Positions 1 to 64,000 of a stretch of DNA of 64,000 nt are shown here, in pieces. Below the pieces are notes generated by a model. That model ran no database searches, had not been told where the DNA came from, and worked only from the letters and a program-made list of their open reading frames with translations. The stretch's first letter is position 1. Every line of letters starts with the position of its first letter. Location: assembly GCA_003132585.1 (NCBI GenBank), contig PKYG01000097.1, forward strand, positions 1,790 through 65,789. The letters are read 5' to 3'. A program made the translations under genes and the position numbers. Origin of the DNA: Actinomycetota bacterium. Lineage in GTDB: Bacteria > Actinomycetota > Thermoleophilia > UBA2241.

Positions 1-1
1 G

Positions 2-1165
2 GTGTTTACGGGTACGTTCGCGTCTGTCGTCTGGCACTACGTCAACGCCCAGTATTGGTTGAAGAGCTACCCGTCGAGCACGTTCCTCTTCAAGCCCCGC
101 TACCGCCTCGGGGACTTCTTCGAGGTCTACCGGAACGCACGGCACTTCGGCGCGGCCGGGCAGGAGAACCTCGTCTACTCGCCCGTATTCCACGTCTTCA
201 CCAAGGTGATGACGGTGTTCCCCGACAAGCTCGCGCTGGGGCTCGTCGTCACTGCCTTTCTGGCGACGCTCGCGGCGATCGCGTGGAACTGGCTGACGCC
301 CGATTTCGGCGGACCGCTGGCGCGTCTGCCGCACACGCTCGTGCTGACGCTCTTCGCCTATCCGGTGCTCGTCGCCGTCGATCGCGGCAACCTCGAGATG
401 GTCGTCTTCGTGCTCCTGGCGGCGTTCTTCTACCTGTACTACGCCGCGCACTCGCGCTGGGCGTGGCTGCCGCTCGCCCTGGCGATCGCCGCCAAGTACT
501 ACTGGGCGACGCTGCTCGTGCTGCCGCTCTGCGACAAGCACTATCGGCAGCTGGTCTACAGCGTCGCGGGGGCGATCGCGAGCACGCTCCTGAGCGTGCT
601 CGCGATCGCCTGGTCCTCCGGTGTGGGCATCGGCAAGGTGCTGTCGATCACGGGCGGCACACTCAGAGGCCACGTGGAGATGGACAACACGCTGTTCACG
701 GTGCAGCACGGGCATAGCCTCTGGGGCGTCGTCTGTGTCATCGATCGCTGGACGGGCGGCGACATCCAACTGTGGCTGCTTGGCCGCAACAATATTCTCC
801 GGCTCTACGTGGTCGCGTGCCTGCTCGCGTTTCTGTGGATCTGCGGGCGGCTGCTCACCCACGAGCTCGCCGACTGGCAGCGCGCCACGGTGCTCGTCGT
901 CTGCGCGCTGCTGCTGCCGATGGAGAACCACGACTACACGCTGATCCACCTCTTCCTGCCCCTGGCGCTCTTCGTGCTCGCCGCCGGCCGGGTGCGCCGC
1001 TGGTGGCTGGTGGCGCTGCTGTTTGTGCTGCTGCTCGTGCCCATGGACTACGTATACTTCTCGTTCCAGAACTACGCGAACAGCGACGTGAGCACGTCGG
1101 TGCTGGTCTACCCGGCGGCGCTGGTGGGGTTGCTGGTCGTGGCGCTGAGAGGAGAACGCTCGTGA
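2..1165 (+). CDS. Polytopic membrane protein, 5'-truncated by the window edge. Possibly a GT-C/DUF2029-like polyprenyl-phosphate-sugar-dependent glycosyltransferase or polymerase.
   Basis: Open frame from window start. Many hydrophobic/aromatic TM-like segments (e.g. LEMVVFVLLAAFFYLYYAAH, WLPLALAIAAKYYWATLLVL). Stop overlaps next gene start (GTGA). Confidence 0.4.
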   Translation: MFTGTFASVVWHYVNAQYWLKSYPSSTFLFKPRYRLGDFFEVYRNARHFGAAGQENLVYSPVFHVFTKVMTVFPDKLALGLVVTAFLATLAAIAWNWLTPDFGGPLARLPHTLVLTLFAYPVLVAVDRGNLEMVVFVLLAAFFYLYYAAHSRWAWLPLALAIAAKYYWATLLVLPLCDKHYRQLVYSVAGAIASTLLSVLAIAWSSGVGIGKVLSITGGTLRGHVEMDNTLFTVQHGHSLWGVVCVIDRWTGGDIQLWLLGRNNILRLYVVACLLAFLWICGRLLTHELADWQRATVLVVCALLLPMENHDYTLIHLFLPLALFVLAAGRVRRWWLVALLFVLLLVPMDYVYFSFQNYANSDVSTSVLVYPAALVGLLVVALRGERS

Positions 1166-2049
1166 AGATCATCGTGACGGGCGGCAGCGGGTTCGTCGGC
1201 GCCGGCCTGGTGGCCGGGCTCGGCGCCGACGGCTCCGGCCACGAGCTGCTGGCGCCGACCCACGCCGAGCTCGAGCTGCTCGACGCGGCGGCGGTGCGCG
1301 CCTACCTCGAGGCGCAGCGCCCGGACGCCGTCGTGCACTGTGCCGTGCGCCCCGGTCATCGCAACGCCGCCGACCCGAGCGGGCAGCTCGAGCACAACAC
1401 GCGGATGTTCTTCAACCTCGCGCGCTGCGCCGGTCTCTACAGCCGGATGGTGTTCATGAGCTCCGGCGCCGTGTATGCGGCCGGGCACTACGCGCCGCAG
1501 ATGGACGAGTCGTACTTCGACCGCTTCGTGCCCGTCGACGAGCACGGCTTCTCCAAGTACATCTGCGCGAAGTACGCCGAAGGCCGGCCCGACATCGTCG
1601 AGCTGCGGCCCTTCGGCGTCTTCGGCCGCGGCGAGGACTACGCCGTCCGCTTCATCAGCAACGCGATCTGCAAGACGCTCTTCGACCTGCCGATCACGAT
1701 CAAGCAGAACCGGCGACTCGACTACGTGTACGTGGACGACCTGGCGGCGGTCGTCGACTACTTCTTGCGCGAAGGGCCGCGCCACGGCGCCTACAACGTG
1801 TGCAGCGGCCGCGCCCCTGAGTTGCTCGAGCTCGCCGAGCTCGTGCTCAGTGTGGCCGGCAAGCAGCTGCCGATCGCCGTCGCGCAACCGGGCATGGGCG
1901 AGGAGTACAGCGGCAGCAACGCGCGGCTGCGCGCCGAGTACCGCGACCTGCGCCTGACCCCGCTGGAGGCGGCGGTGGGCGCGCTCTACGCCTGGTACGC
2001 GAAGCGCAAGAAGAGCCTCAACCGCGAGCTGCTGTTGACCGACAAGTAA
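1162..2049 (+). CDS. NAD-dependent epimerase/dehydratase (extended SDR; nucleotide-sugar epimerase or reductase).
   Basis: Starts MKIIVTGGSGFVGAGL (Rossmann GxxGxxG) at GTG 1162, 4-bp overlap with upstream stop. The 772..2049 ORF-track N-extension is an Arg-rich overlap artefact. Confidence 0.8.
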   Translation: MKIIVTGGSGFVGAGLVAGLGADGSGHELLAPTHAELELLDAAAVRAYLEAQRPDAVVHCAVRPGHRNAADPSGQLEHNTRMFFNLARCAGLYSRMVFMSSGAVYAAGHYAPQMDESYFDRFVPVDEHGFSKYICAKYAEGRPDIVELRPFGVFGRGEDYAVRFISNAICKTLFDLPITIKQNRRLDYVYVDDLAAVVDYFLREGPRHGAYNVCSGRAPELLELAELVLSVAGKQLPIAVAQPGMGEEYSGSNARLRAEYRDLRLTPLEAAVGALYAWYAKRKKSLNRELLLTDK

Positions 2050-2082
2050 ACGGAGCGGCAGGATGCTCCGAAAGAGGTTGAC

Positions 2083-3963
2083 GTGATCAAGGTCTCCGAT
2101 TACATAGCGCGGCGGATCGCCGAACTCGGTGTGAAGCACGTGTTCCTGGTCACTGGGGGCGGCGCCATGCATCTCGACGACTCGCTCAGCCGCCGCCCTG
2201 AGCTGACCCTGGTCTGCAACCATCACGAGCAGGCGTGCGCGATCGCCGCCGAGGGCTACGCGCGCATCGGCGAGACGATCGGCGTGACCGTCGTCACGAC
2301 GGGGCCGGGCGGCACGAACACGATCACCGGCGTGCTCGGCCAGTGGCACGACTCGGTGCCGGCGCTCTACGTGTCGGGCCAGGTGCGCTTCGACACGACG
2401 GTCGCCAGCACCAAAGTGCCGCTGCGCCAGCTCGGCGACCAGGAGGCGAGCATCGTCGAGCTGGTACGGCCGATCACCAAGTACGCCCAGATGGTCGTCG
2501 ACCCGCGCACCGTGTGCTACCACTTCGACAAGGCGGTGTACCTGGCGCGCAGCGGGCGCCCCGGCCCGGTGTGGCTCGACCTGCCGTTCGACGTGCAGGC
2601 GGCGCAGGTGGACGAGGCGTCGCTGCCGGGCTTCAACCCCGCGGTGGAGCCGATGGCGCGCGGGGTGGACGACGTCGACCTCGCGCGCGTGCGCCGGCAG
2701 GCGGCCGATCTGGTGGAGCGTCTGCGCACCGCCGAACGGCCGGTGCTGCTCGGCGGCGGCGGCGTGCGCGTCGCCGGGGCTGCCGCCGACTTCCGCACCC
2801 TGGCTGAGCGTCTCGGCATACCGGTGGTGACCGCCTGGAACGCGCACGACCTGATGTATGAGGACCATCCGCTGTACGTCGGCAGGCCGGGCACCGTCGG
2901 CGACCGCGCCGGCAACTTCGCCGTGCAGAACGCCGACCTGCTGATCTCGGTCGGCTGCCGGCTAAACGTGCGCCAGATCGGTTACGAGTTCAAGGCCTTC
3001 GCGCGCCATGCGTACAAGGCGATCGTCGACATCGACGCAGCGGAGCTGCGCAAGCCGACGATCGCCCCCGACATGCCGATCCGCAGCGACGCGCGCGTCT
3101 TCGTGCGGGAGCTGCGAGCCGCCCTGGATGCGGCCGGGTGGCAGGCGGCTGGGGGGCGCGCCGCCGGCGATGCTGCGGCAGACCGCTCCGCGAGCGGCGC
3201 GACGCCGGCCGACTGGCTCGCCTGGTGCCTGGAGCGCAAGCGCCGCTACCCCGTGGTGCTGCCCGAGTACCGGGCCGAGCGCGGCGCCGTGAATCCCTAC
3301 GTGTTCGTCGACGTGCTGGCGGAGCACCTCGAGCACAGCGATGTGGTCGTCTGCGCCAACGGCGCCGCCTGCGTCGTCGCCTTTCAGGCGCTGCGCCTCA
3401 AGGACGGCCAGCGCCTGCTCGGCAACTCCGGCACCGCCGGCATGGGCTACGACCTGCCGGCGGCGATCGGCGCGGCGTTCGTCTGCGGCCACCGCGTCAT
3501 CTGCCTCGCCGGCGACGGCAGCATCCAGATGAACCTGCAGGAGCTGCAGACGATCGTGCACCACCACCTGCCGATCAAGATCTTCGTCTTCAACAACGGC
3601 GGCTACCTCTCGATCCGCCAGACCCAGGACAACCTGTTCGCCGGCCACCGGGTGGGCGAGGGGCCGGCAACCGGCGTCAGCTTCCCCGACATGGTGGCGA
3701 TCGCCGAGGCTTACGGCATCGAAGCGACACGGGTAGAGTCGCACGAGACGCTCGACGAGGCGATCGGCGCGACGCTCGAGAGCCGCGGACCGGCACTGTG
3801 CGACGTGGTCATGCCGGCCGAAGCGGTCTTCGCGCCCAAGGTCGCCGCCGCGCGCCGGCCCGACGGGCGCATCGTCAGCAAGCCGCTCGAGGACATGTCG
3901 CCCCTGTTGCAGAGAGACGAGTTTGCCGACAACATGCTGGTACCGGAGTGGGAGGCGGAATGA
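2083..3963 (+). CDS. Thiamine-diphosphate-dependent enzyme of the acetolactate-synthase large-subunit family. YerE-like candidate two-carbon branch donor or carboligase.
   Basis: 626 aa. N-terminal Pyr domain (HVFLVTGGGAMHLDD) and C-terminal PP domain (GTAGMGYDLPAAIGAA...CLAGDGSIQMNLQEL). AAAGAGG SD 6 nt upstream of GTG 2083. Confidence 0.8.
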   Translation: MIKVSDYIARRIAELGVKHVFLVTGGGAMHLDDSLSRRPELTLVCNHHEQACAIAAEGYARIGETIGVTVVTTGPGGTNTITGVLGQWHDSVPALYVSGQVRFDTTVASTKVPLRQLGDQEASIVELVRPITKYAQMVVDPRTVCYHFDKAVYLARSGRPGPVWLDLPFDVQAAQVDEASLPGFNPAVEPMARGVDDVDLARVRRQAADLVERLRTAERPVLLGGGGVRVAGAAADFRTLAERLGIPVVTAWNAHDLMYEDHPLYVGRPGTVGDRAGNFAVQNADLLISVGCRLNVRQIGYEFKAFARHAYKAIVDIDAAELRKPTIAPDMPIRSDARVFVRELRAALDAAGWQAAGGRAAGDAAADRSASGATPADWLAWCLERKRRYPVVLPEYRAERGAVNPYVFVDVLAEHLEHSDVVVCANGAACVVAFQALRLKDGQRLLGNSGTAGMGYDLPAAIGAAFVCGHRVICLAGDGSIQMNLQELQTIVHHHLPIKIFVFNNGGYLSIRQTQDNLFAGHRVGEGPATGVSFPDMVAIAEAYGIEATRVESHETLDEAIGATLESRGPALCDVVMPAEAVFAPKVAAARRPDGRIVSKPLEDMSPLLQRDEFADNMLVPEWEAE

Positions 3964-4775
3964 ACGAACTCGAACGGCGAATGGTCGAAGTGCTCGGCGA
4001 CCTGCGCGAGAACCATCACGTGAACGGAGTCAAGGCGGAGTTCGAGGCCGAAGGCACACGACTCGAAGAGGCGCTGCGGCTGAAGGAGGTCGTGTCGGCC
4101 GCCGGCCTCGGCCTGACGCTCAAGATCGGCGGCTGCGAGGCCGTGCGCGACATGTACGAGGCGCGCGTGATCGGTGTCGAGCGCATCGTCGGGCCGATGG
4201 TGGAATCGCCCTATGCGCTCACCAAGTACCTGCGCGCCGTCGCCCTGGCGTTCCCGCCGGACGAGCGCGAGCAGGTCGATTTCGCGATCAACGTGGAGAC
4301 GCTGACCGGATTCGCGAACTTCGACACGATGCTGGCGCTGCCGGAGATCGCGCAGCTCGACGGCATCGTGCTCGGCCGCGTCGACATGACCGGCTCGATG
4401 GGGCTGACGCGTGAAGACATCAACGACCCGCGCGTGTTCGCGATCGCCGAGGAGCTCTTCGTCAAGGCGAAGACGAAGAACCTGGAGACGGCGCTTGGCG
4501 GCGGCGTCGGCGCCGAGTCACTGCCGTTCATGCGCGAGCTGCCGGCGGGCACGATCGACCGCTACGAGACGCGCAAGGTGATCTTCAAGTGCCCCGAGGC
4601 GCTCGCCGACGACGCCGACAAGGGCATCCTCAAGGCGGTCGGCTTCGAGCTGATGTGGCTGAAGAACAAGCGCAGCTTCTACGGCCTGATCGCCGACGAA
4701 GACGCCAACCGCCTGCAGATGCTGCAGTCGCGCTACGATCACCTGATCGAGGCCGCCGGCGGCCGCTACAACTGA
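3960..4775 (+). CDS. HpcH/HpaI-family aldolase-like TIM-barrel protein (2-keto-3-deoxy-acid aldolase / citrate-lyase beta-like).
   Basis: ATG 3960 overlaps upstream stop (ATGA). VGPMVESPYALTKY and DGIVLGRVDMTGSMGL resemble HpcH LVPMVQNADEA / DGVFIGPADLSADMGY. The long upstream extension of ORF 3138..4775 is an artefact. Confidence 0.5.
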   Translation: MNELERRMVEVLGDLRENHHVNGVKAEFEAEGTRLEEALRLKEVVSAAGLGLTLKIGGCEAVRDMYEARVIGVERIVGPMVESPYALTKYLRAVALAFPPDEREQVDFAINVETLTGFANFDTMLALPEIAQLDGIVLGRVDMTGSMGLTREDINDPRVFAIAEELFVKAKTKNLETALGGGVGAESLPFMRELPAGTIDRYETRKVIFKCPEALADDADKGILKAVGFELMWLKNKRSFYGLIADEDANRLQMLQSRYDHLIEAAGGRYN

Positions 4776-4804
4776 CGGCCGCCGGCGCGCAAGGAGAGTG
4801 AACC

Positions 4805-5473
4805 GTGAACGGACGCACGGCGCTGGTCACAGGCGCATCCCGGGGTATCGGGTCGGCGATCGCGCAACGCTTCGCGGAGCTCGGCGCGCGTGTGCTGGCG
4901 CCGTCGCGCGCCGAGCTCGATCTCGCTGACGACGACTCGGTTGATGGGTACCTGGCCGACCTGCAGGGACCGGTCGACATCCTCGTCAACAACGCCGGTG
5001 TCAACTCCCTGGGCGCGGCCGCCGAGGCGAGCGACGAGGAGATCGCGGAGACGCTGCACGTGAATCTCGTGTCGCCGATGCGGCTGGCGCGCGCCGTCGC
5101 TCCGGTGATGGCGGCGCGCGGCTACGGCCGCATCCTCAACGTGAGCTCGATCTGGGCCGTGGTCGCCAAGCCGCGCCGCTTCGCCTATGCCGCCAGCAAA
5201 GCCGGTCTCAACGGCATGACACGCACACTGGCGGTGGAGGTGGCGTCTGCCGGCGTGCTGGTCAACGCCATCGCTCCCGGCTTCGTCGACACCGAGCTCA
5301 CGCGGGCCAACAACACGCGCGCCGAGCTCGCCGCCATCGTATCGGGCATCCCGCTGGGGCGGCTCGCGCAGCCGGCGGAGATCGCGGAGCTCGCCGCCTT
5401 TCTCTGCTCGTCGCGCAACTCGTTCGTCACCGGCCAAGTGATCGTCGCCGACGGGGGCTACACGTGCCTGTAG
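4805..5473 (+). CDS. Short-chain dehydrogenase/reductase (classical SDR).
   Basis: TALVTGASRGIGSAIA Rossmann motif. Catalytic Y-x3-K pattern AYAASKAGL. AAGGAGAG SD before GTG 4805. Confidence 0.8.
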   Translation: MNGRTALVTGASRGIGSAIAQRFAELGARVLAPSRAELDLADDDSVDGYLADLQGPVDILVNNAGVNSLGAAAEASDEEIAETLHVNLVSPMRLARAVAPVMAARGYGRILNVSSIWAVVAKPRRFAYAASKAGLNGMTRTLAVEVASAGVLVNAIAPGFVDTELTRANNTRAELAAIVSGIPLGRLAQPAEIAELAAFLCSSRNSFVTGQVIVADGGYTCL

Positions 5474-6537
5474 CCGGGTTGGCCGTACGGTCGCTGTTCG
5501 GCGACTACCGTGTGGAGCTCGCCGAATCGCCGGGTTTCGTCGGCGAGCTCGCCGCTCTGCCGCAGTCGTTCGTCATCGTCGACGAGAACGTATGGCGGTG
5601 TCACCGCGACGGCGTGCTCCGCCCGCTCGCCGATGCCGATGTGCACGTGCTGCCGATCGCCGAACAGCGCAAGGTGTTGGCGAGCGTCGAGGAGCTCTAC
5701 GCGGCGATGACGGCGCGCGCGGCCAAGCGCAACACCACGGTGATCTCGATCGGCGGCGGCATCACGCAGGACCTGACCGGCTTCCTCGCGTCGACCATCT
5801 ACCGCGGTGTCCCCTGGATCTTCGTGCCGACCACGCTGCTCGCGCAGGCGGACAGCTGCATCGGCAGCAAGACGTCGCTCAACTTCCGCCAGTTCAAGAA
5901 CCTCATCGGCACGCTTTACCCGCCCGAGCGCGTGCTTGTCTACCCGGGGTTCGTCGCCACGCAGGAGGAAGAGGATTACTTCAGCGGGCTCGGTGAAGTG
6001 CTGAAGCTCCACTTGATCGGCGGCGAGGAGGCGGCCGCGGTGTATGCGCGCGAAGCGCCCGCCCTGACCGGCCGCCGACCCGCCGCCGTCGGCGACGCGG
6101 TCTGGCGCTCGCTCGAGATCAAGCGCGCCTTCATCGAGGAGGACGAGCGCGACACGGGCCGCCGCCGGTGGCTCAACTTCGGCCACTGTTTCGGCCACGC
6201 GCTCGAGTCCGCTTCGGACTTCGCGCTGCCGCACGGTCAGGCGGTCGTCGCAGGGATGATCCTCGCCGGGCTGGTGGCGCGCGCCCGCGGGCGGCTCTCG
6301 GCGGCGACGGAAGAGCGCCTGCGGCGCGCGCTTCTGCGGCCGGCCCTGGTCGTGCCGCCCGACCGTCTCGCGCTCGACGCCGACACCGTGATCGGGGCGA
6401 TGGGGCAGGACAAGAAGCGTACGGGGCCGAAGCTGGCACTGGTGATGCTCTACGACGGCTTCGCGATGGAGGTCGTCGACGATCTCGGTGAGGATGAGGC
6501 CAGAGAAGCCTTGCGCGAGCTCCAGGGGGTGCTGTAA
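5464..6537 (+). CDS. 3-dehydroquinate-synthase-like (DHQS/sugar-phosphate cyclase superfamily) enzyme.
   Basis: IGGGITQDLTGF ... VPTTLLAQADSCIGSKTSLNFRQFKNLIGTLYPP matches DHQS metal/NAD-binding core (PTTLLAqvDSSvGGKT). GTG start overlaps SDR stop. Confidence 0.7.
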   Translation: MPVAGLAVRSLFGDYRVELAESPGFVGELAALPQSFVIVDENVWRCHRDGVLRPLADADVHVLPIAEQRKVLASVEELYAAMTARAAKRNTTVISIGGGITQDLTGFLASTIYRGVPWIFVPTTLLAQADSCIGSKTSLNFRQFKNLIGTLYPPERVLVYPGFVATQEEEDYFSGLGEVLKLHLIGGEEAAAVYAREAPALTGRRPAAVGDAVWRSLEIKRAFIEEDERDTGRRRWLNFGHCFGHALESASDFALPHGQAVVAGMILAGLVARARGRLSAATEERLRRALLRPALVVPPDRLALDADTVIGAMGQDKKRTGPKLALVMLYDGFAMEVVDDLGEDEAREALRELQGVL

Positions 6538-7284
6538 GTGGTCAGCGCCGTGGCCTTCGACCTCGACGGCATGCTCTACGTCGGCGAGCAGGCGCTGCCC
6601 GGCGCGGTCGAGGTCGTGGGCTGGTGCCGGCGACGCGGGTTGCGCGTGCTCTACCTGACCAATTCGACCGTGCGCACGCGCCAGCAGATCGCCGACAAGC
6701 TGGCGGCGATGGGCTTTGCGGCCGCGATAGAGGACGTGTACTGCTGCAGCAACGCGGCGGCGCGTTTCGCGCGGGAGAGCGGGTACTGGCAGGTGTACGT
6801 GATCGGTGCGCGCGCCCTGCGCGCCGAGATGACGGCGCAGGGCGTGCCGCTCACCGAGCAGATCGCGGCCGCCGACGCGCTCGTCGTCGGTCACGACCCC
6901 GAGTGGCACCTCGAGCTGTTCGGCGGATACACGCTGGCGCACGACGCCGCGTTCGTCGCCTGCAACCGCGACATGACCTATCCGGCGGCCGACGGTCGCC
7001 GGCTGCCGGGCTGTGGCGTCGTCGTCGAGCGCGTCGAGCGCGCCGTCGGCCGGCGCGCCAACGTCGTCGTCGGCAAGCCGGCGACGTACATGCTCGAGCT
7101 GATCGAGCGCGATCTCGGCTTCGCCGCGGCCGATGTGCTCGTCGTCGGCGATATGGAGGAGTCCGACATCGCGATGGCGCGCCGCGCCGGGGCGCCGGCG
7201 GCGCTCGTGGCAGGGGAGAGCGCGGTCGAAGTCGAAGGTGCAATGGTGATCGAATCGTTGGCGAAGCTCGAGGAGCTGTTGTGA
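6538..7284 (+). CDS. HAD-superfamily (subfamily IIA, NagD-like) sugar-phosphate phosphatase.
   Basis: N-terminal FDLDGMLY (DxDG) motif. Later VVGKPATYML and LVVGDMEESDIAMARRAGA motifs. Confidence 0.7.
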   Translation: MVSAVAFDLDGMLYVGEQALPGAVEVVGWCRRRGLRVLYLTNSTVRTRQQIADKLAAMGFAAAIEDVYCCSNAAARFARESGYWQVYVIGARALRAEMTAQGVPLTEQIAAADALVVGHDPEWHLELFGGYTLAHDAAFVACNRDMTYPAADGRRLPGCGVVVERVERAVGRRANVVVGKPATYMLELIERDLGFAAADVLVVGDMEESDIAMARRAGAPAALVAGESAVEVEGAMVIESLAKLEELL

Positions 7285-8330
7285 TCGACACGCCCGCCAA
7301 CCCGCTGGAGCCGCTCGGCCACGCCGAGCGCCGGGTCACCGACATGGGCGAGCGCGAGACGGCGCGGCGGGCGACGCGCGAAGCCGCGCACGGCGGCGGC
7401 CGCAAGCTCGTCAGCATCGTCACGCCGGCCTATAACGAAGAGGAGTGCATCGACGAGCTCTGCCGGCGGCTGCAACAGGTCTTCGCCGACAATCCCGACT
7501 ACGACTTCGAGGCGGTGGTTGTCGAGAACGGCTCGACCGACGGCACGCTGGCCAGGCTCACGGCGATCCGCGCGGCGGACGCGCGCTTCAAGATCCTCCG
7601 GCTGGCGCGCAACTTTCGCATGGACGGCGGCATCACCGCCGGGCTCGACTACGTCTCCGGCGACGCCTGCGTGATCATGACCGCCGACCTGCAGGACCCG
7701 CCGGAGCTGATCGGCGAGTTCATCCGTAAGTGGGAGGAGGGCTTCGACAACGTCTACATGAAGGTCACCCGGCGTGTCGGCACCGGCCCCGTGCGGCGGA
7801 TGAACGCGCAGATCTTCTACTGGCTGCTCGGGCGCATGACCGGCGGCGTGTTCCCGCGCAACGTCAGCGACTACCGCCTGGTCGACCGCAAGGTCTACGA
7901 GACCGTCAAGGGCATGCACGAGCGCAACCGCTTCATGCGCGGCATGTTCTACTGGGCGGGCTTCTCGAGCGTCGGCATCGAGCACGAGCGCCTGCCGCGC
8001 TTCGCCGGCGAGACCAAGGCGTACACGCTGCAGGTGATCGAGCTGGCGATCAAGGGCATCCTCAGCTTCAGCTACGTGCCGCTGCGGTTGATCACCTGGA
8101 TGGGCCTGGCGATGAGCGGCTTCGCCTTCGCCTTTCTCATCTACGTCGTCGTGCGCGCCTTCGTCTGGGGCGTGCCGTTCGCCGGGTTCGGCACGATCAT
8201 GGGCGTGATGCTCCTGCTCTTCGGCTTTCTCTTCACGATGCTCGGCGTGGTCGCCGAGTACGTCGGCCTCATCTACGACGAGGTCAAACAGCGGCCGAAC
8301 TACATCGTCCGCGATACCTTCGGCCTCTAG
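7281..8330 (+). CDS. GT2 polyprenyl-phosphate sugar synthase (GtrB/ArnC/DPM1-like) with C-terminal TM helices.
   Basis: VSIVTPAYNEE...VVVENGSTDGT...DADLQDPPE GT-A motifs plus two C-terminal TM segments. AGGAG SD 5 nt before GTG 7281 (alt ATG 7344). Long 6624..8330 extension rejected. Confidence 0.75.
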   Translation: MIDTPANPLEPLGHAERRVTDMGERETARRATREAAHGGGRKLVSIVTPAYNEEECIDELCRRLQQVFADNPDYDFEAVVVENGSTDGTLARLTAIRAADARFKILRLARNFRMDGGITAGLDYVSGDACVIMTADLQDPPELIGEFIRKWEEGFDNVYMKVTRRVGTGPVRRMNAQIFYWLLGRMTGGVFPRNVSDYRLVDRKVYETVKGMHERNRFMRGMFYWAGFSSVGIEHERLPRFAGETKAYTLQVIELAIKGILSFSYVPLRLITWMGLAMSGFAFAFLIYVVVRAFVWGVPFAGFGTIMGVMLLLFGFLFTMLGVVAEYVGLIYDEVKQRPNYIVRDTFGL

Positions 8331-8339
8331 AGCTCGCGC

Positions 8340-10544
8340 ATGGACCGCGTACCCGGTCTCCTGAAGCGGCACGAACAGCAGGTGCGCTACCTGCTGGTCG
8401 GCGGCTGGAACACGCTCTTCGGCTACGGCGTGTACGCGCTCCTCTACTGGCTGCTGCGCCGGCACATGTCGTACGTGCTGATCCTCGTGCCCGCCAACGT
8501 GATCGCGATCACGCAGAACTACTTCGGCTACAAATTCGTCGTCTTTCGCACGCACGGCAACTATCTGCGCGAGTACTTCAAGACCTACCTCGTGTACGGC
8601 GCCGCGTTCGTGGTCAATCTGGGCCTGCTGCCGCTGCTGCACGAGGTCGCCGGCTTGCCGGTGCTGGTCGCGCAGGCGGTGGCGATGGCGGTCACCGTGG
8701 TGCTCAGCTACTTCTTCTACAAGTACTTCGCCTTCCGGCCGGCGGACGGCGCAGGGGAGCGGTGGTCGCCGGCGGGGGAGCGCTGGTCGAGGCTCGACAT
8801 CGGTCTCGGCGCCGTCGCCGTCTTCGTCTTTCTCGCGGCGCTCGCCTTCACCTACAGCCGCCTCTACCGCGGCATCGACCTGCTCGACGAGAGCTTCTAC
8901 ATCGCCGTGCCGTATCGCTTCGCCCTCGGCGCGCGGCCGTTCGTCGACGAGGTCAACCTGCTGCAGCTCGCCGGGCTCGTCGTCTACCCGTTCGTCAAGG
9001 CGTTCGTGGCGATCAGCGGTGGGGCGACGGGGTTGATGCTCTATACGCGACACCTGTATCTGCTCTTCGCCCTCGGTGTCGCGACCTCGGTCTTCTGCCT
9101 GCTGCGTACGCTGATGCGCTGGCAGTACGCGGCGCTGGCGGCGACGCTCTACGTGAGCTACTTCGCCTTCGACCTGCCGCAACTCAACTACAACACGCTC
9201 GCCTCCGGGTTCCTGACGCTCGGCGTGGTCCTCGGGCTGTGGACGATCCTGCACGGACGCAGCCACTGGTACATGGTGGCGGCGGGCGTCTGTCACGGCG
9301 TCGCCGTGTTCGTGTTTCCGACGCTGATCGTGATCGTGCCGCTGTACGCGATCGCGGCGGCGCTCGTCAGCGCCGGGCGCCGGCGCGCGGCGTGGGCGTA
9401 CGTTGCCGGCGCCGGAGCCGCAGGCGCTGCCGGCGCCATCGTGCTCGTCTCCTTCGGCGTCGGCAATGTGCTGCGCAGCGTGCGCTTTCAGCTCGCCGAC
9501 GCCAAGCGCGTCGGCCAGGGCGGCGGGTTCGCGAAGGTCGGCAACGTGATCTCGGGCTGGGAGCGGCTGATGATGTCGCGCGCGCACCTGCTGGTCATTG
9601 CCGCGGTGCTCTATCTCATCTACCGGCGCTACCCGCGCGCGCGCCTGCTGCTGCTCGCCTACGTGCCGCCGTCGCTCTTCATGGGCGGCCTGCGCTGGCT
9701 GCTCGAGGCGGCGGGCTTTGCGATCGCCTTCATGTTCGTCAGCTTCTTCCTGCTGCTCTTCACCGATGCGCGCGATCGCAGCCTCGTCGTCAAGCTCGCC
9801 GCGTGGGGCCTCGTGCCGGCGCTCGCCGCCGGCATCATGACCGGGTACACGAGCGCCTCCAGCTTCGTCAACAGCGAGGTGGGGTTCCTCCCGGCGATGC
9901 TCTGTTGCGCGGCGCTGCTGGTGCTTGTCGCCGCGCCGCGCCCCGGCGAGCCGCAGGACCGGCTGGCGCGGGCGCTGCCGTGGCTCACGGCGGCGGCGCT
10001 CACGCTCACCGTCGCGGCGACGATCGTCTACCAGTTCGCGTACATCCCGCGGATGGTGCCGTACCGCACGCTCACAGTGCAGATGCGCGCGGGCCCCTAT
10101 GCGGGCATCTACACGACGGTCCCGCGCGCCGCCTTTCTCACCAAGTTCAGCGCCGACCTCGCCACGCTCGTGCGCCCCGACGAGCGCATCATCGTCTTCA
10201 ACGGCCTGCCGGCGGCGTACCTGATGTGGCCGCACGCCGCCGCCGCCAACACCGTGTGGATCACCACGTCCGGCGGGGCGCCGGGCGTGCTGCCGCCGGC
10301 CACCTGGGACTACTTCAAGCAGGCGGGCGTCGTGCCCGATGTCGTGATCCGCATCGCCAACCCTGCCGAGGCGACGCCGTGGGCGGTCGCGCACCAATTG
10401 AACGGGGGATTGCCGTACCCGCTCGTGCTTACCCGTACCGACGTGCTGCCGAACTACATCGTCTACCGGCGACCGGCGTGGTTCTCGATCGACACACTGC
10501 CGGCGCAGCCGACGCTGCCGCAGTCACCGGCGGCGACTCCCTAG
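8340..10544 (+). CDS. GtrA-like domain fused to a large GT-C-type polytopic membrane glycosyltransferase (ArnT/PMT-like).
   Basis: N-terminal ~130 aa LLVGGWNTLFGYGVYALLYW...YFGYKFVVF = GtrA family (4 TM), followed by ~600 aa with >12 predicted TM helices. ATG 8340. Confidence 0.7.
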   Translation: MDRVPGLLKRHEQQVRYLLVGGWNTLFGYGVYALLYWLLRRHMSYVLILVPANVIAITQNYFGYKFVVFRTHGNYLREYFKTYLVYGAAFVVNLGLLPLLHEVAGLPVLVAQAVAMAVTVVLSYFFYKYFAFRPADGAGERWSPAGERWSRLDIGLGAVAVFVFLAALAFTYSRLYRGIDLLDESFYIAVPYRFALGARPFVDEVNLLQLAGLVVYPFVKAFVAISGGATGLMLYTRHLYLLFALGVATSVFCLLRTLMRWQYAALAATLYVSYFAFDLPQLNYNTLASGFLTLGVVLGLWTILHGRSHWYMVAAGVCHGVAVFVFPTLIVIVPLYAIAAALVSAGRRRAAWAYVAGAGAAGAAGAIVLVSFGVGNVLRSVRFQLADAKRVGQGGGFAKVGNVISGWERLMMSRAHLLVIAAVLYLIYRRYPRARLLLLAYVPPSLFMGGLRWLLEAAGFAIAFMFVSFFLLLFTDARDRSLVVKLAAWGLVPALAAGIMTGYTSASSFVNSEVGFLPAMLCCAALLVLVAAPRPGEPQDRLARALPWLTAAALTLTVAATIVYQFAYIPRMVPYRTLTVQMRAGPYAGIYTTVPRAAFLTKFSADLATLVRPDERIIVFNGLPAAYLMWPHAAAANTVWITTSGGAPGVLPPATWDYFKQAGVVPDVVIRIANPAEATPWAVAHQLNGGLPYPLVLTRTDVLPNYIVYRRPAWFSIDTLPAQPTLPQSPAATP

Positions 10545-11281
10545 GAGCTCGACTCCGGGAACGCGTCGGCGACGGCTTTGCGGACGAAATCGAGCAGGTC
10601 GCCAGTCTTGTACAGGAAGCCCCTGATGCCGGCAGCCCCGGCCGCGGCCATGTCGCTCACCTTGTCGCCGATGAAGATGCAGTCGGAGGGCGCGGCGGCG
10701 AAGTCGGCCAGCGCCTGCAGAAGGAGTCCCGGTTGCGGCTTGCGCGCGGGGCAGTCGAGCCGGTAGGCGTCGAGCCCCGCCTCCGGATGGTGCGGGCAGT
10801 AGTACACAGCGGCGAGCGCCGCGCCGTCGGCGGCCAGGCGCTCGCCCACCCAGCCCATGAACTGCGCGAACTCCGCCTCCGTGTACAACCCGCGGCCGAT
10901 GCCCGCCTGGTTGGTGACGACGACGACGGTGAAGCCCCAGCGGTCGAGCCAGCGCACGGCCTCGACCGCGCCGGGCATCCAGACGAAGTCCTCGGGGCGG
11001 TGCACGTAGTCTCCGTCGACGTTGAGCACGCCGTCGCGGTCGAGGAAGGCGAGGCGGAGCTGGGCGGCGGCGACTCCGCCGCTGCCGGCGCCGATGGGAC
11101 GCGGATCGGTCGTGTCCCCCGAAACGATGGAGAGAGGAGGAGCCGGGGCACCGGAGCCCGCGGCCGCAGCGGTCACAGCCGCGGGCGCCGCGGCAGATGC
11201 GATCGCGGCAGCCGCAGCCTGAGCTGCCGCGGCCGCCGCGGCCGCGATCGCCTGAGCTGCCGCGCACGGCCGGATCAACAT
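10541..11281 (-). CDS. gmhB: D-glycero-D-manno-heptose 1,7-bisphosphate phosphatase (HAD, GmhB). N-terminal ~70 aa Ala-rich low-complexity stretch of doubtful reality; alt GTG start near 11176.
   Basis: FLDRDGVLN (DxDG), VVVVTNQAGIGRG, CPHHPE...CxCRKPxPG and FIGDKVSDMAAA motifs typical of GmhB. Confidence 0.7.
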   Translation of the reverse strand: MLIRPCAAAQAIAAAAAAAAQAAAAAIASAAAPAAVTAAAAGSGAPAPPLSIVSGDTTDPRPIGAGSGGVAAAQLRLAFLDRDGVLNVDGDYVHRPEDFVWMPGAVEAVRWLDRWGFTVVVVTNQAGIGRGLYTEAEFAQFMGWVGERLAADGAALAAVYYCPHHPEAGLDAYRLDCPARKPQPGLLLQALADFAAAPSDCIFIGDKVSDMAAAGAAGIRGFLYKTGDLLDFVRKAVADAFPESSS

Positions 11282-11844
11282 AGCGAGGCCTCGGCAAGCT
11301 CGCTGAGGATGTGCTCGATCACAATGTGTGCCTCCTGAGTGCGCGCGGTGTCGGTGCTGGGCACGGCGAGGAGCACGTCGCAGACGCCGGCGAGCCGGCC
11401 GCCGCCCTCGCCGGTGAGCGCGATCACCCTGAGGCCGCCGGCGCGCGCCGCGGCGGCGGCCTTGAGCACATTCGCGCTCTCGCCGCTGGTGGAGATCGCG
11501 AGCAGCACGTCGCCGGCGCGGCCGAGCGCCGCGACCTGCCGCGCGAAGACCTCGTCGAAGCCGTGGTCGTTGGCGACCGCCGTGACGATCGACGTGTTGG
11601 TCGTGAGTGCGATCGCCGGCAGGGCGCGGCGCTCGAGCCGGAAGCGGCCGACGAACTCGGCGGCGACGTGCTGGGCGTCGGCGGCGGAGCCGCCGTTGCC
11701 GCAGACCAGCAGCTTGCCGCCGGCCGAGAGCGAGTCGTGGATGAGCGCGTGCGCCCGGCAGATCTCGGCGCTCAGCGCCGAGACTGCCGCCATCACGCGC
11801 TCATGCTCCGCCAGGCGCTTGGCGACGATGCTCACACCGTCCAT
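11275..11844 (-). CDS. gmhA: Phosphoheptose isomerase (SIS domain).
   Basis: MDGVSIVAKRLAEHERVM... LLVCGNGGSAADAQHVAAEF... AISTSGESANVL SIS motifs. True start ATG at 11844. Longer ORF-track extension is an overlap artefact. Confidence 0.8.
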   Translation of the reverse strand: MDGVSIVAKRLAEHERVMAAVSALSAEICRAHALIHDSLSAGGKLLVCGNGGSAADAQHVAAEFVGRFRLERRALPAIALTTNTSIVTAVANDHGFDEVFARQVAALGRAGDVLLAISTSGESANVLKAAAAARAGGLRVIALTGEGGGRLAGVCDVLLAVPSTDTARTQEAHIVIEHILSELAEASLC

Positions 11845-12845
11845 GAGCGCACCCCCTCGTGCGTGAACTTGAAGTTGGCGATCTGCGCGCCGCCGCGCTG
11901 CAGCATGGCCTGCACGGCGAAGCGGCTGCCCGGCTTGCAGATGAAGAACATGAAGCCGCCGCCGCCGGCGCCGGGGATCTTGCCGCCGAGGGCGCCTGCC
12001 TTGCGCGCCTCGGCGTACAGCTCGTCGATCGGCGCCGTACTGATGCCGTCGGCCATCTGCTTCTTCGCCTCCCACGCCTCGTGCAGCAGCTCGCCGAGCG
12101 CCGGCACGCGGCCGAGCAGGAGCGCGTTCTTCATCTCGTAGGCGAGCGCCTTGAGGCGGTCCATGGCGGCGATCGCCGGGGCGTTGCCGGAGCGGTAGTT
12201 CTCCACCTGGCGGTCGATGATGTGCGCCGAGAAGTGGGTGCCGCCGACGTGCGCGAAGAGCAGGCTGTACTCGAGCTCGTAGAGCGTCTCCGGGCGCAGA
12301 CGCAGGGCGTTGACGATCGCGTGACCGTCGGCGAACTCGATGAAGTTGAAACCGCCGAAGGCGGTGGCGTACTGGTCCTGATGGCCACCGCCGATACCCG
12401 CCTCGATGCGCTCGATCTGATAGGCCTTCTCGGCGATCTGGTAGTCGTCGAGCGGCAGGCGCAGGTGCTGCGCCAGCGCCGCGATCAGCGCGACCGTGAC
12501 CGCCGAGGACGAGCCGAGGCCCGAACCGGGCGGCGCGTCGTTGTGGAGCAGCACCTCGAGACCGTCACTGAGACCGTGCTCCCGGCGAAAATGATCGAGC
12601 ACGGTCTTGGCCAGGTCGAGCTGCCCGTCGTAGACGAACTCCTCGTCGACCGAGCAGGCGACGCTGGAGTCGTAGTCGAGGCTCGAGATGCGCAGGTCCG
12701 GGCCGCCGGCGTCGAGCGTGGCGTAGGCGTAGCGGTCGATACTGGCGCTGAGCACGGCGCCGCCACGCTCGTCGCAGTACGGCGACACGTCGGTGCCGCC
12801 GCCGCCGAAGCTGATGCGCAGTGGCGCTCGCGCGCGGATGGTCAC
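11832..12845 (-). CDS. hddA: D-glycero-D-manno-heptose 7-phosphate kinase (GHMP kinase).
   Basis: GHMP motif PPGSGLGSSSAVTVALIAAL. GTG start at 12845 with GGAGGA SD 9 nt upstream. 13-bp overlap with gmhA. Confidence 0.8.
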   Translation of the reverse strand: MTIRARAPLRISFGGGGTDVSPYCDERGGAVLSASIDRYAYATLDAGGPDLRISSLDYDSSVACSVDEEFVYDGQLDLAKTVLDHFRREHGLSDGLEVLLHNDAPPGSGLGSSSAVTVALIAALAQHLRLPLDDYQIAEKAYQIERIEAGIGGGHQDQYATAFGGFNFIEFADGHAIVNALRLRPETLYELEYSLLFAHVGGTHFSAHIIDRQVENYRSGNAPAIAAMDRLKALAYEMKNALLLGRVPALGELLHEAWEAKKQMADGISTAPIDELYAEARKAGALGGKIPGAGGGGFMFFICKPGSRFAVQAMLQRGGAQIANFKFTHEGVRSWTV

Positions 12846-12895
12846 GCAGGGTCCTCCAATCGAGAAACGTGCATGGGCGCATTGTAGCAGGCGGG
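12707..12895. repeat. Copy A of a ~190-bp direct repeat: hddA 5' end (first ~46 codons) plus its RBS and upstream leader.
   Basis: ~94% identical to 14305..14493 by eye (CGTAGGCGTAGCG.TCGATACTGGCGCTGAGCACGGCGCCGCC...GTCACGCAGGGTCCTCCAATCGAGAAACGTGCATGGGCGCATT). Confidence 0.8.
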
Positions 12896-12967
12896 TGAGT
12901 GGGGGGCAGTGGTCGAGAAAGTGCCCACGAACTTCGAGTAGGTCTCAGCGCGCACTAGCGCGCTGCG

Positions 12968-14251
12968 TCAGCGAAGGGGCAGTGCGTAGCAGACCGTGTC
13001 GTCGATCTCCCGGCTGTAGTGCCTGAGGTACACACCGCTGCGCGGCATCAGCCGCTTGATGAGTAGAGGTATCGTCCACAGGTCGGTGGGAAAGTGATAG
13101 GCGGAGACGGCAAGGGTGGGTGCGGCGTCCGCGAGCAGGCGCGCCGCACCCAGGAGAGCCTCAGCCTCGGCGCCCTCGATGTCCATCTTGATCAACGACG
13201 GCGCGCGGCGGCCGTCGAAGTACTCGTCGAGGCCGACGACGGGCACGCTCTCACCTCCCAGCTCGTCGTCGCCGAGCAGCCGTGAGCCCGTACCAGCAGT
13301 GCTGAGGAGGCGCGCGCTGCTCATGTGGCGGGCGAGACCTGCCCGTATGGCGGTGATGCGCGCAGGGTCGGTTGCCGCGACATCGGCGAGTTTCGCAAAG
13401 CTCGCCCGGTCCGGCTCGAAGGCGACGTACGAGCGAAACCGCCCTGTGCAGCACACCAGGAACGATCTGAGGGTATCGCCGACGTAGGCACCTCCGTCGA
13501 CCACAACTTCGTCGACGCCGAGCTCATGCACGCTCGAATCGAAGTAGATGGTCGCCGCCGACGTGATCTCGTCCAGGCGCTCCTTGTCAAGGCTGACATA
13601 GAATGCGAGCTTGCCGGCGAACACGCGGCGTGACTCTTCGTCGGCGAGGAGGGCCTGCGCATCCTCGATGGCGGTGCGGTTGGCGGTGTCTGTGGCTGCC
13701 GCCCAGGCGCCCTCGTACTCCCGCGCCCGGAAGATCTCAGGCAGTCGCAGGTTCAAGTAGCCTGCCGGAACGACGGCCTCGCAGCCGAGCGCACGCAGAT
13801 CTTCACAGATCGCGGAGTCGAACATGGTGCTGGCTACGAGGACGGCGTCCCCTGAGTGGGCCGCGGCGACCTCGGTGGGGGAGAGTACCGGCAGGCCGTC
13901 GATGCGGCCGCCCTGCACCGCAGGGTCGCTGTCACCGAAAGCGACGACGCGCGCACCTTGCGCCGTCAGGCCCGCGGCTGCCTGACGGCCCATCCGGCCG
14001 GCTGGATAGACCACCGCAGGACGACGCCCGGCGAGAACCTCGTCAAGCACGCCGTAGCGTCTGTCCAGGGCTGCGCGCCACACTCGCGGGTCGCAGTCAA
14101 GGAGAGCGGCGAGGCGCGAGCCCGTGCTTGGGGCGTGCGCATCGCCGCGCGAGGACGAGCCTTCGTTCACGGCATCGTCGCCGGTGACAGACACTCGCCG
14201 ACGACGGAACACGGGCTCGCACGCCCGACCGACGTATGTCCGATGATGCAT
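12968..14251 (-). CDS. FkbM-family SAM-dependent methyltransferase with an N-terminal Rossmann-like domain (putative sugar O-methyltransferase).
   Basis: C-terminal VVDGGAYVGDTL...IKMDIEGAEAEAL...VSAYHFPTDLW matches FkbM (Methyltransf_21) family. ATG at 14251. Confidence 0.7.
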   Translation of the reverse strand: MHHRTYVGRACEPVFRRRRVSVTGDDAVNEGSSSRGDAHAPSTGSRLAALLDCDPRVWRAALDRRYGVLDEVLAGRRPAVVYPAGRMGRQAAAGLTAQGARVVAFGDSDPAVQGGRIDGLPVLSPTEVAAAHSGDAVLVASTMFDSAICEDLRALGCEAVVPAGYLNLRLPEIFRAREYEGAWAAATDTANRTAIEDAQALLADEESRRVFAGKLAFYVSLDKERLDEITSAATIYFDSSVHELGVDEVVVDGGAYVGDTLRSFLVCCTGRFRSYVAFEPDRASFAKLADVAATDPARITAIRAGLARHMSSARLLSTAGTGSRLLGDDELGGESVPVVGLDEYFDGRRAPSLIKMDIEGAEAEALLGAARLLADAAPTLAVSAYHFPTDLWTIPLLIKRLMPRSGVYLRHYSREIDDTVCYALPLR

Positions 14252-14266
14252 GATTCCATGGCCGTG

Positions 14267-14452
14267 CTATATCACGGGGCTTACGAGTCTCGGTGCGAGC
14301 AATACGCCACCGGCGTCGAGCGTCGCGTAGGCGTAGCGATCGATACTGGCGCTGAGCACGGCGCCGCCCCGCTCCTCGCAGTACGGCGACACGTCGGTGC
14401 CGCCGCCGCCGGAGCTGATGCGCAGTGGCGCTCGCGAGCGGATCGTCACGCA
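14267..14452 (-). pseudogene. Truncated duplicate of the hddA 5' end (hddA'). Potential 61-aa leader ORF directly upstream of the FkbM methyltransferase gene.
   Basis: [48 protein letters not shown] matches hddA residues 1-47, then diverges to a stop 15 nt before the fkbM start. Confidence 0.6.
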
Positions 14453-14493
14453 GGGTCCTCCAATCGAGAAACGTGCATGGGCGCATTCTAACA
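14305..14493. repeat. Copy B of the ~190-bp hddA 5'-end/leader direct repeat.
   Basis: See copy A. Includes the same GGAGGA SD and GTG start context. Confidence 0.8.
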
Positions 14494-14609
14494 GGCACAG
14501 GCTGACGAAGTTCTGATACCATTCGGCCGGATTCTGGATGAGGCTTCCAAGTTGGTTGCCCTGACATTCGTGAGAGGAACGTGCTCCTGAGCGTCCCAAG
14601 CGAGAAGCG

Positions 14610-15614
14610 GTGAAGGGTCACATCGTCGTGACTGGCTGCGCCGGGTTCATCGGGTCGCACCTGACCGACAGGCTGCTGGCCGACGGGCACACGGTGGTCG
14701 GCATCGACTCGTTCGAGGACTACTACCCGCGGGCGGTCAAAGAGGCGAACCTCGAAAGCGCGCGTGCCAACCCCGCCTTCACGCTGCATGAGGCGAACAT
14801 CCTCGACCTGGCCGCCGAGGCTGCGCCGGGCGGCCTCGAAGCAGGCGGCGCCAAGGGCTCCGCCCTCGCCGCCCTTCTGCGCGGCTGCGCCTGCGTTTAC
14901 CACCTCGCTGCCCAGGTTGGCGTGCGCGCCAGCTGGGGCATCTCGTTCGAGGTCTACACGCGCAACAACGTGCTGGCGACGCAGCAGCTGCTCGAGGAGT
15001 GCGTCGCTGCCGAGGTGCCCAAGGTGATCTACGCCTCATCTTCGTCGGTCTACGGCGACCAGGACGAGTTGCCGCTGCGCGAAGACATGCTGCCGCGGCC
15101 GCGCTCGCCCTACGGGGTGACCAAGCTGGCCGGCGAGCACCTCTGCGGCCTCTACCACGCCAATCACGGGCTCGACACGGTGTCGCTGCGCTTCTTCACC
15201 GTGTACGGCCCGCGGCAGCGCCCGGACATGGCCTTCCACAAGTTCATTAGGGCCACGCTCGAGGGCCGCGAGATCGTGATCTACGGCGACGGCACGCAGA
15301 CGCGCGACTTCACCTACGTGGACGACATCGTCGAGGGGCTGGTGCTGGCGCAGAACGCTCCGGCCGGCGCCGTGATGAACCTCGGCGGCGGCAACCGGGT
15401 GAGCCTTGACGAGGCGATCGCGACGCTCGGCGAGGTCATGGGGGCGGAGCCGAAGCTCGCTCGACAGCATGTGGAGGCAGGAGATGTGAGGGACACTCTG
15501 GCGGACGTGTGGAAGGCGGAGGAGTCGGTGGGCTACCGGCCTACGACAACGCTGGCAGGCGGACTGGCACAGGAATACACATGGCTGGCCGGGGAGAGGA
15601 GCGTGAGCTCATGA
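14610..15614 (+). CDS. NAD-dependent epimerase/dehydratase (nucleotide-sugar 4-epimerase or 4,6-dehydratase-like).
   Basis: [15 protein letters not shown] Rossmann. YASSSSVYG ... [11 protein letters not shown] (YxxxK) catalytic motif. GTG 14610. Confidence 0.8.
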
Positions 15615-16024
15615 CACCGTGGACCTCTGATTTCGAGATCATCGAGAAGGACGGCGCGGAACTGTGCTACGTCATCCGCGCCGAGCTCGCTCCCGACACC
15701 ACCACGTTCGTCACGCCATCCCACTACAAGCAGCAGGTGGGCTTCATCGCCTATCCCGCCGGCGGCGAAGTGCAGCGTCACCTGCACCTGCCCCTCGAGC
15801 GGCACCTCGTGGGCACGTCCGAGGTACTCTTCGTCCGCAAGGGTCGCTGCATTCTGGATGTGTACGACGACGCGAAGGAGCTTGTGGCCAGCCGTGAGGT
15901 CAAGGCCGGCGACCTTGTGCTGATGGTGGGCGGCGGCCATGGGTTCCGCATGCTCGAAGACACGCTCTTCCTCGAGGTGAAGCAGGGCCCATACCTCGAG
16001 TGCGAGGAGAAGGAGCGCTTCTGA
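15611..16024 (+). CDS. Cupin-fold protein (WxcM/FdtA-like sugar 3,4-ketoisomerase candidate).
   Basis: 137 aa, ATG 15611 in ATGA overlap with upstream stop. Small beta-barrel-type composition with His residues (QRHLHLPLERHL...GGGHGF). Confidence 0.55.
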   Translation: MTPWTSDFEIIEKDGAELCYVIRAELAPDTTTFVTPSHYKQQVGFIAYPAGGEVQRHLHLPLERHLVGTSEVLFVRKGRCILDVYDDAKELVASREVKAGDLVLMVGGGHGFRMLEDTLFLEVKQGPYLECEEKERF

Positions 16025-16959
16025 TGCACCCGATTCGTCATGCGAAAGCCCTCGTGCGTGAGCGCCTGACGAATGTCGTCCGTTCGGAGGTCCGGGCGGA
16101 GATGAGAACCACCGCCACTCTTGCCGCGCAGGTGGTCGAGGCACGCCAGGCTGGTGCAAGTCGTCTCGCTTCGACCTATGACCACACCAAGAGTCCCAGC
16201 GACGAGTTCTACGGCGATCTAGCTGAGAGGCTGCGGGGCGCCGGCGTGCATGTACAGACCAAACAGGTCGATGTGGCGCGCTTCTCGGACTGGGCCGAGG
16301 GACACCCCGGCCTCTGGGACTGCTATTACGGGGATCCTGCGACTCGCGTGGAGAAGCTGCTTGAGCACTTCCTCTCCGAGGAATCGACCCGTCTCACTGC
16401 GGGGATGGCCTACATCGATGTCGCGGCAGCCGGTGGTCACTGGGTCTCATGTCTGCGAGGTGCAGGACTGAATGCACTGGCCTTGGACCTGAGCTACCCG
16501 CAGGGAGTGCACGGGTGGCGCATCGGTGCAGATGCCCAGGAGATACCGCTTCCCAGTGGCTCGGTCGATGCCGTGTCCGCTCAGTGCGCGTTTGAATGCT
16601 TCCAGGGCGGTGCCGATGTTGGGTTCATGCGTGAGGCTGCGCGACTACTGCGCCTCGGAGGGAGGCTGGCGATCGTTCCCTTGTACGTGGAAGACGCTCA
16701 CTTCATCGCGACGAGTCCCTACACCATCGTCGAGCCGGGCTGTTTCGACGAGGGTGCAGCGGTGGTGTGGCGTGATGATGAGTACGATGAGCCGTTCGCT
16801 CGACACTACTCGCCGGAAGCTCTGGTCGATAGGCTGGGCGACGCACTCGGTCTGTTCTCGGAAACGAGAGTCGTGCACATGACCAATCTCGAGTCACTCC
16901 GAGAGCGTTGGCCCGGATCACGCCTGTACGCCTACTTCATGTTGGAGTGTCGCAAGTGA
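16024..16959 (+). CDS. Class I SAM-dependent methyltransferase.
   Basis: Methyltransf_11-like: IDVAAAGGHW (motif I-like) ... LLRLGGRLAIV (post-II). ATG 16024 overlaps upstream TGA (TGATG). Confidence 0.65.
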   Translation: MHPIRHAKALVRERLTNVVRSEVRAEMRTTATLAAQVVEARQAGASRLASTYDHTKSPSDEFYGDLAERLRGAGVHVQTKQVDVARFSDWAEGHPGLWDCYYGDPATRVEKLLEHFLSEESTRLTAGMAYIDVAAAGGHWVSCLRGAGLNALALDLSYPQGVHGWRIGADAQEIPLPSGSVDAVSAQCAFECFQGGADVGFMREAARLLRLGGRLAIVPLYVEDAHFIATSPYTIVEPGCFDEGAAVVWRDDEYDEPFARHYSPEALVDRLGDALGLFSETRVVHMTNLESLRERWPGSRLYAYFMLECRK

Positions 16960-16981
16960 CGCCCGACCTGCTGGTGAGCCG

Positions 16982-18097
16982 ATGATCCCGGTCAACGAGC
17001 CGGCGCTCGGCGAGCGCGAGATCGAGCTTGTCGCCGACTGCGTGCGCAGCGGCTGGGTATCGTCCGCAGGCCGCTACCTGGACGAGTTCGAGCGGCGCTG
17101 GGCGGAGTACTGCGACATGAAACACGGGGTCGCCGTTTCCAGCGGTACGGCGGCGCTGGATGTCGCTGTCAGCTGTCTCCGGCTGCAGCCGGGTGACGAG
17201 GTCATCCTGCCGTCGTTCACAATCATCTCGTGCGCCCAGGCGATCACTAAGCACGGTGGGCTGCCGGTGCTGGTGGACTGCGATCCGGACACATGGTGCC
17301 TGGACGTAGACCAAGTCGCCGCACGCATCACGCCGCGCACGCGCGCGGTCATGGCCGTGCACATGTATGGCCACCCCGCCGACATGGACCCCCTGCGCGA
17401 GCTGGCGGACCGTCATGGGTTGGTGCTCATCGAGGATGCGGCCGAGGCGCATGGGGCCGAGTACAAGAGGAAGCGCTGCGGAGGGCTAGGAGACATCTCG
17501 TGCTTCAGCTTCTACGCTAACAAGATCATCACGACGGGCGAGGGCGGCATGATCCTCACGGACCGCGACGACTGGGCGGCCCACGCGCGTGCGTATCGCA
17601 ACCTCTGCTTTGGCAGCGAGCGACGCTTCCACCACGAGGAGCTTGGCGAGAACTACCGTATGACCAACATGCAGGCGGCTCTCGGGGTGGCCCAGCTCGA
17701 CCGGGTGGACGAGATCGTGGCGCACAAGCGCGCCATGGCCGCGGCGTACACTGAGCGCCTGCAGTCGTGCAAGGCTCTGCGGCTCCCCACAGAGCGTGAG
17801 TGGGCGCGCAGCACGTTCTGGATGTACGGCGTGGTGCTCAAGGACGGCGGCCGCGGCGCTGCGGGTCTCGCGGTGGAGTTGGCGAAGCGGCTGCAGGCGC
17901 GCGGTGTGCAAACGCGGCCGTTCTTCCTGGGCATGCACGAGCAGCCGGCCTTCCACCGCATGGGCCTGTTCGCAGGCGAGGAGTACCCGGTCACGGAGAT
18001 GCTCGCCCGCCAAGGCCTGTACCTGCCGTCCGGGACGGCTCTGCAACTAAGCCAGGTGGACCAGGTCGCCGCCGCCGTCAACGAGGTGATGAGATGA
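16982..18097 (+). CDS. DegT/DnrJ/EryC1/StrS-family PLP-dependent sugar aminotransferase.
   Basis: VSSGTAALDVA ... IEDAAEAHGAEY ... FSFYANKIITTGEGGMI (Schiff-base Lys present). Confidence 0.85.
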   Translation: MIPVNEPALGEREIELVADCVRSGWVSSAGRYLDEFERRWAEYCDMKHGVAVSSGTAALDVAVSCLRLQPGDEVILPSFTIISCAQAITKHGGLPVLVDCDPDTWCLDVDQVAARITPRTRAVMAVHMYGHPADMDPLRELADRHGLVLIEDAAEAHGAEYKRKRCGGLGDISCFSFYANKIITTGEGGMILTDRDDWAAHARAYRNLCFGSERRFHHEELGENYRMTNMQAALGVAQLDRVDEIVAHKRAMAAAYTERLQSCKALRLPTEREWARSTFWMYGVVLKDGGRGAAGLAVELAKRLQARGVQTRPFFLGMHEQPAFHRMGLFAGEEYPVTEMLARQGLYLPSGTALQLSQVDQVAAAVNEVMR

Positions 18098-18161
18098 GCG
18101 CGTGGTTTGTCGGAGCCGTGTCTAGTACTGCGACGTTAACCGCAAGCGGGAGTGAGACCAG

Positions 18162-19100
18162 ATGACGCCGCGCATCCTAGTCACGGGCGCGGCGGGCTAC
18201 CTTGGGTCGGTCCTCGTCGGCCGGCTTCTCGACGGCGGCTTCGCGGTTCGCGCGGTCGATGCCCTGATCTATGGGCAAACGAGCCTGCTTCACTACTGCG
18301 GTCAAGCCGGTTTCGAGTTCGTCCGAGGCGACGTCAGAAACGAAGACCTCGTGCAACAGTCGCTTAGTGCTGTGGATGCCATCGTACCGCTGGCTGCACT
18401 CGTCGGTGCGCCCGTGTGCAGTCGCGATCCGTGGTCGGCCCGTGCGGTGAACTTCGAGGCCATCGCCATGCTGGCGCGTTTGCGGTCGCCATCGCAGCTG
18501 ATCGTGTTTCCGAACACCAACAGTATCTACGGGCACACTGCGTCTGGCTCGGTCTGTACCGAAGACTCGCCACTTGCTCCCGTGTCGGTGTACGCGCAGA
18601 CCAAATACGAGGCGGAGCAGACGGTGCTGGGGGCTGGGAACTCGCTCAGTCTGAGGATGGCGACGATGTTCGGTGCCTCGGCACGGATGCGCACCGATCT
18701 GCTCGTCAACGATTTCGTGTACTCCGCGTGCACCGCGCGTTCCATCGTGGTCTTCGACCACACCTTCCGCCGGAACTTCGTACACGTGCGCGATGCTGCG
18801 GACTGCATCACCCACTGCCTTGAGAACGCAGGGGACATGGCGGGTGGTGTCTATAACCTTGGTCTCGATGAGAGCAACCTTACAAAAGGCGAGCTTGCCA
18901 TGCGCGTTGCGAGCCACGTGCCCGGGTGCCATGTGGAGTTGGCGCAGATCGAGACTGACCCAGACAGACGCAGCTACACCATCTCGAGCGCGGCTCTCGC
19001 GGGAAAGGGCTTCGTTGCCAGGCGCTCCTTGGACGCGGGCATCGAGGAGCTCAAGACGGCATTCGAAATGTGGCCCCGCAGTCGCTTCGGCAACGTATGA
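18162..19100 (+). CDS. NAD(P)-dependent epimerase/dehydratase or reductase (extended SDR).
   Basis: ILVTGAAGYLGSVLV Rossmann. SVYAQTKYEAE (YxxxK). ATG 18162. Confidence 0.75.
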   Translation: MTPRILVTGAAGYLGSVLVGRLLDGGFAVRAVDALIYGQTSLLHYCGQAGFEFVRGDVRNEDLVQQSLSAVDAIVPLAALVGAPVCSRDPWSARAVNFEAIAMLARLRSPSQLIVFPNTNSIYGHTASGSVCTEDSPLAPVSVYAQTKYEAEQTVLGAGNSLSLRMATMFGASARMRTDLLVNDFVYSACTARSIVVFDHTFRRNFVHVRDAADCITHCLENAGDMAGGVYNLGLDESNLTKGELAMRVASHVPGCHVELAQIETDPDRRSYTISSAALAGKGFVARRSLDAGIEELKTAFEMWPRSRFGNV

Positions 19101-19936
19101 GCGATGGTACTTCCGGAGGAGGCGGCCGTGACTGGAGTGGGATCGTGAGCGGAATACCGTTCGGACCCGGTTATGCGTCTGCGTACGATGTGCTCTATGG
19201 CGACAAGGACTACGAGGCAGAGGTCGACATCCTCGAGGCTCTCTTTGCGCGGCACGCCTCATGCGCCGTCCATAGCGTGCTGGATCTGGGCTGTGGTACG
19301 GGGTCCCACGCGCTGCCGTTGGCGGGTCGCAGCTACGCTGTGACCGGAGTGGATGTTTCGTCGGACATGTTGGCTCGTGGCCGCAGCAAGCTGTCAGAGA
19401 CGGAGGTGGAGGTCGAGTTCCGCGAAGGCGACATCCGCAGTTACCGAGACGGGCGGGAATACGACGCGGTCATCATGATGTTCGCTGTGCTCGGCTACCA
19501 ACGCACCAACGCGGACGTTCTCGCCGCTCTCTCCACGGTCGCTGCTCATCTCCGCCCAGGTGGTGTGTTCGTTGCCGACTTCTGGTACGGGCCAGCGGTG
19601 CTGTCCTTGGGTCCCGGGAGTCGACAGAAGACGGCCATGCACGGGAACAGGCGGGTGTTCCGCTTCGCAAGCGGTGTTTGCGACGAGTCGCGTCACACCT
19701 GTGTGGTGGCGTACGACGTACTGACCACAGAGGGTGCGCACGTCTTGTCTGAGGCTCACGAGGACCACGAGATGCGGTTCTTCTTTCCCCTGGAGCTTGA
19801 CTTCGCGCTGGCAGATGCGGGCCTCTGTCGGCTAGCGCTCACCGCATACCCGGACGTGGAGAGTCCGCCCAGTGCCGCGGATTGGTGTGCCTGTCTCGTG
19901 GCACAGCTCGCCCCAGGCCGGTCAGCGTCGCGTTGA
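19097..19936 (+). CDS. SAM-dependent methyltransferase resembling TylM1/DesVI-type amino-sugar N,N-dimethyltransferases.
   Basis: YDVLYGDKDYEAEVDILEALF...VLDLGCGTGSHALPLAG...VTGVDVSSDMLA...EGDIRSY layout as in TylM1. ATG 19097 in ATGA overlap. Confidence 0.65.
   Translation: MSDGTSGGGGRDWSGIVSGIPFGPGYASAYDVLYGDKDYEAEVDILEALFARHASCAVHSVLDLGCGTGSHALPLAGRSYAVTGVDVSSDMLARGRSKLSETEVEVEFREGDIRSYRDGREYDAVIMMFAVLGYQRTNADVLAALSTVAAHLRPGGVFVADFWYGPAVLSLGPGSRQKTAMHGNRRVFRFASGVCDESRHTCVVAYDVLTTEGAHVLSEAHEDHEMRFFFPLELDFALADAGLCRLALTAYPDVESPPSAADWCACLVAQLAPGRSASR
19881..19907. repeat. Short diverged direct repeat (copy A) within the 3' end of the N-methyltransferase gene.
   Basis: ATTGGTGTGCCTGTCTCGTGGCACAGC vs CTTGGCGTGCGTGCCTCGTGGCACAGC at 21461..21487. 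Confidence 0.5.
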
Positions 19937-20140
19937 GAATGGACCCGGCCACCGTGCAGACCAGCCCAAGCGTCGCCTCGAGCCAAGGCGACACGACGCA
20001 ACGCCCCGACCAGGAGGATTGGACGCTCGTGATCCGGCCGAAGGGCCGGTTGGTCGACCTTCGCCTCCGCGAGCCCTGGGCGGCGAGGGAGCTCGTGTGG
20101 TTTAATGGGGGCGTCTCACTTGAGCGCGCCGGTCACCGCA

Positions 20141-20311
20141 ACCTACTGGCGTCTTTTCCTCATGCAGCGGGTGGTTGTGACCATTGCCAGCGTTTATTCG
20201 GCCGACAAAGTCAAGAACCGCATCCATCTGTCTCTCGGCCAGGAAGCCGTCGCTGCCAGGACGTGGTCGCGCAGTGAGCTCAAACGACCCCGTTCCGGAG
20301 TCCATCTGTAA
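20141..20311 (+). pseudogene. Decayed fragment of a PDH-E1-alpha-like (ThDP) gene N-terminus.
   Basis: TYWRLFLMQRVVVTIASVYSADKVKNRIHLSLGQEAVAA aligns to QVYRRLYLIRRVEETIVDIYPTDKVKSPVHLSLGQEAVAA of the intact gene at 21798. Followed by an ~8-codon deletion/frameshift and stop. Confidence 0.55.
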
Positions 20312-20447
20312 CAAGGCTGAAAGGCAACCTAACCAATCTGGAGCGTGCGACCCGCCAACGAGGTGATGGGCTGCGCGCCAACCAAGTAGGTTGGGCCGGG
20401 GCTCGCGTACAGGTTGACGGGGCTGGCGGGGAGGAGTGAAGGCAACG

Positions 20448-21416
20448 ATGGACCCAGCTGAAGAAAGAATCGAGATCATTCCACGCGATTGGCAGTCGGC
20501 TAGGACCTACCTCTGCGATCCGGGAGGATTCCTGAAGCAAGCTGCTGGGGTGGCGCGCAGGTCCATACTGGCAAGCAGAATGGGACGTCCGCTTCGCGCA
20601 GCAAAGCGGCAATACGGACTGATACGTAGTCTCAAGAGTACGCTGCTGTGGCCGTTTCATGATTTCTGGCTAAGCCCCCCGCCGATGACAGTCACCGTCA
20701 GGCGGTATACGCAGTTCTATAGGGACCTGAGGAGTTACTTTGGGTTGCCGGGTGCAGAGCCTTTTGACATCCGCTGGATGATCCCGCTCATCCACGACAA
20801 GTACTCTGATGCGGGGGATACTGGGCAGTATTTCTATCAAGACATCTGGGCAATGAAGCGCATCATGGAGACCAAAACAAGTTCACACGTAGACGTTGGC
20901 TCGAGAATGATTCTCGTCGGCATGATGAGTGCGATAACGCGTGTGACTTTTGTAGATGTCAGACCACTGCAGTGCAATCTGCCCAATCTGGAGAGCAGAA
21001 TTGGCGATATCACCAATATGCCCTACCCCGATAGCTCGATACCGTCGCTTTCGTGCTTGCATGTAGCTGAACACATCGGTCTAGGTAGGTATGGAGACAA
21101 GCTTGATCCCAAAGGAACCGAGAAGGCAGCTGCGGAGCTTGTTCGGGTTCTCGCGCCAAGTGGGAACCTGTTCTTCTCTGTACCCGTTGGGAACCCGGAG
21201 AGGGTGTATTTCAACTCGCACAGGATGTACTCAGTATCCACCATCATGGCGATGTTCTCAGACCTCGAGCTAGTCGAAGCATCGGGAATTGATGGCGAGA
21301 ACAACTTCATTGAGAATATAGACGTGCGACTGTTCGATGAAGTGAAACACCGTTGGGGTGGCGTGTGTCTGTTGTGGCTTAGGAAGCCTGCTGAAGTAGG
21401 TCGCTCCGATGGATAG
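20448..21416 (+). CDS. DUF268-like (methyltransferase-fold) protein of unknown function. Paralog of 44632..45465.
   Basis: YFYQDIWAMKRIM...HVDVGSR...VTFVDVRP...HVAEHIGLGRYGDKLDP...VLAPSGNLFFSVPVG, shared with the second copy. Confidence 0.55.
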   Translation: MDPAEERIEIIPRDWQSARTYLCDPGGFLKQAAGVARRSILASRMGRPLRAAKRQYGLIRSLKSTLLWPFHDFWLSPPPMTVTVRRYTQFYRDLRSYFGLPGAEPFDIRWMIPLIHDKYSDAGDTGQYFYQDIWAMKRIMETKTSSHVDVGSRMILVGMMSAITRVTFVDVRPLQCNLPNLESRIGDITNMPYPDSSIPSLSCLHVAEHIGLGRYGDKLDPKGTEKAAAELVRVLAPSGNLFFSVPVGNPERVYFNSHRMYSVSTIMAMFSDLELVEASGIDGENNFIENIDVRLFDEVKHRWGGVCLLWLRKPAEVGRSDG

Positions 21417-21460
21417 TCACAGCCTGGCCAGACGGCGCGATCAGCCGACAACCGTGCAGG

Positions 21461-21487
21461 CTTGGCGTGCGTGCCTCGTGGCACAGC
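21461..21487. repeat. Copy B of the N-methyltransferase 3'-end remnant repeat.
   Basis: Translates in one frame to AWRACLVAQPG, cf. DWCACLVAQLAPG at the N-methyltransferase C-terminus. Confidence 0.5.
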
Positions 21488-21797
21488 CGGGCGACGCCGA
21501 CACGGTTGCGCGTTGCTGGATGACCGTGGCTGCCCGACAGGTGGACCTGAACAAACGCGAGGGTCGAGTCGGTGTTTCGGGGCAGACTGATTGGCACAAG
21601 TGGACGCCGGTCATTTGTTCCGAGGCTGAGTGGTGCGACCATCGTCTCCGCGGACTCCTCCTGACAAGAGATCTGGGTTGGCTGTTCTTCTGTCGCGACT
21701 CTGTGGCTGCGCCCGAGCGACTGTCCTGTGCCGACATGTGGTATGCCTCCCGCTCTGTGCCAACGACGACTCTTTCAAGGTCAGGGTTGGTGGCTGA

Positions 21798-22805
21798 TTG
21801 ACCGAGGACATCGGATCGATCGGGCGCCATGAGGCGCATAGTCTTCTAGTGGGAGTTCGTAACTTGACCACTGACATACGGCAGGTCTACAGGCGTCTCT
21901 ACCTGATACGCCGGGTCGAAGAGACGATCGTCGACATCTACCCGACCGACAAGGTAAAGAGCCCCGTTCATCTGTCTCTTGGTCAGGAAGCCGTCGCCGC
22001 GGGGGTGTGCTCGGCATTGCGCCCCGAAGATGTCGTCTTTGGCTCCTATCGGGGTCACGCGAGCTACCTCGCCAAGGGCGGGAACCTCAATGCCATGATG
22101 GCCGAGCTCTTCGGCAAGGCGACTGGGTGCACCAAAGGCAGGGGCGGCTCGATGCATCTCGCCGACGCACGGGCCGGCGTGATGCCCACCTCGGCAATCG
22201 TCGGCTCGACGATAGCGAATGCGGCAGGATACGCCTTTGGGCTCCGTCGACTCGGTACGGATGCGGTGGTAGTCAGCTTTTTTGGTGACGGTGCCACCGA
22301 AGAAGGGGTGTTCTCGGAGGCGCTCAACTTCGCTGCTCTGAAGCGGCTCCCGGTCCTGTTCGTGTGCGAGAACAACAGCTATGCGATTCACACGCATGTG
22401 AGCCGCCGACAGTCGGCGCAGCGCCTGGTCGAGCGCGTCCGCACCTACGGCATTGCTGCTTCACGCGTCGCAGACGCAGATGTCCTGCGCATCGCCACGG
22501 AGGCGCAGGAGTGTGTGCAGGCATTGCGCGAAGGCCGCGGGCCGCGGTTTCTCGAGTGCGCGACGTATCGACTCAGGGAGCACGTGGGGCCGGGTGAGGA
22601 TTGGGACTTGGGCTACCGCTCGCGTGACGAAGCCCTACCCTGGATCCAGAGTGATCAGGTGACGCGACTTGGAGAAATGCTAGAGCCGCGAGAACGAGCG
22701 GCTCTTGAAGCGGCAGTGGAAGGGGAGATCACTGCCGCCGTGGCTTTTGCAGAGGAGAGCCCCTTCCCTGCCGCCAGCGACCTACAGAACGATGTGTTCG
22801 CATGA
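21798..22805 (+). CDS. ThDP-dependent 2-oxoacid dehydrogenase E1 component alpha-subunit-like (PdhA/AcoA-like).
   Basis: SYRGHAS...GGSMHLADARAG...FFGDGATEEGVFSEALNFAALKRLPVLFVCENNSYA (ThDP GDG-N motif). Start assigned to TTG 21798, uncertain. Confidence 0.75.
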   Translation: MTEDIGSIGRHEAHSLLVGVRNLTTDIRQVYRRLYLIRRVEETIVDIYPTDKVKSPVHLSLGQEAVAAGVCSALRPEDVVFGSYRGHASYLAKGGNLNAMMAELFGKATGCTKGRGGSMHLADARAGVMPTSAIVGSTIANAAGYAFGLRRLGTDAVVVSFFGDGATEEGVFSEALNFAALKRLPVLFVCENNSYAIHTHVSRRQSAQRLVERVRTYGIAASRVADADVLRIATEAQECVQALREGRGPRFLECATYRLREHVGPGEDWDLGYRSRDEALPWIQSDQVTRLGEMLEPRERAALEAAVEGEITAAVAFAEESPFPAASDLQNDVFA

Positions 22806-23854
22806 TTGAAGAACGCTCGCTGAGCCAGATAGACGCGATTCGCGAGGCCCTCTCGCAGGAGATGGAGCGGGATGATCGCGTTCTCGTGCTCGGCTTGGGC
22901 GTGGACGATCCGAAGGCGATACTCGGCAGCACGCGCGGTCTCGCGGAGCGCTTCGGCTCCGAGCGCGTGATGGACACGCCTCTCTCTGAGGATTGTATGA
23001 CCGGCGCATGCATAGGTATGGCGATGGCGGGCTTGCGTCCGGTTCATATCCACATTCGCGTCGATTTCCTCATGCTCGCCATGAACCAGATTGTGAATGT
23101 GGCGGCGAAGTCGATGTACATGTCCGGCGGCCAGCAACCCGTACCACTCGTTGTGCGGGCCATCATCGGGCGCAGCTGGGGTCAGGGCGCACAGCACTCT
23201 CAGGCGTTGCACAGCATGTTCATGCATGTGCCGGGCCTCAAGGTCGTGGCCCCCTCGACCCCGCTCGATGCGAAAGCCGCCCTGACCTACGCCATCCGCG
23301 ACGACAACCCCATCATCTTCATCGAGCACCGCATGCTGCATGGCTTCACGGGCGCGGTCCCAAGTGGCGAGGTCCTGAGAGGACCAGGTAGCTGCCGTGT
23401 TCTCAGGCGTGGGGGAGATCTGACCTTGGTGGGCATCTCCTATATGGTGCCCGAGTGCCTGCGCGCTGCAGAGTGGCTGTCCACCGTGGGCATCGAGTGC
23501 GAGGTCCTCGATCCCGTGTGGCTTAGCCCATTAGATGTCGAGGGCATCAACGCATCGGTCGCGAAGACAGGGCGTCTGCTCGTTGCCGACAACGCCTGGC
23601 TTGAGTGCGGCGCGAGCGCCGAGATTGTGGCGGGGGCCTGCGAGGCTTTGGGCTCGACGCGTCGCTTGGCCGTGGGGCGTGTGGGCTTCGCCGCGACCCC
23701 CTGTCCGACGACGCCTGCCCTCGAGGCGGTCTTCTACGCAAGCGCAGCCTCCATCGCGAGCGAGGCGTTCCGCCTGGTCAAGGGCGAGCTACCAGAGCGA
23801 GGCTGCGATCTCGACATGCCACGCGAGGTCCGGGAGTTCAGGGGGCCTTTCTGA
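22802..23854 (+). CDS. 2-oxoacid dehydrogenase E1 component beta-subunit-like (transketolase-like Pyr and C-terminal domains).
   Basis: MDTPLSEDCMTGACIGMAMAGLRP...GLKVVAPSTPLDAKA. ATG 22802 in ATGA overlap with alpha-subunit stop. Confidence 0.8.
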   Translation: MIEERSLSQIDAIREALSQEMERDDRVLVLGLGVDDPKAILGSTRGLAERFGSERVMDTPLSEDCMTGACIGMAMAGLRPVHIHIRVDFLMLAMNQIVNVAAKSMYMSGGQQPVPLVVRAIIGRSWGQGAQHSQALHSMFMHVPGLKVVAPSTPLDAKAALTYAIRDDNPIIFIEHRMLHGFTGAVPSGEVLRGPGSCRVLRRGGDLTLVGISYMVPECLRAAEWLSTVGIECEVLDPVWLSPLDVEGINASVAKTGRLLVADNAWLECGASAEIVAGACEALGSTRRLAVGRVGFAATPCPTTPALEAVFYASAASIASEAFRLVKGELPERGCDLDMPREVREFRGPF

Positions 23855-24894
23855 TGTCCTGTGAGAGTGCCGTCCGGCTTCTGCTTGAGGACGGAGAACT
23901 GGCTTCCCGTCACGCGGGCCTTCACCGGCTGGAGGGCGCCCGCCTACTCATCACGGGGGCCTCCGGCATCATCGGCCTTAATCTCCTTGCAGCCCTCGCG
24001 GCCGCGAGGGCTGCGGGCGTCTCGATGGACATCTACGCGAGCGTCCAGCGGCCGCCTTCCGACGCGCTCAACCGAGTGGCACATGCGGCGGGCGCCATCG
24101 TGGTGGCGAGCGACCTGTCGACGCCGCAGGGAGTGGAGGACTTGCCGATCGCGGACATCATCGTCCATGCCGCCGGCTCGGGCGACCCTGGCGTGTTCCT
24201 GGCAAGAAAAGCGGAGACCCTGTCGATCGGGGCTTGCGCGACCCTTGCCCTGATCCGCCGCCTTCCTCCTAACGGTCGGCTGTTGTTCCTCAGCTCATCA
24301 GAGGTGTACCAGGGCTTGGACGGCCGAATCGCGGACGAGTCCTTGTGTGGCACCACGACGCCGCAGCATCCCCGTGCTGCATATATCGAAGCCAAACGCG
24401 CGGGCGAGGCCGCCTGTGTGGTGGGCCGCGAAGCCGGACTGACAACCACGGTGGCCCGAATTGCGATCACCTACGGCCCTGGGGCTCGCTTGGGCGACAC
24501 GCGTGTCGTGAACGCGCTGATTGAGCGCTCTCTGCGACAGCCCACCACGCAGCTTCTGGATTCCGGGGCCGCCATCAGGACGTTGATCTACACGCGAGAC
24601 GCTGTGGAACTGCTGTGGCGCATCGCTTTGCAGGGGAGAGAGTCCATCTACAACGTAGCCGGGAAGACAGTGGTGACTGTCAAGGAGATGGCCGAGATCG
24701 TTGCTGGAGCGACACACAGTCGCCTCGAGTCGGGCCGCGGCGATGGTGCAGCGGGAGCTGCACGAGAGGTGCGCCTCGACCTAACACGTGTATTGACGGA
24801 GTTCCCCAAGACGGATTTCCTTGATCTTGAAGGCGGTATCGCGAGAACCGTTGAGTGGTACCGTTCTCTGCTGGAGGTGGATGCGCGGGCATGA
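23854..24894 (+). CDS. NAD(P)-dependent epimerase/dehydratase/reductase (extended SDR).
   Basis: LLITGASGIIGLNLL Rossmann. AAYIEAKRAGE (YxxxK). ATG 23854 overlaps upstream TGA. Confidence 0.75.
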   Translation: MSCESAVRLLLEDGELASRHAGLHRLEGARLLITGASGIIGLNLLAALAAARAAGVSMDIYASVQRPPSDALNRVAHAAGAIVVASDLSTPQGVEDLPIADIIVHAAGSGDPGVFLARKAETLSIGACATLALIRRLPPNGRLLFLSSSEVYQGLDGRIADESLCGTTTPQHPRAAYIEAKRAGEAACVVGREAGLTTTVARIAITYGPGARLGDTRVVNALIERSLRQPTTQLLDSGAAIRTLIYTRDAVELLWRIALQGRESIYNVAGKTVVTVKEMAEIVAGATHSRLESGRGDGAAGAAREVRLDLTRVLTEFPKTDFLDLEGGIARTVEWYRSLLEVDARA

Positions 24895-26078
24895 GGGACT
24901 ACAAGTGGAGACTGCAGGAGAACGTCATCAGTGACGCAGACCTGGAGCTGCTGGTGCACTTCATAAGGACGACCAAGCGTTTCACGCAGTTCACAAAGGT
25001 GCGTGAGTTCGAAGAGGCATTTGCTGCGTGGCAAGGATGCAAATACTGCATCATGGTCAACTCGGGCAGCTCCGCCAATCTCGTGGCCGTGGCCGTGGCC
25101 AAGGAGATGCATGGTTGGTCAAGCGGTGACGAAGTGCTCGTGCCTGCGGTGACCTGGCCAACTACGGTGACGCCGGTCATGCAGCTAGGCCTCAAGCCGG
25201 TCTTCGTCGACGTCAACCTGCGGGATCTTTCGTTCGACTACGATGCGCTGGAGAACGCAGTCACGCGTCAGACCAAGGCGGTCTTTGCACCGCACCTCCT
25301 TGGTTTTCCTGCAGATGTTGCCCGCCTCAAGGCCGTCTGCGCGAGTCACGGGCTGATTCTTCTTGAGGATTGCTGCGAATCTCAGGGTGCGGTGGTCGAA
25401 GGAGCCAAGGTCGGGAATCACGGTTTGGCCGGCACCTTTAGCTTCTACTGGGGCCACCATATGACTACGGTCGAGGGCGGGATGATCTGCACCAACGACG
25501 ACGAGGTCCGGGATCTTGCTCTGCTGAAACGCTCACACGGGCTGGCCCGAGAGCTGCCGCAGGACGCTCACGCTGCCTTGCGTCGGCGCTACTCAGACGT
25601 CGTGTTTGACTTCCTCTTCCTGACCGACGGCTTCAACGTTCGCAACACAGAGTTCAATGCTGTCCTCGGGTTGGCCCAGCTCGCTCGCTTGGACGACTTC
25701 ATCCGCATCCGCAACCGCAACTACACACGGTTCCTGGAGATCTGTACACCTTTTGAAGACGAACTTATTCTTCTTCGCGGTTTGGGCATGAGCGCGTTTG
25801 TGCTGCCTTTCGTCTTTCGCGACGTGGCTCGCAAGACGGCCTTTGAAGCCATTCTTCGGCGAGCGGGCATCGAATCACGCCCCTTGATCAGCGGTAATCT
25901 CCTGCGGCAGCCGGTGTTCTCGACGTTTGGCGAGAGCTGCGACTTCCCCAATGCGGAGTATCTGCATCTGCATGCTTTCTACATCGGGAACAACCAGTTC
26001 GTCGAGGCGGAGCGACTTGCGGCGCTTCAGGAGCTGATGGGAGCATTCTTCGCGCGCCCGACCGGGGTTGCCCGCTAG
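24891..26078 (+). CDS. DegT-family protein with His replacing the PLP-lysine. Candidate PMP-dependent sugar 3-dehydratase (E1/RfbH/ColD-like).
   Basis: MVNSGSSANLVAV ... FSFYWGHHMTTVEGGMI, contrasting with FSFYANK / FSFYPGK in the two bona fide aminotransferases of this window. ATG 24891 in ATGA overlap. Confidence 0.65.
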   Translation: MRDYKWRLQENVISDADLELLVHFIRTTKRFTQFTKVREFEEAFAAWQGCKYCIMVNSGSSANLVAVAVAKEMHGWSSGDEVLVPAVTWPTTVTPVMQLGLKPVFVDVNLRDLSFDYDALENAVTRQTKAVFAPHLLGFPADVARLKAVCASHGLILLEDCCESQGAVVEGAKVGNHGLAGTFSFYWGHHMTTVEGGMICTNDDEVRDLALLKRSHGLARELPQDAHAALRRRYSDVVFDFLFLTDGFNVRNTEFNAVLGLAQLARLDDFIRIRNRNYTRFLEICTPFEDELILLRGLGMSAFVLPFVFRDVARKTAFEAILRRAGIESRPLISGNLLRQPVFSTFGESCDFPNAEYLHLHAFYIGNNQFVEAERLAALQELMGAFFARPTGVAR

Positions 26079-26982
26079 CCATGACGAGAGCGCCTTGGGA
26101 CGGGCATCACTAGTGGGAGCTCATGCCGATACGGAAAGGCCAAGCGTCCCTTGGACCTATGTCGTCGGGCCCAAGAGAGGATGGTTTGACCTCCGCCTGC
26201 GAGCAGTGTGGGCTGCACGTGGACTCGTTCGGCTGTTCGTCTGGCGGGACTTCGTGGCCCTCTACAAGCAGACAGTGCTCGGGCCACTGTGGTACGTCGT
26301 GCAGCCATTGCTGACTACAGTGGTGTTCACAGTCGTATTTGGTCGAATCGCGAGTCTCCCCACCGATGAGTTGCCACAGTTCCTCTTCTATATGTCCGGC
26401 ATCGTGATATGGACCTACTTCGCGGGGTGCCTAACGAAAGTGTCCCTCACGTTCATCAGCAACACGCAGTTGTTCGGGAAGGTCTATTTCCCGCGCCAAA
26501 CGGTCCCGCTTTCGCTGGTGGTTTCGAACCTCATCACCTTTGCGGTCCAGTTGGCTCTCCTGATGGGCTTCATCGTTTACTTCGTGATCGTGGGAGGCGC
26601 GGTGCACCCCAATGCGTACGCTCTCTTACTCCCCGTATTGGTTCTGATGACGGCTGCACTTGGATTGGGCGCTGGACTGGTCGTGACGTCGGTCACGATC
26701 CGATATCGCGACCTTCAATACCTGCTTACCTTCGGCGTCCAGCTTGCGATGTTCCTGGCACCGGTTGTGATGCCGCTTTCGAGCGTTCATGGAAAGCTCC
26801 GATGGCTGATGATCGCCAACCCGATGACATCCATCGTGGAGAGTTTCCGCTTCGGACTTCTGGGCGCGGGGGAAGTCAACCCTTGGCAGTTGGCCTTTAG
26901 TGCCGGCGTTGCGGTGGCGTTATGCGTCGTAGGGTTGGGTCTGTTCAACCGAGTAGAGCGGACCTTTATGGACAGCGTATGA
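26068..26982 (+). CDS. wzm: ABC-2 type polysaccharide export permease.
   Basis: Six predicted TM helices (FLFYMSGIVIWTYFAGCL, LVVSNLITFAVQLALLMGFIVYFVIV, etc.), ABC-2 family layout. Start uncertain (TTG 26068 or GTG 26113). Confidence 0.75.
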   Translation: MPASHDESALGRASLVGAHADTERPSVPWTYVVGPKRGWFDLRLRAVWAARGLVRLFVWRDFVALYKQTVLGPLWYVVQPLLTTVVFTVVFGRIASLPTDELPQFLFYMSGIVIWTYFAGCLTKVSLTFISNTQLFGKVYFPRQTVPLSLVVSNLITFAVQLALLMGFIVYFVIVGGAVHPNAYALLLPVLVLMTAALGLGAGLVVTSVTIRYRDLQYLLTFGVQLAMFLAPVVMPLSSVHGKLRWLMIANPMTSIVESFRFGLLGAGEVNPWQLAFSAGVAVALCVVGLGLFNRVERTFMDSV

Positions 26983-28268
26983 CTCAGCATGCCGTTTCTG
27001 TTGAAGCCCTTTCGAAGTGCTATCAACTTGGCACTATCGGCACAGGCACGCTGCACGGCGATCTCAGCAGGGCGTGGGCGCGAGTTCGAAATAGGCCTGA
27101 TCCTTTCTCTGTGATTGGCAGTCAGGTACCCACTAAGACAGCCACGGGTCCGGCGTGGGCTTTGCGAGATGTGTCTTTCGAAGTCGCTGAAGGACAAGTC
27201 ATGGGAATCGTGGGTAGAAACGGTGCGGGCAAGACCACGCTTCTGAAGATCTTGGCTCGAATCACGGCGCCAACCTCGGGGGTGGCGAGAGTCCGTGGTC
27301 GGCTTGCCAGCCTCCTTGAGGTTGGAACCGGCTTCCACCCTGAGCTCACGGGTCGCGACAACGTGCTGTTGAGCGGCACACTTCTCGGGATGAGTAGGAG
27401 AGAGATAGCCGCGCGTTTGGACGAGATTGTGGAGTTCTCCGAGGTAGGCAAGTACTTGGACACGCCGGTCAAAAGGTATTCAAGCGGGATGTACGTGCGC
27501 CTCGCATTCTCGGTGGCTGCGCATCTGTCTGCTGAAGTGCTGCTACTTGATGAGGTCCTGGCAGTCGGGGATGTGGAATTCCAACGAAAGTGCCGAGCTC
27601 ACATACGGTCGCTCGCCGAAGATGAAGGTAGGACCATTCTCTTTGTCAGTCACAATCTGGCCGCCGTCTCTGAGCTTTGCCCACGAACGCTGCTGTTGGA
27701 TCAAGGTGCACTCGCGGCGAATGATTCAACGAGTGAGGTCTTGAGGTCATACGTTCAAGGACTGGGCTCAAGGGATCCCGGCGTGGATGTCTCGGATCCC
27801 GGACTGCGATCTCAGGCCTCTTTGGTGGATAGCTTGTTCAAATGGGTAGGTGTTGAAGTGCGCGGCATCGACGGCGAAATCCTGCCGGAAGTACCCTTCG
27901 GGCAGCCGTTTGAGGTGTCTCTGGTTGGCGAAGCCAGTGCCGATTGCCAGGACTTGCTGATCGGACTTGCGGTGGTGTCGAACATCAGAGGCGTCATTCT
28001 CACTACTCACCAGGCCTACAGCGGGCTGCCGACCTCATACGCCAAAGGACGGCACGAATTCCGCGTGCTGTTCGACCCGAATCTTCTCGCGCCAGGCGCC
28101 TATGACCTCACTGTCGACGTTTTGGGGCCAATGGTGAGGGATCAGATACCAGCGGCTCTTGAGCTGAGCATCATCGATGTCGGGGCCGGAACGCGCGGTA
28201 TCTGGGCAGTCCCAGGTAGAGACGGAATACTTGATGCCCCATGCTCCTGGGACCACTCGCGATGCTGA
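26979..28268 (+). CDS. wzt: ABC transporter ATP-binding protein Wzt with ~180-aa C-terminal carbohydrate-binding (Wzt_C-like) extension.
   Basis: Walker A GRNGAGKTTLLK, signature YSSGMYVRLAFS, Walker B LLLDEVLAVGD. Extra C-terminal beta-rich domain. ATG 26979 in ATGA overlap with wzm. Confidence 0.85.
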   Translation: MTQHAVSVEALSKCYQLGTIGTGTLHGDLSRAWARVRNRPDPFSVIGSQVPTKTATGPAWALRDVSFEVAEGQVMGIVGRNGAGKTTLLKILARITAPTSGVARVRGRLASLLEVGTGFHPELTGRDNVLLSGTLLGMSRREIAARLDEIVEFSEVGKYLDTPVKRYSSGMYVRLAFSVAAHLSAEVLLLDEVLAVGDVEFQRKCRAHIRSLAEDEGRTILFVSHNLAAVSELCPRTLLLDQGALAANDSTSEVLRSYVQGLGSRDPGVDVSDPGLRSQASLVDSLFKWVGVEVRGIDGEILPEVPFGQPFEVSLVGEASADCQDLLIGLAVVSNIRGVILTTHQAYSGLPTSYAKGRHEFRVLFDPNLLAPGAYDLTVDVLGPMVRDQIPAALELSIIDVGAGTRGIWAVPGRDGILDAPCSWDHSRC

Positions 28269-29553
28269 GTTGGCGCGTCGCGCCAAGCCTCGCTTTGAAG
28301 GTGACACAACAGTGACCGGCGACCTGTCCGCTAGAGTAGGGATTGTCTACCGTTCTCAGGACTTTGCCTTGGCCAATGGAGCCCTTTCCCTCAAGGCCTA
28401 TCATGCGGGGGAGCTGCGCAACTTGACGGGCGCGACTGGTCTCGACTACCTCAGTGTGTATGAGAGTCTCGGCCCCGTTGGGTTCGAGAAGTACGTCAAG
28501 AAGTGGGTCACTGACAACGAAATCCGCATCCTGTTCTTTGTCACCACCTTGTGGCTCGAGTTCGACACGGAGCTTCTGCTGTGGCTCTCGCAACGAGTCT
28601 TCATTGTTCATTGGATGTTCGACGATGTTACGGAGTTCGACGTGTTCTCTCGCTACTACGGTCAGTTCGCGGACCTAGTGTTGGTCGAGGACTACGTTAC
28701 TGCCCTGCGCTACGAGCAGATGGGGGTCAGTGCGCACTTTCGCACGCCGATCTACAGTGCCGAGATGTACAGCCCGATGGACCTGCCTCGCAGCGTGGAC
28801 GTGTCAATGGTTGGCATCCTGGCGGCGCAAGGGCGGGGTGAGTGCGTGCGTCGTCTCCGCCAAGAGGGTTTTGCCGTCGCGACCTACGGTGTCGATAGCC
28901 CGGCGGGACCCGTGTCACTTGAGCGGATGAGGGAGATCTTCTGCACGAGCAAAGTGAACCTTAACACGGCTGGAGTGACTCCTAGCAGGCGTGCTGCACG
29001 AGACCCTTCCGTGGCTCTTCGCAGACAGATCAAAGGCCGAATCACTGAAGTCGCGTTGACGCGATCCTTCGTCCTGACTGAGTATAGCCCAGGCCTTGAG
29101 CAAGCGTGGGGCATCGACACCGAAATCGGTGTTTTTCATACGCATGCGGAGCTGATCGCCAAGACTCGTTACTACTTGAGTCACGACGACGAGCGAGAGG
29201 CCATATCGTCTGCCGCATATGCGCGGGCCATTCGTGATTACGCTGGTCCCGCAGCCTTCGCTCGAGTCTTCGAGGAGGTGCTGGCACGGTTCTACGAGAC
29301 GGACTGGGCTGCAAAGCAGACTCGGACCAAACCCCCTCGCCTGGGCGAGGATGTGGGCCGAATCGTCGTAGCCAACCGCTTGGGGCGCTCCTGGCAGTTC
29401 GCGCGTGCCCATTCCTGGCGGGCGGCTGGTCAAGAAATGTCAATCGCTTGCACCGAGGCTTCTTCGGCTGCGCGCGCTCGTAGAGGCCGCGTTTGTCGCC
29501 CCGCTAGGTACCTGAAGATCGGTGCTAGGGCCGTGCTCGGACGGCTCCGGTAG
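28234..29553 (+). CDS. CgeB-like / DUF3880 glycosyltransferase-family protein (paralog 1 of 3).
   Basis: C-terminal region ...TRSFVLTEYSPGLEQAWGIDTEIGVFHTHAELIAKTRYYL resembles CgeB/GT1-like C-terminus shared with 29660 and 46933 genes. Start ATG 28234 uncertain. Confidence 0.45.
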   Translation: MPHAPGTTRDAELARRAKPRFEGDTTVTGDLSARVGIVYRSQDFALANGALSLKAYHAGELRNLTGATGLDYLSVYESLGPVGFEKYVKKWVTDNEIRILFFVTTLWLEFDTELLLWLSQRVFIVHWMFDDVTEFDVFSRYYGQFADLVLVEDYVTALRYEQMGVSAHFRTPIYSAEMYSPMDLPRSVDVSMVGILAAQGRGECVRRLRQEGFAVATYGVDSPAGPVSLERMREIFCTSKVNLNTAGVTPSRRAARDPSVALRRQIKGRITEVALTRSFVLTEYSPGLEQAWGIDTEIGVFHTHAELIAKTRYYLSHDDEREAISSAAYARAIRDYAGPAAFARVFEEVLARFYETDWAAKQTRTKPPRLGEDVGRIVVANRLGRSWQFARAHSWRAAGQEMSIACTEASSAARARRGRVCRPARYLKIGARAVLGRLR

Positions 29554-29659
29554 TGAGAGGAGAGTCGTTTGCGGTGAGGTCGGGGTCTTTGCCGCGAAAG
29601 CACGCATCTCCGTCTTGCAGCGCTTCGGCCATGCGGCGCAATCCGGTGAGGGTCGAAGG

Positions 29660-31021
29660 ATGATACCGCGGTCCGTACTCTTTCTGACCGTGAAGCCCTT
29701 TGGCGCAGGTCGGTTCCGAAAACCCGATCTGCTAATGCCCGCGCAGCTGGACTATGAGGTCACGTACGTGCAGCCACTTCGCCGCGTCTTCGCGGACGTG
29801 TCAACGTACGACTTCTGGACTGACTACGTTGTTCGTGGGCCCGCCAAGGCGAACCGGGGTTTAGTGGAGTGCGTCAAGTCAACTCTGCCTTCCTACGTGG
29901 TGTGGCCGGCACGCATGTATGAGGTTTTCGAATCAACCTTGCTAGGCCTCGCGGACGCCGGCGCAATCGTTGTCGGCTGGTTCTTCGATGATGACCTGCG
30001 ATTCCACGACTACACTGCTGGCTGGCTCCCCTACCTTGACTATTGCATGACGCATCAGAAAGGGGCTCTTCAGGCCTATCGTGCGGCGGGTGCGAGAGCC
30101 TTCCACCTTATCCCTGGCGCAAATGCTGACGTCTATATGCCGCTCAAGTTGGATTTGCGCTATGACGTCACATTCGCTGGGAGGCACATGCCCCATCGCG
30201 TAACCTGGCTTGCTGAGTTCGCTCGGGGTGGGATTTCGGCCCAGGCTTTTGGCCGCGGGTTCCCGAGCGGCTTTCTGTCGACGCCGGATCTCGTGAGACT
30301 TTTCAACGAATCGCGAATCAATCTCTGCTTGAGTCGCTCGTACCGGGACGGCGGCGGCGTTCAATTGAAAGCGCGAGTGTTCGAGATTTGCATGAGCGGC
30401 GGCTTCTGCTTGTGCGAATGGACACCTGATCTGGAGGAATACTTCGACGTTGGCCGGGAGATAGAGGCCTTCAGAACCGTGAGTGAGGCGGTAGAAAAGG
30501 CTCGCTTCTACCTGGACGACGAGGCTTGTAGGACGGCCATCGCGCATGCTGGTTTGGAGCGAGCTCAGCGATGCTATCGAGAAGATCTACTTCTGGGTCG
30601 TGTATTCAACGCCATAGAAGAGGATAGGCGCTCTCCCCATTGTCACCGGAGGCGTAGTGTCGTGCCAGGCGCCAGTATCCATTCGGCACCAAACGCTGCT
30701 TCGTGGCACGCGGGCGTCTCAAGGGGGCTCCTGATGAATGCTGCACCACGCGACCGTTGGTTGGAGGAGGCGCGGCTAGCTCTGGAGTATGCTCCCCGGA
30801 ATGCGGAAGCGTTGCGTCTTCTGCGATTGCGCGCTTTGCCACACCGCATCGCAACTCCGGCCTTGCAACTCTCGGAGCTCTTGGACCAGCTGCGTGGGGC
30901 CTTGGCAAGGGGCAAGCACCTCGTGCGCGAGTGCGGTGCCTTCGCTAGACACCGGCGAAGCAGTCGAGATAGGCGCGATCCCTCTGGCCCGCCAAACGAG
31001 AGCAAGGGGGCCGCCCGGTGA
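29660..31021 (+). CDS. CgeB-like / DUF3880 glycosyltransferase-family protein (paralog 2) with helical/TPR-like C-terminal tail.
   Basis: KARVFEICMSGGFCLCEWTPDLEEYFDVGREIEAFRTVSEAVEKARFYL (RxFE...G motif). ATG 29660 preceded by GAGGG. Confidence 0.5.
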   Translation: MIPRSVLFLTVKPFGAGRFRKPDLLMPAQLDYEVTYVQPLRRVFADVSTYDFWTDYVVRGPAKANRGLVECVKSTLPSYVVWPARMYEVFESTLLGLADAGAIVVGWFFDDDLRFHDYTAGWLPYLDYCMTHQKGALQAYRAAGARAFHLIPGANADVYMPLKLDLRYDVTFAGRHMPHRVTWLAEFARGGISAQAFGRGFPSGFLSTPDLVRLFNESRINLCLSRSYRDGGGVQLKARVFEICMSGGFCLCEWTPDLEEYFDVGREIEAFRTVSEAVEKARFYLDDEACRTAIAHAGLERAQRCYREDLLLGRVFNAIEEDRRSPHCHRRRSVVPGASIHSAPNAASWHAGVSRGLLMNAAPRDRWLEEARLALEYAPRNAEALRLLRLRALPHRIATPALQLSELLDQLRGALARGKHLVRECGAFARHRRSSRDRRDPSGPPNESKGAAR

Positions 31022-31512
31022 TCACAGTGGCCATACCCACTCTGGACCGCAAGCCGTATGCCCTCCGCGCGTTGAAGCCTTTGGCCCGGCAGACCGCCGA
31101 TGACTGCGCATCGTCCTGCCCATGTGCGGAGAAGGGACAACGATGACTTCCGAGCGAGTGTGCGGCCGTTGGGTGCCGGAGTCTCGGCTTGCGCGCTTCT
31201 GCTTGCGCGCTTCTGCCTTGGGCGTTGCGTGCGCATACAGGATGCATCTCCTGTTGTCGGGTCTACTCACCGCGGACCGACGCCGCGAACGGGCCAGCGC
31301 AACGTGGTTGCTGGGTTGGTGGGCAGTGCGCGCATCCTGTTCGTCGGCAGCCTCCTCGGTCTGCCAGATTCCCGGCGCTTCTGGATGATCGCGCGCTCGA
31401 TGAACGGCGCAGCCCGGCAGGTCTGCAGCCAGTATCGCCCCAGCATCCACGGCGCCATTGTTCGCGCCGCACCGGTCTCCGGTGATGGCTATCGGAGCGC
31501 GGCGGTGGCGGA

Positions 31513-33036
31513 ATGACTGGGCGCGTGCTCGTCCATTCTCGAGTTGCAACCGGGCTCTCGACACTCGTGGGTGGCTCGCTCCTTGCCGTCGTTTTGGGCT
31601 GGGCTGCGGTTGGTCACCACCAGAAGACCATCATCTTCCTGCTTGCTCCGCTGGCGCTGGCTCTGATTCTCCGAGCCGGCAGCAAGAACCGTTTTGCCAT
31701 CCTGTTGTTTGTGTCGGCGGCGATTCCCATTCTAAGCCGCAACATGCTTCCCTTGGGCGTGTTCTTCGGCTTGGCTCTGGTTGCTGCACTCGTCGTCGCG
31801 CATTGGACCAGTCGCGTCTCTTCCCGCGTCACCCACGGCATGGCCGTTGGCCTTCCACTCGTGCTCTTCTTGGGCTTGGGCATGGCGGCGATGCTCGTGA
31901 ACGGCGACGGCATGCGTGCCGGTGCGGTGTGCTTCACACCCGCGGTTTGGTACTTGGCTGCGGCAGCGTTCGTAAGGGGGCCACGTGAGGCTCTACGGGT
32001 CCAAGCGGCGTGCGCCATCGGGGGGTTGGTCTACTTGCTCATTGTGTTGGTTTCGGGGGCGCTGGGGTGGGGCGGCGCTTCTCTCTCGGCAGTGGCCGGT
32101 GATCCTGGGCAGACTGGGATGTCCAGATTGGGGGCGCAGGCCTGGACGCTGCACAGCAACTTGCTGGCCATCCAGTTCTATCCCACATGGCTCGCTACAC
32201 TTCTTGCTTTGGCGATGCCGGCAGCGTTTCTGCTGTTCTTTCGCGCGACCGGCCGTTGGGGCGCGAGGTTTTGGTGGGCCCTCGCCGGGCTGTCCTTGGC
32301 GTATGGTCTTCTTCTCACAGGCGCCCGAGCGGGAGCAACTGGCGCACTTGTCGGCACCAGCGTCACTCTGGTCGCTTCGGGGCGGTTCAGAATCCGTCGA
32401 GTACTGGTATGGTCGGCTACAGCAGCAGTTTCGGTCCTTGCCTTTGGCTTTCTCCTCATGCGCCTCCTGAGCAGCGTTGTGCCGTCCGCGAACGTGGCTC
32501 GCATTGTCGCGGTATTGTCCACCGCACACGACCCAACCGGGAATCTGGCAGGCAGGCTCAGGATCTTGCGCGAGACGCTGGCTCTCGCGAGCGGCGCCCC
32601 TTTGGGTCACGGCTTCGCCTACTGGAGTCTTCGTGGCAGAGACGATGCAATCGTCTTCGCGATGCTTCTCAATGGAGTGGGGCCTCTTGCGGTTCTCTGC
32701 ATGACCGCCCTGCTACTGGTTCTTCTGACGGCATTCGTCAGGCGGGCACGAGGTTCGGTTTCGGATGGGCGCGACGCAGTCGCGATAGGCTTGGGAGTGC
32801 TGGTTGCGGGGTTCTTAGCTGGAGTAGGCAGCCACAGCGTCCTCATTGAGCCGGTTCAGAGCTTCATCTTCTGGGGGTTCGCGATGACGGCGTACTGGGC
32901 GGCGCATCCGCTTGAGCCCATAGGATCGGCTCGATCCCTCCAGCTGAGCACCGGGGAGCTACGTCCCCAAGGAGTCGGCGGAGTGCGCACTGCCCCAGCC
33001 GGCAGCTCGGTCTCTGGCACAAGGCACAGGTCGTGA
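31513..33036 (+). CDS. O-antigen-ligase/polymerase-family (Wzy_C domain) polytopic membrane protein, copy 1.
   Basis: ~12 TM helices. LLLTGARAGATGALVG (Wzy_C signature-like) and periplasmic loop with HGFAYWSLRGRDDAIVFAMLLNGVGPLA. ATG 31513. Confidence 0.6.
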   Translation: MTGRVLVHSRVATGLSTLVGGSLLAVVLGWAAVGHHQKTIIFLLAPLALALILRAGSKNRFAILLFVSAAIPILSRNMLPLGVFFGLALVAALVVAHWTSRVSSRVTHGMAVGLPLVLFLGLGMAAMLVNGDGMRAGAVCFTPAVWYLAAAAFVRGPREALRVQAACAIGGLVYLLIVLVSGALGWGGASLSAVAGDPGQTGMSRLGAQAWTLHSNLLAIQFYPTWLATLLALAMPAAFLLFFRATGRWGARFWWALAGLSLAYGLLLTGARAGATGALVGTSVTLVASGRFRIRRVLVWSATAAVSVLAFGFLLMRLLSSVVPSANVARIVAVLSTAHDPTGNLAGRLRILRETLALASGAPLGHGFAYWSLRGRDDAIVFAMLLNGVGPLAVLCMTALLLVLLTAFVRRARGSVSDGRDAVAIGLGVLVAGFLAGVGSHSVLIEPVQSFIFWGFAMTAYWAAHPLEPIGSARSLQLSTGELRPQGVGGVRTAPAGSSVSGTRHRS

Positions 33037-34184
33037 TGTCACAGTTCGAGAGCCAGGCCTTGGAAGTATCCGTTGTTATTCCCACACGTAATCGAGCGCC
33101 GAGGGTTGCCGCTCTACTTGACTCGATCGCCAGGGTCCGCGAGACGCAACTCGCATGGGAAGTCATCGTCGTGGACAACGGATCGACCGACAGGACGGCT
33201 ACGGTTGTGCGTCAGGCTGCGAGTATGGCTCACATGCCGATCAGGTACGTGAGCGAGCCTGAGCCCGGACTCCACGCTGGCCGGCACCGCGGTGCTCGGG
33301 AGGCGCGCGGTGAGGTTGTCGCCTATCTGGACGACGACACGCAAGTGCACGAAGACTGGCTGCGAGGCGCAGAGCCTGTGCTCCGGGGGCTGGCCGACGC
33401 GGTGGCTTGCAGGATCCTTCCACAGTGGGAAGCGCCGGTCACCTCATGGCTCGAGGACCTGGTGAGCACGGGAGTGTACGGACCCCTCACCCTCTTGGAC
33501 CTTGGCGAGGAGCAACGTGAAGTAGAACCGGAGTTCGTCTGGGGTGCGGGCTTCTTCATCCGGAGGTCTCTTGTGTTCGACCTGAATGGTTTCCATCCCG
33601 ACAGCATGCCCGCTGAGCTCCTGCGGTTCCGGGGGGACGGCGAGAGCGGGCTCATGCGCAAGTTCGCGGCTGCGGGGCATCGTGCGTGGTACGACCCCTC
33701 GTCGGTGGTTGAGCATGCCATGTCCACTAAACGGATGACCCACCTGTACTTGCGCGAACGGTTCTATCGCCAAGGTATCAGTGACTCGTTCGCTGAGCTG
33801 CGCGCGGAGCTCCTATCGCGCGTTGACCTCGGACCAGCGGCTGGGCTTGCTGAGAGCCCGCGGCCGGCAGCCAGGACTCAGCCACGCGTTGCGCCTGAAG
33901 GCTTGCTCCATGTGACGCCGCGGCGGATGGCCGGCGGAATCCGGCGTGGTCGGGCCTGGGCTTCGCGCAACTTGACGGCGTCGCGCAGATCGAGGTTGCG
34001 GTTTGACGAAGACATGCGGCGTGCGGCCCTGCGAGGTCGTGATTTCCATCGGCGAGCAGCGGAAAGCGATACGGGTGTCATGGCGTGGGTGAGACTGCCG
34101 CACTACATCGACGTGTCGCTGTCTGATTTCTCCTCCTTCGCAGGGCCACTTGATTCCCATGACGTGACGCGACCCGAAGGATGA
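33033..34184 (+). CDS. GT2 (GT-A fold) glycosyltransferase, copy 1 of a paralogous pair.
   Basis: VSVVIPTRNRAPRVAALLDSI...VIVVDNGSTDRT...YLDDDT (DxD). Paralog of 38764..39804. Confidence 0.75.
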   Translation: MMSQFESQALEVSVVIPTRNRAPRVAALLDSIARVRETQLAWEVIVVDNGSTDRTATVVRQAASMAHMPIRYVSEPEPGLHAGRHRGAREARGEVVAYLDDDTQVHEDWLRGAEPVLRGLADAVACRILPQWEAPVTSWLEDLVSTGVYGPLTLLDLGEEQREVEPEFVWGAGFFIRRSLVFDLNGFHPDSMPAELLRFRGDGESGLMRKFAAAGHRAWYDPSSVVEHAMSTKRMTHLYLRERFYRQGISDSFAELRAELLSRVDLGPAAGLAESPRPAARTQPRVAPEGLLHVTPRRMAGGIRRGRAWASRNLTASRRSRLRFDEDMRRAALRGRDFHRRAAESDTGVMAWVRLPHYIDVSLSDFSSFAGPLDSHDVTRPEG

Positions 34185-34220
34185 ATGCGTGAGCGGCATT
34201 CGGGCTGAGGAAAAGACTCG

Positions 34221-34514
34221 ATGAAGAAGGCAGATGAGGCTGGTCACCGGAGACTGGCCCTGTTCTACCCGTACCGGTACTGGGCGACGTTCGCCGCGCT
34301 CGACGACCTGGGTGCACTCCTGGGGCAGGCGGGGTGGCAGATCGATCTCTTGGCGCCGGCAACGCCCGATCCCGCAAGTCACGTCGAAGGTTCGTTTCGT
34401 GGGATCAAGTCAGGAGCGAGCTTGGCTGCAGCAAGGCCCAGGACAGTGCCCGCTGCTACAGCCCAACGAATCCGCGGAGACATGAGGCGGCCGCAGGATG
34501 CCAAGGTGCCGTAG
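34221..34514 (+). pseudogene. N-terminal fragment of a GT1-like glycosyltransferase paralogous to 39970..41190 (truncated after ~97 codons).
   Basis: LALFYPYRYWATFAALDDLGALLGQAGWQIDLLAP vs VGVIYPYAWPLPNLVDVGALLRDRGYVVDLLAA. Premature stop, no remaining C-terminal domain. Confidence 0.4.
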
Positions 34515-34559
34515 GGGCCTCAGCCAACCAACATTCGACGAGCGAGACCGACAAAGGAA

Positions 34560-35071
34560 TCACCGTTTCCTCCGAATTCGAACGTGAAGCCAGTCGGTGT
34601 CATGATGGTTCTGCCGTTCAAGCAAGAGCAGGTCGGCCTCTGGCAGGCTCCCGAGTACGTTTTCGTATCGAATGGAGCGATTCCATGCAAGAAACTCGTT
34701 GCCCCTAGCGCTGAAGTTCCATTGATGAAGCTCTCGATAGCCTTCCTTTTCCCCCTCGTTTTCGACTTGCCAGATCGCCAACCAGCAAGAAGGTCTGACA
34801 ACGTGCAGGCAGGCGCGAAAGGCCTGCAGAGGGTCGTGTCCGTGATCGAGTGAGTTGTGGGCGACGACGAGGTCAAATGACGACTCAGGGAAGGCCGAGT
34901 CGATGCTCTCTGCATCGCCCGGCATGACGGGCACCAGCTGCTGCAATGGAAGGCGAGCAAGGATACGTTCGTAGTCGCTGGCCAGCGGGTCGACCGCTGT
35001 GATTTCAATAAGCCGTTCCGGCCATTCCTTCCCGATGACGGTGAAAGGTCCTGAGCCAACATCTAGTATTT
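34560..35071 (-). pseudogene. 3' portion of a small class I SAM-methyltransferase gene interrupted by the IS21-family element. 5' portion (start ATG at 37312) lies on the other side of the IS.
   Basis: Frame opens immediately with motif I LDVGSGPFTVIG right at the IS boundary. Downstream FDLVVAHNSLDHGHDP...VVRPSCWL (motifs II/III). No start codon upstream of motif I. Confidence 0.55.
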
Positions 35072-35160
35072 TGTGTCACTGCCGGTGTGAAACTGACCCA
35101 CTATTGTGTCAACGCCGCCCCAATCCTGAACAGTTTTCGCCGCTCCAATTCTGAACACTC

Positions 35161-35931
35161 TCAGCCGTCGACCTCACCCTGTAGCACCTCCTTGCCCTTG
35201 CCTTTGAGCCGGTAGCTGTCGCCGCGCAGGACGAGCACCTCGGCGTGGTGCACGAGACGGTCGACCAATGCCGCCACGGCCACCGGATCGCCGAAGATCT
35301 CCGCCCAGCCCGAGAACGTTTTGTTCGAGCTCACGATGATCGAAGAGCGCTCGTAGCGGCTCGAGACCAGCGCGAAGAACAGCGCCGCCGCCTCGGGGTC
35401 GAAGGGGATGTAGCCGACCTCGTCGACGACGATCAGCGGCAGACGGCCGATGCGCTCGAGCTCCTCGTCGAGACGGCCCTGTCGTTTGGCGGCGGCAAGG
35501 CGCGCCACCCATTGCTGCGCCGAGGCAAAGGCCACCCGGTGGCCGCGGCGCGCGGCCTGCACCCCGAGGGCGATCGAGAGGTGCGTCTTGCCGGTGCCCG
35601 GCGGCCCTAAGAAGATCACGTTCTTGTGCTCGATCAGGAAGTCGAGCTGGGTGAGGTGCAGGACGGCCTCGCGCTTCAGCGAGCGCTGGAAGGCAAAGTC
35701 GAAGTCGTCGAGCGTCTTCACCTGGGGGAAGCGTGCCGCCTTGACGCGCGCCGCACCGCCGTGGCTCTCACGCGCGGCGACCTCCTCACCGAGCACCGCC
35801 GCCAGGTAGGCCTCGTAGCTCCAGCCCTCCTCGCGGGCGCGCTCGGCCAGCGTCTCGGCCAACTCGCGCACCCGCGGCGCCTTCAGGGCCCGGGCGCAGA
35901 AGGCGACCTCGCTGGCCGCCTTGGCGCTCAC
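35161..35931 (-). CDS. istB: IS21-family transposition helper ATPase IstB.
   Basis: Walker A GPPGTGKTHL, Walker B LIVVDEVGY. GTG start in GTGA overlap with istA stop. Confidence 0.85.
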   Translation of the reverse strand: MSAKAASEVAFCARALKAPRVRELAETLAERAREEGWSYEAYLAAVLGEEVAARESHGGAARVKAARFPQVKTLDDFDFAFQRSLKREAVLHLTQLDFLIEHKNVIFLGPPGTGKTHLSIALGVQAARRGHRVAFASAQQWVARLAAAKRQGRLDEELERIGRLPLIVVDEVGYIPFDPEAAALFFALVSSRYERSSIIVSSNKTFSGWAEIFGDPVAVAALVDRLVHHAEVLVLRGDSYRLKGKGKEVLQGEVDG

Positions 35932-37152
35932 GAGCTCACCCCGAGCAGAGCGTCGTAGCGGGCGAGATCGACCGCCTCAAGCTCGGGCTCGCCGCCCTTG
36001 AGGCGTCGCTGGGCCTCCTGCGCAGCGGCCAGAGCTCTCATGTGCTCGTGGTCGCGCACCACGTCGGCCGGCACGTAGCTGTGCGCATGGCGGGCAATCT
36101 GGCGCGCTTCGCAGAACAGGGAGAGCTCAGAGAGGCCGAGGTGCACGCACACCCGCCGCCCGGCGTAGCCCGGCGGCAGCGAGTAGTCGACGCCGGCCAC
36201 GCGCGCGAAGCCGTCGCGGCTCACCCGCACCTCGAGGCGCCGGTCGGTGGCCGGCGCCGGGTCGGGCAGAGGGGCGAGCTCGGCGCGCTCGACGGCGAGC
36301 GCCTCCGCCACCCGCGCGCCGAGACGCCGGAGGTAGCGCGTCCAGGCGACCTCGCGCGTCCAGGCATCGCTCTGCGCCTGCAAGGTCGGCGAGGCCGGCA
36401 AAGCGGCGCAGCGGCAAGAACGAGCTCTCCAAGTAGCCGTTGGTGCGCTCCACCGATCCCTTGCTCTGCGGGCGCGCGGGGGGCAGCACGATGCAGCCCA
36501 TGGCGAGCGCGCCGAGCAGGCCGGCGAGCTCGTCGACGGGGCGCGGACGTGCATGGCCACGACGCACGACGAGGCTCGTGTCGTTGTCGACGACCAGCTT
36601 CGCCGGCACGCCGCCGAGGCGCGCGAGGCAGCCGAAGAGGGCGGGCACCGCGTCGGCCGTGGTCTGCGAGTGCGTGTAGACCACGGCGTGGGCGGCCGAG
36701 AAGGGCAGCGTGGCGACCAGGCCGTGGGCGCGACGGCGCGCGCCCTTGCCCACGGGCACGTCGATGCCGGTATCCCACCAGTCGGCCTGCAAAAGCTCGC
36801 CCGGCGCGTAGCTCGTGCGCCCGAAGTCACGGGCGGCCTTGAACTGCGGGCGCACCGCCGCCAGGTAGTCCTTCAAGATGGTGATGCCGCCAGCGTAGCC
36901 GGCGCGTTGCAGATGCTCGCGGATCACCGTCGCCGGCACGCTTGCATCTTCGCTGAGCATCTCGAGCACGGCACCCTTGAACGGGTCGAGCAGAGATGCG
37001 GCCGGTTCGCGCTCGTAGGCTGGGGGCTCTGCCAGGGCCAGCAGCCGGTAGACCGTCGTGCGGCTCATCTCCAGCCGCCTGGCGATCGCTCGCTTGGAGA
37101 GGCCTTCGCGATCGAGCCTGCGGGCCTCCGACCAATCATGCACCTGATACAC
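35928..37152 (-). pseudogene. istA: IS21-family transposase IstA, disrupted by a +1 frameshift near 36380.
   Basis: N-terminal frame (HTH plus DDE core ...SKGSVERTNGYLESSFLPLRRFAGLADL) switches to another frame for the C-terminal part (QAQSDAWTREVAWTRYLRR...). Junction sequence GCCGACCTTGCAGGCGCAG. Confidence 0.75.
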
Positions 37153-37275
37153 CCCTTCCTCCCTTGTGCGCCTTGAAGTTCACACAAGGGTTCGTCACCA
37201 GTCCTTCACTGCGGCGTGGACTGTCCAGTTTTCGACCGGCGAAGAGTGTTCAGTTTTGCAGCGGCGTCGACACAA

Positions 37276-37312
37276 GGGCCGTGCTCTCGTCTGATGGCCA
37301 GAGAAGAGTCAT
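37276..37312 (-). pseudogene. 5' end (MTLLWPSDESTA) of the IS-interrupted methyltransferase gene.
   Basis: ATG at 37312 reads in frame into the 34560..35071 segment if the 2204 bp between the IS inverted-repeat termini are removed. Confidence 0.45.
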
Positions 37313-37363
37313 CGCACTTGCAAGGGTGTTACGACAAGAAGCCGTGGGCGGGGTGAAACTGCC

Positions 37364-38767
37364 ATGACCGCTGGAGCAATCGGCCGCCTGCGGATGCCAG
37401 CGTATCTGGCTATGACGATTCTGATGGCCCTCATTGCCCTGCGTGTGGGTTGGGCGGTCTCCGGTCAGCACTACAAGGTCCTCGGTGGCCTGCTGCTCGT
37501 CCCCGCGTTGGCCGCTCTGGGGTTGCTGGGGCGGAGCGTGCGCTTCAAGCTTCTGCTTCTCGCGGCTGCGCTGACCCCTCTTCAGACGCCCTCTCTCCTT
37601 CCCTACGGCTTGTCGATGAGTGAGCTGCTCCTGCTCGGCCTAATCGCTGTGCAATGGACTCCCGCGGTGTCCCGCCGCCTCAGCAGAGGCCTGGGGGTGC
37701 TGGTCCCCCTGATGTTCTTTCTTACGCTGGGTCTGCTCGCCGGCTACCTGCACGGAGAGCTCGGTGCATCGCAAGTCGTGTGCGTCACCCCGTTACTCTG
37801 GTTTCTGGCCGCAGCTGTCTTCGTCAGGAGTCCGCGAGACGCGTTGAGAGTCCAGGTAGCGTGCATTTTGAGCGCGGCCCTCTATGTTGCCATCGTGCGT
37901 CTTGCCTCGGCCCTCGGTTATGGCGGGACGGTGTTCGCCGTCGCGGCTGGGTCCGCATCTCGACTGGGGGCAGCGGGTTGGGCACTTGACGTCGGGCCGG
38001 TGTCCGTGCGGTTCTGGTCCACATGGCTTGCCGCGCTCGTGGGTGTAGCAATGCCAGGCGCGGCGCTCTTTTTCGTGCGCGCCAAAGGCCATGCTTTGGC
38101 GAGGTACTCGTGGCTCGCGATCATGGCGCTCTTCGTATACGCAATCGTGCTGAGCGCAGGTCGAGGCGGCGCCCTGGGTGGAGCCATCGGCATCGCAGTC
38201 GCTCTTCTCACTTGTGGGCGGTTGTCACCGAGGCGCGTGCTCTTGGCATCAGCCGGGCTTGGGGTCTTTGGAATGGTTTTTCAGTCCATCCTTACGAAGG
38301 CGGCACTCAGCGTCTTGCCAGGCTCGAACCTGTCGCGTATCGGGACCCTCCTGAGATTCTCGACTGACCAGACGGGCAACTTCCAGTACCGCGTCAGAGT
38401 GTTGCAGGAGACTGTTGCCGGCGTGGCGGAGGCTCCTTTTGGCCGCGGTTTCAACTATTGGTACAGCCGTGGCGTGGATGATCCGATTGCGTATGCCATG
38501 CTCTTGAACGGCGTCGGAGTGCTGGGTGTTCTCGCCTTCGGTGCGCTCATCGCCGTGCTGGCAGCGACCTACATGCGACGAGTGGCACATGCGACTGGTG
38601 CTGCGCGGGATGCTATAGCGGTCGCCCTTGGCACGTTGGTGGCTGCCATGGTGGCCGGCGGCTCGAGCCACACTGTCTGGATCGCGCCAGTGCATACGTT
38701 CCTTTTCTGGGGTATCTTGATGAGCACCTACTGGGGCGTCGTCACCCAAGCGAGGCGCTCGGATTGA
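37364..38767 (+). CDS. O-antigen-ligase/polymerase-family (Wzy_C domain) polytopic membrane protein, copy 2.
   Basis: Collinear similarity to 31513 gene (VRSPRDALRVQVACILSAALYVAIV vs VRGPREALRVQAACAIGGLVYLLIV; VLSAGRGGALGGAIG vs LLTGARAGATGALVG). Confidence 0.6.
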   Translation: MTAGAIGRLRMPAYLAMTILMALIALRVGWAVSGQHYKVLGGLLLVPALAALGLLGRSVRFKLLLLAAALTPLQTPSLLPYGLSMSELLLLGLIAVQWTPAVSRRLSRGLGVLVPLMFFLTLGLLAGYLHGELGASQVVCVTPLLWFLAAAVFVRSPRDALRVQVACILSAALYVAIVRLASALGYGGTVFAVAAGSASRLGAAGWALDVGPVSVRFWSTWLAALVGVAMPGAALFFVRAKGHALARYSWLAIMALFVYAIVLSAGRGGALGGAIGIAVALLTCGRLSPRRVLLASAGLGVFGMVFQSILTKAALSVLPGSNLSRIGTLLRFSTDQTGNFQYRVRVLQETVAGVAEAPFGRGFNYWYSRGVDDPIAYAMLLNGVGVLGVLAFGALIAVLAATYMRRVAHATGAARDAIAVALGTLVAAMVAGGSSHTVWIAPVHTFLFWGILMSTYWGVVTQARRSD

Positions 38768-39804
38768 TTACCGTGGCCGTTCCAACCTATCGTCACCCAG
38801 ATTACGCGATGGATGCACTACGGAGCTTGGTCGACCAGCGGTTCGCCCCCGCCTTCGAGATTCTCGTGTTGGACAATGCATGCGACGAGCGGCTCGCACA
38901 GCGCGTGAGACGGATGGCCGAGCGAAGCAGCGCACGGGTCGAGTACGTCGGCGTGCCGGCGATTGGCCTGCACAGAGGTCGGCACGAGGCTGCCCGCAGA
39001 GCCCTTGGGGACGTTCTGGCGTACGTGGACGACGATGTCATTGCCGAGGAAGGCTGGCTCGCTGGCCTTGCTGAGGCTTTTGAGGATCCGAGCGTGCATC
39101 TGGTGGGCGGCCGAAATCTGCCGCTGTTCGAAGCGGAAGTGCCGTCATGGCTGGGAGCCTTCTGGTCCCCCGGCGCACAGCAGTGCGGGCTGCTGACACT
39201 GATCGACCTGGGCAGCGAATCGAAGGATGTGGATCCTCTGCTTGTATGGGGTGCGAACTTCGCGATCCGCAAGGCCACGCTGCATCAAGTCGGTGGTTTT
39301 CACCCTGATGGTTTCCCGTGGGAACTGTGCAGGTTCCGTGGCGATGGGGAGACGGCAGTCTCAAGAGAGATCGCGCGCCTACGGCTGCGAGCCGTGTATT
39401 GCCCACAGGCTACGATCCATCACCGGGTGTCGCCGGACCGGCTGACCGAAGCGTACTTCAAGCGACGTGAGTTCCTGCAGGGTGTGTCTGACTCGTATTT
39501 CGCAGCGCGCCTGAGCGGAGGCAAGCCGGCGGCAGTGCCTCGGACGTCGCGGATCCGCGCGTTGGCAAGCGGAGGCAAGGCTGCCATGCGAAGCTGCTTC
39601 CCGGTCAATGGAGTGCCGTCTCAGTGGCGCGCAGTCCGTGAGCGAGTCTGGAGGACACACTCGGAGGGCTATCGGTACCACCAGGAGGTGCTCCGGAGGG
39701 ACGAGAGCCTGCGGGCTTGGGTGACCTTGCCGGACTACTGGACGTCCGACGTGTCTCGATTCGACGGCAAGGCGCCCAGCCCGGGGGGGACACATGCGAG
39801 TTGA
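38764..39804 (+). CDS. GT2 (GT-A fold) glycosyltransferase, copy 2.
   Basis: VAVPTYRHPDYAMDALRSL...ILVLDNACDE...YVDDDV. TTG start overlapping upstream TGA. Confidence 0.75.
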   Translation: MITVAVPTYRHPDYAMDALRSLVDQRFAPAFEILVLDNACDERLAQRVRRMAERSSARVEYVGVPAIGLHRGRHEAARRALGDVLAYVDDDVIAEEGWLAGLAEAFEDPSVHLVGGRNLPLFEAEVPSWLGAFWSPGAQQCGLLTLIDLGSESKDVDPLLVWGANFAIRKATLHQVGGFHPDGFPWELCRFRGDGETAVSREIARLRLRAVYCPQATIHHRVSPDRLTEAYFKRREFLQGVSDSYFAARLSGGKPAAVPRTSRIRALASGGKAAMRSCFPVNGVPSQWRAVRERVWRTHSEGYRYHQEVLRRDESLRAWVTLPDYWTSDVSRFDGKAPSPGGTHAS

Positions 39805-39969
39805 GCTGGATGGCGTCGCGCTGGGCTTGGCCTGCCTGATGCGATGTAGCCACCCCATGAGAGGCCTCGCTGCAGCACCTGTGTCGGGGGTCTACTCCGG
39901 CGGCAGGTATCCTTGGGTCTACCCAGTCGCTGCGACGGCCGGCAACCGACGATCACCGCGAGGTCTCTG

Positions 39970-41190
39970 ATGGATCGAGTCGGCGTGATATATCCGTACG
40001 CGTGGCCCCTCCCGAATCTCGTCGACGTTGGGGCTTTGCTTCGCGACCGCGGGTACGTCGTCGATCTTCTTGCTGCGCGAGAGGCGGTCGGCAGTTCCTC
40101 CGAATGGAGCGGTCAGCTTTCGTGCGATCTTGTCGGCCATCCGGGCGTCATGACTGGACGTTTCGTGCATGCGCCAGGCTGGATGCGGGGTAGAGCGCAG
40201 AGGCCGTATCGGCGTGCCGCATTCCTCGTCGGTCGCGCGTCGCTTGTCCACAGGATGCGACATCGCCACGAGTCTGACCGCTACGTGGCGCTGGTCGGGT
40301 GCGATGCAGAGGGCGTCCTTGAGGCGGCGCGACTGGCCAAAACGCTGCCCGTCCCGTATCTCTATTGGTCGCTAGAGATAGCTACATTCCACGCGGACAT
40401 GACACCGGCGGAGCGTGCGTTGAAGGATCTAGAAACGGTAGTCAGTCGAAACGCGGCGGCCGTCATCGTTCAAGATCAATGGCGGGCCCGGTTGCTCGCG
40501 ACGGAGAACGGACTCGAGGGAGTCAGGACTGTCTACTTGCCCAACTCACGACGGCAAGTGACACGCCTGCCTCGAGAGACCTCGACGCTACGAGCGCGCC
40601 TAGGCATTCCGCAGGATGTGCATCTGGTTATCTACACGGGCTTTCTGGCTGACTGGGCAGAGTGTCGGGGCATTGCCCAGAGCGCCGCTCATTGGCCCAA
40701 CGGAACAGCACTCCTGTTGAATTCCCGAGCCGCCGCTGACAGGTCGCTTGCCGACACGTTCAGGAGCCTGGCACCACCGGGGCGCGTGTATGTCAATCTC
40801 GACCCGGTACCCGACTCGGAGTACGGGGCTCTGCTGCGCTGTGCGTCCGCCGGCGTCGCCCTGTACTCCCCAAAGGAGTCGCCGGCAGGCTTCAGAGAGA
40901 ACCTGGAGGTCGTTGGCTTTTCCTCGGGCAAGATCGCCGCCTACCTGCAGTTCGGATTGCCCGTGATCGTCGGCATGAACACAGGTCCGCGGGAATTGGT
41001 TGAGGAGTTCGACTGTGGAGTCTGCGTGGAGGATCCGCACGGGATAGGGGCCGCCCTCCGCCGAATACTCGCGGACCGTCCGGCATTCTCCGAGCGAGCG
41101 CGTACCTGCTTCGCCCAGAGGCTCGCACTCGAGCCTGGCGTGAGCGCTCTTGCGGATTGCCTGGACTCCTTGCGTGATCAGAGATGCTGA
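39970..41190 (+). CDS. GT1/GT-B-like glycosyltransferase.
   Basis: 406 aa, ATG 39970. Two-Rossmann-like organisation with C-terminal ...GLPVIVGMNTGPRELVEEFDCGVCVED (GT-B nucleotide-binding-like). Confidence 0.55.
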   Translation: MDRVGVIYPYAWPLPNLVDVGALLRDRGYVVDLLAAREAVGSSSEWSGQLSCDLVGHPGVMTGRFVHAPGWMRGRAQRPYRRAAFLVGRASLVHRMRHRHESDRYVALVGCDAEGVLEAARLAKTLPVPYLYWSLEIATFHADMTPAERALKDLETVVSRNAAAVIVQDQWRARLLATENGLEGVRTVYLPNSRRQVTRLPRETSTLRARLGIPQDVHLVIYTGFLADWAECRGIAQSAAHWPNGTALLLNSRAAADRSLADTFRSLAPPGRVYVNLDPVPDSEYGALLRCASAGVALYSPKESPAGFRENLEVVGFSSGKIAAYLQFGLPVIVGMNTGPRELVEEFDCGVCVEDPHGIGAALRRILADRPAFSERARTCFAQRLALEPGVSALADCLDSLRDQRC

Positions 41191-41404
41191 CCTCGCTGTC
41201 ACTGGGACCGGCGCGTTCGACCGGGGCATTGCCGGCACGGGGAAACGACCGCGACGATCGGCGCGCCATCCTGTGGAGGGGGTTGCTCGACTGGTCACGG
41301 CCGCTTTCGGGCAGCGGCTGGGCATGGGGAGCGCCCCTCAGCCGCACGCAGCACACGATCTCGGACTTTGTTGAGTCCGAAGCTGCGGATGCGCAGCGAC
41401 AGCC

Positions 41405-42016
41405 ATGAGCGCTCGCATCATTCGATGCCTCTGGCTCGTGTGGGATCAGATTCGAGCCCAGCGGAATGCTCAGGTCGTGGACGCGATACGCTCAAGCCTT
41501 GCTTCCTGCGGCCCCGAGACCCTGATCCATCCGTCTGTTGTCGTCGTGGCTCCCGAGAACGTCCGCATCGGTGAACATGTGCTGGTCGGCCCCGGAGGGT
41601 GGATCTCGGCGGTCAATACGTCCATTAACAACATAGGTGGGCACGTGATGATGGCGCCACAGGTCGCTCTGGTGGCAGGAAACCACAACACCTCGGTCGT
41701 CGGGCGCTTCATGGACGAAGTGGACGAGAAGCGTCCTGAGGATGACCAGCCCATCGTCATCGAGGATGATGTGTGGCTCGGCATGCGCGCGATCGTGCTC
41801 AAGGGGGTGACAATCGGCCGAGGCTCTGTTGTCTCAGCCGGATCCGTCGTGACCCACGACGTTGCCCCGTACTCCGTGGTCGCCGGGGTTCCCGCGCGCT
41901 TGGTGCGCGTGCGCTTTGACCGGGAGCAGGTCGAAAGCCACGAGCGAGTATTGTATAGCCAAGTGATCACGATGACGACGAATCCCGATAGGCCGCCAGT
42001 TGGTGATACTCCGTGA
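41405..42016 (+). CDS. Hexapeptide-repeat (left-handed beta-helix) acyl/acetyltransferase (sugar O-acetyltransferase candidate).
   Basis: Repeated [LIV]-G-x-x-x-x hexads: IGEHVLVGPGGWISAV, VWLGMRAIVLKGVTIGRGSVVSAGSVV. Confidence 0.75.
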   Translation: MSARIIRCLWLVWDQIRAQRNAQVVDAIRSSLASCGPETLIHPSVVVVAPENVRIGEHVLVGPGGWISAVNTSINNIGGHVMMAPQVALVAGNHNTSVVGRFMDEVDEKRPEDDQPIVIEDDVWLGMRAIVLKGVTIGRGSVVSAGSVVTHDVAPYSVVAGVPARLVRVRFDREQVESHERVLYSQVITMTTNPDRPPVGDTP

Positions 42017-43302
42017 AGGTCCTTCACCTCACCTGCAACGATGCTCGGACTGGCGGTGCCAACGCACTGCACAGGCTCCACGTATCATTGTTGGCCGCGG
42101 GCGTTGACTCACGTGTCATTCTGGGGGCCGACGAGGACAAGAGCCCGAGCGAACGACACATTCCGCGCTCGTTTGCCTGGAGGATCGCCGACAAGCCGTT
42201 CCGGATCATAGCTGAGCATACCGGTCTACACGGTGTTGTTCGGCCCTCGTTCCGACTGTGGTGTAGAGCCATTGACGCTTTCAACCCGGATGTCGTCCAC
42301 ATCCACTGGACGTACTCGGGTGGCACGCCTCCGCTGGTCAGCCTGCGAAGTCTTGCCGCTGCGTATCCGATCGTATGGACCTTCCACGACATGTGGGCCT
42401 TCACGGGTGGCTGCACAATCTCCAAAGGCTGCGAGCGTTGGCTATCAGGATGTGGCTCGTGTCCTCTGCTAGCAACAGGCGAAGGATCCAGCGCGATGAT
42501 GCCGATGCCGTGGGACCTGACCGCCGTCCAGTGGAAGATCAAGAGGTGGGCCTTTCGAGGGATTCCGGTGACGGTCGTCGCACCATCGCCGTGGATGGCC
42601 GACCTTGTGCTCCGCAGTCCCATCATGAGCGGGGCCATGGTGGAGTGTGTGCCCAACCCGCTCGATACTGCCGTGTTTGCGCCGCGCGACAGAAGAGCGG
42701 TGCGCGTGCGCCTCGGCCTGCCATTGTCGGCCAAGGTGGTTTTCTACATCGGGAAGCCAGAGCCTGGCAGTGTGTTCTCGTATGAGGGTAGGGTGCCGCT
42801 CTTGCTTGAGACCCTGAGGCTTGTGCGAGTTGACGATCCCGACCTGGCGCGCAACATGCAGCTGCTCATTGTGGGAGGGATGGGGGAGGAACTCATCCGC
42901 TCATCGGGCTATCAAGGGGTGGCAATTGGTTCACTGAACGATGAATCAGAGATGGCCGATTGCTTGTCGGCAGCCGACGTGATGATCAACACCACCCAAT
43001 ATGACAATCTGCCGGGTGTCGTCCAAGAGGCGATGAGTTCCGGGCTAGCCGTCGTGGCCTCCAGGGTCGGAGGCCTGCCGAACATGATCGACAATGGGGT
43101 CTCGGGCATCTTGGTCGACCATACCTCCCCTCGGGCTTTCGCGGACGCGGTCCAGATGGTATTGACGGATACTGATCTCCGCAACCGGCTGGGGTCGCAA
43201 GCCCGCGTGGTGGCCATAGAACGCTATGATTTCGGTCGCGTCGCGGCTGACATGATCTCGGCCTATGAGCGGTCCCGCGAAACACGCGCAGACATTGCCT
43301 AG
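42013..43302 (+). CDS. GT4 (GT-B, 'glycosyl transferases group 1') glycosyltransferase.
   Basis: MKVLHLTCNDARTGGANALHRL ... C-terminal EGLPNMIDNGVSGILV (E-x7-E-like motif). GTG 42013 in GTGA overlap. Confidence 0.8.
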   Translation: MKVLHLTCNDARTGGANALHRLHVSLLAAGVDSRVILGADEDKSPSERHIPRSFAWRIADKPFRIIAEHTGLHGVVRPSFRLWCRAIDAFNPDVVHIHWTYSGGTPPLVSLRSLAAAYPIVWTFHDMWAFTGGCTISKGCERWLSGCGSCPLLATGEGSSAMMPMPWDLTAVQWKIKRWAFRGIPVTVVAPSPWMADLVLRSPIMSGAMVECVPNPLDTAVFAPRDRRAVRVRLGLPLSAKVVFYIGKPEPGSVFSYEGRVPLLLETLRLVRVDDPDLARNMQLLIVGGMGEELIRSSGYQGVAIGSLNDESEMADCLSAADVMINTTQYDNLPGVVQEAMSSGLAVVASRVGGLPNMIDNGVSGILVDHTSPRAFADAVQMVLTDTDLRNRLGSQARVVAIERYDFGRVAADMISAYERSRETRADIA

Positions 43303-43632
43303 TGGCCTGTCGGTCTCGACCGCATCGCATGCCATCATCGCCATGGGCGACTTCGGTTCAGTGATGCCTGACGACGGGCCGGTGGGAATGTGTTGGAGTA
43401 TCTTCTCAGGGTGCCTCCTGGGGCTCCAGTCGACGTGAGCTGCCGGTGGCCGGCGATTCGAGGGGGCGAGGAGTTGTGAGTGGTGAGCGCGGCGAAGACC
43501 TGCTGATGGGGGGACATGGCCGCCAGGCTTTGACATACTCAAGCTCAAGCGCTGGCGTCGCTGGGGCTGGCGAGGCAGGAGTCGTTCCCGGAGCAGCACG
43601 CTCCGCACGGCATCGGCCGACACACGCAAGGG

Positions 43633-44412
43633 ATGTGCACCAAGGTGCTTAGTCAGAAAGGTGTCGGTCTGCGCAAACGCATCAAGGAGATGCTGGCGCG
43701 CAAGAACGTCAGGGACGACTTCGACTGGAACAGATACTCAACCGAGTATCAAGAGCAGCTGGAGGAAATCGCGCGGGTTCATACTGAGGTTCTCACGGCC
43801 GGCGACTACGTCTTCCAGAACGACCGGCTTCAGTTGAGACGGGACATACTGCCGCTGCATCCAAACCATCAGCTGCTGTACGAGACCGTGCTCCAGATGA
43901 ACCCGTCTTCAGCTATGGAGATTGGCTGCGGAAGCGGTGACCATCTCCACAACCTCGGCCTCCTTGACCCCAGCATCGACCTGTATGGGGTAGACAGGTC
44001 AGCTGAGCAGATCAGACTCCTCCACAAGCGGCACCCCGGCATTGCAGCCAACGTCGTAAGGATGGACGCCACCGTAGTGCAGGGCGCCAGAACCGTGTGT
44101 GACCTCGCCTTCACGCAGGCCGTGATCATGCACATTCAGACCAAGACGCATCACCTGGTTGCCTTGGAGAACCTCTTCAGGTGTGCACGCAGACATGTTG
44201 TTCTGATGGAGAATTGGACGCGACATGCGTTCATGGACGACATCAGGGGACTCTTCGAAGGTGGACGAATACCGTGGAGCGACCTGCACTTCCATTACCG
44301 CGCGTCCGAGACGGATGCCGCGACACGCATCATGGTTCTGTCGGCTATGGACCTCGCTGACTATCCCACACTCACAGACTACGATACGCTCCTTGCACAC
44401 TCCGAGGGTTAG
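43633..44412 (+). CDS. Class I SAM-dependent methyltransferase.
   Basis: Motif I MEIGCGSGDHLHNL, motif II LYGVDRS, post-I/III AFTQAVIMH. Alt start ATG 43690. Confidence 0.65.
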   Translation: MCTKVLSQKGVGLRKRIKEMLARKNVRDDFDWNRYSTEYQEQLEEIARVHTEVLTAGDYVFQNDRLQLRRDILPLHPNHQLLYETVLQMNPSSAMEIGCGSGDHLHNLGLLDPSIDLYGVDRSAEQIRLLHKRHPGIAANVVRMDATVVQGARTVCDLAFTQAVIMHIQTKTHHLVALENLFRCARRHVVLMENWTRHAFMDDIRGLFEGGRIPWSDLHFHYRASETDAATRIMVLSAMDLADYPTLTDYDTLLAHSEG

Positions 44413-44631
44413 TCGGGATGGAGGCGACATGAGCGGTAGGCTTCGACGTGCTTTGGCCCAGGTTCACTGGCGGCTAGTGGAGGTTGGGGACTTACACGGT
44501 ACGTCGGCTGGCCTTTCGCTCCCTTCACTACCCTCCAACTGGAGTCCAGCCAAGAACCTGGCTGGTGGCTTGGCTGCCCACGGGCGGTGGTTTGCCGAGT
44601 TCCACGGTCCGCATGGGATGGTACAGCACTG

Positions 44632-45465
44632 ATGGAAGCAGTGCCCGGAGGTGTGCGCCGCACCGCAGTACTCAAGCGCTTCTGCAGCGCGAGTCCAGGG
44701 CTGCGCCATGTAGCCGCTGTTGCCGAATTGCAGGGCCTCAATGTTGTGCAGATGACCAAGAGCCTGGTGGGAGTGCCCCGGTTCCTACGGGATTTGGCTG
44801 CCTACTGTCGTGAGGCGAGAGCGGATGACTCGTTTAGGCCGTCCCTCAGAGAGTTGCTGCCCGTCATGTTTGAGTGGGGCAGTCAAGCCGGTATTGCCAA
44901 GGGCCACTACTTCCATCAAGATCTCTGGGCAGCCCGGATGATTTGGCACGCGATGCCGCGTTCCCACGTCGATGTCGGGTCGCGCATCGACGGCTTCGTC
45001 GCCCACCTCCTCGTGTTCACTCAAGTGACAGTTGTGGACGTTCGACCGGTTTCAAGCTCTGTCGAGGGTTTGACGTACGTAGCCGATGATGCGCGGTACC
45101 TCGCGTCTTTCCCAAGTGGGAGCGTGGAATCGTTGTCTAGCCTCCACGCTGTAGAGCACTTCGGTTTGGGCCGCTACGGCGACTCCATCGATCCCGCGGC
45201 GTGGCGCAGTGCATTGCGGGCATATGAGCGGGTGCTGTCGCCCGGCGGACGCCTTTATCTCGGCGTTCCAGTCGGACGTCAGCGGCTGCTCTTCAATGCC
45301 CATAGGGTATTCCGACCACAGACTATCCTCGAGGAGTTGTCTGCCCTTCGGTTGGTTTCGTTCGCTGCCGTAGATGACAATGGCGACCTGAAGCTGGACG
45401 CATCCCCCCGCGATTACGAGAACGCCGACTATGCCTGTGGGCTCTTCGAGTTCGCGAAGGTATGA
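44632..45465 (+). CDS. DUF268-like (methyltransferase-fold) protein, paralog 2.
   Basis: YFHQDLWAARMIW...HVDVGSR...VTVVDVRP...HAVEHFGLGRYGDSIDP...VLSPGGRLYLGVPVG. Alt start 44587. Confidence 0.55.
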   Translation: MEAVPGGVRRTAVLKRFCSASPGLRHVAAVAELQGLNVVQMTKSLVGVPRFLRDLAAYCREARADDSFRPSLRELLPVMFEWGSQAGIAKGHYFHQDLWAARMIWHAMPRSHVDVGSRIDGFVAHLLVFTQVTVVDVRPVSSSVEGLTYVADDARYLASFPSGSVESLSSLHAVEHFGLGRYGDSIDPAAWRSALRAYERVLSPGGRLYLGVPVGRQRLLFNAHRVFRPQTILEELSALRLVSFAAVDDNGDLKLDASPRDYENADYACGLFEFAKV

Positions 45466-45719
45466 GATGTCGGCGCGGTGGTGAGCGACGTGATGATGTG
45501 TTCGGGAGGCGGGGATGCTGGGGTGGCGCAGGAAGTGGTGATCCGGCCACAGAAGGCCTGGGCTGCAATCGAGTTGGCTGATTCGCGGCGCAACAGGTGA
45601 CTTCTCTCTGTTCTCACGTTGCGAGGCATCCCCATGCGCAGGTGGTCGGCTGCGACGACTCTGAAGCTTGGACTGGAGAAGACCTACCGTTGGATCGAGA
45701 ATCGAGTGCGTGACGAGTC

Positions 45720-46811
45720 GTGAGTAGCATGGCGTCGGTGCGGCGAGACACGCGGGTGATTCTGCTCAGCTACCCGGGGGATCCCGAGTCAGACCTGTTC
45801 AATGCTTCTGCGAGAGACAACTGCTGCCAGCCGTTCCTGATGCTGAGGGCAGAGCTGGCGAAGCGGGGGTTCGTCATAGAGCAGGTGTCTGATCAGCCGT
45901 TGCGGCAATGCGCATGCATCGTCTATTGGAACGTCAACAATCTGCGGCTATCAGGTGGCCTGCGTGGCGTTGCACGACGGCTCAGGTCCGATACCCGCGG
46001 GGCTGCGCGTGACCTGATTTCCGAGGCTCGCAGGCAGGGCCTGACCGAGCGGTTGGCTCTGGTGCTATGGGAGCCGCCGTCCGTGTGTCCGGAAAACTGG
46101 GACCTTAAGACCCACGATCACTTTCCGAGAATTCTCACGTGGAACGACGAGCTAGTTGACGGGGTTCGGTATCACAAGTTCAGACCGCCAGTACCGTCAA
46201 GCTTTCCAGTCGTTCCTGCCAGGCCGTTCGAGTCGAAGAAGCTGCTCACGATGATTGCGATGAACAAGGTCTCCAGTTACCCGAGCGAGTTGTATTCGGC
46301 CAGGGAGCGCTCAATCACCTACTTCGAGACTCATCATCCGGCGGATTTCGACCTATACGGCATAGGCTGGGACGATTCCCCGCAAGTGCCGTCTGGCACG
46401 GGCTCGACACGCTCGGGGCACAGAGCCTCCCAGCGACATCCCTCCTACCGGGAACCGGTGGCAAACAAGTGGAATGTGTTTCCCATATACCGTTTCGCAC
46501 TCTGCTACGAGAACGTGTTCGATCAGTCTGGCTGGGTCACTGAGAAACTCTTCGATTGCATGAGGGCGGATTGTGTCCCCGTGTATTGGGGTGCGCCGAA
46601 TGTCGATGAATACGTTGACAGCCGCGCGTACATCGACAGACGTCGGTTTCAATCGGACTCCGAATTGGCCAGCTACCTCGCCGGAATGTCGGAAGCGCGC
46701 TACGAGGAATACCGGACGGCCGTTCGACAGTATCTCCAGAGTGAAGCCTTCCATCTGTTCGAATCCCCAGCATTTGTCGTAAGTATGTTGCGGGGGCTGG
46801 GCCTATGCTGA
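45720..46811 (+). CDS. GT10-family (alpha-1,3/4-fucosyltransferase-like) glycosyltransferase.
   Basis: YRFALCYENVFDQSGWVTEKLFDCMRADCVPVYWGAPNV corresponds to the GT10 YKFxLxFENS...YxTEKx...VPVxxG C-terminal signature. Confidence 0.6.
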   Translation: MSSMASVRRDTRVILLSYPGDPESDLFNASARDNCCQPFLMLRAELAKRGFVIEQVSDQPLRQCACIVYWNVNNLRLSGGLRGVARRLRSDTRGAARDLISEARRQGLTERLALVLWEPPSVCPENWDLKTHDHFPRILTWNDELVDGVRYHKFRPPVPSSFPVVPARPFESKKLLTMIAMNKVSSYPSELYSARERSITYFETHHPADFDLYGIGWDDSPQVPSGTGSTRSGHRASQRHPSYREPVANKWNVFPIYRFALCYENVFDQSGWVTEKLFDCMRADCVPVYWGAPNVDEYVDSRAYIDRRRFQSDSELASYLAGMSEARYEEYRTAVRQYLQSEAFHLFESPAFVVSMLRGLGLC

Positions 46812-46932
46812 GGCGAGGGGACCCTCCCGGATTGAACGTGGCCGTTCTGGCGGGGGTCTACCACGAGATTGGCCAGGGAACCCCCCAGATGGTGGGTCGC
46901 GGGGTCGACGCGACTTTGCCGCGAGAGGCCCG

Positions 46933-48126
46933 ATGCCACAGCCATGTTGGCCAAGTCAGTGGCTGCGTCGGCGCATGAACGAAAGGCTCCGCATCCTGAT
47001 GATCCTGGCTTCGTCCACGAACGACGCCGTCCCGTACAACACCGTCTGGCGGCGGAATCTCTACGACACGTTGTGCAAGATGGGGCACGACGTTGTGCTC
47101 CTGGCGGCCGAGCCAGGCCGGCGGGCGATGGTGACGCGTGATGCCAAGGCACGCGAAGCATTCAGCGAGGCGGTCCTCACACGGTTCAAGCGCGAACACG
47201 CGAAGAGGCCGTTCGATCTGCTTTTCGGCTACCTCATGGACGGCATGATCGATCCCGCAGTCATCGACGAGATACGCCGTGCCGGTGTGCCGACCTGCAA
47301 CTTCTCCTGCAACAACGTACACCAGTTCGATCTCGTCGACGGGTTGTCCCCGCATTTCGACTTCAACCTGCATTCTGAACGCGACGTCGGTGACAAGTTC
47401 CGTCGAATCGGGGCTACGCCACTCTGGTGGCCGATGGCGTCGAATCCCCAATTCGCGCACCCGGTCGATACTCCGCGCACGCTGGGGGCGTCGTTCGTCG
47501 GAGGCAACTACGGTCTGCGTGCCGACTATGCGCTTCATTTGCTCGAGAACGGCGTGGACCTTCACCTTTACGGGCCCGGCTGGATGTTGTCCGGCCGCAT
47601 CGCCCGCGCCAAGCGCAGACTGCATCGCGACCTCACCATGGGCGCTGCGCTGTTTGCCCCGTCGCTGGCTACCCAAGCGACGCTTACTGCTCGAGCCGCG
47701 CGGATGGACATGATGCGCAGGCTCGCCGCTGCGCATCCCGGCAACGTCCACCAGCCCGTGTCTGATGATGAGGTGATACGCCTCTACAGCAGGAGCAACG
47801 TGTCCCTAGGCTTTCTTGAGGTCTTCGATCATCACGATCCGAGCGGACCGGTCCTGCAGCATCTTCACCTCCGCGAGTTCGAAGGTCCCATGAGCGGCGC
47901 ACTGTACCTGACGAACTACTCCGATGAACTCGCGGAGATGTTCGAACCTGACAAGGAAGTTCTCGTGTGGCGCAACCGCCACGAGCTGCTCGAGAAGGCC
48001 CGGTTCTATGCGGAGCACCCGGAGGCAGGCGACAAGATCCGAGCGGCCGGTCGCAAGAGAGCGCTCGCCTGCCACACCTATCGACATCGGTTTGAGCAGC
48101 TGTTCGAGAAGATCGGGCTGGTCTGA
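46933..48126 (+). CDS. CgeB-like / DUF3880 glycosyltransferase-family protein (paralog 3).
   Basis: LHLREFEGPMSGALYLTNYSDELAEMFEPDKEVLVWRNRHELLEKARFYAEHPE. Alt start ATG 46975. Confidence 0.5.
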   Translation: MPQPCWPSQWLRRRMNERLRILMILASSTNDAVPYNTVWRRNLYDTLCKMGHDVVLLAAEPGRRAMVTRDAKAREAFSEAVLTRFKREHAKRPFDLLFGYLMDGMIDPAVIDEIRRAGVPTCNFSCNNVHQFDLVDGLSPHFDFNLHSERDVGDKFRRIGATPLWWPMASNPQFAHPVDTPRTLGASFVGGNYGLRADYALHLLENGVDLHLYGPGWMLSGRIARAKRRLHRDLTMGAALFAPSLATQATLTARAARMDMMRRLAAAHPGNVHQPVSDDEVIRLYSRSNVSLGFLEVFDHHDPSGPVLQHLHLREFEGPMSGALYLTNYSDELAEMFEPDKEVLVWRNRHELLEKARFYAEHPEAGDKIRAAGRKRALACHTYRHRFEQLFEKIGLV

Positions 48127-48127
48127 C

Positions 48128-49057
48128 ATGTTGCAGGGGTCGCAAGGCAGGAATCGACGTGCGCCGACCGTCCGGGCTGGCGGCGGAGTTGCCAGGGTCA
48201 TGTCGGCCCTGTCGACCCAGTGGTGCGTCGAGGATGCGATCCACGACTATCGCGATGTGTATCTGAAGCTGGTGGGGCGCCTCGAGGAGCTCGTGCACGG
48301 GCGGTCACTCAGCGACGCGCGCATCCTTGAGCTGGGGTGCGGCTATTCGTATCCGAACGTTGCCCTCTTCCATGCCAACGGGCTCGATGCGTGCGGCGTG
48401 GATATCGAGAGAGTCTTCTACCGGGACGGTCGCGTCGCGACGCTCCGGGCTCGGCTTCGAGAGAAGGGACTCTTGCGCGCCATCTATCATGCAGGACCGC
48501 TGTACAGCGGCTACGGGCGCTTCTTTGCGACGCTCTCGGCGTTGGCTCAAACGACTATCGACCACGCCGCCTTGTCGATTCACACCTATGACGGGCAGAG
48601 GTTGCCGTTCCCCGATGAGTCTTTCGATGCAGTGTGCTCAAATGCAGTCCTTGAGCATGTGCACGATATGGGCTCATTCGTTGGCGAGGCAGCGAGAGTG
48701 CTGAGGCCTGGCGGTGTCGTCGACATGGTGTGGCACAACTTCTTCAGCCCGTCCGGCGGGCATCGCACAGAGACCGAAGTCGCACGTTCTCCCTGGGGCC
48801 ACATCACCGGGGATTCCCCACCCTCCTGTTACCTGAATCGAATGCGGCCAAACGAGATCAGGGAAGCGTTCGACCGGTGCTTCACCGTCCTTGACGTTGC
48901 GGGCATCGACCGGGTCTACTCGCTCAAGGGACAAGAGGGCTACATGCCTGAAGGCGCAGAGCTGCTGAGCCCGGAATGGAGGCGGCGGCTACCGGCTTTT
49001 GCCGACGACCTCCTGGCCACTCGCGGTTTTCTCCTTCAGGCAGTGCGCGACAGGTAG
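48128..49057 (+). CDS. Class I SAM-dependent methyltransferase (Methyltransf_11-like).
   Basis: ILELGCGYSYPN (motif I), GVDIER, FDAVCSNAVLEHV, LRPGGVV. ATG 48128 directly after upstream TGA. Confidence 0.7.
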   Translation: MLQGSQGRNRRAPTVRAGGGVARVMSALSTQWCVEDAIHDYRDVYLKLVGRLEELVHGRSLSDARILELGCGYSYPNVALFHANGLDACGVDIERVFYRDGRVATLRARLREKGLLRAIYHAGPLYSGYGRFFATLSALAQTTIDHAALSIHTYDGQRLPFPDESFDAVCSNAVLEHVHDMGSFVGEAARVLRPGGVVDMVWHNFFSPSGGHRTETEVARSPWGHITGDSPPSCYLNRMRPNEIREAFDRCFTVLDVAGIDRVYSLKGQEGYMPEGAELLSPEWRRRLPAFADDLLATRGFLLQAVRDR

Positions 49058-49105
49058 CTCCATGAGAGCCTACTTGATCAAGATCGAAAGGAGTGACCCA
49101 GGGCG

Positions 49106-50014
49106 ATGCCTCGCGTCACCGTGATCACTGCCGCGTACAATGCGGCAGAGTACCTGGCTGAGACCATCGAGAGCGTCCTGGCGCAAACGTACTCCGACTT
49201 CGAGTACATCGTTGTGGACGACGGCTCGGATGACGCGACGCCTGACATCATTGCGGAATACGCCTCACGAATCGTTAGCCTTCGCCAGCCGAACGCTGGC
49301 GAAGGCGCCGCGAGGAATCGTGGATTTGAGATCGCCACCGGAGAGTACGTCGCTATCGTCGATGCCGACGATGTCTGGGCTCAAGAGAAGCTCGAGTGCC
49401 AGGTCCTGGCGATGGAAAGTCAGCCTGACGCAGGACTCTGCTACACGAACGGCTCCTCCATTCGGGCCGATGGTTCCGTCTTGGAAGCTGTCTTGGTTCC
49501 GCCACACTCGCGGCTAACCTGCCTGCGAGCGATGACAGGGCAGAACCCGCTTGTGACGTCTTCCGTGATGTACCGCCGCAGATTCCTGGAGGCGCGCCCA
49601 TACCGAAGCTTGCCTGTCGCAGCGGACTTCTATGTCCATTTGAAAGTTCTCTGGAGAGCTTGCGAGCAATCGGTTTTCGTTGATGAGCCGCTTGTGCGCT
49701 ATCGGGTTGTGGAGACGTCGGTGTTGCGCCAGGTCGACGCTTGGGAGAGAGGACGTCTGACCCTGAAAGCGGTGGAGGCGTTCATCGACGACATGCGCTC
49801 TGAGAAACCGGTGCCGCAAGATCTTCAGCGCCGGGGAGTCGCCTACTCGCGCTTCCTGTGGGCGTGGTACTGCATCGATGGGCGAACGCGCTACCGCTTC
49901 GCGATTGGTCAGCTGGTGTGGGCAGTCCGAGACGACCCCAGACTCGCGTGGCGCGCGGGCCGCCAGGTGGCCAAGCTCACTCGGAACGCGCTTCTTGGTG
50001 CAAGGGGATCCTAG
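49106..50014 (+). CDS. GT2 (GT-A fold) glycosyltransferase.
   Basis: VTVITAAYNAAEYLAETIESVLAQTY..YIVVDDGSDD...IVDADD (DxD). AAGGAG SD upstream of ATG 49106. Confidence 0.8.
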   Translation: MPRVTVITAAYNAAEYLAETIESVLAQTYSDFEYIVVDDGSDDATPDIIAEYASRIVSLRQPNAGEGAARNRGFEIATGEYVAIVDADDVWAQEKLECQVLAMESQPDAGLCYTNGSSIRADGSVLEAVLVPPHSRLTCLRAMTGQNPLVTSSVMYRRRFLEARPYRSLPVAADFYVHLKVLWRACEQSVFVDEPLVRYRVVETSVLRQVDAWERGRLTLKAVEAFIDDMRSEKPVPQDLQRRGVAYSRFLWAWYCIDGRTRYRFAIGQLVWAVRDDPRLAWRAGRQVAKLTRNALLGARGS

Positions 50015-50015
50015 T

Positions 50016-51260
50016 TTGGTCTCACCGATCGCCATTGCCTACGTCACTGACACCTGGCGGCGCCAGGGAGGGGGCGGAGCCGAGAAAGCACTGTTCTCGC
50101 TCATCTCGGGGCTCGACCGTCGCCAGTTTCGCCCACTACTCGTCTCAGTTGCCGGCGACGGAAGCAGCGACTACTTCCGACTCGCTCGCGAAGCGGGCGT
50201 GCCAACTGTTCTGCTGCCAATGACCTTGCGCGAGGGGCGCTGTCGGTCCGCGTCCAACTTCCTGCGTCTTGTCCGGCTTCTCAGACGTCATCGTGTGCGT
50301 ATCGTGCACAGCACACAGGATCAAGGCGCAGGAATTCTCGCAGGCGCCATTGTGGGCGTTGGCGCGCGTTTGTACACGACTCACTGCGTTCTGCCGACAC
50401 CCAGCATGCAACGCTACTTGCTGTCGCGAGCCGTTGTTGCTCATGCCGCCTCGAGGAACATCGCCGTGTCGCAGGTTGTGTCAGGGCATCTTGTCGATCG
50501 CTATCGCGTAGATCCCGCCCGCGTGACCGTGATCTACAACGGCGTGCGAGCAGCCGCGGGCACAAGGCTGGATGCAGCGGTGCAGTGCGAAGCCGAGCGG
50601 CGAGATGCCCCGCCGACGGTGGTCAGTGTGGGCAGGCTCTCTTGGGAGAAAGGAGTCGATATCTTGCTGGACGCGATGGCTGTCGTGGTCGCTCAAGTGG
50701 GGGGTGCGCGCTTGATCGTGGTCGGCGATGGACCAGAGCGTACCGCGCTCGAGTGCCGCGCGGCGGATCTCGGGATCAGCGACAGCGTTCGTTTTGTCGG
50801 ACACCAGACAGAGATCGCGAGCTGGCTGAACCAAGCCACAGTTCTTGCCATGCCGTCTCGATCTGAGGGCATGGGCATGTCGGCGGCAGAAGCACTTGCA
50901 TACGGCATTCCCGTGGTCTGCTCGGGCGCCGGCGGCCTTCCTGAGGTCGTGGAGGATGGCCGCTGCGGCACCGTCGTGGCGGGACCCACGATTGGGGAGG
51001 CCATCGAAGTAGACCCAAGAGCGCTCGCCGAGGCCCTGCTCGTCCTCCTGACCGATCGCGACCGCGCCCAGCGCCTCGGCGCAAACGGGAAAGCGCGGTA
51101 CGATGCCCTCTTCACCGAGGAGGAGTTCCTGCGCCGACACGTCGAGACATACCTCGATGAGCTCGAGCGCACCCGGCGGCGTCGTGCGCGGTCGTGGGCG
51201 CTGTCGTCGTCAACTGACCCCTGCCCTACTGACCAAGGCCCGCCGTGCGCATCGTCGTAG
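50016..51260 (+). CDS. GT4 (GT-B) glycosyltransferase.
   Basis: VVSVGRLSWEKGVDILLDAM...EGMGMSAAEALAYGIPVVCSGAGGLPEVVEDG. Start (TTG 50016) uncertain. Confidence 0.7.
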   Translation: MVSPIAIAYVTDTWRRQGGGGAEKALFSLISGLDRRQFRPLLVSVAGDGSSDYFRLAREAGVPTVLLPMTLREGRCRSASNFLRLVRLLRRHRVRIVHSTQDQGAGILAGAIVGVGARLYTTHCVLPTPSMQRYLLSRAVVAHAASRNIAVSQVVSGHLVDRYRVDPARVTVIYNGVRAAAGTRLDAAVQCEAERRDAPPTVVSVGRLSWEKGVDILLDAMAVVVAQVGGARLIVVGDGPERTALECRAADLGISDSVRFVGHQTEIASWLNQATVLAMPSRSEGMGMSAAEALAYGIPVVCSGAGGLPEVVEDGRCGTVVAGPTIGEAIEVDPRALAEALLVLLTDRDRAQRLGANGKARYDALFTEEEFLRRHVETYLDELERTRRRRARSWALSSSTDPCPTDQGPPCASS

Positions 51261-52474
51261 CCAGCAGCTTCCACTACAGGCGCGGCGGCGATTCTGCCCA
51301 CTTCCTCGATCTCATCGCTGCGCTGGAGAGCCGCGGTCATGAAGTCGCCGTGTTCTCCATGCAACACCCGCTCAATCTGCCGTCTGCTTGGTCTGAGTAC
51401 TGGGTGCCATACATCGAGTATCGGGGCGATCTGAGGCAAGCAGAGCGGCTGCGGGCTGGATGGCGCAGCATCCACACGGCTGAGAGCGCCCGTTGCATGA
51501 GTCGCCTGCTAAGCGATTTCCAGCCCGCTGTCGTCCACTTCCACAGCGTGCAGCATCACCTGACGCTAGGCGCGGTCGAAGCCTGTGTGTCCGCGCATAC
51601 CCCGGTGGTGTGGACCCTCCACGATTACCGGACGGTGTGTCCGGCTACTTCGCTGCTGCGCGGCACCGAGGTCTGCGAGCGTTGTGCGAACGGTCACTTC
51701 TGGCACGGGGTCGCAGGGCGCTGCAAGTCGGGTGAGCTCTCGCGCAGCGTCGCGGCGGTGGTTGAGTCATACGTGACGCGGGCGCGCGGCACACTCGGCG
51801 CGGTGGATTGCTACGTGGCGCCGAGTCAATTCCTAGCGCGCACAGTTGTTGGAATGGGTCTGCCGGCAAAGAGAATCGAGGTAGTACCGAACGCGGTCTT
51901 TGATGAGACCATGCCGATGGCCGCAGGTCATTCGGGCGGCCTGCTCTACGTCGGGCGCCTCTCGGCGGAGAAGGGTGTGGACTGCCTGATCCGTGCCGCA
52001 GCAGGTCTGCCCGAGGTACCCCTGCGCATCGTAGGCGACGGGCCGGGGGCAGAGAGCCTCAAGGCACTTGCGCTGCGTCTAGGCGCCGACGTTGTGTTCG
52101 AAGGATGGGTGGATAAGGTCGGCGTACTTGCTCGCATGTCTGCGGCCGAGCTGCTTTGTGTCCCTTCGATCTGGTACGAGAACTGCCCCGGAGTAGTGCT
52201 GGAGGCAATGGTCGCAGGTCTGCCGATCGTCGCCAGCGATCTTGGCGGCCTCCCTGAACTCCTTGAAGGAGGCCAGGCGGGCTGGCTTGCCCCGGCGGGC
52301 GATGTGGGAGCTCTGCGCTGCGTCATCCGCAGAGCACTCGATGACAAGGCACGCACGGCGCAGCAGGCAGCGCGTGCTCGGTCTCGCGTACTCTTGCGCC
52401 ACGACCCTGACAGATTCGTTTCGCGCATAGAGGGCATCTACCGTTCGCTGGAGACTCCCAATCGAAGGTCGTAG
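51245..52474 (+). CDS. GT4 (GT-B) glycosyltransferase.
   Basis: MRIVVASSFHYRRGGDSAHFL ... YVGRLSAEKGVD...ENCPGVVLEAMVAGLPIVASDLGGLPEL. Confidence 0.8.
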   Translation: MRIVVASSFHYRRGGDSAHFLDLIAALESRGHEVAVFSMQHPLNLPSAWSEYWVPYIEYRGDLRQAERLRAGWRSIHTAESARCMSRLLSDFQPAVVHFHSVQHHLTLGAVEACVSAHTPVVWTLHDYRTVCPATSLLRGTEVCERCANGHFWHGVAGRCKSGELSRSVAAVVESYVTRARGTLGAVDCYVAPSQFLARTVVGMGLPAKRIEVVPNAVFDETMPMAAGHSGGLLYVGRLSAEKGVDCLIRAAAGLPEVPLRIVGDGPGAESLKALALRLGADVVFEGWVDKVGVLARMSAAELLCVPSIWYENCPGVVLEAMVAGLPIVASDLGGLPELLEGGQAGWLAPAGDVGALRCVIRRALDDKARTAQQAARARSRVLLRHDPDRFVSRIEGIYRSLETPNRRS

Positions 52475-52564
52475 CCGCCCTCAGGATCCATGACGCGCTG
52501 GAGGCCGCGCCTCACGGTGGCCAACAGCCACCAGCGTTGTCGCCGGTGAAGTAAAGTACCGGGC

Positions 52565-53539
52565 ATGGACGCCGCCATCATCACCACATATCGCTGCAAC
52601 GCCCGTTGCCGCATGTGTAAGACGTGGCAGTTTCCGACGACGCCGACCGAGGAGTTCGAGCCCGAGCTGCTCCAGAAGCTCCCGGACGGTCTCGGACGCG
52701 TCAATATCACCGGTGGCGAGCCGCTGATCCGGCAGGACCTCCCCGAGATCGTCGACATCCTGGCGCCCAAGGCTAAGCGGCTTGAGATCTCGACCAACGG
52801 CTACTTCACTGACCGACTTGTGGCCATCGCTCGCCGCCACCCCGACCTCACAATCCGTATCAGCATCGAGGGTCTGGCTGAGACCAATGACGGCGTGCGC
52901 GGCATTCGCGACGGCTTCGAACGGGCGATCCGCTCGTTCCACGCGTTGCGAGACGTCGGCGTCGAGGACCTCGGCTTTGCCGTGACCATTCAGGACGACA
53001 ACGCGCACGACCTCCTGAACCTCTACGAGTTCGTCTCAGCCGAGGGCGCGGAGTTCGCTCAGGCCGTGCCGCACAACAGCTACTACTTCCACACGAACGA
53101 GAACGAGATCCGTGACGTGGCGGCAGTCCAGTCGGCCATACGGGGGCTCATGGAAGCATTCCTGCGTTCCCGCAAGCCCAAGGAGTGGTTCCGGGCCTAC
53201 CTGAACCGCGGTTTGGTCGACTATGTTGGCGGGGCTGAGCGGCGCTTCGCATGTACGGCCGCGACCGACATCTTCTTTCTCGACCCGTTCGGCGAGGTGT
53301 ACCCGTGCAACGGCTGGGACCTGAGCATGGGCAACCTGCACGACTCCTCGTTCGATCAGATCTGGACGGGGGAGAGGGCAGAGGCGGTGCGCGCGCAGGT
53401 CGCGGGCTGCGAGCGCCGCTGCTGGATGACGGGCACGGCGGTGCCGGCGATGAAGCATCACTTGCCGTCGGTGGCATGGTGGGTGGCGCGCAACAAGGTG
53501 CGTGTGGCGCTCGGCAAGCCCGTCGACCTGGGGGACTGA
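52565..53539 (+). CDS. Radical SAM enzyme with C-terminal Cys-rich SPASM/twitch-like domain.
   Basis: N-terminal CNARCRMC (CxxxCxxC) 11 residues from ATG. C-terminal CTAATDIFFLDPFGEVYPCNGW...CERRCWMTG cysteine cluster. Confidence 0.75.
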   Translation: MDAAIITTYRCNARCRMCKTWQFPTTPTEEFEPELLQKLPDGLGRVNITGGEPLIRQDLPEIVDILAPKAKRLEISTNGYFTDRLVAIARRHPDLTIRISIEGLAETNDGVRGIRDGFERAIRSFHALRDVGVEDLGFAVTIQDDNAHDLLNLYEFVSAEGAEFAQAVPHNSYYFHTNENEIRDVAAVQSAIRGLMEAFLRSRKPKEWFRAYLNRGLVDYVGGAERRFACTAATDIFFLDPFGEVYPCNGWDLSMGNLHDSSFDQIWTGERAEAVRAQVAGCERRCWMTGTAVPAMKHHLPSVAWWVARNKVRVALGKPVDLGD

Positions 53540-53543
53540 CGCC

Positions 53544-54698
53544 GTGCGCATCGCCCACATCGGGTCCAAAGGCATCCCGTCCAAGGGCGGGACCGAACGT
53601 GTTGTCGAGGCCATTGCGACGCGCCACGCCCGTGAGCACCAGGTCACCGTGTACGGGAGTGCGCGCGTCTGTTCGACCGGGATGCACCGAGGCGTGCGCG
53701 TGCTCGCGATCCCTGCGCCCGCGGCCAAGCACGTGGGCCCCGTGGTCCTGCAGCTGCGCGCTGCGCTGCACGCGCTGACGCGGGAGCGCTACGACCTCGT
53801 CCACGTCCACGCGTCTGAGAACGGTTTCATTGTGCCGCTGCTGCGGCTTCGCTACCCGGTGGTGACGACCAACCATGGACCTGCCTACGAGCGCGAGAAG
53901 TGGGGAGCTGTCGCTCGCTGGCTCATCCGCGCCAACGAGCGCTTCTCAGTCAAGCAAGCGACGATCGCGACCGCCGTCGCGGCGACTCAGGCGCGATCGC
54001 TGTCCGAGCGCTACCGGCGGCCGGTGGAGCACATTCCCAACGGCGTGGATGCAAGCGAGCCCAGCGCGAGTACCGAAGCACTCGATCTGCTCGAACGCTA
54101 CGGCCTCAGGAGCCGGGGCTATGTCCTCTTCGCTGCCGCGCGGGTGGACCGGACGAAGGGGTGCCACACGCTTCTCGGGGCGTGTCGCCTCATGCACGCG
54201 CCTCCCGCGGTGCTCGTGGTCGGCGACCTTTATCACGCGCCGGGGTATGAAGCCCAGCTTCGAGAGCTGGCCAATGGCCTGCCGGTCACGTTCCTGCCTC
54301 GCCTTGATGAGAAAGCGGTGCTGATGGGCCTCCTGCAGCACTGCCGCGTGTTCGTCTTCCCGTCGACGGTCGAGGCCATGTCGATGATGTTGCTCGAGGC
54401 GCTCGCCGTGGGCACCGTCGGCATCGCCAGCGACATCCCCGAGAACACGTCGATCCTGCCCGAGGGATACCCGACGTTCGCGGCCGGGGACTCCGCCGCG
54501 CTGTGCCGGCAATTCGAGGGGGTTCTCGAGTGGGATGACGCGGCGCGTGCAGCGTTCATTGAGCGGGGCAGGGAGTGGGTGCGAGGCCGCTACGACTGGG
54601 GCGGCATCGCGACCCAGTACGAAGCACTCTACCGTCAGGCCTGCATTGGCGTTGACGCAGGAGCCGGGCGAGCCCCTGAGGAAGTAGGTAGCAACTAA
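53544..54698 (+). CDS. GT4 (GT-B) glycosyltransferase.
   Basis: VRIAHIGSKGIPSKGGTERVVEAI ... FPSTVEAMSMMLLEALAVGTVGIASDIPEN. GTG 53544 with GGGGGAC SD. Confidence 0.75.
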   Translation: MRIAHIGSKGIPSKGGTERVVEAIATRHAREHQVTVYGSARVCSTGMHRGVRVLAIPAPAAKHVGPVVLQLRAALHALTRERYDLVHVHASENGFIVPLLRLRYPVVTTNHGPAYEREKWGAVARWLIRANERFSVKQATIATAVAATQARSLSERYRRPVEHIPNGVDASEPSASTEALDLLERYGLRSRGYVLFAAARVDRTKGCHTLLGACRLMHAPPAVLVVGDLYHAPGYEAQLRELANGLPVTFLPRLDEKAVLMGLLQHCRVFVFPSTVEAMSMMLLEALAVGTVGIASDIPENTSILPEGYPTFAAGDSAALCRQFEGVLEWDDAARAAFIERGREWVRGRYDWGGIATQYEALYRQACIGVDAGAGRAPEEVGSN

Positions 54699-54735
54699 TC
54701 CGTTCGTTCGTTACGACCAAGGGGGGTACGTCGCT

Positions 54736-55866
54736 GTGACGATTGTGCCGTTCGTCGATCTTCGCGCGCAGGCGCGCGACCTGCACGACGAGTTCCACGA
54801 GGTGTTCGAGTCGGTCACCTCGCGCGCCGCCTACACGATGGGGCCGGAGCTCAAGGAGTTTGAGGCCGCCTTCGCCGCGTTCTGTGGCTGCGAATGCGCC
54901 GTTGGAGTCAGTTCGGGTACAGACGCGGTCAAGCTGGCGCTGCTCGGGGCGAATGTGCGACCGGGGGACGAGGTGTTTGTCCCAGCGAACACGTTCATCG
55001 CCACCGCCGAGGCCGTGAGCCACGTCGGCGCCGTGCCCGTGTTCGTCGACTGCCTGGAGGAGACGGCGCTGATGGACGCGGCCGCCCTGGAGGCGGCCGC
55101 TGCGGAGCACGAGGGCAGTGCCACGGCCGTCATACCGGTACACCTCTACGGCCAGCCGTGCGACATGGATGCGATCCAGGAGGTCGCCGACCGCCACGGG
55201 CTTGCGGTGGTGGAGGACGCCTGCCAGGCGCATGGAGCGACCTATAAGGGGCGGCCGTGCGGCAGCATGGGCGTCACGGCCGCCTTCAGCTTCTACCCGG
55301 GCAAGAACCTGGGAGCGCTCGGCGACGGCGGCGCGGTCACAACCAACAGCGCCGAGCTGGCCGAGCGCCTGCGCCTGCTGCGCAACCACGGCCAGGCCGA
55401 CAAATACACCCACACGCTGATCGGCTACTGCGACCGGTTGCACAACCTGCAGGCGGCGTTGTTGAGCGTGAAGCTAGCTCGTCTGGCCGGCTGGAACGAG
55501 GCGCGGCGAGCGGCCGCCGAACGCTACGCACGAACACTTCAAGCAATCGCGGGGGTACGGCCGATTGGCAGAAGCGACGATGCTACTCCTGTTTTTCACC
55601 TCTACGTCGTGCGCCTTCTCGGTCGGTCCGCCGCCTTCCGCGACGCCGTCCGCGAGCGCCTCGTCGAGGCGGGCGTGGAGAGCGGCATCCACTACCCCGT
55701 GCCGCTGCACCTGCAGCCCGCCTACGCGCATCTTGGCTACCGTCCGGGTGACTTCCCCGTGGCCGAGCGCCTGGCCGCCGAGATCCTCTCGCTGCCGATG
55801 TTCCCGGAGATCACGGAGGAGCAGCAGGACCATGTGGCCTCGGCATTGGCGGCGGCGCTGCACTGA
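54736..55866 (+). CDS. DegT/DnrJ/EryC1-family PLP-dependent sugar aminotransferase (WbpE/PglE-like).
   Basis: VSSGTDAVKLAL ... VEDACQAHGATYKG ... FSFYPGKNLGALGDGGAV (Lys present). Confidence 0.85.
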   Translation: MTIVPFVDLRAQARDLHDEFHEVFESVTSRAAYTMGPELKEFEAAFAAFCGCECAVGVSSGTDAVKLALLGANVRPGDEVFVPANTFIATAEAVSHVGAVPVFVDCLEETALMDAAALEAAAAEHEGSATAVIPVHLYGQPCDMDAIQEVADRHGLAVVEDACQAHGATYKGRPCGSMGVTAAFSFYPGKNLGALGDGGAVTTNSAELAERLRLLRNHGQADKYTHTLIGYCDRLHNLQAALLSVKLARLAGWNEARRAAAERYARTLQAIAGVRPIGRSDDATPVFHLYVVRLLGRSAAFRDAVRERLVEAGVESGIHYPVPLHLQPAYAHLGYRPGDFPVAERLAAEILSLPMFPEITEEQQDHVASALAAALH

Positions 55867-55869
55867 GGC

Positions 55870-55942
55870 TTGTACAAAACGGCGTTAGCCCTGTGACAAT
55901 ACTCTATTCTCCATCCGCAGCACCTGATATGCTGCATCTCCT
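55870..55942 (+). promoter_or_regulatory. AT-richer intergenic stretch upstream of the phosphoglycosyl transferase. Candidate promoter (TTGTAC ... ~18 nt ... GACAAT/AATACT).
   Basis: Locally low GC relative to surroundings. Hexamers only loosely match sigma-70 consensus. Confidence 0.2.
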
Positions 55943-57433
55943 TTGCCTAGGCGGCAACACACGCGCCGGGGGACACTGCTGCACAGGGGACCAAGAGTGA
56001 TCAGGAGACTGCCGCGCATCGTCGGTTCTGCCATCTTGGATGGCACAGCGCTCGCTGCCGCCTACTTCATCGCCCTCGCTATCCGCGACGGCATGCCTTC
56101 CGGGCAGTACCTCTCGCAGGGCACCTACGTCACCGACTGGTCGCTCTGCGTCATGCTCGTGGCCACCGCGGTCTCCTTCGCCGCCTTCGGCCTGTACACG
56201 GCCGAGGTCTACGTGTACCGGCCGCTGCTGCTCCGCACGCTCGTCAAGGGCTGGGCCAGCGCGCTCATCGTCTCCGCGGTCACGGTGTACTTCGTTAAGT
56301 CGCCCCACATAAACCAGTCGCGCTTCCTGCTGCTCGCCACCTTCGGCCTGTTCGCGCTGTTCAGTGCCTTGCTGCGCCTGTCGATCCATGCCCGCGCGTA
56401 CCGGCGCAAGGTCGCCGAGCAGAAGCCGATAGTGTTGGTGGTCGGCCAGTCGGCGCGCTCAGAAGTGCTCAAGAGCCACCTCAGCGATCTTTGCGGCTTC
56501 AGCCGCTGGAAGGCCATTGTCTGCCCAGGCGGCGCTCGCGAGTACTCTCTCGCGGTCACGGCGGCCCTCGACGGCGCGGCCGCTAACGGTCGCGTCGTGC
56601 AGGCCGTCATCATCGACGTGGGTGGCATGCCGTTGCAGGGCGTGCTGCCGGTGGTGCAGCAGGTACGCGCACGCCGCTGCTGCGAGGTCTACATGCTCTC
56701 CGAGCTTGCCTGGCCCTTGCGACCTACGCCGCTGCTCGGCGAGCTCTTCGCGGCACCGGTGGTGCGCGTGCGCCGTCGGGCGCCCAACGGCGCCGAGCGC
56801 CGCGCCAAGCGCGTGCTCGACATCCTGCTCTCGTCACTGGGTCTCGCCGCTTTCGCCCTGCCCATGGGCGCCATCGCGGTGGCGATCGAGCTCAGCTCGC
56901 CCGGCCCGCTCTTCCACCGCCAGGAGCGCATCGGTCTGCGCGGCCGCAGCTTCCACTTCGTCAAGTTCCGCAGCATGGTGGTCGGCGACCACCAGCAGCG
57001 CCACCGTGAGTACGTGCAGGCGCTGATCGCCGGTGAAACGGAAGGGTGTGATCAGGGGGACCCGGAGGAGCACGTCAGGGTCCTCAAGATGACCGAGGAC
57101 GATCACGTTACACGGGTGGGCCGCTTCCTCCGCCGCTATTCGCTCGATGAGCTGCCACAGCTCTGGAACGTGCTGCGCGGCGACATGAGCCTGGTGGGGC
57201 CGCGCCCGCCGCTTCCTTACGAGGTCGACGCCTACACCGGCTGGCACCGCCAGCGGCTGCAGTCGCTGCCCGGCCTCAGCGGCCTGTGGCAGGTCGGCGG
57301 CCGTAGTCGCGTCACCTTCGACGAGATGGTCTTCCAGGACCTGCTGTATGCCACCAACCAATCGCCGCTGCTCGACCTGGCCATCTGCCTGCGCACGGTG
57401 CCGGCGATCATCAATGGCCACGGGGCAGCGTGA
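55943..57433 (+). CDS. Polyprenyl-phosphate glycosyl-1-phosphate transferase (WbaP/WcaJ 'bacterial sugar transferase' family), initiating enzyme.
   Basis: N-terminal TM helices plus C-terminal KRVLDILLSSLGLAAFALP...SPGPLFHRQERIGLRGRSFHFVKFRSM...DELPQLWNVLRGDMSLVGPRP. Start TTG 55943 or GTG 55997. Confidence 0.8.
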   Translation: MPRRQHTRRGTLLHRGPRVIRRLPRIVGSAILDGTALAAAYFIALAIRDGMPSGQYLSQGTYVTDWSLCVMLVATAVSFAAFGLYTAEVYVYRPLLLRTLVKGWASALIVSAVTVYFVKSPHINQSRFLLLATFGLFALFSALLRLSIHARAYRRKVAEQKPIVLVVGQSARSEVLKSHLSDLCGFSRWKAIVCPGGAREYSLAVTAALDGAAANGRVVQAVIIDVGGMPLQGVLPVVQQVRARRCCEVYMLSELAWPLRPTPLLGELFAAPVVRVRRRAPNGAERRAKRVLDILLSSLGLAAFALPMGAIAVAIELSSPGPLFHRQERIGLRGRSFHFVKFRSMVVGDHQQRHREYVQALIAGETEGCDQGDPEEHVRVLKMTEDDHVTRVGRFLRRYSLDELPQLWNVLRGDMSLVGPRPPLPYEVDAYTGWHRQRLQSLPGLSGLWQVGGRSRVTFDEMVFQDLLYATNQSPLLDLAICLRTVPAIINGHGAA

Positions 57434-57455
57434 TCGTGTCGTGAGCCTTGATCAA

Positions 57456-58481
57456 GTGAAGACGCTAGCGCTCATCGGCTCTGGCTACTGGGGACCCAAC
57501 CTATTACGCAACTACATGGACATCCCCGATGTGAACCTCAAGTGGGTCTGCGATCTGCTCCCGGCGGTTCTCGACAAAGCACATAGCCTCTGTCCGACGG
57601 TACAGACGACCACCTCGGTCGACGATGTGCTCCGCGACCCCGAGGTAGACGGCGTGCTCATCGCCACGCCCATCGGTACGCACTATCAGCTCAGCAAGGC
57701 AGCCCTGCTTGCCGGCAAGCACGTGTTCGTAGAGAAGCCGCTCACCACGTCGGCCACGCAGTGCGCCGATCTCACGGTGCTCGCCGCCGAGCGGAAGCTC
57801 ACGCTCATGGTGGGCCACACCTTCATCTACAGCCCGCCGGTGCGCAAGGTCAAGGAGCTCATCGATGCGGGCGAGCTCGGCGAGGTGCGTTTTGTGACCA
57901 TGCAGCGCGTCAACCTCGGTCTGCACCAGAAAGACGCCAGCGTCATCTGGGACCTCGCCGCTCACGACCTGTCCATCCTCGACTACTGGCTGGAGGAGAT
58001 GCCCTGCGTCGTCGACTCCATCGGTCGCGACTGCATGCGTAACGGCATTCCGGACGTCGCCTTTGTCAACCTGCAGTACCCCTCCGGCGTGGTGGCTCAG
58101 GTCACTGTCTCCTGGCTCTCTCCCGTCAAGCTGCGGCGCACCGTGGTGGTCGGGGACCGCAAGATGCTCGTCTACGACGACACGGAGCCGGTGGAGAAAG
58201 TCAAGGTGTTCGACCACGGCGCTGAGTTCAAGGAACCGGAGTCGTTCGCCGAGTTCCAGATGGTCTACCGCACCGGCGACATCATCAGCCCGAAGATCGG
58301 CAACGCGGAGCCGCTACGGCTAGAGGCCGAGCACTTCCTGGACTGCATCGGCAATGGGCACAACCCGATCACCAACGGTGAGATGGGCCTGCGCGTGGTC
58401 GCCGTCTTGGAGGCCGCCGATGCCTCCTTGCGCGAAGGCGTCCGCAAGACCGTCGAGCTCGGACCGAGCGTCCTTGCCTGA
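57456..58481 (+). CDS. Gfo/Idh/MocA-family NAD(P)-dependent oxidoreductase (WbpB-like nucleotide-sugar 3-dehydrogenase candidate).
   Basis: Start chosen at GTG 57456, giving MKTLALIGSGYWGPN Rossmann N-terminus. Downstream HVFVEKPL, MVGHTFIY typical of the family. Confidence 0.7.
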   Translation: MKTLALIGSGYWGPNLLRNYMDIPDVNLKWVCDLLPAVLDKAHSLCPTVQTTTSVDDVLRDPEVDGVLIATPIGTHYQLSKAALLAGKHVFVEKPLTTSATQCADLTVLAAERKLTLMVGHTFIYSPPVRKVKELIDAGELGEVRFVTMQRVNLGLHQKDASVIWDLAAHDLSILDYWLEEMPCVVDSIGRDCMRNGIPDVAFVNLQYPSGVVAQVTVSWLSPVKLRRTVVVGDRKMLVYDDTEPVEKVKVFDHGAEFKEPESFAEFQMVYRTGDIISPKIGNAEPLRLEAEHFLDCIGNGHNPITNGEMGLRVVAVLEAADASLREGVRKTVELGPSVLA

Positions 58482-58506
58482 GCCCGCCGTATACGACGGG
58501 GTACAG

Positions 58507-59145
58507 GTGGCGCCGGGCGTGGTCATCGGACCGGGCGCCGACCTGCAGGCACCCTGCATCCTCGGCAAGGCGCCACGCGGGGCGGCCGACGGAGAGCTGC
58601 CGCTCGTCATCGGCGCCAACGCCGTCGTTCGGCCCTTCACCACGATCTATGCCGGCAGCACCTTCGGCGATCGCCTGCAGACCGGCCAGGGCGCCAGCAT
58701 CCGCGAAGACAACGTCGTCGCCGACGACGTCTCTATCGGCGCCAATGCCGTTCTGGAGTTCGGAAACAGAATAGGCAGCCGGGTGCGCATCCACTCCGGC
58801 TGCTTCCTCGAGATGGTGACGATCGAAGACGACGTGTTCGTAGGTCCCCACGTCGTCTTCACCGACGACCCTCACCCCATGAACTGTCCGCGCTACAAAG
58901 ACTGCAAGGGTGGCCCGGTGGTGCGCCGTCTGGCCCGCATCGGTGCCAATGTCACCATCCTGCCGGGTGTGGTCGTCGGCGAGAACGCTCTCGTGGGGGC
59001 CGGCTCGGTCGTTGTCGACGATGTCCCGCCGGGGGCCGTCGTCGTCGGCAACCCGGCCCGGGTGGTCAAGTACGTCGGCGACCTCACCTGCGGTCCAGGC
59101 CTTGTCGCCAGGCCCTTCGACTGGCCCCCGTACGCGGGCGTGTGA
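58507..59145 (+). CDS. Hexapeptide-repeat acetyltransferase (WbpD-like amino-sugar N-acetyltransferase candidate).
   Basis: Left-handed beta-helix repeats (VVIGPGADL, VIGANAVVRPFTTI, SIGANAVLEFGNRIGSRVRIHSGCFL, ARIGANVTILPGVVVGENALVGAGSVV). GTG 58507 with GACGGGG SD. Confidence 0.7.
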   Translation: MAPGVVIGPGADLQAPCILGKAPRGAADGELPLVIGANAVVRPFTTIYAGSTFGDRLQTGQGASIREDNVVADDVSIGANAVLEFGNRIGSRVRIHSGCFLEMVTIEDDVFVGPHVVFTDDPHPMNCPRYKDCKGGPVVRRLARIGANVTILPGVVVGENALVGAGSVVVDDVPPGAVVVGNPARVVKYVGDLTCGPGLVARPFDWPPYAGV

Positions 59146-59240
59146 CGGCATGCTGCTACTGATAGGATGATGATGCTTCATCCCTCGATCCCCCGGAGAT
59201 CAGCTTGACTGAGGTGAACGGCCTCAACGGTGAGCCGCAG

Positions 59241-60878
59241 GGCATGACACTACGCGACTACGCTCAGGTGATCGTGCGGCGACTGTGGCTGATTCTCCTC
59301 ATCGTCGCGGTCGCCACCGGCGCGGCGTTCTTCTTCTCCTCGCGACAGACGAAGATGTACGCGGCGACCGCCAAGATCATGTACACGGCCTCGCTCAATG
59401 TGGCCGATCCGCTGACCGGGCAATCCTATGTCGATCCGAATGCGCGGGCAGCCGATCTGGCGAGCGTCGCCACCGTCATCAGCAGCCCAGACATGCAGCA
59501 GCGCGGTGCCGCCTTGGTGCGCACGCAGGAGCCTGCGCCCGCCGCATTCAGCGTCACGGCCGTGGTGCAGAGTGACAGCACCACCGTGAACACGGGCACG
59601 AACACGGTCGTCGACATCAACGGCACCAGCAGCGCCCCCGCGACAGCCGAGATCGCCGCCAACGCCTATGCGAAATCGTTCATCGAGTGGCGCAAGGAGA
59701 TAGAGAGAGCGCAGATCGGCAGCGCGCTCGATGCGTTGAAGACGCGCATGGCCGAGTTCAAGACGGCCGTCGCCCAACAAAGCACCGAGTACCTCATCCT
59801 CGTCCAGCGCGTCCAGGACCTGGAGATCCGCAAGGCAACGGTCACGGGCAACTTCAGCTTCGTCGTGCCCGCCTCGCTGCCTGCGGCGCCGTACGCACCG
59901 AAACCGCTGCGCAGCGCCATCCTCGGCCTGGCCGTGGGCCTCTTCGCCGCCATCGGCCTCGCCTTCCTGCTCGAGCAGCTCGACACGAGCATCCGCACCG
60001 AGGATCGGCTCCTCGGCATCATGCGCCAGCCGATCCTCGGGCGCATCCCGCGCATCGCCAAGAAGGCGCTCGAGCACGGCGTGCTGCTCACGATCAGCGC
60101 GCCGACCAGCGCGGCGGCGGAGGCGTTTCGCATGCTGCGCAGCAACCTCGACTTCACGCAGGTCGACGGCGATCTTTCGTCGGTGCTCGTGACCAGCTCG
60201 GTGCAGGGCGAGGGCAAGTCCGTCACCGCCTGCAACCTCGGCGTCTCGCTGGCGCTTGCCGGCAAGCGCATCGTCGTCGTCGACGGCGACCTGCGTCGGC
60301 CACGCGTGCACGCCTACTTCGGTCTCAGCAACGAGACTGGCGTCTCCACCGTGGCCTCGGGCAGGACCAAGCTCACCGACGCCCTGCAAGCCGTGTGGCT
60401 GCGGCCGGGCAACGACAACGGACCGGCCGCCGCCGCGTCGCTCGCCGACGGCGGCTCGGCGAACGTCCCGAAGCTGTACGTGCTGTCCAGCGGCCCGCTG
60501 CCGCCGAACCCCGGCGAGGTCGTCGCCTCCAAGCGCTTCGCGGCGATCGTCAAGCAGCTCGAGCGGGAGGCCGACCTTGTCATCGTCGACTCGCCGGCGA
60601 TGCTCGCCGTGGGCGACACGGCGGAGTTGGCGAGCAAGGTCGACGGCATGGTCTACCTCGTCGACATGAAGCTCATGCGCCGTCCGATGTTGGAGGAGGC
60701 GGTACGCCGGCTCGGCCAGGTGCCCTGCCGCAAGCTGGGGCTCGTCGTCATCCGTCACTCTCAGAACTCGGCCTACTACCGCCGGCACTACTACTACTAC
60801 ACGTACGGCCAGGACGGCGGCAAGCAGGTCAAGTCGCGCTTCGGCGAGAAGCGGGAGAAGGCGCCGGTCGAGTCGTAG
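59241..60878 (+). CDS. Polysaccharide co-polymerase / tyrosine autokinase (Wzc/BY-kinase-like: Wzz-type periplasmic domain plus P-loop kinase plus Tyr cluster).
   Basis: N-terminal TM plus coiled region. Walker A-like SSVQGEGKSV, VVVDGDLRRP, DLVIVDSPA. C-terminal YYRRHYYYYTYGQ. Alt start TTG 59205. Confidence 0.8.
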   Translation, partial: GMTLRDYAQVIVRRLWLILLIVAVATGAAFFFSSRQTKMYAATAKIMYTASLNVADPLTGQSYVDPNARAADLASVATVISSPDMQQRGAALVRTQEPAPAAFSVTAVVQSDSTTVNTGTNTVVDINGTSSAPATAEIAANAYAKSFIEWRKEIERAQIGSALDALKTRMAEFKTAVAQQSTEYLILVQRVQDLEIRKATVTGNFSFVVPASLPAAPYAPKPLRSAILGLAVGLFAAIGLAFLLEQLDTSIRTEDRLLGIMRQPILGRIPRIAKKALEHGVLLTISAPTSAAAEAFRMLRSNLDFTQVDGDLSSVLVTSSVQGEGKSVTACNLGVSLALAGKRIVVVDGDLRRPRVHAYFGLSNETGVSTVASGRTKLTDALQAVWLRPGNDNGPAAAASLADGGSANVPKLYVLSSGPLPPNPGEVVASKRFAAIVKQLEREADLVIVDSPAMLAVGDTAELASKVDGMVYLVDMKLMRRPMLEEAVRRLGQVPCRKLGLVVIRHSQNSAYYRRHYYYYTYGQDGGKQVKSRFGEKREKAPVES

Positions 60879-60932
60879 CCGATCTCGCTCTTGCTGCCGG
60901 TCACGACCGAAGTTGTCACGCTGTTGCTTTCG

Positions 60933-62402
60933 TCAGTACGCGCCGCGGCTCGAGAAAACGGTCCCCAGCGTCTTGAAGAAGATCGCGATATCGGTGCCCA
61001 GCGACCACGTGTCGATGTAGTGGAAGTCGAGCGTCACCATGTCGTCGAAGCCGAGGTTGCTGCGCCCGCTGATCTGCCACAGGCCGGTGAGACCGGGCAG
61101 TACCACGTGACGGCGCTTGCACCAGTCCTCCATCAGGCGGTTGTCGCGCAGCGACAGCGGTCGCGGCCCCACGATGCTCATGTCGCCCTTGAGCACGTTG
61201 AAGAGCTGTGGTAGCTCGTCGAGACTGAAGCGCCGCAGCGTACGACCGGCGCGTGTGATCCGCGGATCGCCGGTCATCTTGAAGATCGCTCCCGTCGCCT
61301 CGTTGAGCTCCTCGAGCTCGGCCTGCCGGACGTCGGCGTTGGCGTGCATGGTGCGGAACTTGTAGCACTTGAAGAGGCGCTGCCCGAGGCCGACGCGCTC
61401 GCTTGCATAGATCACCGGACCCGGAGAGGTGAGCTTGACGACGAGAGCGACGGCGAGCAGAAGCGGTGCTGCGACGACGACCATCAGCGACGCGAAGAGC
61501 AGGTCCATCGCGCGCTTGGCGACGAACTGGCTGGCGCGACTCGGTGGTCCGCTCACCGCGAACAGCGGCGAGGAGAAACCGGGGAGGAAGGCGACGCGCT
61601 CCGGCGCGAGGTCGCTGGGCGGCGCCACTTTGAGCGTCACATGGCGCCGCTGGCAACTGAAGATGATCCCCTCCAGGTACTCGCGCACGAGGTCCGTGTC
61701 GGCGAGCACGACCTCGTCCGGCATGTGTTGTTCGAGGATGTCGTCAAAACGCTCGAGCGCTCCCAGCGACGGCAGGCCGGTGAGCTCCTGCCAGCGCCGC
61801 GGCAGCGGCGTGTCGCTGAGCACGCCGAGCAGCTTGTAGCGCATGCCGGGCGTTGCCGCCGGCAGCATCTCGCGCACGCGCTCGCACTCCACGGCCGAGC
61901 CGACGAGGACCACACGGCGAACGTCGAGGCCTGGTCCGAGGAACGCGTCGAGCATCAGGTCATAGGCTCGCCGGAGACTCAGGAAGACGATCACGGCGAG
62001 CAGCCACATAAGCAGCAGCGAGCCGCTCGTCACGTGCGTTGCGAAGACGCCAAGGAGCAGGGCGAGGATGAAGAGCACCCAGAACGCCGCGTGCATAACG
62101 CGCAGCCGGTTGCGGCGAGTCCCACGCAGGCCGTAGAGCCCGAGCCCGCCGGCGACTGCCACGGTGAGCACCGCGGCCATCAGCACCGCCGGCATCGACG
62201 GCGGCGTGACGTGCAGGCGCGGGATGCGGTTCCAAAGAGGGTCGGCGGCATAGGCGGCGACAAAGACGGCGGCGACGTCGAAGAGGACCAACGCGAGAAT
62301 GCTCAGCGTGCGGCCCAGGACGAACTGGTGGAGGATCGCGTCGACCGACACGCGGTAGGGCGATCGGACATCGCGATCGAGAACTACTTCGCGGACAGAC
62401 AC
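60933..62402 (-). CDS. Second polyprenyl-phosphate glycosyl-1-phosphate transferase (WbaP/WcaJ family).
   Basis: AKRAMDLLFASLMVVVAAPLLL...SPGPVIYASERVGLGQRLFKCYKFRTM...DELPQLFNVLKGDMSIVGPRP. GTG start at 62402. Confidence 0.8.
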   Translation of the reverse strand: MSVREVVLDRDVRSPYRVSVDAILHQFVLGRTLSILALVLFDVAAVFVAAYAADPLWNRIPRLHVTPPSMPAVLMAAVLTVAVAGGLGLYGLRGTRRNRLRVMHAAFWVLFILALLLGVFATHVTSGSLLLMWLLAVIVFLSLRRAYDLMLDAFLGPGLDVRRVVLVGSAVECERVREMLPAATPGMRYKLLGVLSDTPLPRRWQELTGLPSLGALERFDDILEQHMPDEVVLADTDLVREYLEGIIFSCQRRHVTLKVAPPSDLAPERVAFLPGFSSPLFAVSGPPSRASQFVAKRAMDLLFASLMVVVAAPLLLAVALVVKLTSPGPVIYASERVGLGQRLFKCYKFRTMHANADVRQAELEELNEATGAIFKMTGDPRITRAGRTLRRFSLDELPQLFNVLKGDMSIVGPRPLSLRDNRLMEDWCKRRHVVLPGLTGLWQISGRSNLGFDDMVTLDFHYIDTWSLGTDIAIFFKTLGTVFSSRGAY

Positions 62403-62612
62403 TGTTCCCGCTTCTTTCCGCCGAGAGAGGCCCCTCAGCCCGCGCTAAGGGGTCCCAACATTATATGCACGCTACCTGCGCGCGACAAGAAAACCGCGAA
62501 GCGTTGGCCCAAATGGCGTTTACTGCGCTGGCGACACGCAGCGGCGCGAGCGCCCATCGCGCTGCCTGTCATATCCCTCCGGCGCGGGTGACGCTCTGGT
62601 ACAATCGCGGCG

Positions 62613-63581
62613 ATGTCGAGCCTCACCCGCATCCTCGTCGCCGGTCACACCGGCCTTGTCGGCAGCGCCGTCGTGCGCGCCCTGCACGCGCGTGGCTACG
62701 AGAATCTCGTCTGCCGCGACATCGCCGATGTCGATCTGACCAATCAAGCCGCCACGCGCGCTCTTTTCGCCGAGGAGCGTCCCGACGTCGTCGTGCTCGC
62801 CGCCGCCAAGGTCGGCGGCATCCTCGCCAACTCGGAGCAGCCCTACGAGTTCATCGACGTCAACCTCGGCATCGAGCTCAACGTCGTCGGCGAGGCGTTC
62901 CGTCACGAGGTCAAGCGGCTGATCTTCCTCGGCAGCTCCTGCATCTATCCCAAACTGGCGCCGCAGCCGCTCAAGGAGGAGTTCCTCCTGACCGGCCTGC
63001 TCGAGGAGACGAACCGCGCGTATGCGATCGCCAAGATCGCCGGCATCGAGCTGTGCCGCAGTCTCAACCGTGAGTACGGCACCGACTACCTGTCGCTGAT
63101 GCCGACCAACCTTTACGGCCCCGGCGACAACTTCGATCTGAAGACGAGCCACGTGCTCCCGGCGATGATCCGCAAGTTCCACGAGGCCAAGCTCGGCCTG
63201 CCGGACGAAGAGGGGCGCGAGCGCGCGCCGCAGTCGGCGGTCGTCCTGTGGGGGAGCGGCACGCCGCGGCGCGAGCTGCTGCACGTCGACGACCTCGCCG
63301 CGGCGATCGTCTTCCTGCTCGAGGGCGTGCATGCCGGCGACGTGCCCGACGCGCTGGTCAACGTCGGCACAAGTCGCGACCAGACCATCCGCGACCTGGC
63401 CGCCATCGTCCAGCGCGTCGTCGGCCACACCGGCCCGGTCGAATGGGACGCCAGCCGGCCCGACGGCGCGCCACAGAAACTGCTCGACGTGAGCCGCATC
63501 ACGGCGCTGGGCTGGACGCCGACGATCGGGCTCGAAGAGGGCATCCGTAGCACCTACGAGTGGTACTGCGCGCGAGCTTGA
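62613..63581 (+). CDS. fcl: GDP-L-fucose synthase (GDP-4-keto-6-deoxy-D-mannose 3,5-epimerase/4-reductase).
   Basis: [15 protein letters not shown]...LGSSCIYP...[12 protein letters not shown]...[15 protein letters not shown], the characteristic Fcl motifs. Confidence 0.85.
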
Positions 63582-63591
63582 GGAGGGCGCG

Positions 63592-64000
63592 ATGGCAAAG
63601 ACCGCACTGATCACCGGCATCACCGGCCAGGACGGGGCATATCTGGCGGAGCTGCTGCTCGAGAAAGGCTACATAGTGCACGGCATCAAGCGTCGCGCCA
63701 GCCTCTTCAACACGCACCGGGTCGACCATCTCTACTCCGATCCGCACAACACGGGCGTGCGCTTCTTCATGCACTACGGAGACATGACCGACGCCACCAA
63801 CCTGATCCGCATCGTGCAGGAGACGCAGCCCGACGAGATCTATAACCTCGCGGCACAGTCTCACGTGCTGGTGAGCTTCGAGACGGCCGAGTACACGGCC
63901 AACGCCGACGCGCTGGGCACACTGCGGCTGCTCGAGGCGATGCGCATCTGCGGCCTCGAGCACACGTCGCGCTTCTACCAGGCGTCGACGTCCGAGATGT
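63592..64000 (+). CDS. gmd: GDP-mannose 4,6-dehydratase, 3'-truncated by window end.
   Basis: [41 protein letters not shown]...YNLAAQSHV...[18 protein letters not shown] before ATG 63592. Confidence 0.85.

Follow-up and report, generated by a model that had tools for sequence, protein, structure and literature searches.

A translationally coupled gene cassette predicted to join sugar 3-deoxygenation and two-carbon branching in a surface-glycan locus of a Thermoleophilia bacterium

The 64-kb stretch of DNA from an uncultured Actinomycetota (Thermoleophilia) bacterium analysed here, referred to as the window, raises the question of why genes resembling those of the two E1 subunits of pyruvate dehydrogenase (PDH) are found in a surface-glycan locus. 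An E1-alpha-type ThDP-binding subunit (positions 21864–22805), an E1-beta-type subunit (22802–23854), an extended SDR, termed SDRa (23854–24894), and a DegT-fold protein (P0001; 24891–26078) are encoded in that order on the + strand. Start and stop codons of successive genes overlap by 4, 1 and 4 nt, and the genes are translationally coupled. A first-pass annotation had described an E1 pair coupled to an SDR and followed by a DegT protein, and the Pfam domains and overlaps bear this out. The genes also lie within the limits it gave, 21798–26078, but E1-alpha more likely starts at the TTG at 21864. This start was picked from the gene calls of relatives and from a GGGAG Shine–Dalgarno-like motif 5′ of it, and gives 313 aa, as in the relatives; the upstream TTG at 21798 is an alternative start that would give 335 aa. 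Directly 3′ of the four genes is a Wzm permease and Wzt ATPase pair for ABC-transporter glycan export (26068–28268, + strand; PF01061 and PF00005, a weak Wzt_C match and NCBIfam Wzm/Wzt-type matches). The four genes are best explained as one operon-like cassette serving one pathway. Judged from the sequences, it is fairly probable that the product of the cassette is a GDP-activated sugar, branched at C-4 and 3-deoxy (probably 3,6-dideoxy), that enters the exported glycan, with the DegT-fold protein as the deoxygenating and the E1 pair as the branching enzyme.

The DegT-fold protein (PF01041, 1e-69) has its true start at 24891 and a length of 395 aa. Its top solved relative is ColD (PDB 2gms, 1.7e-66), the GDP-4-keto-6-deoxy-D-mannose 3-dehydratase of the colitose pathway in E. 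coli O55, as against 6e-43 for AscC/E1 (3bcx). In a multiple alignment the Schiff-base Lys column is filled by the first His of FYWGHH, as the annotation had claimed. The same column holds His188 of ColD, a position anchored by the mutant chains H188N and H188K (3b8x, 2r0t), His220 of AscC/E1 and the Lys of the two ordinary aminotransferases of the window (16982–18097, motif FSFYANK; 54736–55866, motif FSFYPGK). The alignment shows no counterpart in the protein of the Cys-rich [2Fe-2S] insert of AscC. By sequence the protein thus groups with the 3-dehydratases of the DegT family, as a putative PMP-dependent enzyme of ColD type; of the earlier designation "E1/ColD-type", the AscC/E1 half falls away. 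Since a ColD-type enzyme without the Fe-S insert is independent of E3, the proposed search for a cognate E3 reductase, which found none among the scanned window ORFs, is moot.

The likeness to ColD extends to fold, length and the nucleotide-sugar site: Arg is kept at two sites where ColD has arginines, which we take to be Arg219 and Arg331 that bind the GDP pyrophosphate, and both are invariant in the ColD-like subfamily to which the protein belongs. The subfamily differs from ColD in a distinct, tightly conserved motif, FYWGHHM, with HH invariant in 22 homologues at 62–100% identity and Gly in place of ColD Ser187 before the His. In the multiple alignment it is only 34% identical to ColD, yet 50–77% identical internally across phyla. 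Such a distance might suggest another order of events, in which ThDP-dependent acetyl branching comes first and the His-type DegT enzyme forms its ketimine on the branch ketone, with loss of the tertiary C-4 hydroxyl to yield a 4-deoxy-4-C-acetyl sugar. This is formally ColD chemistry, as the hydroxyl is lost adjacent to the ketimine carbon. It is nevertheless very unlikely, given the ColD alignment with its retained GDP-contacting arginines and the occurrence of the subfamily in genomes without ThDP enzymes, and we know of no precedent for branching before elimination.

The E1-alpha subunit matches PF00676 (2e-57) and displays the ThDP motif GDGATEEG...x...CENN, and E1-beta has the Transket_pyr (PF02779, 4e-32) and Transketolase_C (PF02780, 3e-24) domains. 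Their top solved relatives are human PDH E1-alpha (2e-40) and E1-beta (1e-62), and the catalytic His residues are retained, in E1-alpha the one aligned with human His263 and in E1-beta that of AQHSQ. By fold and motif the pair could therefore be the heterotetrameric E1 of a pyruvate, acetoin or branched-chain 2-oxoacid dehydrogenase complex, located here by chance, but this is extremely improbable. Both subunits score below the NCBIfam PDH equivalog cut-offs (E1-alpha, 282 bits against 394 for TIGR03182; E1-beta, 260 against 321 for NF006667). No E2 or E3 partner was found among the scanned window ORFs, nor in related loci including L005, L055 and L056. The E1 genes overlap with those of the SDR and the ColD-like enzyme and are co-conserved with nucleotide-sugar genes; the identical four-gene order recurs in MAGs of Thermoleophilia, Verrucomicrobiota, Anaerolineaceae and Saccharibacteria. 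A short two-subunit E1 takes the place of the pair in other genomes; it lacks the transketolase-C domain, the site of E2 binding in PDH E1-beta. Because the PDH lipoyl-acylation His residues are conserved in the pair, sequence alone leaves room for a lipoyl partner encoded elsewhere. The pair is placed in the sugar-branching E1 clade by genomic context. MAGs of Verrucomicrobiota, Anaerolineaceae, Omnitrophota and the candidate phyla radiation also encode relatives of the pair.

That E1 alpha/beta pairs can donate two-carbon branches to sugars is accepted (PMC4802897, PMC12247030), and on this point the annotation was correct. Known examples are the antibiotic "alpha-KADH2" pairs AviB1/B2, Plm8/9 (= Pau11/12) and KbDH-alpha/beta, which also lack E2/E3, are encoded beside deoxysugar genes, and are proposed to attach two carbons from pyruvate to a keto-sugar, as shown in vitro for KbDH (PMC4802897, PMC4753412, PMC12247030). 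Those pairs belong to actinomycete secondary-metabolite clusters and act on dTDP-type 2,6- or 2,3,6-deoxysugars. The window pair, likened to them by context, differs in being part of a Wzm/Wzt surface-glycan locus and in being coupled to a ColD-type 3-dehydratase.

The ColD-like subfamily was surveyed in 45 species-level genomes, all MAGs, from many phyla. In 34 of the 45 loci (kinship ignored) a ThDP enzyme is encoded no more than 10 kb from the ColD-like gene, as it is in 19 of the 24 loci where each flank measures 6 kb or more. The architectures vary: E1 alpha/beta (9 loci), split transketolase (9), YerE/ALS-like (7), short E1 (6), and E1 alpha/beta together with transketolase (3). Four unrelated ThDP architectures thus fill one slot between conserved neighbours, a pattern suggestive of non-orthologous displacement, with the ColD-like enzyme and SDRa as the constant core. 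SDRa itself (PF01370, 2e-29) has GxxGxxG, SSSE and YxxxK motifs and distant solved relatives only, among them UDP-xylose synthase at 8e-19. Its gene is found in 33 of 47 loci carrying the ColD-like gene. It accompanies ThDP enzymes of any architecture: 30 loci have both, 4 the ThDP enzyme only, 2 SDRa only and 9 neither (Fisher p=3.6e-5; 45 loci, kinship ignored). The corresponding counts in well-sampled loci are 22, 3, 0 and 5. SDRa is proposed to be the reductase of the acyl branch, although with its TSE-like SSSE motif it could have a role other than that of a branch ketoreductase.

The 11 loci in which no ThDP enzyme was seen within the available sequence indicate that coupling to branching is not obligatory in the subfamily; in 6 of them the upstream flank is shorter than 5 kb, such that absence cannot be judged there. 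Four of the 11 keep only a fucose-synthase-like SDRb beside the ColD-like gene. This brings to mind the known colitose route, in which ColD is followed by a reductase or epimerase. Perhaps the ColD-like enzyme and SDR of the window likewise make an unbranched, colitose-like 3,6-dideoxyhexose, with the E1 pair serving something unrelated, e.g. an acyl/acyloin substituent or donor. We regard this as unlikely: SDRa goes with the ThDP enzyme and is missing from the well-sampled loci without one, unrelated ThDP enzymes occupy one slot among conserved neighbours, and the four cassette genes overlap at their ends. The usual partners of the subfamily are a ThDP carboligase and SDRa, not ColC alone as for ColD. 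Because comparative genomics ties the two, 3-deoxygenation and the E1 pair are here assigned to one pathway; the annotation had listed them separately.

In the pathway that we infer, a GDP-4-keto sugar would be supplied by GDP-mannose 4,6-dehydratase (Gmd), as GDP-4-keto-6-deoxy-D-mannose, or by a second SDR, SDR2, with the 6-OH retained. The ColD-like enzyme, its PMP renewed from L-glutamate, would build a C-4 ketimine, and its His as base would eliminate the 3-OH to give a 4-keto-3-deoxy sugar, with no need of an Fe-S cluster or E3 reductase. The E1 alpha2beta2 enzyme would decarboxylate pyruvate on ThDP, and the hydroxyethyl-ThDP carbanion would attack the C-4 ketone in place of lipoyl-E2 to yield a 4-C-acetyl tertiary alcohol. 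Finally, SDRa would turn the branch ketone into 1-hydroxyethyl, producing a yersiniose-type octose of manno-derived stereochemistry. Yersiniose synthesis in Yersinia and Pseudomonas (AscC/E1 with E3, YerE, YerF) shows the same logic, i.e. a 4-keto-3-deoxy sugar, ThDP-dependent C-4 acylation from a 2-oxoacid and branch reduction, and is likewise encoded in a surface-polysaccharide locus (PMC9306805, PMC4509608). There, YerE acts on the 4-keto-3,6-dideoxy sugar before reduction by YerF (PMC9306805). The predicted pathway differs in its Fe-S-free, ColD-type 3-dehydratase with no E3 found, in a nucleotide that is probably GDP rather than CDP, and in a two-subunit E1 carboligase in place of the single-chain flavoprotein YerE.

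Two candidates for the supplier of the 4-keto sugar are present in the window. SDR2 (18162–19100, + strand), 2.7 kb 5′ of the cassette in the same gene string, matches PDB 6vo6 over its full length (2.5e-88). We take 6vo6 to be Cj1427 of C. jejuni, and SDR2 is probably a Cj1427-like GDP-sugar C4-dehydrogenase. Acting on GDP-mannose or GDP-glycero-manno-heptose, it would lead to a 3-deoxy-4-C-branched product that keeps its 6-OH and is not 3,6-dideoxy, and 2-oxoglutarate from the ColD-like enzyme would re-oxidise its bound NADH. This substrate is possible, if doubtful. SDR2 orthologues are encoded immediately 5′ of the ThDP enzyme in L056 and L057, and directly adjoin the ColD-like gene in L027 and L050; clustered orthologues lie close to the ColD-like gene, and on its strand, in 12 of 47 loci analysed (L001 and L005 among them), and tblastn at 36% identity or more detects an orthologue in 7 of 45 species-level loci. 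Heptose-nucleotide genes (SIS/GmhA-like, HddA-like kinase, HAD phosphatase) are also present in the window. Cj1427 and a ColD-like C3-dehydratase (HS:5) cooperate in vitro, with PLP and L-glutamate, in GDP-linked C4 oxidation and 3-deoxygenation to GDP-3-deoxy-4-keto-heptose (PMC10680097). The Campylobacter pathway differs in ending with epimerases and C4-reductases that yield unbranched heptoses. To our knowledge it has no ThDP step. Against SDR2 as supplier, in the lineage of the window it belongs to another conserved block, with a dehydratase-like SDR, a 137-aa protein, a Lys-type DegT and a methyltransferase, and may serve an amino sugar.

Gmd is the alternative candidate. Its N-terminal part (63604–64000, + strand; TIGR01472, 228 bits, 132-aa fragment) is cut by the window end and is 63% identical to Gmd adjoining ColD-like genes in other phyla. 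As with ColD, Gmd is often encoded nearby: at >45% identity, 8 of 45 loci have it no more than 10 kb from the ColD-like gene, and 9 of 45 do at a 40% cut-off, which speaks against the 6-OH-retaining product. In the window, Gmd is 37 kb from the cassette and beside a GDP-L-fucose-synthase-like gene located 5′ of it (62613–63581, 427 bits), and therefore may serve fucose. In place of the 3,6-dideoxy sugar of the annotation, the product may be 3-deoxy if SDR2 rather than Gmd provides the substrate. No nucleotidyltransferase was found in the 64-kb window.

A separate sub-cluster encodes a YerE/JanthE-like ThDP carboligase (2083–3963, + strand) with three TPP_enzyme domains, which the annotation had rightly recognized. 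Its top solved relative is PDB 8rph (1.8e-131), i.e. JanthE, which catalyses aldehyde–ketone cross-coupling (PMC12188165). It is 35% identical to the ALS-like enzyme beside ColD-like genes in other genomes, and is potentially a second C-branching enzyme. The pairing of 3-deoxygenation with C2-branching has been described only piecemeal, in pathogen O-antigens and antibiotic sugars. To call it rare for a surface-glycan locus, as had been done, is apt only where systems have been characterised; the module turned up in 47 species-level genomes even in a narrow pattern scan, and the pairing proves to be widespread in uncultured microbes.

The export genes vary in position. In relatives the Wzm/Wzt pair is placed 5′ of the cassette, not 3′. 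The cassette order is kept at 76% identity in a relative where Wzm/Wzt switch sides, and is kept in Verrucomicrobiota and Anaerolineaceae as well.

Four genes on the + strand at 21.8–26.1 kb form a cassette in which successive gene ends overlap by 4, 1 and 4 nt. The first gene (21864–22805) encodes an E1-alpha subunit of 313 aa (PF00676, 2e-57) and the second (22802–23854) an E1-beta subunit with Transket_pyr and Transketolase_C domains. These are followed by SDRa (23854–24894), an extended short-chain dehydrogenase (PF01370, 2e-29), and by P0001 (24891–26078), a DegT-family protein of 395 aa (PF01041, 1.4e-69). The E1-alpha start is a TTG at 21864 that sits behind a GGGAG motif; this start and that of the DegT gene at 24891 were set from how the genes are called in identical metagenome contigs and in relatives. 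A 407-aa form of the DegT ORF found no exact look-up match because the true start is 36 nt further downstream, and the 395-aa form was matched. Just 5′ of E1-alpha there is an apparently non-coding gap of 450 bp (21417–21863), which displays neither an Rfam match nor a consensus promoter. The Rfam scan of the whole window gave zero RNA families, and a promoter/terminator scan of 19800–28400 gave fewer sites than in shuffles and is uninformative.

The whole window is one very large glycan locus, with many GT2, GT4 and GT10-like glycosyltransferases, a GT87 and methyltransferases. Wzm/Wzt genes are found directly 3′ of the cassette, and the locus also has two phosphoglycosyl transferases and a Wzz-like protein. 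The methyltransferases include two paralogues of the DUF268 type (20436–21416 and 44587–45465). The G+C content is 0.58–0.64 in the central 18000–50000 region, with minima at 20–22 kb and 26–28 kb, versus 0.66–0.72 in the flanks; the low-G+C segment, which contains the cassette, is compatible with horizontal acquisition. An IS21-family element consisting of an IstB-like ATPase and a transposase-like ORF is located in the middle of the glycan locus (35161–37152, - strand), and the insertion is shared by the identical metagenome contigs L001–L003.

The first-pass annotation had placed a His at the Schiff-base Lys position of P0001, and alignment bears this out. The first His of the FYWGHH motif shares one column with ColD His188, the AscC His and the Lys of the two window aminotransferases (FSFYANK and FSFYPGK), the ColD column being fixed by the mutant chains H188N (3b8x) and H188K (2r0t). 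FYWGHHM is invariant in 22 aligned subfamily sequences, which are 62–100% identical to each other. Among solved structures, the best match of P0001 is ColD (2gms, 1.7e-66, full-length alignment), whereas AscC/E1 (3bcx) is far weaker at 6e-43. In the multiple alignment P0001 has just 34% identity to ColD.

Thus the proposal of a 3-dehydratase of the E1/ColD kind stands for the ColD type but not for the AscC/E1 type. The Cys-rich insert of AscC (RDWGRDCYCAPGCDNTCKK), which carries its [2Fe-2S] cluster ligands, is missing from both P0001 and ColD in the multiple alignment, and the NCBIfam RfbH model gives P0001 235 bits, under its 423-bit cut-off. Together with the weaker structure match, these properties led us to reject an AscC/E1-type identity. 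The cognate E3 reductase that the first pass proposed to look for was not found: no ferredoxin-reductase-like E3 gene is present among the window ORFs scanned, and a ColD-type enzyme needs none. With the insert absent and no E3-like gene seen, P0001 is predicted to belong to the glutamate-recycling, Fe-S-free (ColD) branch. Arg is kept in P0001 at two ColD arginine positions, which we take to be Arg219 and Arg331.

The E1 pair has a two-subunit architecture, with a GDG...NN ThDP motif in alpha and pyrimidine-binding and transketolase-C domains in beta. Both subunits align to pyruvate dehydrogenase (PDH) E1 structures, and both fall short of the NCBIfam PDH equivalog cut-offs: alpha scores 282 bits against a threshold of 394, and beta 260 against 321. 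Both subunits retain the catalytic His of PDH E1, two residues in all, which does not discriminate between dehydrogenase and branching roles. As had been read from the sequence alone, the pair stands without E2/E3: no lipoyl, 2-oxoacid_dh (2-oxoacid-acyltransferase) or Pyr_redox/dihydrolipoamide-dehydrogenase domains are found in the ~50 window ORFs scanned, nor are E2/E3 genes found in the related loci examined. With no such partner among the ORFs scanned, and given the synteny, a catabolic role in pyruvate or acetoin dehydrogenation was rejected, and the pair is predicted not to be a member of a dehydrogenase complex. It shares with sugar-branching alpha-KADH2 pairs the two-subunit domain layout, the lack of E2/E3 partners among the ORFs scanned and the nucleotide-sugar gene setting. 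Its linkage to the ColD-like gene and its interchangeability with YerE-like and transketolase enzymes suggest that it would pass a C2 unit from pyruvate on to a keto-sugar.

The comparative evidence comes from a scan with subfamily motifs, using one genome per species, that yielded 47 loci, all from metagenome-assembled genomes (MAGs) of many phyla; neighbouring ORFs were clustered and then re-searched on both strands. The gene order E1-alpha, E1-beta, SDR, ColD-like is conserved in L005, L055 and L056, with Verrucomicrobiota and Anaerolineaceae MAGs among its carriers. In a relative at 76% identity the four genes are intact and Wzm/Wzt lies on the opposite side. The nearest species-level genome, an uncultured Thermoleophilia MAG, is 77% identical on the DegT protein; its E1-beta and SDRa matches (L008, 7878–9950) are in pieces, which suggests frameshifts or assembly errors. 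Together with the GT87, this nearest genome suggests that the window comes from an uncultured lineage of the Actinomycetota.

Of 45 loci, 34 have a ThDP enzyme within 10 kb of the ColD-like gene; where the flanks reach at least 6 kb on both sides, the figure is 19 of 24. By class, with family assignments checked, E1 alpha/beta is found in 9 loci, a split transketolase in 9, a YerE/ALS-like enzyme in 7 and a short two-subunit E1 in 6. E1 alpha/beta and transketolase occur together in 3 loci (L029, L041 and L043). SDRa accompanies the ColD-like gene in 30/34 ThDP-bearing loci versus 2/11 without a ThDP enzyme (Fisher p=3.6e-5, uncorrected for phylogeny), and the two latter loci are both on truncated contigs. 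A second dehydrogenase, the fucose-synthase-like SDRb (175 bits, GDP-L-fucose synthase), adjoins the ColD-like gene even where there is no ThDP enzyme. The first-pass suggestion of C-3 deoxygenation plus branching was essentially right, but the comparative genomics points to one coupled pathway rather than to separate features.

Split transketolase genes (~270 + 303 aa) are neighbours of SDRa and of the ColD-like gene in L010, L011, L014, L018, L020, L024, L029, L035, L041 and L043. Their hosts are Geobacterales, Holophagaceae, Verrucomicrobia, Omnitrophota, Patescibacteria and one Methanomicrobiales MAG. The short E1 fills the same ThDP slot in phylogenetically scattered MAGs (L057, L013, L022, L049, L051 and L052). 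In L057 its genes are at 6829–7443 and 7482–7988. Subunit one is ~204 aa and has a GDM...DN ThDP motif; subunit two, of ~170–178 aa, has the E1-beta pyrimidine domain only and no transketolase-C domain.

The window has two candidate sources of a 4-keto substrate. At its end a fucose-synthase-like gene is followed by GDP-mannose 4,6-dehydratase, Gmd (62613–64000, cut at the window end; first 132 residues, 228 bits). The Gmd fragment means that GDP-4-keto-6-deoxy-mannose, the substrate of ColD, should be available. Gmd is a neighbour of the ColD-like gene in 8/45 loci (>45% identity) or 9/45 (40% cut-off). The kept arginines, the Gmd neighbours and the window-end fragment lend indirect support to GDP-4-keto-6-deoxy-D-mannose as a candidate substrate of P0001. 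With a GT10 fucosyltransferase-like gene also present (45720–46811), the glycan probably contains fucose or a related 6-deoxyhexose as well.

The other candidate is SDR2 (18162–19100), a probable GDP-sugar C4-dehydrogenase that matches PDB 6vo6 at 2.5e-88. This structure we take to be Cj1427 of C. jejuni, a 2-oxoglutarate-dependent GDP-heptose C4-dehydrogenase. A 2-oxoglutarate need of SDR2, if it is Cj1427-like, would mesh with the 2-oxoglutarate freed by a ColD-type enzyme. In vitro, Cj1427 and a ColD-like C3-dehydratase together give GDP-3-deoxy-4-keto-heptose (PMC10680097). GmhA-, HddA- and GmhB-like heptose genes are found in the window. An SDR2 homologue of at least 36% identity is near the ColD-like gene in 7/45 loci, and clustered orthologues occur in 12/47 loci. 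Since the window holds both Gmd and SDR2 with heptose genes, the product may be either a 3,6-dideoxy or a 3-deoxy sugar. SDRa was also considered as a missing 4,6-dehydratase, since it has an SSSE motif and remotely matches dehydratases and UXS. That reading was dropped because the locus has a separate Gmd or C4-dehydrogenase and SDRa tracks the ThDP enzyme.

We infer the functions of all cassette genes from sequence and context. A GDP-4-keto sugar would be supplied and the ColD-like enzyme would remove its 3-OH by PMP-dependent elimination. E1 alpha/beta would then add a pyruvate-derived, ThDP-bound hydroxyethyl unit onto the C-4 ketone, and SDRa would reduce the resulting acetyl branch. Tentatively, and with somewhat less than even confidence, the cassette can be viewed as an example of a GDP-based module, not recognised before and spread very widely across phyla, for 4-C-branched 3-deoxy sugars of ABC-transporter-exported envelope glycans. 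Such a module would have a constant core of ColD-like enzyme and SDRa and would recruit one of four ThDP carboligases: E1 alpha/beta, split transketolase, YerE-like, or an undescribed minimal two-subunit E1 (~204 + 175 residues). Presumably a different branch comes from each. Carrier genomes are found in Actinomycetota, Verrucomicrobiota, Acidobacteriota, Desulfobacterota, Omnitrophota and candidate-phyla-radiation lineages, and possibly include a methanogen MAG. Perhaps the branched sugar is the chain-terminal residue recognised by the Wzt carbohydrate-binding domain.

Branched-chain sugars that carry a tertiary alcohol are uncommon, immunodominant and difficult to synthesise. Two separate lines of biosynthesis are described so far: YerE-type enzymes act on CDP sugars of Gram-negative O-antigens, and E1 alpha/beta pairs on dTDP sugars of actinomycete antibiotics. 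The literature consulted places E1 alpha/beta pairs in secondary metabolites and YerE-like enzymes in lipopolysaccharide. The proposed pathway resembles that of yersiniose, where YerE and YerF act on CDP-4-keto-3,6-dideoxyglucose (PMC9306805), and the routes to avilamycin, paulomycin and kibdelomycin, which employ E1 alpha/beta (PMC4802897, PMC4753412, PMC12247030). Unlike these, the cassette brings together, within a surface-glycan locus, a cofactor-simple, ColD-type dehydratase, probable GDP activation and an antibiotic-type E1 alpha/beta carboligase. Literature searches turned up no E1 alpha/beta pair described from an O-antigen or LPS locus, although a bioinformatic survey cited in PMC12247030 may list some. 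Proposed sugar-branching split transketolases are all from Streptomycetes, and the short two-subunit E1 architecture is not among the sugar-branching ThDP classes listed (PMC12247030). The chemistry is of a known kind in a new combination; it is distributed more widely than expected, and its ThDP slot is modular. The genome comparison suggests that uncultured bacteria commonly carry such sugars in their envelopes. The module would be a compact four-gene enzyme set with no Fe-S or flavin reductase; its interchangeable ThDP enzymes would offer a natural panel for chiral tertiary alcohols, and the minimal E1 would be attractive for engineering.

The second ThDP enzyme of the window (2083–3963) is, as first annotated, a true YerE/JanthE-like protein, and lies apart from the cassette in a sub-cluster that includes heptose and AroB-like genes. 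This sub-cluster (1168–12845) also contains a FabG-like SDR, HAD phosphatases, a GT2, a GtrA-domain protein and, on the - strand, an HddA-like kinase, a SIS (GmhA-like) protein and HAD genes. Its AroB-related member is a putative cyclising sugar-phosphate lyase (TIGR04425, 357 bits). Judging from these genes, a long-chain branch may be built from a donor that derives from a heptose or a cyclitol.

A conserved sugar block at 14610–19936 has a LegB/RmlB-like SDR, a methyltransferase, a LegC-like Lys-type aminotransferase, SDR2, a second methyltransferase and a 137-aa protein with zero family matches. The block is intact in Thermoleophilia relatives and partly present in a Desulfatiglandales MAG (L057). 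Its product is probably a methylated amino-deoxy sugar. A radical SAM/SPASM protein (52565–53539), unusual for a polysaccharide locus, is flanked by GT4 glycosyltransferase genes.

Follow-up and report, generated by a model that had tools for sequence, protein, structure and literature searches.

The 64-kb stretch of DNA that we analysed (the window) contains two diverged copies of a gene module, A-B-C, whose A proteins belong to a rare family of WaaL/Wzy-like membrane proteins without the ligase histidine and lie beside a Wzm/Wzt exporter. We propose that A is an extracytoplasmic transferase which, once the ABC transporter has exported a lipid-linked glycan, passes this glycan on to its final acceptor, a tentative reading to which we assign a probability of about 0.4. 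The six module genes were confirmed at the positions assigned to them by a preceding sequence-only reading, and a small reading frame runs into the first of them:

31316..31516, + strand: small 66-codon ORF with two hydrophobic segments, overlapping the A1 start; no Pfam match
31513..33036, + strand: A1, polytopic membrane protein of the rare His-less WaaL/Wzy-like family, 42% identical to A2
33033..34184, + strand: B1, soluble GT-A/GT2 glycosyltransferase (PF00535, 94.9 bits)
34221..34514, + strand: C1', 97 codons, N-terminal remnant of a C-type GT-B gene with about 50 homologous codons (C-family HMM)
37364..38767, + strand: A2, second member of the A family (AlphaFold2 model, WaaL match)
38764..39804, + strand: B2, GT2 partner of A2 (PF00535, 57.3 bits; 36% identity to B1)
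39970..41190, + strand: C2, GT-B-fold glycosyltransferase (C-family profile against the PDB)

BLASTP aligned A1 with A2 at 42.2% identity over 441 residues (E = 4.5e-95), B1 with B2 at 35.6% over 365 residues (E = 9.7e-58) and C1 with C2 at 43% over only 35 residues (E = 3e-5). Gene order and strand are identical in both copies. This alignment confirms that 31513/33033/34221 and 37364/38764/39970 are collinear paralogs; the identity of about 40-50% estimated by eye holds for the A pair and is slightly too high for the B pair. Copy 1 and copy 2 diverged long ago, since a DNA-level comparison gave no similarity between them and their synonymous sites have reached saturation (pS about 0.70). The 66-codon frame is also a gene call in locus L001, and a 69-codon ORF occupies the equivalent position in L022.

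The A proteins are unusual. A1 and A2 score 24.0 and 22.7 bits against the Pfam profile Wzy_C (gathering score 31.7), an NCBIfam search with both gave no match, and only 70 relatives were found among 1.84 billion representative proteins. Judged by sequence, they are non-standard with respect to Wzy_C proteins. An AlphaFold2 model of A2 (pLDDT 86.6, pTM 0.87) was searched against the PDB with Foldseek. The top match was WaaL (7TPG, E = 1.7e-5, TM 0.54/0.61), followed by RodA/FtsW (6PL6, E = 1.4e-3; 8P1U, E = 1.6e-3). The A-family profile likewise found 7TPG as its sole significant match among PDB sequences (E = 6e-5); since WaaL alone among Wzy_C-type proteins has a solved structure, being closest to it cannot separate a ligase from a polymerase. 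By homology to the A2 model, A1 has about 14 helices.

Residues R267 and R343 of A2 align with R191 and R265 of CmWaaL, which correspond to R215 and R288 of E. coli WaaL. The conserved polar residues of the family (A2 numbering: R200, R267, R343, Y365, D372, E/D373 and Y377) all fall in predicted outside loops, according to the positive-inside rule applied to the helices of the model, and A1 retains R205, R272, R348 and D377-D378 as their counterparts. The histidine of WaaL, PglL and PglS is the proposed catalytic base (PMC12800693). In an alignment of 33 A-family sequences no column contains more than 36% histidine, and hence this catalytic residue, present in all characterised ligases and O-oligosaccharyltransferases, is missing from the family. 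An invariant Asp-Glu pair (D372, E/D373) occupies its position, and the profile alignments between the A family and WaaL end just ahead of the WaaL histidine motif. The label Wzy_C is therefore appropriate at the level of the WaaL/Wzy superfamily, given the fold and both arginines, but not by the Pfam score, and membership of the O-antigen ligase family fails both the Pfam threshold and the histidine test. The looser description of A as something non-canonical was apt for so rare a family without the catalytic histidine.

The genes around the modules point to a glycan export pathway:

26068..26982, + strand: Wzm, ABC-2 permease of a glycan exporter (PF01061, 63.8 bits)
26922..28268, + strand: Wzt, ATPase with a C-terminal extension (PF00005, 71 bits)
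41405..42016, + strand: hexapeptide-repeat acyltransferase of the conserved set (Hexapep Pfam matches)
42013..43302, + strand: GT4 glycosyltransferase, conserved downstream neighbour (PF00534, PF13439)
55943..57433, + strand: large WbaP-type phosphoglycosyl transferase, candidate initiating enzyme (Bac_transf, 192 bits)
59205..60878, + strand: Wzz/GNVR and P-loop protein of the polysaccharide co-polymerase/tyrosine-kinase type (Pfam matches)

Wzm and Wzt lie upstream of the modules on the same strand. The Wzm protein is 61% identical to that of L012, and the extension of Wzt weakly resembles the carbohydrate-binding domain Wzt_C (21.3 bits, gathering score 30.4). Wzm/Wzt genes occur near A in six of the eight adequately flanked loci (the window, L007, L008, L012, L014 and L024), and in L014 the Wzt stop abuts the A start. 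The coexistence of A with Wzm/Wzt pointed out earlier is thus real and evolutionarily conserved. A B gene adjoins A in all ten loci with flanking sequence, C orthologues follow A in eight related loci (L007, L008, L011, L015, L019, L020, L021 and L024), and a C-like N-terminus is found near A-B in L022. Orthologues of the acyltransferase (39-53% identity) adjoin A/C in L015, L020, L021 and L024, with a hexapeptide-repeat gene, recognised by Pfam evidence only, at this position in L008. The GT4 protein has a 46% identical orthologue in L021, and GT4 genes are likewise found downstream of the module in L008 and L015.

No Pfam match to MOP/Wzx was obtained with roughly 60 window ORFs, a six-frame hydropathy scan of the 64 kb left no polytopic ORF unexplained, and no candidate flippase is among the genes called in the related loci. 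LytR-CpsA-Psr proteins gave no Pfam match among the scanned window ORFs or in the precomputed Pfam lists for the related loci, and no gene for an S-layer protein or other acceptor was identified in the window. In L012 an APH-type kinase and a methyltransferase adjoin a Wzt that bears Wzt_C, in keeping with the WbdD-type capping logic under which complete polymers are exported.

B is closely tied to A. The A2 stop and B2 start overlap by 4 nt, and a natural B-A fusion of 833 residues, present on 18 contigs of one lineage, keeps all conserved residues. Since B is physically coupled or fused to A, each A/B pair probably matches one particular structure, either of the glycan or of the acceptor. 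B contains no transmembrane segment; B1 carries a C-terminal helical extension of ~100 residues, and this block and a DDD motif are kept across the family. The B profile matched chondroitin synthase (4.5e-24) and PglI (5e-16) better than DPMS or ArnC. The C2 protein scores 18 bits against the GT1 families of Pfam (gathering score 26.4), which does not sustain its description as GT1-like; the C-family profile matches GT-B enzymes in the PDB (6KIH, E = 3e-6; Gtf3-like 3QKW, E = 3e-5). Translation of C2 could also start at TTG 39913.

We picture the pathway as follows. The WbaP-type transferase would start the glycan on its lipid carrier, soluble cytoplasmic glycosyltransferases, including the GT2 enzyme B and the GT-B enzyme C, would build it, and Wzm/Wzt would export it, probably after capping. 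Downstream of the exporter, A1 and A2, as members of the WaaL/Wzy/SEDS fold class (GT-C_B), would handle the undecaprenyl-pyrophosphate-linked glycan and transfer it en bloc from the carrier to the final acceptor, for which a protein, a glycolipid and a wall polymer are candidates. WaaL has this task in LPS and WsaB in S-layer glycosylation. The two conserved arginines may hold the pyrophosphate, with the Asp-Glu pair standing in for the histidine base of classical ligases. The window would then contain two A/B pairs of different specificity; copy 1 has lost C, and a rearrangement associated with IS21 lies between the copies. The proposal that these are two ligases for two acceptors found no direct evidence in our analysis. 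The main rival of the transferase reading is a Wzy-type polymerase.

If A1 and A2 were such repeat-unit polymerases in a hybrid pathway, which we consider rather unlikely, the WbaP-type enzyme with B, C and GT4 would build a short undecaprenyl-pyrophosphate-linked repeat unit, Wzm/Wzt would flip it in place of Wzx, and A would polymerise it outside under Wzz/tyrosine-kinase control, the two pairs making two linkages or repeat-unit variants. The missing histidine, which counts against a transferase, fits here, as Wzy differs in this respect from all characterised ligases. Furthermore, the module comes with Wzz/tyrosine-kinase-type and large WbaP-type proteins in the window as well as in L008 and L012; these proteins are hallmarks of Wzy-dependent polymerisation that a ligase role leaves unexplained. 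The window protein is 42% identical over 513 residues to the gene product encoded directly downstream of A in L012. The compact L008 locus (Chloroflexia) is of the capsule type, with Wzm/Wzt in the usual place of Wzx: a large WbaP-type PGT gene at its head, Wzz/GNVR and a kinase-type ATPase (the two-gene counterpart of the Wzz/GNVR and P-loop protein), Wzm, Wzt, two unknowns, B, A, C, acyltransferase and GT4. That A covaries tightly with particular glycosyltransferases, and is fused to B in one lineage, also suits a polymerase bound to a repeat-unit structure, and R200-X10-G211 of A2 is reminiscent of the RX10G motifs in the loops of P. aeruginosa Wzy. However, literature searches gave no precedent for Wzm/Wzt in a Wzy pathway, Wzt bears a Wzt_C-like domain, the capping genes of L012 are typical of finished-polymer export, and the flanks of L007, L015, L019 and L024 lack a Wzz/kinase gene.

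It is very improbable that A is a GT-C-type enzyme adding single sugars to the exported polymer from a B-made undecaprenyl-phosphate sugar, as in three-component extracytoplasmic glycosylation systems: the translational coupling and fusion of B and A recall membrane-anchored polyprenyl-phosphate sugar synthases and the outer-face Asp-Glu pair is typical of GT-C catalytic bases, but B lacks a membrane segment and is closer to glycan-extending GT2 enzymes, the module has no GtrA-type flippase, and known members of the fold class all use pyrophosphate-linked donors, for which A keeps both arginines.

The 2.85-kb gap between the copies, overlooked so far, is occupied by a truncated methyltransferase gene and an IS21 element:

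34560..35069, - strand: class-I SAM methyltransferase remnant, 5' part missing (PF08241, E = 4e-11)
35072..37274, - strand: IS21-family insertion sequence, 2203 bp, 70% GC (IstB_IS21, 246.7 bits; terminal inverted repeats)
35161-35931, - strand: istB, intact (IstB_IS21, 246.7 bits)
35928-37152, - strand: istA, one frameshift near 36383 (tblastn with Streptomyces IstA)

The element ends in the inverted repeats TGTGTC...GACACA, shows no visible target-site duplication in the sequence, and its istA switches frame at residue 254 of the tblastn alignment. The methyltransferase reading frame stays open as far as the end of the element, with its domain beginning at residue 2, directly at the junction; two independent assemblies break at 35074. 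An HMM built from six C-family proteins of other loci matched C1 with 23.7 bits (profile positions 6-92), recognisably only in about the first 50 residues, and no further piece of a C gene was found in any frame of 34151-37363. C1 is consequently a true N-terminal remnant of a C2-type gene, as its appearance as a 97-codon fragment had suggested.

The matching order and strand, the truncated C1 and the neighbouring IS element would suit a single tandem duplication of A-B-C in situ, with copy 1 merely decaying. In the A tree, A1 and A2 are indeed sisters with 100% bootstrap, mutually closest of all known family members (41-42% identity, <=31% to the others). In the B tree, however, B1 clusters with its counterparts from two distant loci, L008 and L019 (99.5% bootstrap; 44% identity, versus 36% to B2), apart from B2. 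This conflict between gene trees argues against a simple en-bloc duplication. The close relative L022 contains the A1-B1 pair at 82% DNA identity in other surroundings: homology ends at 34194, the pair adjoins genes whose window counterparts are about 20 kb distant, and a different, full-looking C-type gene follows. Decay of copy 1 is also at odds with A1 and B1 being intact, with all conserved residues kept and dN/dS values of 0.50 (A1 against its 70%-identical L022 orthologue) and 0.27 (B1 against L022). A single duplication with decay is thus unlikely, and to call this a tandem duplication of three genes oversimplifies it.

Among characterised proteins, WaaL (Cupriavidus metallidurans 7TPG/7TPJ; E. 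coli K-12) is the best structural and only significant PDB sequence match. It shares both Und-PP-binding arginines with A and in many O-antigen systems works downstream of an ABC transporter, as A beside Wzm/Wzt may do. In contrast to WaaL, A lacks the histidine motif (E. coli H336/H338, invariant across the WaaL alignment), has an outer loop after the second arginine that is about 17 residues shorter, has about 14 instead of 12-13 helices, stays below the Pfam threshold, and forms a unit with, or is fused to, a GT2 enzyme. Moreover, WaaL attaches glycans in LPS, whereas the host here, judged only from IstB relatives, GT87 and GC content, would probably be a monoderm actinobacterium that has no lipid A-core.

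RodA/FtsW (SEDS) share the fold class with A, use an Und-PP-linked donor and depend on an acidic residue for catalysis, but we detected no sequence-level similarity, and their context is cell-wall elongation and division instead of glycan biosynthesis. Wzy polymerases belong to the same superfamily, require no conserved histidine and are accompanied by Wzz/kinase and a WbaP-type initiator. In the enterococcal EPA locus the Wzy_C-type protein EF2169, annotated as O-antigen ligase, occurs with an ABC transporter (PMC7188991). There an ABC-exported rhamnan and Wzx/Wzy-made decorations exist side by side; such dual-chain systems encode Wzx, which is found neither in the window nor in the related loci.

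The pathway proposed here follows the logic of S-layer slg clusters, in which a WbaP-homologous initiating enzyme, cytoplasmic glycosyltransferases, methyl capping and Wzm/Wzt export are followed by the Wzy_C oligosaccharyltransferase WsaB (PMC2943079). By cluster description, A is comparable to WsaB/WsfB of Geobacillus stearothermophilus and Paenibacillus alvei (PMC2943079): WsaA adjoins WsaB as a TPR protein adjoins A in L015, and L008 contains an asparagine-synthase homologue, as the P. alvei cluster does with wsfA. WsaB/WsfB carry a recognisable Wzy_C domain, unlike A, and the conserved B/C partners and the fusion seen with A are not described for WsaB.

The interpretation from sequence alone thus survives in its superfamily, its pairing with Wzm/Wzt and its non-canonical character, but not in the O-antigen ligase family, the two acceptors or the simple duplication. 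Since the same enzyme set recurs beside ABC pumps in distant bacteria, it appears to represent a last step of the export route that has not been described before. If the transferase reading is true, A would be this last step in the biosynthesis of ABC-exported glycans.

The GC content of the window is 66-72%, with a lower-GC island (58-64%) at ~18-52 kb. The island corresponds to a large cluster for glycan biosynthesis, with nearly all of its genes on the plus strand. Here the sequence-only reading had placed a duplicated three-gene module, and we could confirm that all six ORFs it named are present. These code for two polytopic WaaL/Wzy-like membrane proteins (A1 and A2), their GT2 partners (B1 and B2), a probable GT-B-type glycosyltransferase (C2) and a short C-type gene (C1).

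Features of the glycan cluster in the window
Upstream of the modules, same strand: sugar-nucleotide modification genes and two PF13524 glycosyltransferases
26068-26982, plus strand (same as the modules): Wzm, ABC-2 permease (PF01061, 63.8 bits)
26922-28268, plus strand (same as the modules): Wzt, ATPase (PF00005, 71 bits)
31513-33036, plus strand: A1, 507 aa
33033-34184, plus strand: B1
34221-34514, plus strand: C1, 97 codons
34560-35069, minus strand: remnant of a class-I SAM methyltransferase, directly after C1 (PF08241, E 4e-11)
35072-37274, minus strand: probable IS21-family element, 2203 bp, 70% GC
37364-38767, plus strand: A2, 467 aa
38764-39804, plus strand: B2
39913/39970-41190, plus strand: C2
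Downstream of copy 2: a hexapeptide acyltransferase, a GT4, several methyltransferases and more glycosyltransferases
Further downstream, at host-like GC: a radical-SAM enzyme, two WbaP-type initiating transferases and a Wzz/GNVR/P-loop protein
55943-57433: one of these two WbaP-type transferases
59205-60878: this Wzz/GNVR/P-loop protein

The presence of Wzm and Wzt identifies an ABC-transporter-dependent pathway; the C-terminal tail of this Wzt is weakly Wzt_C-like (21.3 bits vs a threshold of 30.4). None of ~60 scanned window ORFs gave a Polysacc_synt/MOP Pfam match indicative of a MOP/Wzx flippase, and six-frame scanning turns up no polytopic ORFs beyond a GT87, a GtrA-fusion protein, Wzm, A1, A2 and the two initiating transferases. 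An Rfam scan of the window returned no match. The host may be an actinobacterium, judging by the relatives of the IstB protein encoded by the IS21 element (62% identity to copies from Streptomyces, Arthrobacter and Mycobacterium), by the GT87 and by the GC content.

Several other features of the window deserve mention. The left high-GC flank encodes a GT87-like protein (2-1165), a GT2 (6624-8330) and a 734-aa protein (8340-10544) in which an N-terminal GtrA domain is fused to ~9 further helices; this set looks like a separate extracytoplasmic glycosylation system. Genes for a GmhA-like SIS protein, a HAD phosphatase and a GHMP kinase (10541-12845, minus strand) suggest a heptose-nucleotide pathway. 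In the related locus L022, the corresponding genes (1-1574) directly adjoin the A1 orthologue, so that ~19 kb of the window cluster is absent there. The sugar-modification genes begin with a thiamine-dependent E1 alpha/beta dehydrogenase pair (21798-23854). Glycan clusters seldom contain such a pair; it suggests that a sugar carries a two-carbon branch or an acyl modification. Further along, a glycosyltransferase carries a C-terminal GT10 (fucosyltransferase) domain (45720-46811), and a radical-SAM/SPASM enzyme (52565-53539) is flanked by glycosyltransferase genes. Methyltransferase genes, at least seven in all, are scattered across the cluster (at 16000, 19070, 20436, 43633, 44587 and 47924, plus the remnant).

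The two copies of the module are diverged, collinear paralogs, as had been proposed, with BLASTP similarities far above chance: A1 and A2 share 42.2% identity over 441 aa (E 4.5e-95), B1 and B2 35.6% over 365 aa (E 9.7e-58), and C1 and C2 43% over 35 residues only (E 3e-5). No similarity between the copies remains at the nucleotide level, and synonymous sites are saturated. C1 scores 23.7 bits against the N-terminal part of an HMM made from six C-type proteins of other loci. Since this HMM finds no further piece of a C gene in any frame of 34151-37363, C1 is a true N-terminal stump, and the third gene of copy 1 is indeed a fragment.

The DNA between the copies records additional damage. The frame of the methyltransferase remnant is open up to its first SAM-binding motif, which abuts the end of the IS element; hence, the 5' part of this gene is missing. 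Neither the rest of the window nor the related loci contain a paralogue of it. The IS21 element is bounded by TGTGTC...GACACA inverted repeats and contains an intact istB (246.7 bits) and an istA interrupted once, by a frameshift near 36383. The element shows no target-site duplication, which fits a rearranged or inactive IS21 copy. Six metagenome/SRA contigs, from independent assemblies, are 100% identical to the window, and two of them end exactly at 35074, the left end of the element, as expected for the edge of a repeated sequence. From the other end of the element to the start of A2 there are only 89 bp. Copy 1 therefore terminates in a double scar: a truncated C1, followed by a truncated methyltransferase beside the IS.

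Despite this scar, we can eliminate the possibility that copy 1 is wholly dead, because A1 and B1 are intact and evolve under purifying selection (dN/dS 0.50 and 0.27, respectively). A single clean tandem duplication is unlikely. In neighbour-joining trees, which contain few taxa and are indicative only, A1, its 70%-identical orthologue from L022 and A2 form one clade (100% bootstrap), whereas B1 and its L022 orthologue group with the B genes of the related loci L008 and L019 (99.5% bootstrap) and B2 falls elsewhere. The A1-B1 pair of L022 is 82% identical in DNA to the window across 31329-34194. In L022 this pair directly adjoins SIS/HAD genes, which in the window lie at ~11 kb, and the gene after it is of C type, unlike that of the window and seemingly of full length. 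Given the conflicting A and B trees, the context in L022 and the selection on A1 and B1, the modules are better described as two specificity cassettes that arose by duplication and exchange in a hypervariable glycan locus. The start codon of A1 lies within the end of a small ORF (31316-31516) that encodes two hydrophobic segments; L022 contains an ORF of similar size at the matching position, and no counterpart precedes A2.

We then turn to the question of what kind of protein A is. The sequence-only reading had called A1 and A2 Wzy_C proteins, but their scores against Wzy_C (PF04932, 'O-antigen ligase'), 24.0 and 22.7 bits, fall below the gathering threshold of 31.7 and the match spans only profile positions 2-108 of 149. 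No NCBIfam family matches either protein at E <= 0.01, and other members of the A family match Wzy_C mostly weakly or not at all. An initial scan of the GTDB genome collection gave no A relative, and word-indexed protein searches with A2 or with a 33-sequence alignment returned only A2 and one relative. Because such searches are blind to the hydrophobic A family, an exhaustive HMM search was needed; among 1.84 billion representative proteins, it yielded no more than 70 relatives at E <= 1e-3, 48 of them at E <= 1e-10. With a four-sequence alignment, a pattern scan across 185,579 species genomes retrieved one relative, in a Chloroflexia MAG, and three metagenome loci were also found with this alignment.

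An AlphaFold2 model of A2, computed with 33 family sequences as input, is confident (pLDDT 86.6, pTM 0.87). Compared with the PDB, it matches WaaL first (7TPG, E 1.7e-5, TM 0.54/0.61) and RodA and FtsW next, with nothing else meaningful. By its predicted structure, A2 is a member of the WaaL/Wzy/SEDS fold class (GT-C_B). Both hmmsearch and hhalign pair R267 and R343 of A2 (R272 and R348 of A1) with R191 and R265 of Cupriavidus metallidurans WaaL, with residue numbers taken from the printed alignments. The latter correspond to R215 and R288 of E. coli WaaL, the arginines that bind the pyrophosphate of undecaprenyl pyrophosphate (Und-PP). R267 is kept in 30 of the 33 family members and R343 in all of them.

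Beyond this two-arginine core, the alignments do not extend. Alignments by hhalign to E. coli WaaL and to a 19-sequence WaaL profile cover the core only and end at P358/P303; every alignment halts just ahead of the His motif of WaaL. This His is invariant across the 19 WaaL sequences. It belongs to an H-X10-G motif (around H336/H338 in E. coli, H324 in PglS) in the large loop on the outer side and is proposed to be the catalytic residue (PMC12800693). The A family contains no conserved His, the maximum being 36% His per column of the 33-sequence alignment. Where ligases carry the His motif, A proteins carry D372-[E/D]373 (32/33 each), ahead of an LNGTG helix, and D372 precedes the invariant G383 by 11 residues, which mirrors the ligase spacing. 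Judged by this sequence pattern, D372 may substitute for the ligase His. With the Pfam score below threshold and the catalytic His missing, A1 and A2 do not qualify as members of the O-antigen ligase family.

The conserved polar residues of the family are R200, R267, R343, Y365, D372, E/D373, Y377 and W449. Applying the positive-inside rule to the model helices, we predict ~14 helices with the N-terminus inside, and all of these residues other than W449 would be placed on the outer side, in loops or at helix ends. At A2 H436, which sits in the outer turn ahead of the last helix, the family alignment shows mostly Glu/Asp (SSES motif), and His in A1, A2 and one further member; given the absence of the canonical His, this residue may be functionally relevant.

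B1 and B2 both belong clearly to GT2 (PF00535, 94.9 and 57.3 bits vs a threshold of 23.3). The B family has an invariant DDD motif in the DXD position and a specific C-terminal helical block of ~100 aa; neither B1 nor B2 contains a membrane segment. Compared with the PDB, the B profile matches glycan-extending GT2 enzymes (best E 4.5e-24). C2 matches the Pfam GT1-type profile (Glycos_transf_1) weakly, at 18 bits vs a threshold of 26.4, and in the PDB the C-family profile finds GT-B enzymes exclusively (E 3e-6 to 1e-3).

Loci were recovered for twelve other A-family members (GC 0.42-0.66), whose A proteins are, L022 excepted, 24-35% identical to A1/A2. A B-type GT2 adjoins A in all flanked loci (L007, L008, L012, L014, L015, L019, L020, L021, L022 and L024), and a C-type GT-B gene does so in L007, L008, L011, L015, L019, L020, L021 and L024; L022 has a C-like N-terminus beside A/B. 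The commonest order is B-A-C, with A-B in the window, L014 and L022. An acyltransferase and a GT4 often follow downstream.

In one lineage B and A are naturally fused into an 833-aa protein that keeps all conserved residues.
L024, 10001-12502 (also in L025 and L026): B-A fusion
Since this fusion occurs on 18 contigs from several samples, we can exclude a sequencing artefact. It also fits a cytoplasmic N-terminus of A. The order in the fusion locus is Wzm, Wzt, sulfotransferase, B-A, C and acyltransferase, and the neighbourhood is rich in sulfotransferases.

Wzm/Wzt genes stand beside the module in six of the eight loci with enough flank (L007, L008, L012, L014, L024 and the window), which eliminates an accidental adjacency; in L014, Wzt directly abuts A. 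The reported coexistence of A genes with ABC-transporter genes is thus a recurrent property of these loci. Wzm of the window and of L012 are 61% identical, whereas the A proteins are only ~30% identical. In L012, an APH-type kinase and a methyltransferase adjoin a Wzt with a clear Wzt_C domain (E <= 1e-5). This combination follows the capping logic of E. coli O9a. The related loci contain neither Wzx nor any unexplained polytopic protein. A WbaP-type initiating transferase and a Wzz/GNVR protein occur in the window, L008 and L012, and the Wzz/kinase-type proteins of the window and L012 are 42% identical; both types of gene are absent from the flanks of L007, L015, L019 and L024. The Chloroflexia MAG offers a compact version of the locus.
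L008, 622-16246 of CAWHAM010000008.1: WbaP-type transferase, Wzz/GNVR, kinase-type ATPase, Wzm, Wzt, two unknowns, then B, A, C, acyltransferase, GT4 and asparagine synthase
Several of these genes are split, probably due to long-read indel errors. Of the module as first described, the gene set stands, and it gains from its conservation across loci, the fusion seen in one lineage and the link to Wzm/Wzt; ligase-family membership does not stand, and a simple duplication is improbable.

How may these proteins work? The safest statement is that A1 and A2 are outer-face enzymes that act on an Und-PP-linked glycan and are coupled to the cytoplasmic GT2 B in a Wzm/Wzt pathway. ABC-dependent glycan pathways must end with the exported polymer passing from its lipid carrier to its final anchor, and to our knowledge each of them requires a final transferase. 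Our analysis favors A in this role, as an en-bloc ligase or oligosaccharyltransferase that would act after Wzm/Wzt has exported the finished polymer, with a probability of roughly 0.4. Export of a finished polymer is implied by the exporter type and the capping genes. The ligase role is favored because A is the sole conserved outer-face enzyme in these loci, because these loci encode no repeat-unit flippase, and because S-layer glycan clusters, in which WsaB, a Wzy_C transferase, accompanies a WbaP homologue, Wzm/Wzt and a methyl cap (PMC2943079), provide an exact precedent.

In the main rival reading, which we consider rather unlikely, A would be a polymerase of Wzy type, with Wzm/Wzt doing the work of Wzx. 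The missing conserved His and the Wzz/kinase and WbaP-type genes that accompany the module argue for this function. A standard Wzx/Wzy pathway would encode a MOP-family Wzx with the polymerase; neither the window nor the related loci do. Known dual-chain systems, enterococcal EPA among them, pair an ABC transporter and a Wzy-like enzyme and, unlike the loci described here, keep Wzx (PMC7188991). That A is a single-sugar GT-C and B a lipid-phosphate-sugar synthase is improbable.

A broader proposal, unlikely but worth stating, is that the WbaP-type enzyme, the Wzz/tyrosine-kinase protein, Wzm/Wzt, B, A, C and the acyltransferase form a fourth, hybrid route of surface-glycan assembly, in which Wzm/Wzt replaces Wzx and A polymerizes or ligates outside. 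The window would then hold two specificity variants of a His-less, GT2-coupled A enzyme. Literature searches returned no published hybrid of Wzm/Wzt, Wzy and a tyrosine kinase, which is weak negative evidence.

The A family is a rare, cross-phylum group that has kept the pyrophosphate-binding arginines of WaaL and replaced the catalytic His by Asp-Glu. It is genetically tied to a GT2 and to a probable GT-B enzyme, and one lineage has gone as far as fusing it to the GT2; it accompanies Wzm/Wzt, never Wzx, in the loci examined. Two diverged A/B pairs, one beside an IS-associated scar, illustrate how specificity may change by module swapping in such loci. For bacteria that lack LPS, the usual view is that LCP enzymes carry out the final transfer or, in the case of S-layers, Wzy_C oligosaccharyltransferases. 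If A is a ligase, it would represent a new catalytic solution, possibly with a new acceptor, and could serve glyco-engineering. If A is a polymerase, Wzm/Wzt can feed Wzy-type polymerization, and the textbook split between the two pathways would be blurred.

Follow-up and report, generated by a model that had tools for sequence, protein, structure and literature searches.

An insertion sequence lying against a fragment of a methyltransferase gene raises two questions: was the gene interrupted by a single insertion, and would removal of the element restore it? We addressed both in a 64,000-nucleotide stretch of Actinomycetota DNA, which is referred to as the window. An earlier note had proposed that a degenerate IS21-family element of 2204 bp interrupts a methyltransferase of about 156 aa. 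Judged by boundaries, homologues and related elements, the locus is very probably the scar of two IS21-family elements, IS-A and IS-B, rather than a simple insertion. In plus-strand order it consists of the 3' part of the methyltransferase gene, a tip of IS-A, the complete IS-B, a 91-bp spacer and a gene for a Wzy-like protein. The individual features are as follows:

34221..34514, plus strand: 97-aa ORF, residues 11-45 similar to the N-terminus of a 425-aa ORF (tblastn)
34560..35073, minus strand: putative methyltransferase pseudogene, 3' two-thirds (Pfam, tblastn, family HMM)
35074..35106, plus strand: IS-A tip, 33 nt, istA-proximal terminal repeat (matches independent IS21-family copies)
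35107..37272, minus strand: IS-B, complete element assigned to the IS21 family, 2166 bp (tips TGTC...GACA set by relatives)
35107..35167, plus strand: istB-proximal terminal inverted repeat of IS-B (25-nt direct repeats 35113-35137 and 35138-35162)
35161..35931, minus strand: istB, intact, 256 aa, AAA+ helper ATPase (PF01695, NF038214)
35928..37152, minus strand: istA, pseudogene through one extra T (NF033546 after repair, alignment)
37212..37272, plus strand: istA-proximal terminal inverted repeat of IS-B (25-nt repeats 37212-37236 and 37237-37261)
37273..37363, no strand: spacer of 91 bp from the IS-B tip to the Wzy_C-like gene (tblastn and HMM without matches)
37364..38767, plus strand: gene of a Wzy_C-like polytopic protein, 467 aa (Pfam Wzy_C below cut-off)

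Genes, ends and flanks of the IS21-family element

Profile matches assign IS-B to the IS21 family of insertion sequences (NF033546: 201 bits, cut-off 160; NF038214: 277 bits, cut-off 200; PF01695: E 3e-73). This agrees with the earlier family call and with the IstA/IstB pair already recognized on the minus strand. istB is located directly downstream of istA on the same strand, with the istA stop and the istB start overlapping at 35928-35931, and its length equals that in related elements. The repaired IstA of 407 aa matched NF033546 over 11-297, contains HTH_7 and Mu-transpos_C_2 domains and shares 87% identity, at 100% coverage, with the intact 407-aa proteins P0121 and P0122.

The change of reading frame within istA, which had been noticed before, was located by alignment with intact relatives at GCCGACCT[T]GCAGGCGCAG, where one extra T is found at window position 36382/36383. 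It is the only indel in the 2166 bp of IS-B compared with intact relatives, and removal of one base restores the 407-aa IstA. The frameshifted sequence was recovered in all JGI, ENA and Logan assemblies checked; because the aligned independent assemblies are base-identical, the frameshift is a real mutation. Programmed frameshifting was ruled out, all relatives having a continuous 407-aa ORF. The extra T splits istA into two frames, so that IS-B is not an autonomous copy with an unbroken istA, and it can now move only with IstA provided in trans.

Apart from this one frameshift, ends and istB are intact, and the description of the element as degenerate is too strong. The window copy is 88.7% identical to a 2165-bp copy in contig L058, with the single indel, and the closest relatives of IS-B (80-89% DNA identity) are known from metagenome contigs only. 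Neither a second IS-B copy nor further IS fragments were detected in the 64-kb window, the exact IstB sequence was found at this locus only, and a scan of genome contigs with IstA yielded a single partial match of 75% in a Gammaproteobacteria MAG.

The tips of IS-B are TGTC at 35107 and GACA at 37272, the latter closing the istA-proximal tip GGCGTCGACA. In ten or more related copies (contigs L011-L014 and L058-L067) the flanks diverge exactly outside TGTC/GACA, and contigs L059, L065, L014 and L008 end at IS-B tips, the Logan contig L008 at 37272. Both ends together form an inverted repeat (I1; 64 nt, 75%) and carry direct repeats on the istB side (D8) and the istA side (D9), an arrangement that matches the L1/L2-R1/R2 layout of IS21 ends (PMC10122671). 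The CTGAACA-type 25-nt repeats reported for both ends are indeed present (35113-35162 and 37212-37261), as are the TTGTGTC... strings at 35071 and 35104 and their reverse complement ending at 37275. As terminal repeats, however, these strings overrun the true tips by 3 nt, and the one at 35071, formerly taken for the left end of the element, is the tip of another IS21-family element.

No target-site duplication surrounds IS-B, the flanks being TATTG (35102-35106) and CAAGG (37273-37277), which is in line with the earlier observation. Many IS21 members, IS5376 included, generate 5-bp direct repeats without strong sequence preference (PMC11208146), and 5-bp target duplications (TCTTG, AGAGC) were found in relatives of IS-B. 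Since these relatives make 5-bp duplications and none is present here, the copy does not occupy a simple insertion site. The absent duplication concerns the history of this copy and not its family membership. In metagenome assemblies, flanks of the multi-copy IS-B relatives are joined in varying combinations (e.g. L012 vs L013).

A second terminal repeat next to a truncated gene

The 33 nt at 35074-35106 are the tip of a second, different IS21-family element, IS-A, with a length of about 1.93 kb. Their leading 23 nt recur in 37 metagenome contigs of unrelated origin; the sequence ahead of TGTC is unrelated in these, and the sequence behind it is conserved. Contig L041 is identical to the window over all 33 nt. 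Full IS-A copies comprise about 1933 bp and encode IstA/IstB proteins 33-44% identical to those of the window IS. The tip of IS-B cuts IS-A off after nt 33 of the IS-A terminal repeat, joining CCCACTATTG to TGTCAACGCC (exact junction sequence: CCCACTATTGTGTCAACGCC). To the right of 37272, neither the expected continuation of IS-A (CCGGTCTGAAATG...) nor anything else resembling IS-A was found. Target duplications of IS-A copies were sought in the metagenome contigs, where flanks are mixed by assembly (L042 vs L057).

IS-A and IS-B resemble each other at their ends. The IS-A tip is 77% complementary to the right end of IS-B over 26 nt, with the TGTC tip and a GAAACTGA motif in common, and the istB-side tips of both elements are nearly identical (GGCGTTGACA). 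This likeness would suit a movement of the IS-A tip and IS-B as one unit (35074-37272, 2199 bp) to a site beside an already truncated methyltransferase gene, with the heterologous IS-A tip acting as left end. We consider such a movement quite improbable: the 2199-bp unit also lacks a 5-bp duplication (TTTTG vs CAAGG), it would have two istA-proximal-type ends (the IS-A tip and 37272) plus an internal complete end, and its junction was not seen at any other locus compared.

On the minus strand, motif I (ILDVGSGPFTVIG) begins at the left boundary, as described before, and ILDVGSGP sits at the extreme 5' edge of the methyltransferase fragment. Homology spans 35072 to 34563 and is followed by a stop codon at 34560-34562. 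The fragment matched Pfam Methyltransf_11 (PF08241) with 43.7 bits (cut-off 21.2; E 4e-11), and LDVGSGP does not vary in alignment A1. Homologues of full length comprise about 240-270 aa and all have a conserved region of ~87 residues before motif I, including conserved W and LQ positions. Using P0002, P0003, P0006 and P0007 in tblastn, the match in the window starts at 35072, which corresponds to homologue residue 83-88, and the family HMM matches the window at positions 88-256 only. An HMM of the N-terminal region gave no hit in the six-frame translation of the 64 kb, the best E being 0.5 at an unrelated place, and a relocated or inverted N-terminus was detected in the window neither by this HMM nor by tblastn with the four homologues.

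The frame is closed by a stop two codons upstream of K-I-L-D, no start codon is present ahead of motif I, and the first one in this frame (34946) is downstream of it. Having neither the ~87 N-terminal residues nor a start codon before motif I, the fragment is not a complete ORF, and the gene beside the IS is a 5'-truncated pseudogene that has lost its first third. Its orientation is opposite to that of the remaining cluster, and its GC content is lower (56% vs 63-65%). The homologue P0006 sits in a polysaccharide gene cluster, P0029 does not. A conserved stand-alone ORF was also considered for the stump and rejected: its 90% cluster has one member, and the ORF is called without motif I.

The earlier proposal that the IS inactivated the methyltransferase stands in so far as the gene, a putative member of the class I SAM family, is inactive; what does not stand is a simple insertion that excision could reverse. 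Precise removal of the IS does not restore the gene because the methyltransferase has lost its first third. Deletion of 2204 bp (35072-37275) does create an in-frame fusion with MTLLWPSDESTA, which is encoded from an ATG at 37312 on the minus strand as stated, but no gene of ~156 aa is restored, the homologues being ~240-270 aa long. Excision at the real ends (2166 bp, or 2199 bp with the IS-A tip) results in MTLLWPSDESTALAKY and a stop after 16 codons. The earlier note had itself named flanks that do not rejoin in frame at the real termini as evidence against its reading, and this is what was found. Because the deletion of 2204 bp is the only one in frame among the three (2166, 2199 and 2204 bp) and does not correspond to the true element, the "156-aa ORF" is a coincidence. 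The ATG at 37312 likewise arises by chance. The frame holding MTLLWPSDESTA overlaps the start of the real plus-strand gene at 37364-38767, and the spacer at 37273-37363 gave no tblastn or HMM matches to methyltransferase sequence.

A single IS21 element of ~2204 bp within a ~156-aa methyltransferase gene, whose removal rejoins MTLLWPSDESTA to ILDVGSGP, is thus hardly credible. Besides the in-frame deletion and the existing ATG, it can draw on a forced alignment in which 'TLLWP' lines up with a weak 'LL..P' consensus immediately ahead of motif I. Yet a junction will be in frame with a prior chance of 1 in 3, and this one is so only if 5 nt outside the real tips are taken away too. The segment at 35074-35106 (33 nt) is part of another IS, and the minus-strand frame upstream of 37312 runs into the start of a real gene. 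Both the N-terminal residues of the homologues and the 5-bp duplication are missing as well.

Recurrence of the locus and probable order of events

Twelve contigs from JGI, ENA and Logan assemblies hold the locus, the IS is present in all of them, and the copies are base-identical where aligned. The junctions recur at 100% identity in different samples, the longest of the contigs reaching about 660 kb. In the Logan assemblies, contig breaks fall in the IS-A tip (35074 and 35103), and the pieces overlap by exactly k-1 = 30 nt over the IS-A/IS-B junction. Differences between L001 and L002 in gene calls result from gene calling only, the sequences being identical. The breaks, together with the mixed flanks in metagenome contigs of related ISs (L012 vs L013, L042 vs L057), could point to a chimeric join at repeated IS ends as the source of the odd junctions; against the recurrence in separate assemblies, the exact overlaps and the apparent single-copy state of the IS for its exact sequence, we judge this extremely unlikely.

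Exact look-ups of the 467-aa neighbour, the methyltransferase stump and IstB returned the same arrangement only, and no IS-free version. Because no IS-free relative was found, we infer, rather than observe, how the locus was originally arranged and how far the deletion reaches. Scanning 34200-37500 for promoters and terminators gave no matches.

The genes on both sides were analyzed as well. To the left, a GT2 gene occupies 33033-34184. The 467-aa protein (37364-38767) matches Wzy_C (O-antigen ligase/polymerase-like) with E 9e-5, which is below the family cut-off, and is 42% identical to a paralogue in the window at 31513-33036. A search of 5.8 billion clusters retrieved only the protein itself, and all 12 contigs encoding it carry the adjoining IS. 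For the 97-aa ORF to the left of the methyltransferase fragment, no Pfam match was obtained. In tblastn within the window it is 43% identical over 35 residues (E 0.002) to the 425-aa ORF at 39913-41190, and it probably represents what remains of another truncated gene of the cluster.

Insertion of one IS into another and IS-mediated deletion of adjacent DNA are part of general IS biology. The boundaries, the identities of the pieces, the frameshift and the lack of both an N-terminus and a target duplication are established above; the order of events and the deletion mechanism we infer from the junctions of one sequence. The most likely history is the nesting of one IS in another, followed by an IS-associated deletion. 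IS-A would have entered, or landed beside, the methyltransferase gene just upstream of motif I. An end of IS-B would then have become attached within the IS-A terminal repeat, between its nt 33 and nt 34. A deletion with one endpoint exactly at an IS-B tip may have taken out what was left of IS-A (about 1.9 kb) together with the first ~87 methyltransferase codons and further DNA. The joining and the deletion may also have been a single step, an intramolecular transposition of IS-B that produced an adjacent deletion and no target duplication. The one-base insertion that disabled istA would have come afterwards.

The same anatomy could have been produced by homologous recombination between two IS-B copies, one nested in IS-A within the methyltransferase gene and the other 91 bp upstream of the Wzy-like gene, leaving one hybrid IS-B with mismatched flanks. 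A lone IS without duplication between unrelated half-sites is the classical signature of this route too, and IS-B relatives are multi-copy in metagenomes, their flanks being joined in various combinations. The 64-kb window holds no second IS-B copy, however, and the exact IstB sequence is restricted to this locus. We regard recombination as a serious but less probable explanation; the data fit it and intramolecular transposition alike.

TTG precedes all three IS tips at the locus, which might reflect a target preference rather than chance, and in the relative L012 the first 7 nt of the right flank repeat an IS tip. The two observations would be compatible with a preference for IS ends. A very speculative idea, to which we give little credence, is that IS21-family elements may prefer terminal repeats of related IS21 elements for integration, for instance if a heterologous end recruits IstA/IstB. 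The hybrid ends created in this way, of which the join of the 33-nt IS-A tip to IS-B would be one, might be used as alternative transposon ends and drive adjacent deletions.

Annotation and comparison with known systems

In itself, an IS21-family IS with one transposase frameshift is an ordinary finding. For annotation, we recommend a 2166-bp IS21-family IS whose istA is a pseudogene and which has the solo 33-nt end of a second IS at its side. The gene call of 121/128 aa for a 'SAM-dependent methyltransferase' denotes the stump of a gene of ~255 aa, neither small and intact nor restorable. As the target duplication is missing, DNA must have been lost from the polysaccharide cluster at this point, including at minimum the 5' portion of the methyltransferase gene and probably also most of a neighbouring gene. 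This loss could alter the glycan made by the uncultured organism. As a point of method, little weight should be given to an in-frame rejoin across an IS unless termini, target duplication and homologue length all agree.

Compared with nested-IS and adjacent-deletion scars, the locus has the same features: an IS end abuts a truncated IS, the flanks are not duplicated and a gene is missing up to the IS tip. It differs from such cases in that the deleted segment and the parental arrangement are missing here, the mechanism being deduced from the junctions.

Like IS21 and IS5376, the window IS carries istA and then istB on one strand with a 4-nt overlap. Its IstA of about 400 aa has an N-terminal HTH, a DDE core and a C-terminal barrel of the Mu-transposase type, IstB has 256 aa, and the TG...CA ends contain two direct repeats each (PMC10122671). 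Its relatives make 5-bp target duplications, as does IS5376 (PMC11208146). In contrast to these elements, the window copy has a frameshifted istA and lacks a target duplication. The nearest annotated plasmid-borne IS21 transposases, which are actinobacterial, are 35-39% identical to the window IstA.

In comparison with the Methyltransf_11-type family of ~240-270 aa, which has a W..E..FW / ..DP...LQ N-terminal region, the window fragment is without the N-terminal ~87 residues. From motif I to the C-terminus it resembles P0002 and P0003 with 54-57% identity, and motif I, the post-I acidic residue and the C-terminal HQWNF and WL.V.I.K of this family are conserved in the fragment.

Genes and termini of the complete IS21-family element

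IS-B, a complete IS21-family element, carries two transposition genes:

35161-37152, minus strand: istA/istB pair (open reading frames and family models)
35161-35931, minus strand: istB, intact open reading frame of 256 aa (PF01695, E 3e-73; NF038214, 277 bits, cut-off 200)

The istA gene is broken into two frames, an N-terminal one starting at 37152 and a C-terminal one stopping at 35928. Once a single A of the pair at 36382/36383 (coding-strand T, within GCCGACCT[T]GCAGG) is dropped, the gene encodes a 407-aa protein, which scores 201 bits on the NCBIfam IS21 transposase model (cut-off 160) and, along its whole length, shares 87% identity with intact 407-aa metagenome proteins. Both the IS21 assignment and the frameshift position proposed from the sequence in an earlier note are thus confirmed, the former by IstA and IstB passing the family models and the latter by this single T. 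In a DNA alignment with four related elements, the extra T is the sole indel relative to the closest 2165-bp copies (88.7% identical), so that 'degenerate' is too strong a word for a single-base lesion. Assemblies of different samples (JGI, ENA, Logan) match the window base for base, so that the frameshift is a genuine mutation rather than a read error. A programmed frameshift was ruled out, as every relative has one continuous open reading frame.

The best inverted repeat pairs 35104-35167 with 37212-37275 (64 nt, 75%). Each end holds two 25-nt direct repeats, which corresponds to the L1/L2-R1/R2 arrangement of IS21 ends (PMC10122671). In contigs with related copies (L011-L014, L058-L067) the flanks diverge directly outside TGTCGACGCC... 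and ...GGCGTTGACA, and several relatives' contigs start or stop exactly at these tips. Two insertion sites of relatives show 5-bp target duplications (TCTTG and AGAGC), in line with the report (PMC11208146) of 5-bp repeats in many members of the IS21 family. Taken together, flank divergence, contig ends and duplications place IS-B at 35107-37272 (2166 bp); the Logan contig L008 also stops at 37272. The repeat ends of the earlier note included an added TTG/CAA, which is flanking DNA outside the true tips. TTG precedes all three IS tips at the locus, read outward (35071-35073, 35104-35106, 37273-37275), and for this reason the inverted repeats looked 3 nt too long. CTTG also ends the insertion site of one relative (L058, L060-L063); the TTG may stem from a target preference or have arisen by chance. 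No target duplication was found around IS-B in the window: the five bases outside, TATTG and CAAGG, differ.

L008 (SRR7151546) contains IS-B alone (35138-37272): it stops at the true right tip and starts 31 nt in from the left end, so that the sample holds more than one sequence variant of the left terminal repeat.

The methyltransferase stump and a second IS end

34563-35072, minus strand: methyltransferase homology (Methyltransf_11 match, running from 35072 to 34563)

The methyltransferase stump (34560-35073) shares 54-57% identity with the best full-length homologues, which, like nearly all of the 120 homologues listed, are about 240-270 aa long. These homologues have 83-95 residues ahead of motif I. 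Alignment A1 of the methyltransferase family shows this region to be conserved, with an LQ motif and a W that hardly varies. Searching by tblastn with four homologues gave a match beginning exactly at 35072, corresponding to homologue residue 83-88, and the family HMM matched at positions 88-256 and no others. An HMM of the N-terminal region had no match anywhere in the 64 kb translated in six frames. A stop codon two codons upstream of K-I-L-D closes the stump frame, whose first start codon falls 3' of motif I. Missing N-terminus, upstream stop and late start identify the gene as a 5'-truncated pseudogene. The length of the homologues and the absent N-terminal region rule out a small gene split by the IS. 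The stump, with a GC content of 56% vs 70% for IS-B, is a lone minus-strand coding remnant amid plus-strand genes.

Between stump and IS-B lie 33 nt (35074-35106, TGTCACTGCCGGTGTGAAACTGACCCACTATTG), which the earlier note took for a second left repeat of the same IS. They belong to IS-A, a different IS21-family element, whose proteins share only 33-36% (IstA) and 42-44% (IstB) identity with their IS-B counterparts. In all, 37 metagenome contigs contain the first 23 nt; in these the DNA 5' of TGTC differs from contig to contig and that 3' of it is conserved (...CTA[C/G/T]TG[C/A]CGGTYTGAAATG...); one contig, L041, is identical across all 33 nt. Full copies in these contigs span ~1933 bp, and the TGTCAC tip is the istA-proximal end. 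In the window, IS-A ends after nt 33, at the start of the IS-B tip, and no sequence similar to its remainder was found outside the opposite end of IS-B. The Logan assemblies are interrupted at 35074 and 35103, where their contigs overlap by 30 nt, as expected if the tip recurs elsewhere in those samples. In other contigs (L022/L031, L025, L033/L046, L040) the tip gives way to unrelated DNA after its first 24-44 nt, so solo truncated IS-A ends are not rare.

The 9-mer GTGAAACTG of the tip occurs at 35087-35095 and, on the same strand, at 37353-37361, where 3 nt separate it from the downstream start codon (ATG) of the Wzy-like gene. The 64 kb hold no third copy (copies expected 0.26; two reached in 3 of 100 shuffles), and the recurrence may reflect chance or the ribosome-binding region of that gene.

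Removal of 2204 bp (35072-37275) does fuse MTLLWPSDESTA to QILDVGSGP in frame, as claimed before, but at the wrong termini. The true termini lie elsewhere, and there the flanks fail to rejoin in frame: deleting IS-B with the IS-A tip (2199 bp) yields MTLLWPSDESTALAKY*, and deleting IS-B alone (2166 bp) leads to a stop before motif I, which disposes of the restorable 156-aa frame. Nor does any duplication give grounds for a longer excision. The ATG at 37312 sits in a minus-strand chance ORF overlapping the start of the genuine plus-strand gene 37364-38767, and the in-frame fusion is a one-in-three coincidence.

Cluster setting and proposed order of events

Around the locus extends a polysaccharide (O-antigen-like) cluster, which also encodes ABC transporters, numerous glycosyltransferases and further methyltransferases. 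In the left part of the window (1-14 kb) GC content amounts to 67-72%; the cluster, at about 20-50 kb, is lower with 58-64%, and beyond it the value climbs back to 65-68%. The cluster holds two paralogous modules:

31513-34514: module 1, Wzy-like gene, GT2 gene and third-gene remnant
37364-41190: module 2, Wzy-like gene, GT2 gene and third gene

Identity is 42% between the Wzy_C-like genes (31513-33036 and 37364-38767) and 36% between the GT2 genes. Of the third gene, module 1 appears to retain only ~45 N-terminal codons, inside a 97-aa ORF (34221-34514; 43% identity to the 39913-41190 product at its residues 22-54, E 0.002), which suggests a further truncation near 34356, where no IS end is visible. 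Given this remnant, losses in the region probably went beyond the 5' end of the methyltransferase.

From the boundaries and losses observed we infer an order of events and a mechanism: the junctions most likely reflect two IS events and one deletion. IS-A would have inserted into the methyltransferase gene just upstream of motif I, and an IS-B end would then have been joined to the IS-A terminal repeat at nt 33/34. A deletion ending exactly at one of the IS-B tips would have taken the remaining IS-A, the 5' third of the methyltransferase and further cluster DNA of unspecified length. The nested junction and the lack of a target duplication would follow from a single intramolecular IS-B transposition, and also from recombination between a pair of IS-B copies. 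Thereafter, the istA frameshift would have immobilised this copy.

No IS-free relative of the locus was found: the IS is present in every contig encoding the neighbouring Wzy-like protein, which has no homologue besides itself in the protein collection. A genome scan with IstA returned a partial match only.

Comparison with the IS21 family

IS-B has many metagenome relatives at 80-89% DNA identity. Next to one related copy, in L012 (4546-4552), GTCGACA directly follows the GACA tip. The opposite end of the IS finishes with these same 7 nt, which may represent a further abutted partial end. In L058 and L060-L063, an IS3-family element (about 1-1160, HTH_Tnp_1 and rve genes) lies ~200 bp from close IS-B relatives and forms with them an IS cluster in another organism.

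Annotated IS21 transposases from plasmids share only 35-39% identity with the IstA of IS-B. In every structural respect IS-B agrees with the IS21 family, whereas the copy in the window lacks a target duplication and an intact istA. The locus is an ordinary one, a nested, inactivated IS beside a gene stump.
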